Origin: the human T2T-CHM13v2.0 reference genome, Homo sapiens
Length of the DNA: 64,000 nucleotides
Assembly: GCF_009914755.1 (NCBI RefSeq)
Contig: NC_060932.1
Reading direction: 5' to 3' (one strand)
The notes under the pieces were generated by a model. The model did not search any database. It was not told the origin of the DNA and saw nothing but the letters and a program-made list of their open reading frames with translations. This document shows, one piece after another, positions 1 through 64,000 of the stretch. A program made the translations under genes and the position numbers. How positions within the stretch are numbered: position 1 is the stretch's first letter; each line of letters begins with the position of its first letter.

Positions 1-2070
<2,070 letters not shown>

Positions 2071-2674
2071 TTAGAATTACTGTAGGTAGTGTTATTTTTA
2101 ATAGTTTTGTCTTTTCAACTTTATTCAAGTATTCTATCATTTTCCCCAGCATACAGAAAGCTCCTAAAATGGTAGTTATTATTAATATCAGGTGTTATTT
2201 TATATCTATTTTATATTAAGCACACATATATTATAGGTCACTTATGTAATGGACATCAAAGTCACAGATCTATAGCAATGACAGATCAAATTTGGTGCCA
2301 TTCAATCATTTCTATCACATCCCACTATGTTCAACTCTTGGTGTATCTTCTAAGATTTCCCACCAGCCAAAGGCTCTGTGTATAAGTTTGAAGAAGTATA
2401 TTCAATCTTGCTCATTATTTAAAAAATACAAACCATGTGTAACTTTTATAGATCCTAATTATATCCTATTGGTGAAAAGTCACTGTTCTAGACCTTGTGA
2501 TCACATAGCTCAACTCCACTCTGTAACAAATGAGGAGATTGAGGCTCAGGGAGATTAACTGGCTTTTCTAAAGTTGCAGAGCTACTTTTATTATATTTCT
2601 TTTATCAGAACTTATATAGTGTGTTTATTTTTTAAAATTATAACTCAAGCAGAATTGAGATTAATAGTAATTCT

Positions 2675-2956
2675 ATTTTATTTTAGACAGAATCTTGCCC
2701 TGTTGCCCAGGCTGAAGTGCAGGAGCTTACTGCAGCCTTGACCTCCCGGGCTCAAGTGATCTTCCCACTTCAGCCTCCCAAGTAGCCGGGACTACAGGCA
2801 CGTACCATCATGCCTAGTTAATTTTTTGTATTTTTTGTGGAGACGGGGTTTCACCATGTTGCCCAGGCTAGTCTTGAACTTCTGGGCTCAAGCAATCTTC
2901 CAGCCTCAGCCTCTCAAAGTGCTGGCATTACAGGCATGAGCCACCACATCCAGCCC
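2675..2956 (-). mobile_element. Alu (J-like)
   Basis: Reverse Alu with ctcaagtgatcttcccacttcagcctccc and gggctcaagcaatc motifs typical of older Alus. Confidence 0.9.
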
Positions 2957-3579
2957 AACAGTAATTTTAATAATAAGGAATTTTTATTTATAGAAATGAA
3001 ACCTGAAATCGTAGCCTGATATATTTTTCTATAATGCAAAGAAATAAATAGCAAAATTGTTAAAGAAGCATTCTTACTTTATTGAATACAGGTCTAGATT
3101 TTAGAAATCTATTTTGTCTTGGCAATACCTTCAATTAATAATTAGTTCATCAAACATATTCTAGAGGCTATCAGGGCACTTTCATTCTTCTTCCCAAGGA
3201 CAGAGAAGTGCTCTGAGGATCTTCCTGAGGTGTTTGGGGTCACCTTTACCTTAGATGAAACATTTGAGTCAGCAGCCAAAGAAGTTAAACACAATGAAGA
3301 TGGCAAGCAGAAACCATGGAAACTCAGCTTGCTTTCTGTCAAATTATGTGAATCATATTTCATTAAAGATGTTTTACAAAATAGCCCACCTGTTTACTCT
3401 GGCTTTTTTAATTCCACAAAGCCACATATTCTCTTGATTAGAAAAACATAAAATACTCCCTCACTAAAAGGCCAGAGAGGAGGAAAGACTATCAATGTTT
3501 ATTCTCTGAAATTTTTCCCTGGATTATACTTTTTCCGGAGAAACAAATCTATTATTTATATGTTATATGCATAAATATA

Positions 3580-3584
<5 letters not shown>

Positions 3585-3620
<36 letters not shown>
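3585..3620. repeat. (CA)n microsatellite
   Basis: About 18 uninterrupted AC units. Confidence 0.95.
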
Positions 3621-3622
<2 letters not shown>

Positions 3623-3669
3623 CACAGAGAATGGATTCTGTCTCATATATAAAAGAAAAAGTCCTCAGG

Positions 3670-4790
3670 GTGATGTCAGCAACAAAATGGTGGAATAGAA
3701 GGCTCTCGACTACTCTCCTCCCACAGACACACTGAGTAGACACCTACACACAGATCAGTTCTCTCCAAGAGAAAGCCAAACTCTAGTTAAAAGACTCCTA
3801 CACACTGGATTACTGAGAAAATATCCACATCAAAACGAGTAGAAAAAATGAAGAAAAACTTGCACACTAACCCCATCCTGAGCACAGTGCCTTACAACCT
3901 AGGAGGAATCCTCAATTCCTAGCTTCTTCCTGAAGGGTTAGGGGTTTGTACCACACATACAGTGCCCCAATTTTACAGTCTCTGCCAGAGAACCTGGCTA
4001 TTAAACCACCTTCCTTGAGGAACATCAGGGACAGATCATCAGAAGATTTACTTAAGGGCAAAGGGGGTTTTAAAACATGCGAGCACTTCCAGCAACCACT
4101 GTCACCAGGATCAGGACAGCTTCCAATCTAACCCGTGGAAAGAGTTTGGCTTCACACTTTCCCAGCAGCTATCTGTGGCTCTGGTTCCTAAGAAGCCAGT
4201 ATCTGGAAGCTTACATAGCAAATAAAAACAAAAGCTTCTTCAGCCTAAATGGGAGTGATGGCACTCCTTGTGTCTTCTTCTCTTACTTGCTCCAGCAATA
4301 AATCCCTTACAATCTCTCATTTTAAGGAGTCTGGGGACACCACCATGGCTAAAAGGAAAAGTGAGCATATCTTGAGCTTTCTTTCTTGGTTTGCTTCAGT
4401 GATTACTTCAGAAGTATCTCCCTGCAAGGAGGGTGTGAGATTTCTGCTTGCTTGAATAGGACAGTAGGCACTCACTGCACTTCTTCTTCCTCAACTTGCT
4501 TCATGATAATTTCAGCCGTGCAATCTCTCCCTGTTGGAGGCCTCTTCCAACAAGAACAGAAGAGACTGCACTCCGTGCCTTCTTCCTCAACTTGCTCAAG
4601 ATGTAAATTTCTGAAATCTCTCTATAAAAGGAGCTTGGGAAACCCCTCTGTGCCTGAAAAGCAAAGTAGGAACTCCCATAACTTACTTTCCAGTTTGCCT
4701 CAGTGATAACTCGAGAACAGAAGTCTCCCTCTGCAAGAAGGTCATGAGACTTCTTTTTGCTGAAGCAAGAGAGCAGGCAATTTCCAAATT
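3670..4790 (+). mobile_element. Old L1 5'UTR-like segment with internal diverged repeats
   Basis: Starts gtcagcaacaaaatggtggaatagaagg, resembling old L1M 5' ends; internal diverged direct repeats at ~4260-4790. Confidence 0.5.
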
Positions 4791-5269
4791 GTTAAAAAAA
4801 ATGGATTTTTAATGTTTACACCGCAAAAAGTTAAGCTGATGTTCTACTTTGTTGCTGACGGGTTTCAGTGGAATCAACTGAGAAAGCCTAGTAAAACACA
4901 AAGAATGACAACCATAACAGAGTAGAAATGCAACACATTTCTTATTTCAGCATGTGGGCACAGTATAGCCTAAAATTAAATTACTCCTTGTGAGATGTAG
5001 AACACGCATTTTACTAATCACATTGGATCCACTTTGTTTAAATCTGAAAAAAAAAAATGAAAATAAAAATGGAAAATATGAATTGGAGTCAGGTAAGATG
5101 ATTTAAAGCCTGGACAATAAGATCTAAGATGAAAAGCTAAGAGAACACCAAAGCAATATTTTAGAACTAAATGTAAGTGCTAGCATATACTGTTGACATA
5201 TACTTCTGTGTAGTATAAAAGGTATTTTCTATTTCTCAACATACAGCAATTCTTTTTTAATTATTCATT

Positions 5270-5412
5270 TTTTGTTTTTTCTTTTAGATATGGGTGCCAC
5301 ATTGCCCAGGCTGGACTCAAACTCCTGGCCTCCAGCAATCCTCCTGCCTCAGCCTTCCAAGATACCTAAGATACCTTCCATGAACTATAGGCACTGACCA
5401 TCATGACCAGCC
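5270..5412 (-). mobile_element. Alu monomer (FLAM-like)
   Basis: ttgcccaggctggactcaaactcctggcctccagcaatcctcctgcctcagcc preceded by a T tract. Confidence 0.8.
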
Positions 5413-8400
5413 TGGCAATTCTTAATAACATACGTTTCTCATATTCATAATAGTAGATTACCCTCGCTTTTGGACAACAGATTTTCTGTGCTCAATGTGC
5501 TCAATGGGTTCTACAATGTAAGTTGTAAATGTGACAAATCTTTTTTTCTATATTGTGCTTTTGAGAGCCATTTTGACTCTCACTTGGCTGAAAAAAGATA
5601 TGTGAGTCAACAAGATGGCAGACTAGAAAGCCCTGGGCCCTCCTTCCCTTTATGGGTATACCAATTCAGCAATACATGGATAAATTATCATTGTGAGAAC
5701 TACAGAAACTACTTTAGAAACTACCATAACCTGGGAGAATGGAAAAACAGCCACACAGAAGCTGGTTAACAAAATTTGAGACACTCTCTCATAATCCACC
5801 CCAGCACAATGCTATATTATTGGGAGAAAACCCTAGCCTGGTGCTTCTAACTGGGGAGGAAAAGAGTTGAGCCATTCACCCAATCTTTCAGTTTTTCCTG
5901 GGGCTGTCCAAGGAACTGGCTGCTGTCTCACCTGTCTTGGAGCACTGATAGGACACAGCATATGCTCAATGCCTGGGGGAGAGTGAAAACAGAAGGCAGT
6001 TCAAGCTAGCACACAAGCACTCACCACAGCCCCTCCTCCATAGCAAGTGGATTACAAATACTAAATTTTAGCATTTCCCTAGGAAGGAAAAAAGGTGAAC
6101 TGTATGTCCAACTTTCCAGTTTTTCAAAGAGCTACAGAACGGAGCTTTTGTTTTTGTTATGCCTGTCTTCGAGCAATGATGGTACACAACATACTCTTGA
6201 GATCTGGGAGCTGCTAAAAATAAAGACAGTGGATTGGATTACCACAAATATTTGAGAGGCCTGCACATTCTCTGGCTGAGCCGATTAATGAGGGTCTTCT
6301 GTGCAAGACCTGTCTATGAAAACTTAGAAAGATGGTTGTTTTCTCTAATTCAAAGACACCAATACAAAAATTCAAGAAGAGTGAAGAAATAGGGAATCAT
6401 ATTCCAAATGAAAGAACAAGATAAATCTCCACAAACTGACCTTAATGAAAGAGAAATATATAATTACCTAACAATTCAAAATAATCATCATAAATATGTT
6501 CAAAGAGGTCAGAACAACGCAGGAATAAAGTGAGATTTTAACAAAGAGACGGAATTTATTTTAAAAGAAACTAACAAGAAACCTTGAAGCTTAAGAATAC
6601 ACTAACTGAATTGAAAAATTTACTAGAGGGGATTAACAACAAACTAGAGAGAGTAGAAGAAAGAATCAACAAACTTAAAGACAAGTCCTTGGAAATTCTC
6701 CAGTCAGAAGAGCAAAATAATATTAAAAAAGGAATGATAACAGCTTGTGGGACTTATAAGATACCATCAAGCAAGCCAACATACACATTATGGAAATCCT
6801 GGAGGAGAAGAGCAAGAGAAAGGGCTGGAGAGCTTATACAAACAAATAATGGCTGAAAACTTCCCAAATCAAGGGAAGGAAATGGACATCCATCTTTGGA
6901 AGGCTCAACAAATTCCAAGTAAGATAAACCTAAGGAATTCTTTTCTGAAACATATTATAATTAAATTTTCAAAAGTCAAGAGAACACTTTGAAATTATCA
7001 AGACAGAAGTGACATGTCACATGCAAGGGAATCTCCATAAGATGATTAGCAGATTTCCTAGCAGAAACCTTACAGGCCAAAAGGGAACAATATGATACAT
7101 TTGAAGTGCTAAAAGAAAAGAACTGCCAAACAAGAATAATATGCCCAGGAAAAACATCCTGCAAAAGTGAAAGAAAGATAAATACTTCCCCAGATAAAGG
7201 CTGAGACAGGTCAGTACAACTAGACTTGCTTCTGGAAAAATACAGAGAGAATTATTTAAGTTGAAATTGAAAGATGCTAACAGCAATATGAAAGCATATG
7301 GAAGTACGAACCTCACTGGTAATGGTAAATATATAGGCAAATACAGAACACTGTAATACTGTAATAATGGTGGGTAAATCACTTTTAATTATACTATAAT
7401 AATTAAAAGAGAAAAGCATTAAAATAATTATAACATAAAACACGTTAATATAAAACATAAAAATGTGTAAATTGTGACATTAACAAAGTAGGTGGGAGAG
7501 AAGTAAAAGTGTAAAGTTTTGTATGCTATTGAAGATAAGTTGTTATATGTCTAAAATAGACTATTACAACTATAAGATATTTTATGTAAACCTCATAGTA
7601 ACCACAAAGAAAGTAGAAAAGAGGCTATACAAAAGAAATAAAACACCAAGGAAGAAAATAGAAAATGAACAGAAAAACAAAAGAACTACAGTCAGACAGA
7701 AAATAATTATCAAAATGACAATGGTAAATTCTTCTCTATAAATAATTACTTTAAAAGCAAATAAATTATTTTCTCCAATAAAAAGATATAGAGTGGCTGA
7801 ATGGATTTTAAAAAAGCAAAATCTAACTATATGCTGTCTACAAGAAACTCACTTTACATTTAAGATACACATAAGCTGAAAATGAAGGGATGGAAAAAGA
7901 CATTTTATGCAGTGGTAACCAAAGGAAAGCAGGAGTGGTTACACTTACATTCCACAGAAAAGACATCATCGAAAACTCTCATAAGAGACAAAGAAGGACA
8001 TTATATAATGATAAAAGTGTCCATTAACAGAAAAATACGACAATAAATATACATGCATACAGCATCAGAGCACCTAATATATAAAGCAAATATTGACAGA
8101 ATTAAAGGTAGAAATGAAGTACAATACCCCACTTTCAATAAAAGATCAAAGATTCAGATAGAAAATCAGGAAGGAAACAGTAGACTTGAGTAACACTACA
8201 GACTAAATGGACATATGACATTTACAGAATATTCTACACAACGGCAGGAGAATACACGTGCTTCTCAAATTCATGGAACACTCTCCAAGATAGATCACAT
8301 TAGGTCACAAACAAGCCTTAAAAATTTAAGAGGATTGAAATTATACCAAGTATCATTTCTGACCACAACAGAATAAAACTAGAAATTAGTAGCAGAAACA

Positions 8401-8651
8401 AACCTGGACATTTTACAATATGTGAATATGAATCAACATTCTTGATTGACTCAAAGAAAAAAATAAAAAGAGAAATTAGAAAATATCTTGAGGCAAATGA
8501 AAAGGAAGAAACAACATTTCAAAACTTATGGTATGCAGCAAAAGCAGTGCTAAGAGGGAAGTTCACAGTGATAAACACCTGCATTGAAAAAATATATGTT
8601 ATACATAATATAATGTAATGTAATATATAATTACATTATATATTAGAATAT

Positions 8652-9025
8652 TGATATGGTTTTGCTGTATCACCACTCATATCTCACCTTGACTTGTAGT
8701 TCCCGTAATCCCCACATGTTGTGGGAGGTAGCCGGTGGGAAGTAATGGAATCATGAAGGCAGTTGCCTCCATGCTGTTCTCATGATAGTGAGTGAGTTCT
8801 CATGAGATCTGATGATTTTATAAAAGGCTTTTCCCCACTTTGCTCTGCACTTCTCCTTGCTGCCACCATGTGAAGAAGGACATATTTGCCTCCCCTTCCA
8901 TCATGATTTTAAGTCTCCTAAGGTCTCTCCAGCCCTTGGAACTGTGAGTCAATTAAACATGTTTCCTTTATAAATTACCCACTCTTGGATATTTCTTCAT
9001 AGCAGCATGAGATTGGATTAATACA
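8652..9025 (+). mobile_element. THE1/MST (MaLR) solo LTR
   Basis: tgatatggtt...ttaataca, flanked by 5-bp TSD aatat (8647-8651 / 9026-9030). Confidence 0.9.
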
Positions 9026-9735
9026 AATATATGACACATAATATATAATATAATAATGTATATTTTATATAACTCCATATTTATAGTTATATATTTATTT
9101 TATATATATATATATGCCCAACCTAACTTTGTACTTCAACAGAATACAAAAAGAACAAACTAAGCCCAAAGTTGCCATAAGGAAAGAAATAATAAAGACT
9201 AGAGCACACAGTTAAAAAATATATAGAATAAAAAAATAGAAAAAATTCAACCAAAGGGTCGTTTTTTACAAAAACAACCAAAATTGACAAACCTTTAACT
9301 GGACTGAGATTAAAAGGAGAGAAGACTTAAATAAATAATATCAGAAATGAAGGAGAATGTATTGCAACCAGTGACACAGAAATAAAAAGGATCATAAGAT
9401 CATAATAAACAATTACACACCAACAAATTGGATAATCTAGAAGAAATAAATAAATTACTAGAAACAGACAACCTACCAAGACTGAATCTTGAAGAAACAG
9501 AAAATCTAAACAGACTTATGACTCATAAGGAGATTGAATCAATATCCAAAAATCTTCTAGCAAAGAAAAGCCCAGGACCAGAGCTACACAGGTGAATCTA
9601 CTACACACTTCAGAATTAATGCCAAATCTTTCAAATTTTTCCCAAAAAAATGAAGAGGGAACACTTCCAAACACATTTTATGAAGCCAGCATTACCCTGA
9701 TAACTTAGACGAAGATACTGAAAAAACAGAAAACT

Positions 9736-10033
9736 GGCTGGGTGTGAGGGCTCACACCTGTAATCCCAGCACTTTGGGAGGCCAAGGCAGGCGGATCACG
9801 AAGTCAGGAGATCGAGACCATCCCGGCCAAGACGATGAAACCCCATCTCTATTAAAAATACAAAAAAATTAGCCAGGCGTTAGGGCAGGCGCCTGTAAGC
9901 CCAGCTACTTGGGAGGCTGAGGCACAAGAATCACTTAAACTCAGGAGGCAGAGGTTGCAGTGAGCCTAGATTGTGCCACTGTACTCCAGCCTGGCGACAG
10001 AGCGAGACTCCATCTCAAAACAAACAAACAAAC
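9736..10033 (+). mobile_element. Alu (Sc/Y-like)
   Basis: ggcggatcacgaagtcaggagatcgagacc; (CAAA)n tail; TSD aaacagaaaact (9724-9735 / 10034-10045). Confidence 0.95.
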
Positions 10034-10433
10034 AAACAGAAAACTATAGGCCAATATCACTGATAAATGCAAAAAGCTCTGAGGATACAAATATCCTCAA
10101 CAAAATATTAGCAAACCAAATTTAACATCGCATTAAAGGGATCGTACACCATGACCAAGTGCAATTCATCTAAGGGATACAAGGATAGTTCAACGTATGA
10201 AAAACAATTATTATAACACTCTACATTAACAGAATGAAGGATAAAAATGTACAATCATCTCAATATGCAGAGAAAAAGCATCTGATAAAATTCAACAACC
10301 TATTATCATAAAACCTCTCAACAAATTAGGTAAAAAACAAATGTACACAATAAAGGGAATGCATATGACAACCCAACAGCTTAAAAATGGAAAGTTTTTC
10401 CTCGAAAGTGTAGAAGGAACAAGGCAAGGATGC

Positions 10434-10810
10434 TGTCTTAGCTCATCTTGCACTGCTTTAACAGAATGCCAAAGACTGGGTATAACAAACAGAAGTTTAT
10501 TTTCTTAAAGTTCTGGAGGCTGAGAAGGCCAAGATCAAGGCACCAGCTTCTGGCAAAGCCCTTCTTCCATCACATGCTGCCACCACAGAAGGCAAAAGGG
10601 CAGAGAGGAATCCTGTGTCTTCACATGGCAGAAAAGTGTAAGAGAGCAAACTCAGCCCTAAAGTCCCTTTAATTTTGCCATTAATTCATTTATGAGGACA
10701 GAGCCCTGATGACCTAAATACCTGTTAAAAGTACCACCTCTTAATACTGTTACAACAACAATTAAACTTCAGCATGAGTTTTGGAGGGCACAAACATTCA
10801 AACCACAGGA
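10434..10810 (-). mobile_element. MST/MLT1A-type MaLR solo LTR
   Basis: tgtcttagctcatc...gttctggaggctgagaaggccaagatcaagg...catgagttttggagggcacaaacattcaaacc. Confidence 0.8.
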
Positions 10811-11287
10811 GATGTTCACCACTGCCATCTCTATGTCACGTCATACTGGGATTTCTAGCCAGAGCAATTAGGCAAGTAAAAGAAATACAAGGCATCCAAG
10901 TTGGAAAGAAAGATATAAAGTTATCTCTGTTTGCAGATGCGTGATCTTACATATAAAAAACCCTAAATTTTACACAACAAATGATATAACTAATAAATTA
11001 ATTTAGTAAGAGGGCAGGATACAAAAAACAAAAAAATCAGATTAACATACAAAAATCAGATGCTACAACAAGAAGGAACCATACAAAAGGGAAATTAAGA
11101 AAAGATTTCATCTACAATAGCATCAAAAAGAATAAAATGGTTGGTAATTAACTAAGGAGGTGAAAGACTTTCACACTGAAAGTTAACAAATATTGCTGAA
11201 AGAAATGAAAGAAGTCACAAATAAATGGAAAGAAATCCTATGTTAATGGATTAACACATTAATATTGTTGAGATGTCAATACTACCG

Positions 11288-11680
11288 GATATGCTCTGGC
11301 TGTGTGTCCCTTCCAAATCTCACGTTGAAATGTGATCTCCGTTGTTGGAAGTGGGGCCTAGTGGGAAGCACTGGATCATGGCGGTGGAATGGTCAGCACC
11401 ATCCCCTCGGTGATGAGCGAGTTCCCGCTCAGTTAGCTCATATGAGATCTGGTTGTTTAAAAGAGTCCGGGACCTCCCCCTTCTCTCTTTTGCCACGTGA
11501 CATCCTGGCCCCCCTTTCCTTTCCACCATGAGTGGAAGTTTCCTCAGGCCCTTACTAGAAGCAGATGCTGGCACCAGGCTTCTTGTACAGCCTGCAGAAC
11601 CATAAGCCAAAATAGACCTTTTCTCTTTACAAATTACCTAGTCTTAGGTATTCCTTTATAGCAACACAAAGGGTCTAACA
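11288..11680 (+). mobile_element. MSTB-like MaLR solo LTR
   Basis: gatatgctctggctgtgtgtcccttccaaatctcacgttgaaatg...gaagcagatgctggcacc...ttcctttatagcaacacaaa. Confidence 0.85.
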
Positions 11681-13719
11681 CTTCCCCAAAGCAATCTACA
11701 GATCCAATGCAATCCCTATCAAAGTCACACTGCCTTTTTTTATTGCAGAAATAGAAAAATTCATCCTAAGATTCATATAGAAGCACAAAGGACCCAAAGT
11801 AGCCAAAAAAAATCTTGGGAAAGAAGAAAATAGACGCTGGAGGGCTTACACTTCCTGATTTAAAAATATATTACATGCCTATGTAAATATGGAAAAGAAT
11901 AAATATCCCAGAAATAAACCCCTACATATATGGTCAACTAATATTTGACAAGGGTGCCAAGGGTACACAATGGGGGAAGGATACTCTCTTAAACAAATGG
12001 TGTGGGAAAAGTGGATATCTACATGCAAAATAATAAAATTGTTCCTTTATCTTACATCATACACAAAAATCAACCCAAAATTGATTAAAGACTTAAATGT
12101 AAGGTCTGAAACTATAAAACTCTGGGAGAAAACATACGGGAAAAGATTCATAACATTGGTTTTGGGGATGACTTACAGGATATGATACCAAAAGCACAGG
12201 CAATGAAAGAAAAAAAACAGTGGGACCACATCAAACAAAAAGGTTCTACATGTCAAATGAAAGAATTAGAGTTGCAAATACAACCTGTGGAATTGAAGAT
12301 ATTTGCAAACAATATACCTGATAATATCCAAAATACATAAGGATTTTTTTTAAGCTATGTGAGTTACAACTCAATAGCCAAAAAATGAATTTTAAAATGT
12401 CCGAAAGACTTGAATAGATATTACTTCAAAGAATATATAAAAATAGCCACAGATACATGAAAAAATGCTCAACATTACTAATCATCAGGGAAATGCAAAT
12501 CAAAGTCACAATGAAATACCACCTCATGCCTGTTAGGATGGCTATAATAATAATAAAAACAAAGAAAATATAAAAAGTGTTGGCAAGGATGCGGAGAAAT
12601 TGGAACACTTCTACATTGTTAGTTGAAATGTAAAATGGTGCAGCCAGTATGGAAAACAGCATAGAAAATCATCAAAAAGTTAAAAATAGAATTACAATAT
12701 GATTCAGCAATCCCACTTCTGGGTATTTTTCCAAAAGAATTGAAATGAGAATCTGGAATAGATATTTGCACTCCTATGTTCATTGCAGCATTATTAACTC
12801 GAGTCAACCTAAATATTCATTGTTGAATAATGGATAAATAAAATGTGGTATGCAAATACAATGGAATATTATTAAGCCATAAAAAATAAGGGCTCCTACC
12901 ATATGTGACAACATGAATAAACTTGAAGTATATTATGCTAAGTGAAGTAAACCAGACATGGAAGGGCAAAGCCACATGATTCTAATTATATGAATATTTA
13001 AAATAATCAAACTCATAAAAAGCAGAGAGTAGAATGGTGATTCCTATGGGCAGGGGGAAGGAGGCTATGTAGAGTTGCTTTTCAGCAGGGATAAAGCTTT
13101 AGTTATGCAAGATGAATACATTCTACAAATCTGCTATTTAATATCATGCCTATAGTTAACAATACAATACTGTATTGAACACTTCAAAATTTGTTAAGAT
13201 GATAGACTTCATGTTACATGTTCTTACCACAATGTTTTTTTTAAGTTATGTGAGTTACAGTACTGTATCTTGCAGGTAAAAAATAAAAGAAGAGATCCCA
13301 GTATGTTAAAGCTCAACTATTATAGTGTATTGAAGGTCCCTCAAGGAAATGGTCAAAAAAAAAAAAAAAAAAAAAAAGAGAGAAAATTCAGCAGGAAAGA
13401 GAGACTTGATGACGTCTTTTAATAATATGAAGGTCATCATGAACTTTGGCTGCAGTCTGGGAGCAATAAATCCCAGTAAATTAACAAAAGATAATTAGAT
13501 GAAAATGAGCCAGAGGCATGCTGTAATTCAGAGACTTTTGAAGTGCCCTGAAGGGACATTATTATGTGCATGTCCAGGAATCAGAGGCCATCTGGAGCAC
13601 AGTGAAAGGGCTATCCCATAAAATCAAAAAGTGGCAGGATATATGATGGGCTGATCATATAGTTTGCTGCAGTGACTTATTCAGAATAAAGGTATGAACA
13701 TGCCAATCCTTACCACAAC

Positions 13720-14245
13720 TTAAAACTCAATAGATTCCCATTGCACCTACAAAAAAGGCTAACACCTCTCCTGACTCTGAGATCCCACATGATTTTTCCC
13801 CTATCTACCTCTCCAGCCAAGATCTCAGCAGTATAGTTGTGCTGGCCTCTTTTCAGTCTCTCCTTAGGACTTGTTTCATTGATCATGGGGTATGTGCTTA
13901 TCCCAACCTCTGAGTGAACAGCGTTTTCCAATTTTCCTATACGACTTGCAGACTTCATCTCAAAACACTAGAAACACATTCCCTGAGCTCCCTTCCTAAA
14001 GTTAGGACAGATTCCTTGTTTTCAGCTCTCATGGCACCCTGGACCTCTCATTTTAAGCTTCCGTATTGCTTATCACACTTGAAAAATTTTATTTTTTGTG
14101 TGATGATTTGATGAGAACCATCTTAGCTTCTTGATGGTAAGCTCCATGAAAGCAAAGACATTTACACATTAATGAAGCTTTATTGTGTCTGTTTGTCTAT
14201 ACTACTATGGGTTTAATATGGTCCTAAACACATTAATAAATATTG
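13720..14245 (+). mobile_element. Degenerate L2 3' fragment
   Basis: taagctccatgaaagcaaagac ... aataaatattg, resembling an L2 3' end. Confidence 0.4.
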
Positions 14246-14679
14246 GCTTTTATTGGGTATTTCTATAATTTTTTAAAAGGAGTTTATTTTTTAAGTCATC
14301 TGGACAGCTTTATCAAGGCTTAGATTCCTAGACCTTATCATAAGACATAATGATTCCAGTGGTTTTAGTGTTGCCTGGGCAGCTATATTTTGTTAAAGGA
14401 CTGAAAATGATTCCAATATCATGAAAGCGTGAGGATCACTCAGCCAAATGGAAAGGTAAATATAAGTAAATGTTTACGCACTATCAGGAAAGCAATGGAC
14501 TTTCTAAATATGACACCAAAGACAGGAATTGCTGAGGAAAGACTGATTGATTTGACTGTATAAAATATTAGCCTTTCATATTAAATTTTTTTAAGAAAAA
14601 AATTAAAAGGTAAATAAAAATCCATGAAAGTACTTGCAACATATATGTTGATAGATTTTTATTTTTTATAAAGATCTTT

Positions 14680-17600
14680 TAAAGGAGGCAAAGCAAGATG
14701 AACAAATAGAGCCCTCCAAGATAGTCCCCACAGGAACACCAAATTGAAAAACTATCCATGCAAAAAAGCACCTGTACAAGGTTAAAAAAATCAGGTGAGA
14801 CATCACAGTAACTGCTTTTAGTATAATAACAAGAAAAGACATATTGAAGAAGATAGGAAGTTTTTCATTGCCTACACTGCTGTTCCTCAACCACAGGCAG
14901 GGCAAGGGCAGCATGAAGAGAGAACTTGTGTGCAGGTGGAGGGGAGATGGACATGTGTGTGAGACTTAGCTCTGGAATTCAGTGCTGGCTCCATCACAGT
15001 GGAACATAGCACCTGGCAGAATATTGCAGCCTTTGATTCCAGGCCAGTTCCTGCAGAGAGTGCATTTAAGACCTGCTCCAGGCAGAGGAGAATCCATTCC
15101 CTTCTTGGGGGGAACTCAAGTCCCAGACTGCTTCACCATTGACTGACTAAAGTAGCCTCAGGGACCCAAACACATTTCAATGCCAGCCAGCCACATCAAA
15201 CAAATGGGGTACTTGGGAAAGCCCTGGTGCTGCACTGTTTTAAGAGGCTGTAAATTCAGGGTGTGACCCAGTGCAACACTACCTATTGCAGCCACAAGGG
15301 TGCCCAGGTTACTACTCCCTTGGCTCCAGAAAGTGCAGGAGAGAGGAGACACCCCTTCTGCTTGGGGGAAGGAGTGGAAAGGGTACAGGGGCCTTGCAAC
15401 CTAGTGCCAGCCCTGCTCTGGTAAAACACAGAACAAGGCAGAATCCTGAAGTATCAGATTCCAGACCATTACCCCCACATGGCACTTCCAGATCCACCCC
15501 AGATATACAGGTCGGAAATATGAAAAAGTTATAAATTGAGACAACACAAAATCAAAAAGTGGGAGGATAAAGTATAGAGTTATTTAGTTTTTGCTTTGTC
15601 TTCTTTCTTTTCCTTCCTTTATAATCAAAGCCAAGGTGTTATAAATTTAAAATGATTTGTTGTAACTATAAGATGGTTTTTTATAAGCCTCATTGTAACA
15701 GAAAGCAAAAACCTAGAATACATACATTAAAAATAAAAAGCAAGGAATGAAAACATACTACCCAAGAGACTCACTTAGCCACAAAGGAAGACAGTAATAG
15801 TGGAAGAGTGGAGTTACAAAACAACAAGAAAAAGAATAACAAAATGGCACTAGTAAAGCTTTACCTATCAATAACATTGAAGGTAAATAGAATACATTTC
15901 TAATTAAAAGACATCAAGTAACGGAATGGATTAAAAAAAACCCTAAAACACTCAGCTACATATTGCCTACAGGAAACTCATTGCACCTATAAAGAAACAC
16001 ATAGATTAAAAGTGAAGAGATGGAAAAAGATATTCCTTGCAAATGGAAAACAAAAGAGAGCAGGAATACTTATACAGGATAAAATAGATTTTAAATTAAA
16101 AACAGTAAAAAAAGACAAATAAGGTCATTATATAATGATAAATGGATAAAAAAGCAAAAGGATATAATAATTGTAAATATATTTGCAATCGACATTGGTG
16201 TACCCAAACATATAAAACAAATATTGAAAGATCAAAAGGGACAGACTGCAATACAATAATGTAGGATACTTCAACACCCCACTTTCATTGTCTGGATGAC
16301 AGATCATCCAGACAGAAATCAACAAGGAAACACTGGAATTAAACTACACTCTGTACAAATGGACCTAACTGACATTTACTGCACATTTCATCCAACTGTT
16401 GCAGAATTCACATTCTTATCATCAGCACACGGAACATTCTTCACTTTAGAACATGTTAGGACACAAAACAAATCTCAATAAATTGAAAAAAGTAAAATCC
16501 TATCAAATATCTTTTCTAACCACAATGGAATAAAACTAGAAATCAATAACAGGAAGAACTTTGGAAACTGCAAAAATACATATTAATTAAACAAATCACT
16601 CCGGAATGACCAATGAGTCAATGAGCAAATTTTTTTAATGTTGTAAAAATTTCTTAAAGCAAAAACAGAAACATAACATACCTTTAAGGCATAGCAAACA
16701 CAGCCTTAAGAGGGAAGCTTATAACAATAAATATTTACATAAAAAGTGGAAAGACTTTAAATAAAAAACAAAACTAGGTACCTCAAAGAACTAGAAAAGC
16801 AGAAATAAACCAAAGAATAGAAAGAAATAATTAACATCAGAGAAGAAATAAATGAAACTGAAAATAAATAACAATACAAAGGGATCAATAAGTCTGAAAA
16901 GACCAATAACAGGGAACAAGATTAAAATAGTAATTAAAAAGTCCTTTCCCCAAAAGTCTTCCATCAAAAACAAAGCCCAGGACCTGATCATTTCACTGCT
17001 GAATTCTACTAAACATCTAAAGAACTAATACCAATTTTACAACTCTTTCACAAAGCTGAAGAAAAAGGAATACTTTCAGACACATTCTACAAGGCCAGCA
17101 TTACCCTGATACCAAAGCCAGACAATGACACATTGAAAAAACAAAACTACATGCCAATATTCCTGATGGACATATATACAAAAATGCTTAACAAAATACT
17201 AACAAACCAAATTCAACAACATGTTCTAAAAAATTACTCTTCATTGATCAAGTGGGGTTCATCCCAGAGATGCAAGAATGGTTCAACATGCACAAATCAA
17301 TAAACACAATACATCACATTAACAAAATGAAGGACAAAAAGCCTATGATAATTTCAGTAAGTGCCAAGGAAGCATTCGATAAAATATGACGTCCTTTCTC
17401 AATAAAAAACTTTAACAAACTGTATATAGAAGGAACATATCCCAAAACAACGAAGGCCATATATGACAAACCAACAACTAACATCATGCTGAACAAAAAA
17501 AAAACTTGACAACATTTCCTCTAAGATCTGGAATGGGACAAGAATGACTACTTGCATCATTTTTATTCAACATAGTACTAGAAATCCTAGCCAGGGCAAT

Positions 17601-18780
17601 CAGATAAGAGAAAGAAATAAAAGGCATACAAATGGAAAAAAATAAGTTAAATTGTTCTTGTTTGAAGATGACATGTTCTTATATTTAGAAAAACCTAAAG
17701 ACTCCACCAAAAAACTATTTGAAGTAATAAATTCAGTAAGTTTGCAGGATACAAAATCAACATAGAAAAATCAGTAGCATTTCTATATGCCAATAGGGAA
17801 CAATTTGACAAAGAAATCAAGAGAGCAAAATTTAAAAAAAATCCATTCACAAGAGATTTAAAAAATACCTAGAAATAAATTTTACCAAAAAAGTGACAGA
17901 ACTCTAAAATTAGAAAACATTGATGAAGAAAATTGAAAATGATACCTCAAAATGAAAAGATATACCATGTTCATCAATTGGAAGAATTGATACTGATGTT
18001 GTTAAAATCAGTCCATACTACCCAAAATGATAAACAGATTCAACGCAATTTTTATCAAAATATCAATATTCTTCACAGAAACAGAAAAAAATTCTAAAAC
18101 TCATATGGAACAACAAAAGATTCTGAATAGCCAAAGAAATGCTTAGAAAAAAGAACAAAGCTGTAGGCATCACACTGCTGGACTTCAAAGTATATTACAA
18201 AGCTGTAGTAACCAGAACAACATGTTACTGGCATCAAAACAGACACACAGACCAATGGAACAGAATAAACCCAAAAATGAAATCACACATTTATAGCCAA
18301 CTCATTTTTGACCAAGGTGCAAACAATGTACAATGGGGAAAGGACAGTTTCTTCAATCATTGGTGCTGGGAAAACAATACTCATAAGTAGGAAAATGAAA
18401 TCAAACCTGTATCTCTCATCATATACAAAAATTAAATAAAAATTTGATTAAAGGCTTAAATCTAAGACCAGAAACTATGAAACTACTAGAAGAAACCTTT
18501 GAGGAAACACTTCAGAACATCGGTCTGGGCAAAGATTTTTTTAGTAAGGCCTTAAAAGCATAGACAACAGAAACAAAAATAGATAAATGGGGCTTAAACT
18601 AAAAAGTTTCTTCACAGCAAAGAAAACAATCAACACAGTGAAGAGAAAACACAGTGGATGAGAGAAAATATTTTAAAACTATCCATCTAACAAGGGATTA
18701 ATAACCAGAATATATAAAGAACTCAAAGAAATCAATAGCAAAATAATAGTAATAATCTAATTTTAAAATTGTAAAAAGAC
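14680..18780 (+). mobile_element. L1 (5'UTR piece fused to ORF2 region)
   Basis: 5'UTR-like 14680-15500, then ORF2 remnants (FHPTVAEFTFLSS; [37 protein letters not shown] at 18139-18390). Confidence 0.85.
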
Positions 18781-21575
<2,795 letters not shown>

Positions 21576-21576
21576 T

Positions 21577-21700
21577 TTTAGTAGAGGCAGGGTCTCACTA
21601 TGCTGCCCAGGCTGGTCTTGAGCTGCTAAGCTCAAGTAATCCTGCCACCTTGGTCTTCTAACCTGCTGGGATTATAGGCATGAGTGTCCATGCCCAGCTG
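21577..21700 (-). mobile_element. Alu left-monomer fragment
   Basis: tttagtagaggcagggtctcactatgctgcccaggctggtcttga...gctgggattataggcatgag. Confidence 0.85.
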
Positions 21701-22260
21701 AAATCAGTATACTGAAAAGGTATCTGTACCACCGTGTTCATTGCATCACTAGTCACAATAGCCAAGAGATGGAATCAACCTAAGTGTCCATCCACAGATT
21801 AATGGATAAAGAAAATATGATATACATATATATATACACACACAAACACACAAATTGAATGTTTCTCAGCCATAAGGAAGAATTAAACCCTGTCATTTGC
21901 AGCAATGTGAATGGCATTGAATGACATTAAGTGAAATAGGCCAGGCACAGAAAGACAAATATTGCATATTCTCACTCATATGTGGAAACTAAAAGATTAA
22001 TCTCATAAAGGTAGTGAATAGAATGGTGGCCACCAGAGGTTGGAAAGGGTAGGAAGGATGGGGGGATGAAGAGAGGTCAGCTAATGGGTACAAAAGTGTA
22101 GCTAAACTAGAAGGAATAAGTTCTAGTGTTCAATAGCGTAATAGAGTGACTACTGTTAACAAGAATTTATAGTATATTTCAAAATAGCTAGAAAGGAGAC
22201 TTTGAATGCTCCCAACACAAAGAAATGATAAATGTTTGAGGTAATGAATATCCCAATTAT
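21701..22260 (+). mobile_element. L1MA-type 3' end
   Basis: caacctaagtgtccatcc...aataagttctagtgttcaatagc...aaatgataaatgtttgaggt. Confidence 0.85.
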
Positions 22261-22461
22261 TCTTATCTTTTGAAGAGTAATTTTGCTGGATACACAATTG
22301 TAGATTGGTGTGCTTATTTTTTCAACATTTTAAATATTTCACTCCACCCTCTTCTTGTTTCCATGCATTATGATAAGAAATCCAGTGTAATTTCTATCAT
22401 TTTTCCTGTGCATGTAAAATGGTTTCCACCCCCCTCAACTTCTTTTAAGATTTTCTCTTTG

Positions 22462-22600
22462 CTCAGGCATAATTGCTCATGCCTATAATCCTAGAATTTT
22501 GAGAGGGTGAGGTGGGAGAATTTCTTGAGGCCAGGAGTTTGAGACCAGTCTGGTCAACATAATGAGCCCCCATCTCTACAAAAAATAAAAATAAAAAACA
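22462..22600 (+). mobile_element. Alu monomer (FLAM-like)
   Basis: gctcatgcctataatcctag...ttgaggccaggagtttgagaccagtctgg...ctctacaaaaaata. Confidence 0.8.
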
Positions 22601-22812
22601 ACAAAATAGGATTTTCTCTTTGTCACTGAATTTCCAAAGTTTTAATATAATATTCCTCTATTTAGATTATTAGATACTTATCCTGTTTGCTGATTTCTGA
22701 GATTGCTGGATCTGAGGTTTGGTGTTTTAATTTTTGAAAATAAATTGCCCATTATTATTTCAAATATTTAGTCTGATCCATTCTCTCTTTCTTCTCCTCC
22801 TGGCATTCCCAT

Positions 22813-22814
<2 letters not shown>

Positions 22815-22869
<55 letters not shown>

Positions 22870-23372
22870 GTGAAACAGCCAAGGGCAAAGTGGCTCCCAG
22901 AAAAACTCCAATCAGCCTGTACACTGGGGTGGCGCCTCAAAAAGTGGAGCTTTTTGCAGTGGGGAGGAGTCCGGCCCCTCCTCTTTCTATCTGGGATTTA
23001 AACTGTGAGGCAGGAAGCACTCTAGCAGGGACTCTGGCCTTGTGGAGAGTCCTGTTTCCCCCTTTTCTTCCCTTTCTACCAATAAAACCCTGCTTTACTC
23101 ACCCTTCAAACCATCTACGATCCTAAATTTTCATGGCCGTGGAACAAGGACCCTGTCTTTAGTGAACTAAGGAAAAGTCCTGCAACATATGTGTGTGTGT
23201 GTGTCTGTATGTATATATATACATACACATACATACACTCATATGTGTATGTGTCTGTATGTATATATATACACACACATACATACACACATATATGTGT
23301 ATATATACACGCACACACATATACATACACACACACATATACATATATACACACACATATATATGTATACAT
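22815..23372. repeat. (CA)n and compound (TA/CA/TG)n microsatellites flanking an LTR
   Basis: (CA)n at ~22815-22862 and mixed dinucleotide tract at 23188-23372. Confidence 0.9.
22871..23187 (+). mobile_element. Short solo LTR (probably ERV1 class; family not assigned)
   Basis: TG...CA termini (tgaaacagcc...cctgcaaca), internal aataaa, 4-bp TSD tatg (22867-22870 / 23188-23191). Confidence 0.8.
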
Positions 23373-26300
23373 ATTCACCTCTTAAAATCACTCCACAGTT
23401 CATGCATACTCTGGTTTTTTTCTCTCTCTTTGAATTTCAGTTTGAGAACTTTCTATTGACATATCTTCAATGTCACTGAATCTTTCCTTGTCCATGTATA
23501 ATATGATGGTGAGCCCATCTAAAGCATTCTTTCTTTCTGCTACAGTGTTTTTTATTTCTAACACTGACTTTTGATTTCTTCTTTAAGTTTTAACCTAGAT
23601 GCTTATATTATTCATCTATTTTGCATGTTGTCCACTTTTCCACTAGAGACCTGAGCATATTAATCGTTGTTATTTTAAATTCCTCGTAGGATAATCCTCA
23701 AATCTCTGCCATATCTGAATTAGATTATGATACTTAGTTTCAACTTGTCTTTTCTTATATTTTAGCATTTCACGTCATTTTATGTTAGAAGTTGGATATT
23801 ACATCTTGGGTTACAGGTACTGACATAGATTGGCCTTTAGTGTGACGGTTATGTTTATCTGGCTAGGAATTATACTGTGCTTACTGTTTATTGTACCCAC
23901 AGGTGACTGAGGCTTCAATTTCCCTTAGCGTCTTTGTGTCACCCCTTGTGTTTTCAGGTTTCTCTAGGAAATCATTCTTAAATAAATTCTGAAACTTTCA
24001 ATTTTTCAATTGTAATTCTCCATTATTTACAGTAGTCCTGTTGATGTGGTTGTAAGGTATGGGGAAAACAGCATTCTATAGTCTTATGATTGGGTTGCTA
24101 TCTTCCACTGAGCCTGTGTCCTGGGCTGTGACCTTTGAAAGGGCTTCTCAGCTTCTCCCCACTTAAGTGAAGCAGGAAAGCTAGAGGAGGATGAGTTGAA
24201 TGGATTGAATGTTTTTCTTACCTCACATTAGTTAGGCTCTTGTAATTCCCCTTGAAGGAGAGGGTAAGGGCAGGCTGCTCTGGGCTTACATTACAGTGGT
24301 TATTTTTATCCTCCCTCTGCCAGAAGCATGAAGAGATTATACTCCAATTTTCACAGTGAGAACTTGGCAGGGCTCCTGGAGGTAAAACACAAAAGTGTAA
24401 AGACCCCCCTGAGACTGAACCCCTAAGACTTTTAAACTCTCAAGCTTGTCTACACTGAGCCTCAGGTTTTCATGAATTAAGTTACATGTTCCCAAAAATA
24501 CTGGCTTCAACTGTGGTTTTCTAATCCTGAGCTTTATTCCCTAAGATTGAGGACAAACTGTCACTCTCTGTATATTTACCTGTCTGTCTCTCCTCTTTTC
24601 AGGGCAGTAGTTTTCCTGTGACCTCCATTCTATGATGGATTTCAGAAGATTGTTTATTTCAGTTTATTCAGTTTTCCCCTGGATAACAAGATGGAAGGGA
24701 TAACCCCAAACTTTACTTGTTGGAGTAGAAACCAGAAGTCCTGGTAAACAGATTTTAAAACAAATGTATTAAACAAAAAAAACTTCACTTTGGAGCCAGT
24801 GCTCTCATCAAACCCTTCTTCAGGGACATTCAGGAAAGGGAGAGGTTTTACTCCTTTCTTTATTGTGCCTTTGCACAAATAAAGGAGGTTTTTTGTTTTG
24901 TTTTTGTTTTTTAGTTGCATATACCTTTATTATCCATTTATGTTCAGAAATAAAAAACAAAACCAGGAAATTCAATAACGTATAGTTAAGAGCAAAAAAA
25001 ATCATGAAATTTTGGGAGTATGTCATCAGTGCCACTCTCTGCTCTTTGTGGACCAAGAATTAATTACTAAACAGAATTTTGACATAAAAGTGAGTTGGCA
25101 CATGTTAGAATCTTTAAACAAGACATAACTAGCTCTAACACTTTAAGTGGTTTAAAAACACAAATAGCATGCTTTCAACTTGCGTATGTCACAGTGAAGA
25201 GGGAGCTTTTCTTTTCGGTATCACTATTATTACCCCAGCTTATTGCTGTATCTCTTACTTATATGGTAAGGGAGTGCTCAGTGACAGTTCAAGTATTCCC
25301 CAGTTTTGCTTTCCTTCCGCATGTAAAACCTTGATGTGGTCAGACTATGGCTTGAAAGTTGTGATGACCACCCTGCTGGAGGCTGCAGGGTATTCTCAAG
25401 CCCACTGACACCCCAACCCTACAACCTCAAGTGTTCTGGCCCTTGGACACCAGAATTCTTCACCCTGGTCTCACGCTGTTTTAGCTGTAAGTCTCCGAAT
25501 CTCATGGTTTTCCATAACAGTGCTTACTAGACATCCACAAGGATCTCTGTTACTTTGGCAATAATGATAGAGTCTGTCTCAGAATTATACATGTGCTAAT
25601 CTGGATTGTAACATGTTAATTCCAGACGTCAAGTTTCCAACAATCAAGGAGAAAAATGACTGTAATCCATTGACAATTCCTCTCCCATACTGTGTCAAAA
25701 ATGGTCCAGAACACAATCCTACATGCTGGAATTATTTCCTCCGCCCCTGTCCCATCCCCACCTTGGGCAAAGATTTTCTAGCAAGATCTGAACTTTAATC
25801 CATTTCTCTTCACCTATGTATCCTGAGTAATTTGGCAGAAGGAGTTCTTTCTTAAAACTTTGCCATATAATTCACAAATGGAAATGTGAAGGGTCAATAG
25901 ATATGCGAAGAACTTATTCACCCATATTCACTGGGAATCAGAGAAGTGAAAATGAAAAGAACACTGAGCTATCATCTTAGATACATAAAACTGTCAAACA
26001 TTTGAAGGTGGCTAACACCAAGTGTCAATCAGGATATGAGGAAAGTAGGAATTCTTCTACACAAGAGGACAGAAATCTGGCAGTGCCAAAAGAAAAAGTA
26101 CATCTATGATCTGCCCCTCCGCAGATCCCATTCCTAATACATATATCCCAGCGAGTTCTGCTAATCTGCAGAGGATGTCTAGAAACGCATTCATCACATC
26201 AGTGTTTATAATAACCAGGAGTAGGAGGCAATCAAATGTCCTTCACAAGTGGAACTGGTAAGTTAAAGAGACTTAGGTTGGGTTTCTCTAAAAGCAGGCC

Positions 26301-27744
26301 CAAGACAAGGATTTGTGTTCCAGGGGCTTATTTTGATTTAGAAGATGATGTAAGGAATCACCAGTGCGGGAGTGGAACAGTGAACCCAGGGCAGCTTGAG
26401 AATCAATAAAAAGGTGCATTGTTGGCAGGTTGCCTGTGAAGAAAGGGAGCATAATCCTACTAGACAGCACCAGGAGGCAGTTTTGTACATGCCTAAGAGT
26501 AATCCCACCTTAGCCTGTAGAAAACAAGGATATTTAGTCTCCAATTCCCATCATCTGGGCTGAGGGGTGGTCCCCAGTGGATTTAATTTGCAGATCCATC
26601 TACCTGCTCAAGCACAGGCCAAAAGAAAAAGAAAAGCCTTCCCACAGAGAGTGCCAAGTTCATACAGGACACCAGAGGCATGTGTTGGAACAGTAGGTGC
26701 TGAAGGCACAGCACGAGGTAATAATTATGCCATGAAAACTGCCAAATTCACTCATATGTGGAATCAGAAGAAAACATACCATAGAAGTTAAGAGTAGAAT
26801 AGTGGTTACCACAGACTAGGGAGAAAAGGGGGTGAGGGAGATGGAGAGAGGCTGATCAACAAGCACAATGTTACAGTCACAGAGGAAGAATAAGTTCTAG
26901 TACTCTGCTGCCCAATAGGGTGACTATAGCTAAAAATAATGTGTTGCGCATTGCAAATAGCTGGAAGGAAGGATTTTGAATGTTTTTGCAACAAATGATA
27001 AATGTTTATGGTGACAAACACGCTAATTACCATGATTTCATCATGACACAATGTATACATGTATCAGAACATCACATCGCACCCCATCAATATGTCCAAT
27101 TATTACGTGTCCATTAAAAAACATACATATTATAAATATTATGTTATTAATACATATTTATATTAGAGGGAAATGCATACAAAACAGCAAGAGTTATGGA
27201 TCAATGCCATTAATGTAAATAAAAAACACAAGCCGAAATGAAAATCATAAAACATGTCATACTCATATCATACATGCAGTTATTTCAGATACATTACATG
27301 CTACCTTTGAGTAGAGAGGTGAGTGGAAGTAAGGAATAGAGATAAAAGGAAGAAAAAAAAACATAGAGGCCTTAAAGAAATTGATTAATAAACTGTGCCA
27401 TAAACCTGAAATGTGACTAAACCTTCCATCTTCCTCTTCTGCCTCCTCTAGGTTATTGGTTCTGCTTTTCCTGGACTTTTCCCAAGCTCTCACCTTCCAC
27501 GTAACACATGGGAAGTCTCGCATTAGGCTCCCAGATAGCAGAAACCAGGTGAAATAAAAGGGCACAGCCCTCCCAGCATGTATCATGGAGATCATCGCAT
27601 AATATAACTCTCCGCACTTTTTAATGAAAGGATTTGAATAAGAGATCCAAAGCAGCAACCTGGAGCCCTGCAACTATACACTTCCCAGGGATTCCTGGGA
27701 TGATTCTAATGAGAATCTGGAGTTGGGACCAGTTGCAAATCTAA

Positions 27745-27890
27745 AGAGATCACTTCACTTTCAGACTTCAGAAGTGGCAGCACTTCCTCTGCAGACTTTG
27801 GAAGGGAGAGCATTTCTTCCGCAGGCCTAGGAAGTGAAAGGATTGCATTCATCCTGGTTCCACATTGCTGACTGAAGTCAGCGGAGCTTG
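27745..27890 (+). pseudogene. NATP: Relic non-coding first exon of NATP
   Basis: gcagactttggaagggagagca...ggattgcattca.cct.gttcc aligns to NAT2 exon 1 at 58772-58872; donor ttg|gtaagt at 27891. Confidence 0.8.
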
Positions 27891-29539
27891 GTAAGTAATT
27901 TGCAGTGTACTTTCAACTCGAGGTGTAAACCAAAAATAAAATCCTAGGCCCCCCAACAGACTGAATGGATTCCCTCCTGGCCAAGAAGACCCCAGATAAA
28001 CCTGAAAAGCTAAATTCCAGGACATAATGAGAAGGAAAGTTAGACAGGCCTCATTATACCCCCTCCCTTTTGGAATTTAGGCACAACTGTTCAATCATTA
28101 ACATTGAAACAGAGATCATAAGACGGGCAAAAAGGATTCTGCGGCAATAAGATACCAAATTCCAACATCACTCTCGTATAGCATCACATGACAGGTAGCA
28201 GACCCTGAAAAAATCAACATATTTTACACCAAAATACATTTCTTTGACATATTTTGAAATGGCCTTCAAAGCTACCTTAAGTGGAAAAATTTGTATCTGT
28301 AGACAATCTCCTTCCCTTTCCAGGCCTTTTCCAAATCTGGGAGAGATTAAATGAGAGCCTGACACCTTTAAGGTCTGAAAAGAGACATTTACCATCTATT
28401 TTTTCTATTCTAAGGCTGCTACCTGGAGGTTTCATTTACATAACAAGAACCGTGGCTTCCGCAACCCCCCTTATCTTAACACAAGCATTTCTTCCTTCTG
28501 ACTTAAAGTCTTTAGACAAGGCTTAACTTTCCAACCGATTTCCAGTATGAAAATCTTTTAATCCACCTGTGATTTGTAAGCTCCCCCACTTTGACATGTC
28601 CTACCATTTTTGGGCCAAACAATGTATAGCTTGTATGGGGGCCACACTTTAGGAGGCTCTTGGCCTCTTAAAGTTTCACTAAAAATCACTGACATGATTA
28701 ATAGGAGAAAAGGCATACAGATTTGTTAACTTGTATACACAAGAAACTTCAGGATGAAGACCAACTTCCCAACGATTTATAGAAACTCATATACTGTCTG
28801 AGGCCACAGTAAAGAGTGCAGACTCAGTGCATGGTCAGAAACAGGTAAATTAGGTTTAGTTGCAACACGGGTTAAAAGAGAGAGAAAGAAGAAGCTAGGC
28901 TAGCAAAGGTGGCCTCTTTATGTAAATGAAACATCCCTTACCATGAATCGATAGCAAATGTTTCTTTTCACGTCTTTAATGATGTCAGATTCTCAATCTC
29001 TCCTGGATCTAAGGGAGGGCATATGTAGGGGAGGGGGGCATGGGTGCATGAATGGAGATTCTCCACTAATGCAAATTTTCCCCACTTAAGACAGCTTTGC
29101 AAGGCCACTTCTGCCTACTGGCCAAGCGGCAGCCATTTTGAAATATGTCAAAGAAATATATTTAGTGGTAAAATATTTTTATTTTCTTCAGTCACCACTT
29201 TGAAACCTCAAACAAGTCTCACATACAAAAAGCCAAGCTGATAGCTTTGGAGAGATTTGGGTTAGAGGCATTGAAAAACAGATAAAGGAATGGAAAAACA
29301 AACTGGGAATAATATTAAAAAAGCAAATTTAAATAGATCCTCTCATATCTGTTTTCAGCAAGCCTTTTAGTACTGAGAAGAGGTCAGTTCAGTTAAACAG
29401 TCATGTCATATTCCAGGAGGTGGCACTGCAGATGCGCTAGGCCTCTTTATATGATGTAGGCAATTAGCTTTCTAATAAGCGGCATTTCTATAGAAAGAGA
29501 ACAGAAACAAAGGTTACTGTCTGGAGTAATCCGTCTATA

Positions 29540-30006
29540 TGTCAGGCCTCTGAGCCCAAGCTAAGCCATCATATCCTCCATGACCTGCACGTATACATCC
29601 AGATGGCCTGACGCAACTGAAGATCCACAAAAGAAGTGAAAATAGCCTTAACTGATGACATTCCACCATTGTGATTTGTTTCTGCCCAACCCTAACTGAT
29701 CAATGTACTTTGTAATCTTCCCCACCCTTAAGAAGGTTCTTTGTAATCTCCCCCACCCTTAAGAAGCGGTTCTTTGTAATTCTCCCCACCCTTGAGAATG
29801 TACTTTGTGAGATCCACCCCGCTGCCTGCAAAACGTTGCTCCTAACTCTACTGCCTATCCCAAAACCTGTAAGAATGAATGATAATCCCACCACCCTTTG
29901 CTGACTCTCTTTTCGGACTCAGCCCACCTGCACCCAGGTGGAATAAACAGCCTTGTTGCTCACACAAAGCCTGTTTGGTGGGCTCTTCACATGGACGCGG
30001 GAGACA
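29540..30006 (+). mobile_element. HERV-H solo LTR (LTR7)
   Basis: tgtcaggcctctgagcccaagctaagccatcatatcc...; tandem ttctttgtaatctcccccacccttaagaag U3 repeats; 5-bp TSD ctata (29535-29539 / 30007-30011). Confidence 0.93.
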
Positions 30007-31370
30007 CTATAGATTAGTTTTTCCTATGTCTCTGAGGCATCCTCAGATTGCAGTGGCAATCTGAAAGATCCTTCTGGATTGTAGTTCAAGCCAGGCATTC
30101 AACAACCTTCGTGCCTGATGGCATTCAACCATCAGGGCCTGTGCCTGTCAGAAAGTGACATTCTTTACTCAAAAACCTGCAAAGGAACTTGTAAATAAAC
30201 TGTACGAACAAGGTATGGGGACGGTGTTATCCAAAAGGCTTCTGTCAGTTTCATAAACAAATCTCAGTTTCTTAAAATTATGCCATTCCAGTCAAAGCCT
30301 TGATAAAACAACCAGTGTCTCCAACTGTGTCCTGTTACAAAAGAAAGCTTCAAAACAAAGCAATATTTCCCTCCATTATGACCTAATTCTGTACTCTTGG
30401 TTTTTCTTAATATGAGTAGGGGCTAGGGGCCCTCTGAAGGGTCACTGAAAAATCAACTCAAAAAAGATAGATTAGTTGAAGAGAAGGCATGCAGATTTGT
30501 TTGGAGTGTGTATGCTGGAGCCTTCAGAATAAAGATTCAAACACATGGGGGAAATTGTCCATCTTATGCTTAGGTACAACAAGGTATGGGCAGATGTAAA
30601 AATAAGATTGAGCTAAAAGGCATAATCTAATGCTAATTGGTTGAATGAGGAAACCCAGAAATGCCTGTCTGTCCAGATCCCTCTTGACCTCTCAGAGCAT
30701 GTACTCCTTCCTACTGAGGGTATGGGGATCTTATAACCTACAGTCCAAGAAGGTAGGTCATATAATTTTTTATGGCCAGTTCTTACACAGGAAAGTAGAG
30801 GAAAGTTAAGTAATATTTTTAGGCATCATGGATGGTTTTGAGAAAAAGGTGTTCTGATTTCTAAGGCCTTCCTTGGGCAAGGGAGATTCTAGTTTGTATG
30901 GCCAGCTTTGAGGGAAAACTGGACTGAGAAATAAGACGGCAGAAAGACAAAGAACCTTTCATTTCTAAGACTGAAATGAGGCTTTCATTTTGGGGGACCA
31001 TTTTCTGAGCCCTAGCATGTGTTTAAGGTGTTTGATGTAACCAAGAAACTTCCCATGCTGTTGATAAGAGTCACATATTTCCCTGCTCAAGGTGCCAGTT
31101 GTTTAGTTTCTTGTTTCCTCTATCATATAGAGTTCACTTATGACTATGGGCACATTCTTCCTTTGTGTGATTAATTCAAATTATCTTTTCAGCAGGTTTG
31201 ATTTTCAAGTTATCTAAATGAACTTTCCATAAGGAAAACCAGTCATATTGCAGGAGGTTTTGTTTATCTTTCTGGTAAATAGCCTAAAGAAACAAAGATT
31301 TGACTTTTTGTAAGGATCACTTCTGTGTTGTTTTTATTAGTTTTTAAAAATTACATAGAAAAACTAACTC

Positions 31371-31729
31371 TAATAGTCCATTTTTACACTGCAGGTAAAG
31401 ACATCCCCAAGACTGGGTAATTTATAAAGAAAAAGAGGTTTAATGGACTTACAATCCCACGTGGCGGGGGAGGCCTCACAATCATAGTGGAAGGCAAAAG
31501 GCACATCTTACATGGCAGCAGACGAGAGAGAATTAGAGCCAAACAGAAGGGGTTTCTCCTTATAAAACCATCAGATCTTGTGAGACTTATTCATTATCAC
31601 AAGAATAGTATGGGGGAAACAGCCCCATGATTCAATTATCTCTCACTGGGTACCTCCTACAATATGTGGGAATTGTGGGAGCTACAATTCAAGATGAGAT
31701 TTGGGTGGGGACACAGCTAAACCCTATCA
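31371..31729 (-). mobile_element. THE1-type solo LTR
   Basis: agactgggtaatttataaagaaaaagaggtttaatggact...ttcaagatgagatttgggtggggacacagctaaaccctatca. Confidence 0.9.
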
Positions 31730-32348
31730 CCAACCTTTAAAAGGGTTAAGGTTTTTACATCCATGTAACTTCCTATACTGCTTTTAAAGCCTTTTGATTA
31801 TCATTCTGGTTAAATGAATTATTGTTATTTTATAATAACCTATGGTTCTGATTTAATCAAATGTTTTGAGCTTTTTAACATCTATGACAAACATCCTCAA
31901 AATCAAATCCTAAATTAAGTCTCATACTTTCACTGGTGGGTATCAAAACTATAAAAATTGAACAAAATTGTTTAAGATGGCTTACTAGAAGCAGCTGGTA
32001 TATGCCTCTTTCCTGGAGAGAAACTAGTCAACACTAGCTCCTCAGCTGGATTAGCCAGGTGTACATGTTGGGATTCATCAGGGAAGCAATGTGACCTACA
32101 GAGAAGGTATTGGAGGGAGACAGGGCAGCTGTCCACCCAAGACTGGCACAGTGTTAGGGGTAGGCTCCTCACCATGTGGAAATGGTGAGTTAGTAATACC
32201 CTCTGGGACCCACACTTCTGCCACAAACCTTTATAACCCTGGGCTCGAGAGATCCCCCATGATCCCCCTTACCCCCTCGACCAGGGCCTCCAAACTAAAA
32301 CAGAGAGCTACGTGGTGTGTGGGCAGAGCCATCACTCAAGCTCAGGTG

Positions 32349-32718
32349 GTGATATAGCTTGGCCGTCTCCATCCAAATCCCATCTCGAATTGTAGCTCCC
32401 ATAACTCCCACATACAGTGGGAGGGAGCCAGTGGGAGATAATTGAATCATGGAATCCCCCATACTGTTCTCATGGTAGTGAGTAAGTCTCATGAGATCTG
32501 ATAGTTTTATAAGGGGAAACTCCTTTCACTTGGCTCTCATTCTCTCTTTGCCTGTGGCCTTGTAAGACGTGCCTTTGTTCTTCCCTCACCTTCCCGCTGC
32601 CATGGTCGTGAGGCCACCCCAACCACGTGGAACTGTGAGTCCATTAAACCTCCTTTTCTTTATAAATTACCCAATCTCAGGTATGCCTTTATCAGCAGCA
32701 TGAAAATGGACTATTACA
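32349..32718 (+). mobile_element. THE1/MSTA solo LTR nested in the L1 5'UTR
   Basis: tgatatagcttggcc...ccacgtggaactgtgagtccattaaacc...aatggactattaca. Confidence 0.88.
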
Positions 32719-35700
32719 GGTGGATTCCTGGTCCCTTGGACCCCTGGGCACTCTGGCACCAGTGGCTGCAGCTCTAGTAGTTGGGGAGGCTAGGCTCCCT
32801 TGCATGCCCCCAAGATAGAAGCTGAATCCATGGGGCTGATGAACAGATATACTGCAGGCTTTGCCTGCATCTATCCAGACAAAGCCCACTGTCCTTGGAG
32901 ACTAGCATGGCCACCCCAGCCCTGCCTGAGCTCTCAGGTCGGTAGCAGCCTTACACTTTCCTGGGACAGAGCTCCCAGAGGGAACAGGTGGACCTACCAG
33001 TTTTACTGCTCCGCAGCCCTCAATCCTGCTGCCCTCAGTCTTGGAAAGGAGCAAAGTGATTATGAACTAACGTGGGCCCTCAGTGTAGCACAGCTTACAG
33101 AAAAGTGGCCGGACTGTTTTCCACATGGGTCCCTGGCCATTAATCCTCACTAAGCAGGCTTCTCAACCTGGGCCCCCAGTACAACCACCCTGCCCTGCCT
33201 GAACACTTCAGTCAGCAGCAGCTCTGCATTTCTTTGGGGAGGAAATCTCAGAGACAACCCACAGCCCCTTGCCCATCACAGCTGCAATGGTACTGCCCTT
33301 ATTACCCTCAGGCTGGGGAAGGAACCAAAGGCCTGGTCATGTCACTGGCACCTCCAGCACACTGCAAACACCATATGGAGAGGAGTACTGTCTCTCTTCC
33401 TTGTGAGCCCCCACACCCTACTTATCACCAGGCAGGGTCCCAAACTTGGAACTGCAGAGCAGCCACTCCACCCCTGACTGAGCATTCCCACTGGTAGTGG
33501 CTCTTCGTTTCCCTGGGGTGGAGCTTCCAGAGAAAACTGACAGCCACTCTGCCACTGCCACTGAGGCAGTTCTGCCATTGCTGCCCTCAGACTGGGGAAG
33601 GAATAAAGACCCTGAGGTCATTACTCATGCATTCAGCACACCACAGTCACCACACAGAGAGAAGCCCACTCTCTCTTACCTGTGAGACTCCAACACCTGC
33701 TCTTCAAAGAGGACCCCTGGCTCAGGCTCACAGTACAGCCAACCCACCCTCAGCTCAACATTCCCTTTGGCAGCAGCTCTGCATTTCTTTGGGGTGAAGT
33801 TCCCAAAGGCAACTGAAAGCCTCTCTGCCACTGCTACTGCAGTGGTACTACACTTGCTGCCTTCAAAGTGAGGAGGGAACAAAGACCCCAAGTACTTTAC
33901 TCACACCTCCAGCACACTGCAGGAGAGGAGAAGAGGCCAGTCTGTCTTCCCTGTGAGACCCCTGCCTCCTGTTCATTACAAGGGAGGTCTCCCCAGCATG
34001 GTCCCACAACACACACCACAGCCCTGGCTGACCACTCCAAGTAGTAGAGGCTTTGTGCTTCTCTGGGGTGAAGCCACAAGAGACAAGTAAAAGGCCCTTG
34101 CTCATTGCCACTACCAAGGTCCCTTCCCCTGCTGCCTCCAAGCTGGGGAGAAAACATAAAGCCTGAGCTTGCCCTAGGGCTGTGATGTGCAGCCCAGGAG
34201 TTCCAAGCCCAGATCTCCATCCAGAACTTGAGTGGGAAAGGAGCCCACACTTTCAAAACACTGAGAAGGAACGTGGCTGCAAATGTGAGGAAATACAGAG
34301 GAGCCATGAGGCTGAGCAAGAGCCTACCTACTGGACATTACACTTAAGCACCATCTACTGGATCACAGCCCAAACTTCAACATCCAAAAAACTTTGCTAA
34401 TATACCACTCTGTGAAACCAAGGACAAGAATTCAGCTACAAATAAAGACCCAGGACAAAGCTTTAGTCCTCTGAAAATGTCCAGAAAGGAAGTTAACTGA
34501 CTATACTCAAATTACACCAGAGTTAAAGCCACACAGATGAGAAAGAACCAGCACAAGAACTCTGGCAACTAAAAAAGCTAGAGTGTCTTCTTTCCTCTAA
34601 ATGACTGTACTACTTCCCCAGAAACGCTTCTTAACCAGCGGAAAGGGCAGAAATTACCAACGTAAAATTCAGAATATGAATAGGAACAAAGATTATCGAG
34701 ATTCAGGAGAAAGTCAAATGCAATTTAAGGAATCTAAGGATTATAACAAAAAATGATACAAGAGCTGAAGATAAAATGGGCATTTTAAGAAAAAAACAAA
34801 CTGTAATGATAGAGCTGAAAAACACACTACAAGAATTTCCTAATAAAATTGCAAGTATTAACAGCAGAATAGACCAAGCTGAGGAAAGAATCTCAGAGCT
34901 CAAAAACTGGTTCTACAAACTAACTCAGACAAAAATAAAGAAAAAAAGGAGAAAACCTTGGAGAAATGTGGGATTATGTAGAGACCAAATCTGTGACTCA
35001 CTGGCATCCTTGAAAGAGAGGGAGATAAAACAAGCAACTTGGAAAACATATTTCACAATCTTGGCCACAAAAATTTCCCCAACATCACCAGAGAGGCCAA
35101 CATTCAAATTAAAAAATGTAGAGAACCTTTGTGAGATACTGCACAAGACAACTATCCCCAAGACACATAGTCATCAGGTTCTCCAAGGTCAACAAGAAAG
35201 AAAAAATATTAAAGATAGCTAGACAGAAAGGACAGGTCACCTACAAAGGGAACCCCATCAGGCTAAAAGCAGACCTTTGGACAGAAACCCTACAAGCCAG
35301 AAGAGATTGGGAGCCTATATTCACTATTCTTTAAAAAGAAGAAGTTCCAACCAAGAATTTCATATCTGGCCAAAGATTCCCAAGCAAAGGAGAAATAAGA
35401 TACTTTTCAGACAAGCTAATGCTAAGGAAATTCATTACCTTCACACCTGCTTTACAAGAGGTCCTACGGGGAGTGATAAATATGGAAAGGAAAGACCATT
35501 ACCAGCCACATAAAAACAGTTAAGTACATAGACCACTGACACTATAAAGCAACCACACAATCAAGTCTGAATAATAACCAGCTAACAACACAACAACAGG
35601 ATCAAATCCACACATGTCAATATTAACCTTGAATGTAAATGGGCTAACTGTCCCCAGTTAAAAGGCACAGAATGGCAACTTGGATAAAAGAGCACGACCC

Positions 35701-36524
35701 AACCGTATGCTGTCTTCAAGAGACCCATCTCATGTGCAATGACACCCATAAAGAAAACATTATACCAATATCCTTGATGAAAACAGATGCAAAAATCCTC
35801 ACTAAAATACTAGCAAACCAAATCCAGCAACACATCAAAAAGCTAATCTACAGCAATCAAATAGGCTTTATTCCAGGGATGCAACGTTTCTTCAACATAT
35901 GCAAATCAATAAATGTGATTAATCACATAAACAGAACTGAAAACAAAAACCAGATGATTATCTCAGTAGATGCAGAAAAGGCTTTTGATAAAATTCAGCA
36001 TCCATTCATGTTTAAAACCCTCAACAATCTAGGCATTGAAGGAACATATCTTTAAACAATAAGAGCTATCTATGACAAACCCACAATCAACATCATACGG
36101 GTTGCACAAAAGCTGGAAGTATTCCCCCTTGAAAACCAGAACAAGACAAGGATGCCCACTCTCACCACTCCTATTCAACGTAGTACTGGAAGTCTTAGCC
36201 AGAGCACTGAGGCATGAGAAAGAGATAAAAGGCATCCAAATAGAAAGAGAAAAAGTCCCTGTTTGCAGATGCCACAATTCTATATCTAGAAAACCCCATA
36301 GTCTTAGCCCAAAAGCTCCTTAAGCTGATTAAAAAAAAACTTCAGCGAAGTCTCAGCATACAAAATCAATGCACAAAAATTAGAAGCATTCCTATACACC
36401 AACAAAAAACAGGCCCAGAGCCAAATCAGGAACACAATCCCATTCACAATCACCACAAAAAGAAAAACATACCTAGGAATACAGCTAAGGAGAAAGGTAA
36501 AAGATCTCTGCAATAAGAATTACA

Positions 36525-36824
<300 letters not shown>

Positions 36825-38123
36825 TTACAAAACACTGCTTGAAGAAATCAGAGATGACACAAACAAATGGAAAAAAGCATTCCATACTCATGGATAGGAA
36901 AAATCAATATTGTTAAAATGGCATTACTGCCTAGAGCATTTTACAGATTCAATGTTATTCCTATCAAACTACCAATGACATTCTGCACAGAACTAGAAAA
37001 AGCGATTCTAAAATTCATAAGGAACCAAAAAAGAGCCCAAACAGCCAAAGCAATTCTAAGCACAAAGAACAAAACTGGAGGCATCACATAACCTGAGTTC
37101 AAACGATGCTACAAGTCCACGGTAACCAAAAGAGCATGGTACCGGTACGAATATAGACACATAGACAATGGAACAGAATACAGATCCCAGAAATGAAGCC
37201 ACACACCTACAACCATCTGATCTTTGACAAAGCTGACAAAAACAAGCAATGGAGGAAAGGAAAACTTAAGTCAATAAATGGTGCTGAAATAATTAGCCAT
37301 ATGCAGAAGATTGAAAACCGGATCCCCTCCTATACCATATACAGAAATCCATTCAAGATGGGTTAAAGATTTAAATGTAAGACCTAAAACTATAACAACC
37401 CTGAAAGAAAACCTAGGAAATACCGTTCTAGACATAGACCTTTTCTGTTGAAGATGCCAAAAGCAATTGCAACAAAACAAAAAATTGATTAGTGGGACTC
37501 AAACTAAAGTGCTTGTACACAGCAATAGAAACTATCAATAGAGTAAGCAGATAACCTACAGAGTGGGAGAAAATATTTGCAAACTATGCATCCAGCAAGG
37601 GTCTAATATCCAGAATCTATAAGAAACTTAAATTTAAAAGAAAAAAGCAAGCAACCCCATGAAAATCTGGGCAAAGGGCATGAACACATGCTTTTCAAAA
37701 GAAGACATGCATGCAGCCAACCAACATATGAAAAAAAGCTGAACCTCACTGACCATTAGAGAAATGCAAACCCAAACCACAGTAACACACCATTTCACAT
37801 GAGTTAGAATGGCTATTATCAAAAAGTCAAACAATAATGTGCTGGCAAGGATGCAGAGAAAAAGGAATGCTTATACATTGTTGGTGGGAGACAGAAGGTA
37901 CAATAGTACTTTTCTTACAGGGTTCTGAGACTATAAAGTGAACTTAGGCATGTAAGAGAAATTCATGCAATAAAAGTACTAACAAAATAATTATTATGAC
38001 AGATACTTATAATCATTGTGTTTTTACATATTCAAAATATGTTATACCTATAATTACCCTACTCAAGGGAATCTAAGGGCAAAAGTAATGTTATTTGTCT
38101 TTGTTTTCCTTGTTTAAGGGATC

Positions 38124-39001
38124 GTGGACATTACAGTATATTTTGAAAGAACTGGTTATAAGAACTCTAGGAACAAATTAAACTTGGAAATATTAACTGC
38201 TATCTTCAGCAACAGGTCTGAGCTGTTCCCTCTGAGAACTTTAGCATGCATTGTGGGGAACACATGGAGTAGGGCTTAAAGTCCATTTTTTTTTATCAAG
38301 TTATAAGAAGACCCCCAGGGTGGGTGGTGTCTCTGGGTTGATCGATTTCTGTAAAGGGCTCTGACCACAACTGGCTTTGAGACCACGATATTGGCAGGGA
38401 ATGTTTATATCCCTCTGGCCAAAAAATATAGCGCTGACATGGTTCACCTTCTTCTGCAGGTGACCGTTAACGGCAAGTACCACATCACTGATGGTCAGTT
38501 TGGAAGCTCCTTCCAGATGTGGCAGCCTCTGGGGTTTATTTCTGGGAAGGATCAGCCTCAGGTGTCACTCATTTTCTGCTTGAGAGAGAGAGTGGATTCT
38601 GCTACCTGGATCACCTTAGAAGATGTCAGCACATTTCAAACTAAGATTTTCTTAATTCTGATCTCCGGGAAGAAAAGAAATAACAAAAAAAAATCTACTC
38701 CTTTACTCCTGAATCCTGAACAATTGAAGATTTTGAGTCTGTGAGTACATACCTGTAGACATCTCCAACATCTCCATTTACAAGCACATTATTTTGTTCT
38801 GTGCAAACCCCAGAAGGTATGCACTGCTTGGTGGGCTTCACTCTCAACTGTAGGAGATTCTGCTATAAGGACAATATGGATCTCGTAGAGTTTTAAATTC
38901 TGAAATAGGAAGAAGTTGAAGAATGACTGAAGAATATGTTTAATATATCCTTAGAGGGAAAACTCATGCCCAAACATGGTGATTCATCTTTTACTATTTA
39001 G
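38124..39001 (+). pseudogene. NATP: NATP (AACP) arylamine N-acetyltransferase pseudogene, coding exon
   Basis: Reads (V)DITVYFERTGYKNSRNKLNLE...GGWCL...MVHLLLQVT...[16 protein letters not shown]...PKHGDSSFTI*, colinear with the 290-aa NAT proteins. ATG is GTG at 38124; frameshift near 38200; stops incl. TAA 38352; slippage at T9 (~38286), (GA)n (~38582) and A9 (~38685). Acceptor-like tttaag just upstream. Confidence 0.97.
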
Positions 39002-39013
39002 AGTAAGAAACAA

Positions 39014-39452
39014 AATAAATCCTTGTGTATTTATTAGCCAGCTCACTAATTATCAACCGATGTCCTATCATATATCCTCTATACCCTCACATTATTTGGA
39101 GGAAAATTCTATATATCAAATCATTTCACCAATAAAAATGCCAGCATATATCATTAAACATCATTTTAAAGAATGATAACCACACATTTTCAAACTCATG
39201 AACATAAAAGCATTTTAAGGATGACCTGTGATTATCTTGGGAACCATAGTGATTTGTGTGAGAAAATATTTAATGCGGGTTTTTTGTTGACTTTATAGAA
39301 AATTTTTACTGGTAAATGAGTGAATAGAATATTACGGAAAAACTAATTGTCTATAAAGCATATGAAAAGATTGTTGGATAATATAATGTGAATTCAAGTT
39401 TTTCTTTAGGAGACTTAGGCTATTATGGGACTAGGTGTTTTTCCTCAATAAA
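39014..39452 (+). terminator. NATP 3'UTR relic with AATAAA signals
   Basis: AATAAA at 39014, 39131 and 39447; the sequence after the stop (aaataaa.ccttgtgtat...ctcactaattatcaac) resembles the NAT2 3'UTR as recalled. Confidence 0.55.
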
Positions 39453-40122
39453 GTCTTCCCTCTCATCCTTTCTCTTGTCTCCTGGTTATATTCTTTTACT
39501 TTCTTCCAAACTTTGCCATAAGAAAAAGAACATGGTTTTGGTATATAAATTCGATTTGAAATCCTGTGGACACTGGGTGAATTATTTTTTAAAACTGTAG
39601 CTCTGATTTCTCAAAGATAAAATGAGGATAATATTTATACAATTCAGTGCCAGACCTGGAGTAAACTTTCAAAAAAATATTTGCTACATGGATGAATGAA
39701 TAATGTCAGTAATGTTTTAGTACTAGATCAGCATTTGATCAAAGTTCTCCTTCCATCTTGCTTTATTTCCCTACAGTTTGAAATTCTGGCTCCAGTTTCA
39801 TCTGCCTGCTTCTTCCTTGATTAAATATTGATAGAAAATCAGATGCCCTGGATCTAAGCGTGTGTCTTGTGTTTCAGAATCTGAATGTTTACTTATCCAT
39901 AACTCAGATTTTCTGTTCGTAGATTCCAGTATCAGGGCTATAGTTTAAACTTCAGACTGATTCTTACGTTACTCTCTTTCTCTTCAACTTGTGATCATTT
40001 TAATAAGCTTAAGAGAAAAGCAGGGACCAGAATGGAGAAATATTCGTTAAGAAAATAAGATACATTGGAGCATCAGTATTTTAGACAGCAATATAATAGT
40101 TGGGAGATACTGGCGAGTGTGA

Positions 40123-40488
40123 ATGATATGCTTTGACTGTATCCCCACCCAAATCTCATTTTGAATTGTAGCTCCCATAATCCCTACATGTTGTGGGAGG
40201 GACCCAGTGGGAGGTAACTGAATCATGGGTGCACGTTTCTCCCATGCTGTTCTCATGATAGTGAATAAGTCTCACAAGATCTGATGGTTTTATAAAGGGC
40301 AGTTCCCCTGCACATACTCTTTTGCCTGCCACCATGAGAGATGTACCTTTGCTCCTCCTTCACCTTCTGCCATAACTGTGAGGCCTCCCCAGCCATGTGG
40401 AACTGTGTGTCCATTAAACCTCTTTTTCTTTATAATTTACCCAGTCTCAGGTATGTCTTTATTAGCAGCATGAGAACAGACTAATATC
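40123..40488 (+). mobile_element. THE1/MSTA solo LTR
   Basis: tgatatgctttgactgtatccccacccaaatctcattttgaattgtagctccc...gagaacagactaatatca. Confidence 0.9.
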
Positions 40489-43400
40489 AAGGATTTCCTA
40501 AGAAGTGGTGGGTATGAGACCTGGTCTCAGTGAGAAGAAAGAATGAAAGAGATATGTCAATATTTGAAAGCTTGCCATCTTCCTTACTGATGGGCCTTGT
40601 TCAGCTATGTTGCTGTCTTGCAATAATGCCACGTCACTTCTGGTACTCTCGAGCAGAAAGAACTTTCTCATATTCCAACCAAGATCAGGCCAATGGAGGA
40701 AATGCTGGCAAAAAACTCAAACCAGATCAAAATGTGGCTCAAAGAAAATGATGCAGTTTTATACAATGAGTCAAGTAAGTCATGTTGCACAATGAATATC
40801 CTGTAACCCAAATGCAATTTTTTTTCTTGAATATATCTGTCACATAGGGGGAAAAGCAAAAATATGTTCAAAAAGACTCAAATATACAATTTAGCTTGCA
40901 GATTGAAGACTTCTGCTTTTACTATGCAATGTTAACCTTTTTCAAATGGAATCTAAATGAATGAAGGAAAAGAATCTCACCAATTGATTTGGCTAAAGAT
41001 TTTGAGGTGGATGTTGATTCTTTGCACTTGTCCAAAACGTTGTCTCTATTTTTGGTGGCCCTCTGAAGAGTAGGATATGCCATGTCGTGTCAGAACCCTG
41101 AGACAAGTAAGTTAGAAGATCTAGTTGTAAAGGTTGAGGTGTTAAGTGTGTATGCTATTTCCTCTACCTTCACAGTGAAGCTGAGTGTGTATGTGTTAAT
41201 CTCCCACTCTCTGTGCATTAAGCAAGGCAGATGATCTGGGACAAGCGTGTATATTGGTATTCAGGTGGTAGCCTCTGACCCTAGGGAGATACCCACTGGA
41301 AGTGAGCCCACCTGTTTGTTTTCTGAGGCTTAGGGATATTCAGGAATGCAAAGCCCCACTGACTCCGATAGCTAGGTCACTGGGAGAAAGTGTCTTTAAT
41401 GGGAGCTATAGAATTTGTCGCACTTGATGTGTGAGACAACTTCTTCAAGAAAACATGAATAGGACTAGATTTATTACTGGGGTAAGCCAGAAGAAAGGCT
41501 CAGAAAGTACCATGCTGTGACTCAGACTGCAGGAGGGTTACTGTTTGTCTACTCTATTAGCTCACTAATACAAATTCATTAGAAGCCAGGCTGTCAAATA
41601 GTCACTGAAAGAATGTACAGAAAACCCCTTCTAGAAAGAAGATGGGAGCTGTGCATTCCAGCCTCTTTTCTGAACAGCACTCTGGGGATGGAGCCCCTGG
41701 AAGTGCTTAGACTCCCACTGAAAACCACCTATTTGTTCTGTAATCTAGAAAGACTCACGTGTGCATTCTCCCGTTCCTAGAGTTGGAAGGTTTTTAGGAT
41801 GCAGTCAATCAAGTGGTAACTATAAGAGTTTGGGAACTCAATGCATGGCTCAAACCCCATTTGGGAATGAACAGGGAACTGCATTTTAGAGCCCCTTCTC
41901 TACATTCCTCCACTGAATGAAGTCCCTGGAAGTGTGTGCACGCTCATATAAAACTGCCACTTTTTTCTGTGGCCTACAGAGTGTTGTATATGCCTAGCCC
42001 TCTCTACTCCCAGAGCTAGGAGGTTTAGGATGCAGCCCCTTGTGTTAAAACTATAAAAGGTGGGGCACTCAATATGAGGACAAACTCATTCCAGGTGGGA
42101 TTAATGGGCCTGGATTTATCAGTAGTGTGAGCCAGGGGAGAAAGCTCTGGAAAAGCCATTGTGTTTCTGAGGCTACCAGGCGGCTATCTGCCCCCTTTCT
42201 CCCCAATGCACATTAGAAACCAGACCCCCAAGTAGCCACTGGAACAGTGTGCCATAAACCCATTCCAGGAAGTAACAGGTAGCTGCATGTTTAAGCCCCT
42301 TTTATGCACTGCTCCTGGGGCATGAGGTCCCTAGAAATGCTTACAAACCTGTATAAAATCGCCACTTTTTCCTGTGATCTAGGGAGACTTACGTATGTCT
42401 ACTTCTCTCTACTCCAAGACCTAAGAGGTTTAGGATGTCATATCAGATGGAAGTTGAAATAGTGGAATGCTCATCATGTGAACAAACCCTTTCCAGGAGG
42501 GATCAATAGACATACGTTTTCACTAAAAAAATCTGGCAGAGGCAGTTATCTAATGTGTAGAAACCAACACAGAAGGTCAAAGAAAATGAGGAAACAGGGA
42601 TATATATTCCCATTTAAGAACAATATAAATCTCCCAAATCCAACCCAAGTGATGTGGAGATATGTGATTTACTTCACAGGGAATTCAGAATAAAGATAAT
42701 AAAGATGCTTACTGAGGTCAGGAGAGCAATGTAAGAATAAACTGAGAATTTCAACGAAGAGAGAGAAAATTTTTAAGAAGTACCAAACAGAAATTATAGC
42801 ACTGAAGAATACTATAACTGAAATGAAAAATCCAATAAAGTGGTTCAACAGCAGGCTAGATCAAGCAGAAGAAAGGATCAGTGAACTCAAAAGCAAGTCA
42901 GTTAAAGTCATCCAATCTGAGGAGCAAAAATAGAAAAGAATGAAAAATACTGAAGATAACTTAAGAGATGTATGGAACAGCGTCAGGCTGTACATCATAT
43001 GTGTTATTGATGTACCAGAAAAGAGAAAGTGACATTAACCATATTCAAAGAGATAATGAAAGAAAACTTCCCAAGCCTGTAGAAGGAAATAGAAATACTA
43101 ACTTAAGGAGTTCAAAGCACCAAACGAGGTGACTCTAAAGAGGCATACATTGAGAAACATCATACTCAAATTGTCAAAAGTTAAAGACAAAGAGAGAGTT
43201 TTTAAAGCAGCTAGAGAAATGCAAATTGTTATGTACAAGGAAATCCCAGTGATAGTATCAGCAGATTTTTTCATCCAAAATCTTGTAGGCCAGAAAGGAG
43301 TAAGATGATATATTCAAGACCTAGTAGGGGGAAGCCAACTAAGAATACTATACCCAGAAATCATGTCTTTCAAAAATGAAGGATTGAAAAAACTTCGTCA

Positions 43401-43762
43401 GACAAGCAAAAGTTGAGAGTTTATCACCACTAGACTTGCATTGTAAAAATTTCAAAGGTAGTTCTTCAAGATGGAGAAAAATGGTAATTAGTAACATGAA
43501 AATATAAATCTTACTGATAAAAGTAAGACTGTTTTAAAATCCAGTACACTCTAACACTGTAATGACAATGGGTAAGTCAATCATGTCTTTAGTATAAAGG
43601 TTAAAGGTCAAAACGATTAAAAATGACTAAAGCTACAATAATTTCTTAAGGGATACAAATGCTGAAAAGATGTAAATTGTGACATCAAAAACATAAAACA
43701 TAGGAGGAAGAGGATTAAAACTGTAGAGCTTATATATGTGATTAAAATCACATTGTTATCAG

Positions 43763-44305
43763 TATTATTCACAATACCCAAGATATGAAATCAGCCTAAA
43801 TGTCCATCAACAGATGAATGGGTAAGAAAGGATGCTGTATATATTCACAATGGAATATTATTCAGTCATAAAATATAATGAAATCCAGTCCTTCCCAACA
43901 ACAATGATGGAACCAGAGGGCATTATGTTCAGTGAAATAAGCCAAGAACTTAAAGATAAATATCACATATTAAGTTATCCCACGAAAATGGTGAATAGAA
44001 TTATGGTTACCAGAGGCTGGAAAGGGTAGGGAATAGGGGGATGAAGAGAGGTTTGGTAATGGATATAAAAATACCGTTAGATACAAGAAGTAAATTCTGA
44101 TATTCAACAGCACATCTAGTAGGTTGATCATGGTTAACAATAATTATCATATATTTCAAGAGATTTGGCATGTTCCTAACACAATGAAATAACAAATGTT
44201 TAAGGTGGTAAATATCCTATTACCCTGACTTAATCATTAAACGTTGAAACAAAATGTCACATGTTCCCCATAAATACGTACAATTATTATGTATCAATAA
44301 ATAAA
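43763..44305 (+). mobile_element. L1MA-type 3' fragment nested in the older L1
   Basis: ttattcacaatacccaagatatgaaatcagcctaaatgtccatcaacagatgaatgg...caattattatgtatcaataaataaa. Confidence 0.8.
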
Positions 44306-45061
44306 TGACAATTTTAAAAAGCAATTCACTACCCATCCCCAAAATTAAGCTGCTAACACCTAAAATAGCCTGTTACATGTATAAGGTGTTTTCTGTAAGC
44401 CTCAGCATAACAACAAAGCAAAGGTCTATAAAACATACACAAAACATCAAAAGAAAATATCCAACTCATATCATTACAGAAAGTTATCAAACCACAAAGG
44501 AAGAAGGCAAGAAAGGAAGAAACAAACAAAGGATCTACAAAACAGCCAGAAAACAATGAACAAAATGGCACTAGTAAGTTCTTACCTAGCAGTAATTACG
44601 TGAATATAAATGAATTTAATTCTCCAATCAAGTCACAGAGTAGTTGAATGGATGAAAAAACAAGACCCAACTCTATGCTGCCTACAAGAGACACCCTGTT
44701 TTTCCTGTAAGGACACACATGGACTGAAAGTGGAGAGTTAGAAAAAGATATTCCACGCAAAGGGAATCCAGAAAAGAGCAAGAGGAGCTATATCAGATAA
44801 AATAGACTTTATGTCAAAAATTGTAAAAAGAGACAAAAAAAGGTCATTACCTAATAATAAAGGGGTCGATTTTGTAAGAGGACATATTAATTGTAAACCT
44901 GTATGCACCCAAGATCAGAGCACCTAAATGTATGAAGCAAATATTAATAGATCTGAAAGGAGAGATAGACTGCAATACAGTAATAGTGGGCAACTTCAAC
45001 ACCCCATTTTCAGCAATGAAGAGATATCCAGATGGAAAACCAGGAAGTAAACATCAGACTT

Positions 45062-45483
45062 TGTGTTAGGCTGCTCTTGCATTGTTATAAAGGAATACCT
45101 GAGACTGAGTGATTTATAAATAAAAGAGGTTTAATTGGCTCACAGTTCTGCAGGCTACAGAAGCATGGCACTGTGATCTGCTCGGCTTCTAGGGAGGCCT
45201 CAGAGAACTTTTATTCATGCTAGAAGGTGAACTGGGACCAGACACATCACACGGCCACAATAGGAGCAAGAGAGAGACAGGAGAAAGTGTGACACACTTT
45301 TAAACAACCAGATCTTGCGAGAACTCACTCACTATTGCAAGGACGGCACTAAGAGGATGGTGCTAGACCATTAATGAGCAATCCACTCCCATGATTCACT
45401 CATGTCCCATCAGGTCCCACCTCCAATGTTGGGGAGTACAATTTAACATGAGATTTAGGGGGACAAACAACCAAATTATATCA
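45062..45483 (-). mobile_element. MST-type solo LTR
   Basis: tgtgttaggctgctcttgcattgttataaaggaatacctgagactg...caaattatatca; TSD gactt on both sides. Confidence 0.9.
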
Positions 45484-47753
45484 GACTTAATTTGATACTC
45501 TAGACCAAATGGACCTACTAGACATACACAGAACATCCCACCCAACACAAACAGAATCTTCTCAAGTTAACACAGAACACTCTCCAGCAAAGACCATATG
45601 TTAGGCCACAAAACAAGTTTTAACAAATTTGAGAAGACCAAAATCATATCAATGATCTTTTCTGACTACACTGGTATGAAACTAGAAATCAGTAACAGGA
45701 GGAGTCATTGAAAATGAACAAGTTTGTGGAAATTAAACAATATGCTCCTAAACAATGATCGGGTCAATGAAGAAATTAAAGGGGAAACTAAAAAATATCT
45801 TGAGACAAAAGCAGCTCTAAAAGGGAAGTTTATAGCATTACACCTATATGAAAAAAGAAGAAAAGTTGTCAAATGAAAAAACTAATGTTACATCCCACAG
45901 AACTAAAAAAAGAACAACCTATGACTAAAGTTAGCAGAAGAAAAGAAATCACAAAGATCAGAGAATATATAAAGGAAATAGAAAGTAGAAAAACTTCAGA
46001 AAATATCATCCAAAATAAAAGTTGAGTTTTTTTGAAAAGCAAAACAAACTGACAAAATTTTAGCTAGAAAAAAGAAAGGTCAAAATCAGAAATGTAAGAA
46101 GTGATATTATAATTGATAGCACAGAAATCAAAGATCATAAGAGACAACTATGAAAAACCATTCACCAACAAATTGGACAACCTATTATTTCATTCTAACA
46201 GCAGGAAGGTGAGCTTCTTAATAGGAACCTATCCTGTTTTTCAGAAACTTAAGGAACGGTGAGTTCAAATGCTGTTTTGGTGATCTGTAACACCATCCAG
46301 CTGCTTTCTCTGTAAATAATTATTAGTTTGTTTTTTTTTTTCTATGTGTTTTTCAGAATAACTGCAATAGTTACAATTTAATCATTAGTACTAAACTTTC
46401 ACTCTATCAGGCCACTGATTTGGGGGAGTTGTTATGCCATACATTCTAACAGAACCTGAAAATGCTTTCAAATGAATCAACACTCTACAGAGCTTTATTA
46501 AAGGGGTGGAAGATATGAATCCTTGAATGGGCAAATAAGTGTGGGCTTCCTGTTCTCTTTTTTCTTGGCAAATGATCTAACTCCTTTAGATTATCTCATT
46601 ATTTTCCAGGGGTTTAGTCATCTTCTCTGACAAGTAAGACAAGAACTAAACCAGTACTGTGGTATTGTCTTATTCATCAGAGAAGATTATTGGCCAGACT
46701 GTGTAGAGATAGAGGTTTTGAAATCTCTCTTAAGCAAGAAAACTTGGGGAGATGATCAAATGCCTTAAGACAGCTTTTTTGTGGAATAATCAGTGTGAAA
46801 AACTTCTGGGGTCAAAATTATGTTGCCCGATGAGCACAGGCAGTCTACTAGGGGGTTCAGTAAAGATATGCAGGTCCACATACGACTCAAGAATGAATAG
46901 AGATCTGGGCAGATTATAAGCATGAAGGGAGTTTCCCTCCTTCTCATGGAGGTTTAAACTAGGTTCACAGTAGGCAGGGACTCTGCCTCATTTTTCATTT
47001 AACCAGGAGGCATGCAGTAAATATTTGTTGGATACATGAATGAATCATTCCAGGCTCTGTTAGCACAGTGCCTGACAAAAGTAGCGTTCAAAACTTATTA
47101 TTGAATGATGGCATGAGGTATAAATATATGCTTTATTCTTGGAAGGGAATCTACATATAGCTGTGCTACTGGGGTCAACTTTACCCCACTCCACACCCAC
47201 ATCATGCAGGCTCCTGAATTGGTGGTAGCCGCCTAGTGTGAGGTGGAAATGGACATGAACAGCACTGGCCCTGGGAGAGAGAGTCAACCTCCCTGTGCGA
47301 TTCCCTGGCTCCTGCTGCTCCCAACCAGCTAGTCAGCCCTGCAGACCAAGGGAGAAGTGGGCATATGCCTTTAGTGATGGGGGGTGGGTGTCAGAGGAAG
47401 GGGGTGGAAATTAGTTTGGGGAAGGGAACCAGAAATAACAATGGATTTGAAATGCACCAGTTATAAAGCAATGGCTTGACTGAATTCAACCTTTTAATGG
47501 AAAAATCTAACAATGAATTATCTCATTGTTTCCCCAGTACATGCTCTCTTTGTTGCATTCATAGAATCATAAAAAAATATGAGGGGGAAAGGAATTGTAG
47601 ACACACTTGGCACCAACACCCTCAGTTTGCAAATTAAGAAAGAGCCCTTTACACCCAAGCATCCTCAAGTCACACACTCACTCTGATGGGTAGGGACTTT
47701 GTCACTCTTCCTGCCCTTTCACCCAGTCTTGTCCATCCCCAAGAAAGGGATTC

Positions 47754-48130
47754 TGTATTAGTCGGCTTTCACACTGCTATGAAGAAATACCCAAGGCTGG
47801 GTAATTTATAAAGGAAAGAGGTTTAATTGACTCACAGTTCTGAGTGGCTGGGGAGGCCTCAGGAAACCTACAATCATGGCAGAAGGCAAAGGAGAAGCAA
47901 GTACCTTTTTCACGCGGTGGCAGGAAAGAGAGAGAGCGAAGGAGGAACTGCAAAACACTTATAAAACCATCAGATCTCACAAGAACTCACTCACCATCGT
48001 AAGAACAGCATGGGGGAACCACCCCATGATCCAATCACCTCCCACCGGGTCTCTCCCTCAGCACGTGGGGATTATGGGGATTACAATTCAAGTTGAGATT
48101 TGGGTGGGGACACAGAGCCAAACCACATTA
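47754..48130 (-). mobile_element. THE1/MSTA solo LTR
   Basis: tgtattagtcggctttcacactgctatgaagaaatacc...gagatttgggtggggacacagagccaaaccaca. Confidence 0.9.
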
Positions 48131-49449
48131 GATTTTGTCTGTAAACAAGTTAAAGATTAAACAAACTGAGCTGGTACTCCAGGCCACACCACCATGCAGG
48201 GTGTGGCTGGCCAGCCCTGAGGGATGGGAGAAGCAAAGACTAGGAAAGAACAGCCAATGAGGGCTGTCCCTGCATTCCGTGGTGACCAGCCTCTAGCAGC
48301 CCAGCCCCAGGGTAGTGAACAAAGTCTGCTTCCTCCAGGAGTGTTGACCTCCTATGTGAGGAGCAGCCACCAGGGTGCCTGCTAGATACGGTGGAACCAA
48401 AATTTCAAAGGGCAAGAAAAGAGGGTTCGGCCAAGGGGCAGACTCCAGCGTGGCAGGCTGGCAGGCTGAAGACTGCAGATTGCAGCATAAACAAATACTG
48501 AGGAAGTCAGGAAAAAGGTCACACTGAGCCATTAGGATTGCTCTGCTTCAGTCTCTGGCGTGGGAACTACAAGCTTCCAGGAGACAGGGACATGGATGAA
48601 AACGGATGGACAGGAAGGGAGGGATGGGCTTGGCTGCCATGAGGTGGGAGGCTGTAGAGCTGGTGAGTCTGAGGAGCAGCAAAACAATTCGGACTGAATT
48701 TCACTCCCGTGCAATGAAAAGCCAATCCCTGCATTTGTTCAACACCCAGGAAACGTATGCCAAGCTCCTCAGTCAGGCACTGTGAGAAATGAGACAGACA
48801 AAGCCTTCACTTCTCCTTCAGGGAGGAAACTGATACGAAAACAACTAATGTTGACCTAAAAACATGTTTCTTTTACTGCTTGTTGTAATGCACATTTAGT
48901 TTTTGTCTCCTGGCAAAGAGAAAACGGGATTAATTCTGACTGACACTTCTGAGAATGCATCATAGGGGGTAACATTTGAGCTCTTAGGATTTCTACAGGC
49001 CAAGAAGTCTGAAAAGGGTAATCAATTCAAGCCCTAACCTACTTTTACATTTTTACTCCTGTCACTCTCCTGGAAGCCAGCCCTGGTCTGAAGCCCCTCC
49101 ATCCCTCTCCGGGGTCACCCCAGCTCATGCTCATTCCCAATTCCCAATCCTAATTTGTGCTTTTCATGCCCCAAGAAAGGCAACATAGGCCTAGAGAAGC
49201 ATAAACAAATTTGAATTCATTTTTATATCTCTGTTAAAATGCTCCTTTCTGTGAAACCTTTTTTCAGGTCACCGAGACACAAATAATGGCTTCTTCATTT
49301 GTGTTCCAATTATACCTAGTATGCCTGGCCATTTCAGAGTCTGTCATGGCGTGTTATTTATTTGTTTGCCTCACTTCATCTCTGACCGGGTTGTGAATGC
49401 ATTCACTTAATCAGCACTTATTGGATACTAACCATGTAACTAGCATCTG

Positions 49450-51600
<2,151 letters not shown>

Positions 51601-52062
51601 ATTTTTCGGAGGGCATTACAATCTTTGTCTCTTTGGAGAGTCAAAAGACTTTTATTTACAGCTTTATTATTATTTACATGCCACCAAAATTCATCTGAGT
51701 TTAATCAATTTGCATTCATGTTGATTGCCTATAGATTTGGATTTAATTCTTCCATCATAGTTTGTATCTTCCATTCACTTCACTTAGTTCCTAGGTTTTA
51801 TTCTTTCCCTCTCTCTGCCCTCCTGCTGGATTGAGATCTTTCCACCTCATTCCATGTTTTTCCCTTTTAGTTTATACCGTTTCTATCTTTTGGTGGTTAT
51901 CTTAGAATATGCATATTTAAATTCTAACTTTTACTCCTTACAAATAAAAAACCTGAGAATAATTCAATTCCAGCCACTTCTATAACTTACATATCATATT
52001 GTCCAATATTCTAGATATACCTTGATTTTTAAGCCTACAAATTACAAAACATTGTTTTATAC

Positions 52063-52563
52063 CTGCATTGACCAATAACCTTCTTTGATATATAAATGTT
52101 CTGTATCTGTGCTATCCAATATGTTAATCACTAGGGCTACTGAGCACTTAAAATGTGGCTAATACAACCCAAGAACTGAGTACTTAATTAATTCAATTTA
52201 TTAAGTGATACATTATTTATTTATTTTGAGATGGAGTTTTGCTCTCTTGCCGTGGCTGGAGTGCAGTGGTGTGATCTTGGCTCACTGCAGCCTCTGCCTC
52301 TCAGGTTTGTGATTCTCCTGCCTCAGCCCCCCAATTAGCTGGGATTACAGGCGGCTGCCACCACACCCAGCTGATTTTTGTATTTTTAGTGGAGAAGGGT
52401 TTCACCATGTTGGCCAGGCTGGTCTCAAACTCCCGACTTCAAGTTGATCTGCCTGCCTTGGCCTCCCAAAGTGTTGGGATTACAGGCATGAGCCACCGTG
52501 CCCAGCCAATTTTATTTAATTTAAATAGCCACTGATGGCTGCTGGCTACCAAAATGAAGACCA
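52063..52563. mobile_element. MER3-like DNA transposon split by an Alu
   Basis: aaatgttctgtatctgtgctatccaatat...ctactgagcacttaaaatgtggcta...aatagccactgatggct. Confidence 0.6.
52215..52507 (-). mobile_element. Alu (S-type)
   Basis: ttttgagatggagttttgctctc...ggcatgagccaccgtgcccagcc. Confidence 0.95.
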
Positions 52564-52964
52564 GTTTCATGCAATGGGCATGCTTAGATTCAAAACATCC
52601 CCCTTATCTGTGCTCCTCATTTCTTTGTAAGATCATCTTCCTTCTTAAGTTTCATTTTCTTAAGAGATAGGATGACATGAAGGGATTTTTCAGCAAGCAA
52701 AAATAATGAACAACTGACACTCAAAGTGAAAAATATTTACAGGGGTGTTGAATTCTAGACTTCTTGTTTCCTCAGCAATTTTCATATTTCCAGCTTTCAT
52801 TGTTGCTGTTGAGAAATCAGCTGTCAATCTGTCTTCCTTCTCAGGGCACCTGTTTTTCTTCTCTGGCTAAGGATTGTAAGATTATTGGATCCGGTTTTTA
52901 TGTTCTACAGTGATGTGCAGATACCCCAGGGTGTGTGTTTAAAATTTACTTGGAAGTTGTTGGA

Positions 52965-53330
52965 AGCCGTGTCACTTTCATTCCTCCAGCAAACAGATTC
53001 AGAGACTAAGTGATGAGTGTAAAAGGGCTATCAAGGGCTAACACCTGTGAAAGACAAGGGCCGAAAGCAGAATGGTACCGGGAGAGCCTCACACCACGAT
53101 GCAGAGTGAACAGTCTCAAATAACTCACGGGGAACCGTGGAGCAGTCTGCCTATTAAAGGAGTGCTTAGTCACTGGGTGGAGGCCACCCACACAGTGCAT
53201 GTCCTTAGCTCAATGGCTGAAGCAGATGCAGAAGGCAATGGTCTGGACTGTCAACAATCTACACTCCTTGCAGCTGAATGGCCAGTTATTTCTCAAAAAA
53301 GATCAAGAGGTGCACCTCCATGGCTGCCAC
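52965..53330 (-). mobile_element. Old MLT1-type LTR
   Basis: ttcctccagcaaacagattcagagact...gagcctcacaccacgatgcag...gcttagtcactggg. Confidence 0.5.
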
Positions 53331-53789
53331 AGGTTTCCCAAATCTCAAGACTGTTGTTCTCTTTCATCAAGCGGGGAAAATCTCAGCCCAGACATCTCTT
53401 CATTTCCCACCAACCCAGTCATTCGTTAAAAAAATAAATTCTATCAAGCATTTTCAGTTCAGCCACACCAGAGAGACTTTTGAGAACATCTAGCATGCTA
53501 CAATGCCAATTAGAAACCTGTTTTAAATTGTGTACCCTGGGAAAATTTCCCATTTTATCAAATTTTTAAGGAGTGAGGGGCCTCTTGTCTGAATAGCTGC
53601 TCAGTAAGTGTGATTTCCTCACTCCAAGACACTTAGAAAACACCAGCCACACTGGACCACTTCTGCAACAAAGCACTCACCTGGGACAGAAGCCATCTGA
53701 CATCTGCTGTCTGTCCTCACCCCTATCCCTCTCATTAGGTAACAGCAAACTTCCCTCTACCCCCACTCAGCTCCACCCTCTGCCAGGAA

Positions 53790-54140
53790 ACTTTTACTTT
53801 CTGACTCCAGGAGGGTAGTGAGGCATGTCAGTCACTGCCCCACAACTGGAGCCAGCAACTGGTTCAGAGGTGGCCATGTGGCCCAACTTACATCCATGAT
53901 CTGGAAAGGTACAGCTCCCTTCCACCCTTTGAATTTTGAGCTGCGGAATGCGGCCCGGGCTACTAAGGCAGATAAAAGAATGAGACTCAAACAGGCAGAA
54001 GCCAAGAGAGCAGAGAAGACCATGGTGTTCTGTCCCGGACACACGGTGCCTGGATGGGCTCCAGCTTCTCCCGAGTGCCAGGTGCCCATACACCCCACCC
54101 CGGGGTTGTCCTCCCTTCCAGTGAGTTTTGGACTAAGGCG
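53790..54140. mobile_element. Old MLT1-type LTR
   Basis: gcaactggttcagaggtggccatgtggcccaa motif and MLT1-like tail. Confidence 0.45.
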
Positions 54141-54219
54141 GATAATTGGCAAAGGACATTCTCTTCCTGTCCTATGGCCCCTGTGAACACGGGCAGGGGA
54201 AGAAGGGCTAGTGATTGTC

Positions 54220-55299
54220 TCACCCCAAACTCCTCCCACCCACCCCTACCAAGGTTCCTCTTCTCTGACTCTGCAAACCTCTGGGAAGCTCTCAGGCCTC
54301 ACAGAGAAGACTGGAGGGCCGGATCTGGTTCACTCTTTCCCTAGGGTCTGAAGGATCTGCGCCCTGTGTTCAAGGACGACGCTGAAACATTCTTTTCTGC
54401 GTGCCTGATCTGAGGCCTCACAACTCAGGTGAGCAAGACTGTGTCCCTTTCACATGGAGAAGCCGAGTTCCACGGAGGTTGAGTGAGGAGCCGGCATCAC
54501 ACAAGGACTCGGAGGGGCTCCTCGAGACTCGCGGGACAGAGACGGCAGCCCCAGGTGGGAAAGGCCCAGGCCAGGGACACGCTGGGCCTGGGGTGGGGGA
54601 AGGGGGGAGCCCTCGGGCGCCCCCACGAGGCCGGCGCGCTCCAGGTCCTGGACGGGATCGTCCCCTTGCGGGCCCAGTGCAGGGAGCGCGGGGAGCTGGC
54701 CGCCTTCTTCCTGCTTAGGTTTTGGCGCCGCCGCTTCTTCTCCACCTCGTCCGCCCCGCGCTCCTCCCGCTGGCGGCGCCGCCGCCGCCGCTCCCGCGCT
54801 TCTCCCTGCGCCTCAAGCCCCTAGGGCAGGCGCTAGGCGTTCCGGATTGTCGCGCCCTCCGCCTGGTTCGGCAGGTCTGTCCGCGGCCCCTTCACGTTGG
54901 CCTCCAGCTCTCGTGCCTTCCGCTGGTCCCGGCCCCGGAGTTCAGCAGCGCCCGGACTTCCTCCCTTTCCGCTGCGCGAGGCTCCCCTTCAGCTCCTGCC
55001 TCTTCCTCCTCTTTGCGCCTTGCTGGCCGGCTCGTGCTCATTCACCTCCACCTTGTGGACGACCAGCCCCGACGGCTCCTGCGGCTCCTTGCAGGCCACC
55101 TCTGGGTGGGCTTGATCGCCGCCCCGGCCCTCGGCCCTCTCGGCCTTGGCCTTTGCTCCCTTCCCTTTTTGCCGCAGCTCTTTCGCTTCCTCTTCCGGTC
55201 CCGCTCCTTCTCTCGTCGCCTTTTCTCCAAAGCGCTTGGCCTCAGCTCCTTAGCATTGTCCTGGCCCCGGGCCTCCTGTATTTCCTCCTGCAGTCGCAG
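54220..55299 (-). pseudogene. SURF6: 5'-truncated processed pseudogene of SURF6 (C-terminal CDS plus 3'UTR)
   Basis: Minus strand reads LQEEIQEARGQDNAKELRPSALEKRRREKERDRKRKRK / ACKEPQEPSGLVVHKVEVNEHEPASKAQR / ELRGRDQRKARELEA / RRRQNLSRKKAA / QDLERAGLV (ending 54624), matching in order recalled SURF6 segments (IQEARGQGSAKEL, NKVEVSEDEPASKAQR, RRRQNLRRKKAA, C-terminal QDLERAGLV). Frameshifts and stops; no introns; UTR-like continuation ctttcccacctgggg...; no clear poly(A) or TSD. Confidence 0.88.
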
Positions 55300-55400
55300 T
55301 GGTTTTAATGTATGGGGGAAAGAGAACCATTGTACAGGCCTTTGATGAGGTCGCTATCTTCTAGTGAGCGTTTGCCCTGGGACGTGACTTTCGAAAGTGC
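54470..55400. promoter_or_regulatory. CpG island
   Basis: The only strongly GC- and CpG-rich stretch in the window; GC boxes and a (GCC)n run at ~54777-54790. Confidence 0.85.
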
Positions 55401-58400
55401 TTCTCAGCATCCATTCCCCCCTCCCCTCCACTTAGGTCTGAGACAGGAATGCTAGAAGGGTTGGAGTTGAATGTTTCTCTTACCTCACTTCAGTTAGGCC
55501 CTTGTAATTTCCCTTAAGGGAAGGAGGACCAGAATGCTCTGGACTTATATCACAATGGTTATTTTTCTCCACCTTCTGCCAGGAGCATGAAGAGACTATT
55601 CTCCAGTATTCACAGTGAGAACTTGGTGGGCATCCTGGAGGTAAAACACAAAAGTGTGAAGACCTCCTGAGACTGAGCACCCAAGAGTTTTAAACTGTCA
55701 AGTTTGTCTACACTGAGTCTCAACAATTCATGAATTATTACATGTTTGTATGTTGCTAAAAATACTGGCTTCATCTGTGGTCCTCTGAACCTGGGCTTTA
55801 GTTTCTAGAATTGAGAATAAATTGTGATTATCTGTCTTTAACTGTCTGTCTCTTTTCAGGACAGCACTTTGCTGTGACTTCAATTCTGTCATGGATCTGA
55901 GAAGATTTATTTTCAGTTTGTTTAGTTTTCTCATTGATGAGAAGATGGGAGGGATTATCCCAAACTTTACTTGTTGAAGTGAAAACCAGAAGTTATGCTA
56001 AATGTTAAAGTAGATAATAAGCAAAAAAAAAAAAAAAAAAAAAAAAATTAGCTTGGATATAGAGCCCTTCTTCAGAGAAGATCAGGAAAGGAAGAACATT
56101 TATTTCTTTCTCTGCAAAAATATAAGTTTTGTTGTTAGCAAGGAAACAGTCAATTATCAAACTTTAGAATCTTGACATAAAAGTGAGTTAGCACATGTGA
56201 GAATCTGTAAACTAGACATAACTAACTCTAATGCTTTTCTTTAAAGACACAAACAACATGCTTTCTACGTGTATAAGTCACAGTGAAGAAGGAGCTTTTC
56301 TTTATGGTATCACTGTTGTTGCCCAGCCCATCTCTGTATCTCTTACTTGTATGGTGAGGAAGTACTCAGTGACAGCTCAGGTATTCCCCAATTCTGCTCT
56401 TCTTCCACATAAAAAACTTTGATGAAGTCAAATTTTGGTTTGAAGGTCTTGATGACCACCCTGTGGGAGGCTGTAGGGTATTCTCAAGCTCTCTGACATC
56501 TCACACTCCCAGCCTCAGGTGTTTCTTCCCTTGGACACCAGGATCCTTGACTCTGGTCTTACTCTCCCTTAGTCACAAGTCTCCTCATCTCATAGTTTCC
56601 CATGACGGTTCTTGCTGGACATCCTCAAGGATCTCTGTCAAACTGACAATAATTAGAGGCAATCTCAGAATTACGCATGTGCCAATCTGGATTGCAACAT
56701 TTTAATTCCAGGTGTCAGGTTTCCAACAATCAAGGAGAAAAATGACCATAATCCATTGACAATTCCTCTCCCACACTCAGTCAAAAATGGTCCAGATCAC
56801 AGTCCTACATGCTGGAATTATTTCCTCTGCTTCTCTCTCACCCCACCTTGGCCAAAGATTTTCTAGCAAGATCTGAATTTTAATCCATCTCTCTTCGCCT
56901 GTGTGTCCCGACTAATTTGGCAGAAGGAATTCTTTCTTAAAACCTTGCCATTTAATTCACAAATGGAAATGTGAAGGGTCAATAGGTATGTGAAGAACCT
57001 ATTCACCCGTATTCACTGGGAATCAGAGAAGTGAAAATGAAAAGAACACTGAGCTATCATCTTAGATACACAAAACTGTCAAACATTTGAAGGTGGCTAA
57101 CACCAAATGTCAATCAGGATATGAGGAAAGTAGGAATTCTTCTATACAAGAGGACAGAAATCTGGCAGTGCCAAAAGAAAAAGTACATCTATGATCTGCC
57201 CCTCCGCAGATCCCATTCCTAATACATATATCCCAGCGAGTTCTGCTAATCTGCAGAGGATGTCTAGAAACGCATTCATCACATCAGTGTTTATAATAAC
57301 CAGGAGTAGGAGGCAATCAAATGTCCTTCACAAGTGGAACTGGTAAGTTAAAGAGACTTAGGTTGGGTTTCTCTAAAACCAGGCCACAAGACAAAGATTT
57401 GTATTCCAGTGGCTTATTTTGATTTAGGAGATGATTTAAGGAATCACCAGTGCGGGAGTATAACAGTGAACCCAAGACACCTTGAGATCAATAAAAAGGT
57501 GCATTGTTGGCAGGCTGCCTGCAAAGAAAGGGAGCATAATCCCAGTAGACAACACCAGGAGGCAGTTTTGTACATGCCTAAGAGTAATCCCACCTTAGCA
57601 TGTAGAACACAAGGATATTTAGTCTCCAGTTCCCATCATGTGGGCTGAGTGGTGGTCCCAGGTGCTTTAATTTGTAGTCCATCTGCCCAAGCACAGGCCA
57701 AAAGAAAGCCTTCCCACAGAGAGTCCCGAGTTCATGTGGCAGCATGCCAGAGGTATGTACTGGAACAGTAGGTGCTAAAGGCAACAATTACATCATGAAA
57801 ACTGCACATCTCACTCATATGTGGAATCTAAAAGTAATTTAGCTCATAGAAGTTAAGAGTAGAATAGTTAGAGTAGTAGAAAGTTAAGAGTTGTTACTGG
57901 AGAGAAAAGAGGGTATGGAAGCTAGAAAAAAAGCTAGAAGGAAGGATTTTGAATGTTCTCATGACAAAGAGATGATAAATGTTTGAGGTGACAGACATGC
58001 TAATTACCATGATTTGATCTTTACACAATGTCTGCATGTATCAGAACATCACACACTACCAAATAAATATATACAATTGTTATGTGTCAAAAAACATTAT
58101 ATACAATGTTTATATTTTATATTAATATTAATGTAAATAAAAATTTACACAAATCTTTTCATTAAATATGGTGTGGATAATTATATTATCTGATGATACC
58201 CATGCCACAGGCTAGGAGAAATAAAAATTTACATTAATGTTAATGTCAATTAAAAAAGCAGAAACAAAGCCATATGATACATGTGACACTTATACCACAT
58301 GCATAGAGTTATTTCAGACACATTGTGTGTTACCTTTGGGTAGAGAAGTGAATGAGAGTGAGGATGAGAGATGAAAAGAGGCAGAAGAAAAAGAGAGGCC

Positions 58401-58771
58401 TTATAGGAAGTGATGAAAGTGTGCCATAAACTGAGAGTATGACTAAAACCTTTCATCTTCCTCTTCTGCCGCTTCTAAGTTATTGGTTCTGCTGTTCCTT
58501 GACCTGTTTCAAGCTCTCACCTTCTATATCACACATGGGAAGTCTGGCATCAGACTTCCAGAGAGCAAGAACTAGGTGAAATACAAGGGCACAGCTCTCC
58601 TAGCCTGTGGCATGGGTATCATCAGATAATATAATTATCCACACCATTTTTAACGAAAAGATTTGCGTAAGAGATTCACAGAGGCAACCTGAGGCCCTGC
58701 AACTACATTTCCCAGAGATCCCTGAGGTGATCCTAACTAGACTCTGGTGTCAGGGTGATACGGAATTCCAG

Positions 58772-58872
58772 TGAGATCACTTCCCTTGCAGACTTTGGAA
58801 GGGAGAGCACTTTATTACAGACCTTGGAAGCAAGAGGATTGCATTCAGCCTAGTTCCTGGTTGCTGGCCAAA
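58772..58872 (+). other. NAT2: NAT2 exon 1 (non-coding 5'UTR exon); intron continues past the window end
   Basis: tgagatcacttcccttgcagactttggaagggagagcactttattacagaccttggaagcaagaggattgcattcagcctagttcctggttgctggccaaa matches the recalled NAT2 mRNA 5' end; donor aaa|gtaagt at 58873; downstream of NATP as in the 8p22 order NAT1-NATP-NAT2. Confidence 0.93.
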
Positions 58873-59710
58873 GTAAGTAGAACTTTGTAAGTAATTTGCA
58901 GTGTACTTTGAAAGTGGGGTATAAATTAAAAATAAAATCAAGTCCCCCTACTGACTGAATGGATCCCCTCTTGTCCTAGGCGACCCCAGAGAAACCTGGA
59001 AAACTAAATTCCAGGCCATAATGGAAAGGGAGGTCAGACACGCCTCATTATACACACTCCCTTTTGGAGTTCAGGCACAACTGACCAGCATTAACATTGA
59101 AACAGTGATCATAAGACTGTCAAAATGGACTGTTTGTGGGAATAAGATACCAAATTCCAATCTGACTCTGGTTTAGCATCACATGACAATAGCAGACCCT
59201 GAAGGAAATCAATATATTTAATCCCCAAAATATATTTCTTTGACACATATTGAAATGGTCTTGCAAAACCATCTTTTATGGGGAAATTTGCTGGTTTCTG
59301 GCTCTGCTCTGATTGAGGAGAGAATAAATGAGAGTCTGACACCTTAAAAATCTGAAAAGAGATATTTACCATCTGTTTTCTCTAAGGCTGCTAGCTGGAG
59401 GTTTCATCTACATGACATAAACCATGGTTCCCATAAGCCCTTTTAACTCAAGCATTTAATTGTACTGACCGCAAGTCTTTAGACAAAACTTAACTCTTCA
59501 ACAAATTGCCAATCACAAAATCTTTGAATCCACCTTTGTCCTGTAAGCTCTCCTACTTCAATATGTCTGATTTTCAGGCAGAGCCAATGTATACCTTATG
59601 TGGGGGCCATAGGCTGTTGGCCCCCTAAAGCTTCACTAAAAGTCACTGTCATGTGACAGGTTGATTAACAGGGGAAAGGGAGTACAAATTTATTTAATGT
59701 ATATACATGG

Positions 59711-60228
59711 TCTATTAGCCAGGACCCTTTAGAGGGCCAGAACTAATAGGATAGATGTATACATAAAGGGGAGTTTATTAAGGAGTAGTGAGTCACATGA
59801 TCACAAGGTGACGTCCCACAGTAGGCCGTCTGCAAGCTGAGGAGCAAGGAAGCCAGTCCGAGTCCCAAAACCTCAAAAGTAGGGAAGCCGACAGTGCAGC
59901 CTTCAGTCTGTGGTCAAAGGTCCAGGAGTCCAAAGGCTGAAGAACTTGGAGTTTGATGTTTGAGGGCAGGAAGCATCCAGCACAGGAGAAAGATGTAGGC
60001 TGGGAGACTAAGCCAGTCTAGTCTTTCCACATTCTTCTGCCTACTTTCATTCTGGCTGTGCTGGCAGCTGATTAGATGGTGCCCACCCGGATTGAGGGTG
60101 GGCCTCCCTTTCTCAGTCCACTGATTCAAATGTTAATTTCCTTTGGCAACACCCTCACAGACACACCCAGGAACAATACTTTGAATCCTTCAATCCAATC
60201 AAGTTGACACTCAATATTAACCACCACA
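59711..60228 (-). mobile_element. MLT2A (HERV-L) solo LTR
   Basis: Minus strand starts tgtggtggttaatattgagtgtcaacttgattggattgaagg; TSD catgg/cttgg; empty site in the NATP paralog at ~28740. Confidence 0.9.
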
Positions 60229-61468
60229 CTTGGGAAACTTGAGAATGAAGACCCAACTTCCCAGTAAGTTACAGAAACTCATGTATTATTCCGAGGCCAC
60301 AGTAAAGAGTGGAGACTCAAAGCATGGCCAGAAACAGGTAAATTAGTTTTAGTGGCAACACAGGTTAAGAGAGAGAGGAAGGAAGAAGCTCGGCTAGCAA
60401 AGGTGGCCTTGTTATGTAGACGAACCTTTTCTCAGAAGCAAAAGATGGTAAATGTTTCTATCCAGATCTTTAAAGGTGTCAGACTCTCAATCGCTCTGGA
60501 TCCTGGGAAAGGCTTAGAAACAGGAGAGGGTATGGCTGCATTAATGGACATTGTCCACAGACGCAAATTTTCCTCAGTTAAGACAGTTTTGCAATGCCAC
60601 TTCTGCTTTTTGGCCAGTGGAAACCATTTTTAAATATGTCAAAGAAATATATTTGAGGGTAAAATATTTTGATTTTCTTCAGTCCCCACTTTGAAATTTA
60701 AAACAAGTTTCACATACTAAAAGCCAAGGTAATAGCTTTGGGGAGATTTAAGTTAGAGGTGTTTAGATAGAGACAGTCATAGCAGTGGAAAAACACATTT
60801 GGGATAAATATAAATGAGCAAATTTAAATATATCATTCCATATTTTCTTTAGGCAGTCCCTTGGTTTTGAGGTGAGATCAGTTCAGTTAAATATCTACGT
60901 CCCATTCCAGGAGGTGGGACTGCAAATGGTTTAGGCCTCTAGACGTAATGTAGGCAATCAGATTTCTAGTAGGAGGCATTTCTGTAGAAACAGAAAAAAA
61001 TAAATAAATAAATGTTACTATCTGGAGTAGTCTATATATCTAGAAAAGCTAGTCTATAGCTTTTTCTCTGAGGCGTCTTCATATTGCAGTGGCAATGTCC
61101 CAGATTTCCCTGGAAGTTCAAACCAGGTGTTCCACTGAACTTTCTGAGAAGGCCTCGCATCAGCAGATATGCATGAAGGTTGTTTATAAGTTACTGTTAT
61201 TTTCTCCTGATACCTTCAGTTTGCAAGACTTTAAGAAAACCCCAGTTTTAATTTCTAGTGAATTCAAGTAAGAAAAATGGGAGAAAACGTTGAAAATGTT
61301 ACTTTGCAGACTTGTAGCCAGAAAAAAATTCAGGATTTGGTCTAACTTGTAAAAAATAATAAAAACTGAAAAAACAATGGGCAAGGCTAGAAGATACTAA
61401 CAGATACACTATAGTTTTTGAAACATAGTATTTCTGCTTCCAGTTCTTCAATTTTATGAAAGACATAG

Positions 61469-61878
61469 TTTCATGCACATCCGTGTGAAGAGACCACCAA
61501 ACAGACTCTGTGTGAGCAACATGGCTATTTATTTCACCTGGGTGCAGGCGGGCTGAGTCCTAAAAGAGAGTCAGGGAAGGGAGATAAGGGTGGGGCCGTT
61601 TTATAGGATTTGGATAGATAAAAGAAAAGTACAGTCAAAGGGGGGTTGTTCTCTGGCAGGCAGAGTGGGGGTCACAAGGTGCTCAGTAGGGGAGCTATTG
61701 AGCCAGGATGAGCCAGGAGAAGGAATTTCACAAGACAGTGTCATCAGTTAAGGCAGGAACAGGCCATTTTCCCATCTTTTGTGGTGGAATGTCATCAGTA
61801 AGGCAGGAACCGGCCATCTGGATGTATACATGCAGGTCACGGGATATGATGGCTTAGCTTAGGCTCAGAGGCCTGACA
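61469..61878 (-). mobile_element. HERV-H solo LTR (LTR7B-like)
   Basis: tttcatgcacatccgtgtgaagagaccacc...ggctcagaggcctgaca; U3 variant ttccttctcctggctcatcctggctc; TSD catag/cacag. Confidence 0.92.
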
Positions 61879-63949
61879 CACAGTAGAACTGATTTATTTG
61901 CAAAATAAGTTTTGTTACTATACTTGGTCTGATTTTTTGCATAAAGGGCAGCAAGAATAATTATTTACTATATAGGCTCCTTTTTAAAAAATGGCTTTGC
62001 TGGAACATTCTTTTTTATAAAGAATCTCATATTAGACCTCTTAAAAGCATCCTGAGCCCAACCAAGGATTTATCTGTTTCTACGACATACCTGTATGAAT
62101 TAAGTGAATTCTCTCTCAAGGTCCCAAAATAAGTTGGGGTTCCTGGGCCTGTCAGAATGTGACCTTTTACCCATTACAGGCCAGAAACCTGTAAAGGAAC
62201 CTGTAAAGGAACTGCATAGACAAGCTGTGAGGCCAGTTTTATCCACAGGGCTATTATCAGCTTTATAAAGTCCCAATATCAATTTCTTAAAAATAGGGCA
62301 TTCCAGTCAAATCCTTGATTTTTGTCTCCACTTGTGGCCTGTTACAAAACAAAACAGATTCTAACTGAATTTATGCAAATAATTATATTCCCATAAATTA
62401 GCAATAATCACTAAGAGTTTCCAAATTTCAGAGAAATCAGGCAGATAGAGGGAAATATGCTTCAAATTTTGCTCACAAGAGTATACTTTACACAAATATT
62501 AAAAGCTGTAAATGTCTAAAAAGAAAAAAATTTTGACTCTGAAAAACAAAAGTGGCAATGTTTCAACAAAACCCATAAAAAGATTATTTCAGTCTTCTAT
62601 TATTTCAGTCCATGCAATTAACTCCTATTCTGTTAGATATTGGGTGAGCAATCTTCATGAACATATTAGTTCTCCATGAGAGTCCTGGGAGTTTTTTTTC
62701 TCTATACCAGTGGCACAATCTCCAAAGTTATCATAAAGCTTCATTCAAAAGCACCCCTTAGAGTCCTACAGCTAATTGCAAACCACCTTTTTAAAAGCAC
62801 CAAAGTAGAACAACTGTCAATGACAGAAGTCTTAGGACAGCCATGGTCAAGGACACACTTAACAAGGAAATTTGGTTATTTCTGTGGCATATAACAATTT
62901 AACATAATAATTATAAATACTAATAACATATATAAAGACATCAGAATGATAGGAATATCACGCAATGTTGAAAAACATACTAGTAACAGGTTTAATATAA
63001 ATGTAGAACAAATAAAGTTGAACACCATTTCATATTTGACAATGTTTCCTATATGATTTTAACATGCCAAATACACCGAATATGTCTGTTTTTGGCTTCA
63101 GGGGACTTAATATCAAAAAAGATAATGAGGTCAACAAGACTGAATTTAGAATTTGATTTTGGAAAGTTTGATTTTCTTCAGTCCCCACTTTGAAACTTAA
63201 AACAAGTTTCATATATTAAAAGCCAAGGTAATAGCTTTGGAGAGATTTGGGTTACGGGTATTTAGATAGAGACAGATATTGTGGTGGAAAAACAAATTAC
63301 AATCACCAAACAGGTCATTGTAAATAAGTCATTCATTTAGGCAAAGTGATAACTCAAAGATTTCAAAAAGTAAAAACCTTCACTCTTTGAGAGAGAGGAC
63401 TCACTTTCACAAACAATAAGACGTAATAAAGACAGCATGAGGCCAACTAAATTTGTCTCTCTTCCCCAACCCATCTTTTTTTTTTTTTTTTTGCAGTTTT
63501 CTCAAAAGGTAAGCAAAAATCTTTCACTATCTCTTAATATTAAAAGAAAATCTTATTCAAAGGAAATCTAAATTTTACCATTGCATAGCTTATTATTAAT
63601 GCTAAAGTTAGCATTAATAAAATCTTACAAACAAATCTATTTAATTAGTTGTAACACAAGGTAGAGATTTTTATAAATCTTTTACAACATTTTATAATTT
63701 TCCATAAAAGAGCAGATTAGTATTCTAATAAAACCCTGATATTTTGACATAAGGGCCTAGATTCTGGCCCTGAATTAGTATGCTTTTTATTTTAAGGTTT
63801 AATTTATGCAAAAACTAAATAATCCCTTTCAAATTTTAGCCAGCTGGCTTATATATAGAATTCCTTTTACAAGATCAATGATCAATCTTTCATAAACCTT
63901 TAGTTTTGTCCACATTTTTAACTTAAAACAATCTTTAAAATCTAAAAAA

Positions 63950-64000
63950 TTTTTTTTTGTTCTTTTGAGACCGAATCTCACTCTGTCAGCCAGGCTGGAG
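63950..64000 (-). mobile_element. Alu 3' end (truncated by window edge)
   Basis: T tract, then gagaccgaatctcactctgtcagccaggctggag. Confidence 0.9.

What the first reader, a model, noticed from the sequence alone, without database searches (positions are those of the whole stretch)
54220..55400. A SURF6 retrocopy has become the CpG island upstream of NAT2: candidate exapted promoter
Seen: the only CpG island in the window is the antisense strand of a decayed copy of SURF6 (five colinear peptide blocks ending QDLERAGLV, plus UTR-like sequence). It sits ~3.5 kb upstream of NAT2 exon 1 and has no counterpart in the NATP paralog. Known: old retrocopies normally lose CpGs by methylation-deamination, as the RPL10A copy 3 kb away largely has. 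Inference: this frameshifted copy keeps dense CpG, suggesting germline hypomethylation and possible exaptation as a promoter or enhancer for NAT2 or a divergent lncRNA.
Basis: partly seen in the sequence, partly recalled or inferred. Interest (0 to 1): 0.85.

Follow-up and report, generated by a model that had tools for sequence, protein, structure and literature searches.

The report
SURF6 pseudogene forms NAT2's upstream CpG island
The only CpG island near the drug-metabolism gene NAT2 is an old, broken, backwards copy of the SURF6 gene that has kept its CpGs where comparable copies lost theirs; it holds an annotated alternative NAT2 first exon, and a clinical study already assays it as "the NAT2 promoter".

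Summary
Window 53879-55300 (minus strand) is a 5'-truncated processed SURF6 retrocopy. Three parental exon segments lie end to end without their introns, and the five peptide blocks end in QDLERAGLV.

Its coding-derived 680 bases (54621-55300) form the core of the window's only sustained CpG island (CpG observed/expected 0.87). That core kept 35 of 63 parental CpGs and shows only 3 deamination products. Three controls decayed:
- the same copy's 3'UTR part: 3 of 27 kept, 12 TG/CA;
- a second SURF6 retrocopy on contig C24: 7 of 62 kept, 35 TG/CA;
- the neighbouring RPL10AP11: 9 of 28 kept, 13 TG/CA.

This argues for long-term germline hypomethylation that depends on the site.

Promoter use is only partly supported. 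The RefSeq alternative NAT2 first exon (54127-54554) lies inside the retrocopy. Its splice donor was already present on the antisense strand of the parental SURF6 3'UTR. Its start, however, lies in the CpG-decayed part, and I have no expression or methylation data.

A 2025 paper's "NAT2 promoter" methylation primers map inside the island. The closest precedent is the PPP1R26P1 island in RB1. I rate this a new member of a known kind, of moderate interest.

The parts
53879..55300 (-). 5'-truncated processed SURF6 retrocopy (pseudogene), antisense to NAT2
   Evidence: blastn to the parental gene (L004 = C9:145542500-145552400, sense strand 'L004rc'). Window 55300-55260, 55264-55049 and 55053-53879 match L004rc 4717-4757, 5710-5929 and 6124-7268. 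The parental introns (about 950 and 195 bases, GT..AG flanks) are absent. PDB SURF6 matches.
54621..55300 (-). Coding-derived part (SURF6 residues ~119 to the C-terminus); core of the CpG island that retained its CpGs
   Evidence: Five colinear tblastn blocks in frames 1, 1, 3, 3 and 2, with 3 stops; QDLERAGLV at 54650-54624. 680 bases, GC 0.691, 67 CpG, o/e 0.87. 35 of 63 parental CpGs kept and 3 TG/CA; MAFFT recount 28 of 61 kept and 5 TG/CA.
53879..54620 (-). 3'UTR-derived part, CpG-decayed
   Evidence: 742 bases, GC 0.582, 25 CpG, o/e 0.40. 3 of 27 parental CpGs kept and 12 TG/CA; recount 5 of 27 kept and 13 TG/CA. The alignment ends at parental L004rc 7268, 33 bases before a parental AATAAA at 7301. 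No poly(A) or AATAAA remains in the copy.
54351..55400 (.). CpG island by sliding-window criteria
   Evidence: 17 contiguous 200-base windows with GC >= 0.5 and o/e >= 0.6. Interval GC 0.655, 86 CpG, o/e 0.77.
54127..54554 (+). Alternative NAT2 first exon (RefSeq 'other transcript'), lying wholly on the antisense strand of the retrocopy's UTR-derived part
   Evidence: Exon coordinates come from the hub's annotation table, not from a call. GC 0.565, 15 CpG, o/e 0.44. Homologous to the antisense of parental L004rc ~7020-6640.
54555..54563 (+). Splice donor of the alternative exon (CAG|GTGGGAAAG)
   Evidence: Sequence read. The 16 bases GCCCCAGGTGGGAAAG are identical on the antisense strand of the parental SURF6 3'UTR, so the donor was inherited, not created.
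54928..55060 (+). Amplicon of a published 'NAT2 promoter' methylation-specific PCR
   Evidence: The primers of PMC11937569 (passages read), written as bisulfite-degenerate patterns, each match once in the window: 54928-54949 and 55033-55060. No match was found in 100 shuffles for either.
55299..55960 (+). Right part of an old interspersed repeat; left edge of the NAT2/NATP paralogous block
   Evidence: Many genomic copies at 66-79% identity. Colinear paralogy 55299-62353 against 24046-30346. On the NATP side the repeat continues leftwards through 24046; on the NAT2 side it is cut at 55299.
58809..58872 (+). Canonical non-coding NAT2 exon 1 (NM_000015.3), 3.4 kb downstream of the island
   Evidence: Hub annotation table. 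0 CpG in the exon.

Best explanation
Window 53879-55300 is an old, 5'-truncated processed pseudogene of SURF6 (parent on contig C9). It lies antisense to NAT2, at the left edge of the block that NAT2 shares with NATP.

The parental 3' exons were already GC- and CpG-rich. At this site the 680 coding-derived bases escaped germline methylation. As a result their CpGs have mutated no faster than other dinucleotides, and the stretch persists as a CpG island. The adjoining UTR-derived half, and a second SURF6 copy elsewhere in the genome, decayed in the usual way.

The retrocopy has been used structurally by NAT2. An annotated alternative first exon starts in the UTR-derived half. It splices out at a donor that already existed on the antisense strand of the SURF6 3'UTR, just before the island core.

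Shown: origin, limits, disablement, CpG retention and the controls.

Inferred: germline hypomethylation, from the substitution pattern only.

From annotation only: use as a NAT2 first exon.

Not shown: that the island drives or regulates NAT2.
For: - Origin: PDB SURF6 matches at E 1.3e-9 and 1.2e-6. The parent was found in the own genome. Three exon segments lie end to end without introns. There are five colinear peptide blocks in three frames with 3 stops.
- CpG retention in the core: 35 of 63 parental CpGs kept and 3 TG/CA in the core, against 3 of 27 kept and 12 TG/CA in the UTR part. Fisher's test on kept versus TG/CA gives p = 2.3e-6.
- MAFFT recount: 28 of 61 kept and 5 TG/CA, against 5 of 27 kept and 13 TG/CA, p = 1.1e-4.
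- Dinucleotide control: in the core, CpG retention is 0.46 against GpC 0.59, CpC 0.48 and GpG 0.64. In the UTR part it is 0.19 against 0.49. In the C24 copy's core it is 0.12 against 0.58.
- Independent SURF6 copy on C24: ungapped identity 0.83, 7 of 62 CpGs kept, 35 TG/CA; p = 1.5e-7 against the chr8 copy.
- Neighbouring RPL10AP11: identity 0.887, 9 of 28 kept, 13 TG/CA.
- In the core the parent shows more TG/CA than the copy (14 against 3, binomial p = 0.013).
- The alternative exon 54127-54554 (hub table) lies inside the copy, and its donor is inherited from the parental antisense strand.
- The island is treated as the NAT2 promoter in PMC11937569.
Against: - The annotated start (54127) lies in the CpG-decayed part (exon o/e 0.44), about 500 bases upstream of the core. 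The core is therefore intronic to that transcript, not its classical CpG-island promoter.
- A review (PMC4158862, passages) describes NAT2 as having one non-coding exon and a simple structure. That is the canonical exon, 3.4 kb downstream of the island.
- The core shows no sequence constraint. Its non-CpG branch length is 0.233 against 0.150 in the UTR part. It has about 141 gap columns and only 2 GC boxes in 1050 bases.
- The retrocopy hallmarks poly(A), AATAAA and target-site duplications were not found.
- Changes cannot be polarised without an outgroup, and alignment in the GC-rich core is uncertain. The counts differ between the blastn and MAFFT alignments.
- The only methylation data seen are from blood leukocytes, where methylated and unmethylated signals were both measured (index cut-off 0.52; PMC11937569). 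No germline data were seen.
Confidence: 0.6

Rival explanations
1. Passenger orphan CpG island. The retrocopy landed where it stays unmethylated in the germline, for reasons of local chromatin or chance factor binding. It keeps its CpGs for that reason alone. The alternative NAT2 transcript is rare transcriptional noise that happens to find an inherited cryptic donor. The island does nothing for NAT2.
For: The core shows no sequence constraint: longer non-CpG branch and many indels. The annotated start lies outside the CpG-retaining core. The donor pre-existed by accident on the parental antisense strand. The main NAT2 exon 1 is 3.4 kb away and CpG-free. The NAT literature seen describes a single non-coding exon.
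Against: The same parental sequence decayed fully at another site, so CpG richness alone does not protect it. Something at this site does, and the nearest annotated transcription unit is NAT2. RefSeq carries a transcript that starts in the element (hub table). In the RB1 precedent, retrocopies in or near genes kept their islands and gained regulatory roles, while intergenic ones decayed (PMC3839921, Discussion read).
Confidence: 0.3
2. Parent-of-origin or allele-specific differentially methylated region, like the PPP1R26P1 island in RB1. The island would be methylated in one germline only, for instance through oocyte transcription from the upstream start at 54127 running across it. That would lower, but not abolish, CpG decay.
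For: It is a retrocopy-derived island that is intronic to an upstream-starting host transcript, the layout of several retrogene imprints (PMC3839921). Blood DNA gave both methylated and unmethylated PCR signal, with an index cut-off near 0.5 (PMC11937569).
Against: NAT2 does not occur in the 12 of 17 supplementary files searched for the nanopore imprinted-region survey PMC9255983. None of the 12 listed papers of the imprinting search mentions NAT2. The PCR index is not an absolute methylation level. CpG retention here is as good as that of GpC-type dinucleotides, which fits absence of methylation in both germlines better.
Confidence: 0.05
3. The CpG richness is not retention. Either the copy is young, or its CpGs were created secondarily, for example by GC-biased gene conversion.
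For: 33-39 of the core's CpGs are not at parental CpG positions. The core's GC content is 0.69.
Against: The copy is old. Ungapped identity is 0.74-0.80, and its branch of 0.15-0.23 substitutions per non-CpG site is longer than that of the C24 copy (0.11-0.12). 28-35 CpGs sit at parental CpG positions. 14-17 of the copy-only CpGs face TG/CA in the parent, which suggests parental loss. The UTR half of the same insertion decayed.
Confidence: 0.03

Closest known systems
PPP1R26P1 / CpG 85 in RB1 intron 2 (Kanber et al., PMC3839921; abstract and Discussion read)
   Same: A 5'-truncated retrocopy whose CpG-rich, coding-exon-derived part persists as a CpG island beside or inside a host gene and supplies an alternative first exon for that gene. 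Other retrocopies of the same parent at other sites lost their CpGs and are methylated. The authors conclude that a retrocopy's fate depends on its integration site, which is what the chr8 and C24 SURF6 copies show here.
   Different: For RB1, the promoter activity, differential methylation, imprinting and presence across Anthropoidea were all shown experimentally. None of this is shown here. The NAT2 element lies upstream of the canonical promoter, not in an intron of the main transcript. The annotated start lies outside the CpG-retaining core.
Distal upstream 'orphan' CpG islands used as alternative promoters of genes with CpG-poor proximal promoters (Sarda et al., PMC5378174; passages read)
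   Same: A CpG island a few kilobases upstream of a gene with a CpG-poor proximal promoter, with an annotated transcript that starts nearby and reads into the gene.
   Different: NAT2 does not occur in that paper's main text (0 occurrences). That paper discusses retrocopies as users of orphan islands, not as their source.
Ordinary processed pseudogenes: RPL10AP11 (window 50761-51466) and the SURF6 copy on C24
   Same: Intronless, disabled copies of an mRNA at an unlinked site.
   Different: They show the usual CpG decay: 9 of 28 and 7 of 62 parental CpGs kept, with 13 and 35 TG/CA products. The chr8 SURF6 core does not.

Membership tests
Processed pseudogene (retrocopy) | Colinear match to parental exons with the introns missing | tested here: met
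   Three parental exon segments abut in the window. Parental introns of about 950 and 195 bases, with GT..AG flanks, are absent.
Processed pseudogene (retrocopy) | Located away from the parent gene | tested here: met
   Copy on C8, parent on C9:145.545 Mb.
Processed pseudogene (retrocopy) | 3' poly(A) tract and polyadenylation signal | tested here: not met
   No A-run and no AATAAA/ATTAAA on the minus strand from 53900 to 53600. The alignment ends 33 bases before the parental AATAAA. Loss is expected at this age, so this does not overturn the intron evidence.
Processed pseudogene (retrocopy) | Target-site duplications | tested here: inconclusive
   None was seen by eye in the flanks, and no formal search was run. 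The right flank is a cut interspersed repeat whose left part is missing.
Processed pseudogene (retrocopy) | Disabled reading frame | tested here: met
   The blocks lie in frames 1, 3 and 2, with 3 in-frame stops and deletions. The copy is truncated before residue ~119 of 361.
CpG island (Gardiner-Garden and Frommer; Takai and Jones criteria, recalled) | Length >= 200 (or >= 500), GC >= 0.5 (0.55), o/e >= 0.6 (0.65) | tested here: met
   54351-55400: 1050 bases, GC 0.655, o/e 0.77. Core 54621-55300: GC 0.691, o/e 0.87.
Retrocopy-derived alternative promoter of a host gene (RB1/PPP1R26P1 type) | A host-gene transcript initiates within the retrocopy | tested here: inconclusive
   The hub's RefSeq table lists a NAT2 exon at 54127-54554, and I showed that it lies inside the copy. 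No transcript or CAGE evidence could be inspected, and the start is outside the CpG-retaining core.
Retrocopy-derived alternative promoter of a host gene (RB1/PPP1R26P1 type) | Island unmethylated, or differentially methylated, in germline and soma | not testable with these tools
   This is only inferred from CpG retention. For blood PCR data, passages of PMC11937569 were read.
Retrocopy-derived alternative promoter of a host gene (RB1/PPP1R26P1 type) | Conservation of the element and its island across species | not testable with these tools
   No other mammalian genome is held. Age is inferred from branch lengths only.

The most novel reading that the evidence does not exclude
The SURF6-derived island is a so far unlisted germline differentially methylated region, of the retrogene type seen at RB1. 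In this reading it controls an alternative upstream NAT2 promoter in an allele- or parent-of-origin-specific way. Part of the unexplained variation in acetylator phenotype, and the blood methylation signal reported as a liver-injury marker, would then reflect allelic epigenetic states of a pseudogene-derived element and not the canonical promoter.
Probability: 0.05. Interest if true: 0.75.

Novelty: new member of a known kind. Interest (0 to 1): 0.45.

Why it matters
NAT2 is one of the classic pharmacogenes: it sets acetylator status and affects isoniazid toxicity. At least one clinical biomarker study measures "NAT2 promoter methylation" at primers that map inside this element. That places the assay 3.7-3.9 kb upstream of the canonical first exon, in a pseudogene-derived island whose link to NAT2 expression has not been shown. 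Knowing what the sequence is should change how such data are read.

For genome evolution it is a clean natural experiment. One parental sequence was inserted twice. One copy kept its CpG island and the other decayed to background. Within the surviving copy there is a sharp boundary between the protected and decayed halves.

It adds a second well-delimited case to the RB1/PPP1R26P1 type. It does not establish a new principle.

Tried and rejected
- Pfam scan of 10 minus-strand frames: no SURF6 family hit, only two unrelated sub-threshold matches. The basic, low-complexity sequence defeats the profile. PDB and genome searches settled the identity.
- Two of four frames sent to the PDB search gave no SURF6 match. 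The C-terminal block was later found by tblastn against the parental translation.
- Poly(A), polyadenylation signal and target-site duplications: not found.
- Empty-site test. The left flank 52500-53900 has no homology to the NATP side 18000-24300. 52540-53878 is single-copy in the genome. I could therefore not decide whether the copy inserted after the NAT duplication, lies at its junction, or was truncated by it.
- Literature on a SURF6 pseudogene at NAT2:
  - 'SURF6' + 'pseudogene': 16 papers, 15 listed, none on NAT2 by title.
  - 'NAT2' + 'SURF6': 6 papers, all association, expression or review papers by title and abstract start.
  - 'SURF6P1': 1 paper, a table entry only.
- PMC12870744 analyses 'CpG islands' only within the NAT2 coding sequence and has 0 occurrences of SURF6, 'retro' or 'pseudogene' (passages).
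- Imprinting lead. NAT2 is absent from the 12 of 17 supplementary files searched for PMC9255983.
- Husain et al. 2007 on NAT2 transcription starts (PMC1931608) is not held, so it was not read.
- GC-box count as a promoter hint: 2 in 1050 bases, which is uninformative.
Full report
**What is there**

The window's only sustained CpG island runs from about 54351 to 55400. Seventeen contiguous 200-base windows reach GC >= 0.5 and CpG observed/expected (o/e) >= 0.6. The only other two qualifying windows lie in RPL10AP11.

Translating the minus strand gives frames that match the solved human Surfeit locus protein 6 (PDB 8fkp_NE). One match covers residues 154-218 at E 1.3e-9 and the other covers residues 119-169 at E 1.2e-6. 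Two other frames and a Pfam scan of ten frames gave no SURF6 match.

A search of the window's own genome found the parental gene on contig C9 at 145.545 Mb. Against a 9.9-kb stretch of that locus (L004), blastn gives three colinear segments on the minus strand:

| Window (minus strand) | Parental sense coordinates |
|---|---|
| 55300-55260 | 4717-4757 |
| 55264-55049 | 5710-5929 |
| 55053-53879 | 6124-7268 |

The parental intervals between these segments are about 950 and 195 bases long and are flanked by GT and AG. They are missing from the window. That is the signature of a processed retrocopy.

The parental reading frame ends in ...RILPQDLERAGLV followed by a stop. They lie in three different frames and carry three stops and several deletions. 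QDLERAGLV is kept at 9 of 9 residues at 54650-54624.

The copy therefore spans 53879-55300. The coding-derived part is 55300-54621 and the 3'UTR-derived part is 54620-53879. It starts at about residue 119 of 361, so it is 5'-truncated. No poly(A) tract, polyadenylation signal or target-site duplication is left.

**Is the CpG density retention?**

The copy is old. Ungapped identity to the parent is 0.78-0.80 by blastn and 0.74-0.76 by MAFFT.

A three-way comparison was made with the parent and a second copy (described below). The chr8 branch has 0.15 (UTR part) to 0.23 (core) substitutions per non-CpG site. The other copy has 0.11-0.12.

The fate of parental CpGs in the chr8 copy and in three controls:

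| Sequence | Alignment | Parental CpGs | Still CpG | TG or CA | Other |
|---|---|---|---|---|---|
| chr8 core (coding-derived) | blastn | 63 | 35 | 3 | 25 |
| chr8 core (coding-derived) | MAFFT | 61 | 28 | 5 | 28 |
| chr8 UTR-derived half | blastn | 27 | 3 | 12 | 12 |
| chr8 UTR-derived half | MAFFT | 27 | 5 | 13 | 9 |
| C24 copy, same coding-derived interval | blastn | 62 | 7 | 35 | 20 |
| RPL10AP11 (against parent RPL10A on C6) | blastn | 28 | 9 | 13 | 6 |

1. **The copy's own UTR-derived half.** It has the same age and the same locus as the core. Fisher's test on retained versus TG/CA, core against UTR half, gives p = 2.3e-6 with blastn and 1.1e-4 with MAFFT.
2. **A second, independent SURF6 retrocopy on contig C24.** It is at about 18,099,327-18,101,397, has more 5' exons and a longer 3'UTR, and shows ungapped identity 0.83. 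Its o/e is about 0.19. Retention differs from the chr8 copy at p = 1.5e-7.
3. **The neighbouring RPL10AP11,** 3 kb away, with ungapped identity 0.887 to its parent. RPL10A is highly conserved, so most of that divergence probably lies on the pseudogene branch. Its age may therefore be similar to the SURF6 copy's (inference).

A dinucleotide control points the same way:

| Sequence | CpG retention | GpC | CpC | GpG |
|---|---|---|---|---|
| chr8 core | 0.46 | 0.59 | 0.48 | 0.64 |
| chr8 UTR half | 0.19 | 0.49 | 0.53 | 0.54 |
| C24 core | 0.12 | 0.58 | 0.67 | 0.56 |

In the chr8 core the parent shows more TG/CA opposite a copy CpG than the reverse (14 against 3). This fits a methylated parental gene body and an unmethylated copy.

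The simplest reading is that 54621-55300 has been unmethylated in the germline for most of its history. The C24 copy shows that this is a property of the site and not of the SURF6 sequence.

Caveats:
- Changes are not polarised by an outgroup.
- Alignment in the GC-rich core is uncertain. The blastn alignment visibly mis-gaps the QDLERAGLV region, and the counts differ between aligners.
- C24 has the length I recall for the Y chromosome, whose mutation regime differs.

**Is it a NAT2 promoter?**

The hub's RefSeq table lists a second NAT2 transcript with a first exon at 54127-54554. I find that this exon lies entirely within the retrocopy, on the antisense strand of its UTR-derived half. It ends at a donor, CAG|GTGGGAAAG. 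The 16 bases around that junction are identical on the antisense strand of the parental SURF6 3'UTR, so the donor came with the insertion. The retrocopy is thus at least structurally used by NAT2.

The evidence that limits the promoter claim:
- The annotated start lies in the CpG-decayed part (exon o/e 0.44), roughly 500 bases upstream of the retaining core.
- The core lies in the intron behind the exon.
- The core shows no sequence-level constraint. It has the longer non-CpG branch, about 141 gap columns and only two GC boxes.
- I could not see any CAGE, chromatin or germline methylation data.
- A NAT review describes NAT2 as having a single non-coding exon and a simple structure (PMC4158862, passages). 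The primary paper on NAT2 start sites was not held.

Promoter or enhancer function therefore remains a hypothesis. A functionless, site-protected island is a serious rival.

**What is already known**

The island itself is not new:
- CpG islands near the NAT genes are mentioned in the same review, which cites Matas et al. 1997.
- A 2025 study of anti-tuberculosis drug liver injury measures 'NAT2 promoter' methylation in blood leukocytes (PMC11937569). Its primers, written as bisulfite-degenerate patterns, each match the window once, at 54928-54949 and 55033-55060 (passages). That places the assay in the SURF6-derived core.
- A review passage reports a similar 2020 study whose amplicon I could not map.

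I found no statement in print that this island is a SURF6 retrocopy:
- 'SURF6' + 'pseudogene': 16 papers.
- 'NAT2' + 'SURF6': 6 papers.
- 'SURF6P1': 1 paper, a table entry listed after X-linked genes. The symbol may denote the C24 copy, which is a guess from recall.

The RefSeq table for this window lists no SURF6 pseudogene. Only open-access full text was searched, and GENCODE and HGNC could not be consulted.

**Closest precedent**

In RB1 intron 2, the island CpG 85 belongs to PPP1R26P1, a truncated retrocopy. It serves as the promoter and first exon of an alternative RB1 transcript. Intergenic PPP1R26 retrocopies lost their CpGs and are fully methylated. The authors conclude that the fate of a retrocopy depends on its integration site (PMC3839921, abstract and Discussion).

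The SURF6/NAT2 case shows the same pattern at the sequence level. It lacks the methylation, expression and cross-species evidence.

Distal upstream islands acting as alternative promoters of genes with CpG-poor proximal promoters are also described (PMC5378174, passages). NAT2 is not mentioned in that paper.

The imprinting analogy was probed and found no support.

**Context and an unresolved point**

NAT2 and NATP share a colinear block, window 55299-62353 against 24046-30346, at 72-87% identity. It begins at the base where the retrocopy ends. The first ~660 bases of that block belong to an old interspersed repeat. On the NATP side the repeat continues leftwards through the boundary. On the NAT2 side it is cut, and the retrocopy abuts it. 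The retrocopy's left flank is single-copy and has no homology to the NATP side. I could not decide whether the copy inserted with loss of target sequence, sits at the duplication junction, or was truncated by the duplication.

**Verdict**

The inference of germline hypomethylation is well supported by internal and external controls. Exaptation is partly supported, by annotation only. This is a new member of a known kind, of moderate interest. Its main value is that a pharmacogenetically important locus, and a published biomarker assay, rest on a pseudogene-derived element whose function is untested.

Noticed in passing
L021 1112-3182 (G000:C24:~18,099,327-18,101,397): A second, independent SURF6 processed pseudogene. 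It has more 5' exons and a longer 3'UTR (parental sense coordinates 3995-7920) and is CpG-depleted to background (o/e about 0.19). Contig C24 is 62,460,029 bases long, the size I recall for the Y chromosome of this assembly. It may be the pseudogene named SURF6P1, which is a guess.
   Followed up: partly
window 55299-55960 and 22267-24675: An old interspersed repeat (many genomic copies at 66-79% identity, family not named) marks the left edge of the NAT2/NATP paralogous block. It is intact across the boundary on the NATP side and cut at 55299 on the NAT2 side, exactly where the SURF6 copy ends.
   Followed up: partly
window 54552-54563 and L004 (antisense of the SURF6 3'UTR): The splice donor of the alternative NAT2 exon pre-exists, with 16 identical bases, on the antisense strand of the parental SURF6 3'UTR. 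A cryptic site was carried in by the retrocopy.
   Followed up: yes
L004 (parental SURF6, exon translated): The parental SURF6 of this assembly reads W and M where PDB chain 8fkp_NE has R and T. By the codon table both could be CpG-to-TpG changes, which would fit ongoing CpG decay in the methylated parental gene body. The DNA was not checked.
   Followed up: no
window 50761-51466 (RPL10AP11): Six parental RPL10A exon segments abut without introns. Ungapped identity is 0.887. The copy retains a short stretch (51051-51300) that still meets relaxed CpG-island criteria, although 19 of 28 parental CpGs are lost.
   Followed up: yes
window 57379-57783 and L008 (G000:C8:18476411-18476819): Only about 400 bases of the NAT2 upstream region have a detectable third paralog about 180 kb upstream on the same contig (76% identity). 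This is presumably the NAT1 locus, but that was not verified.
   Followed up: no
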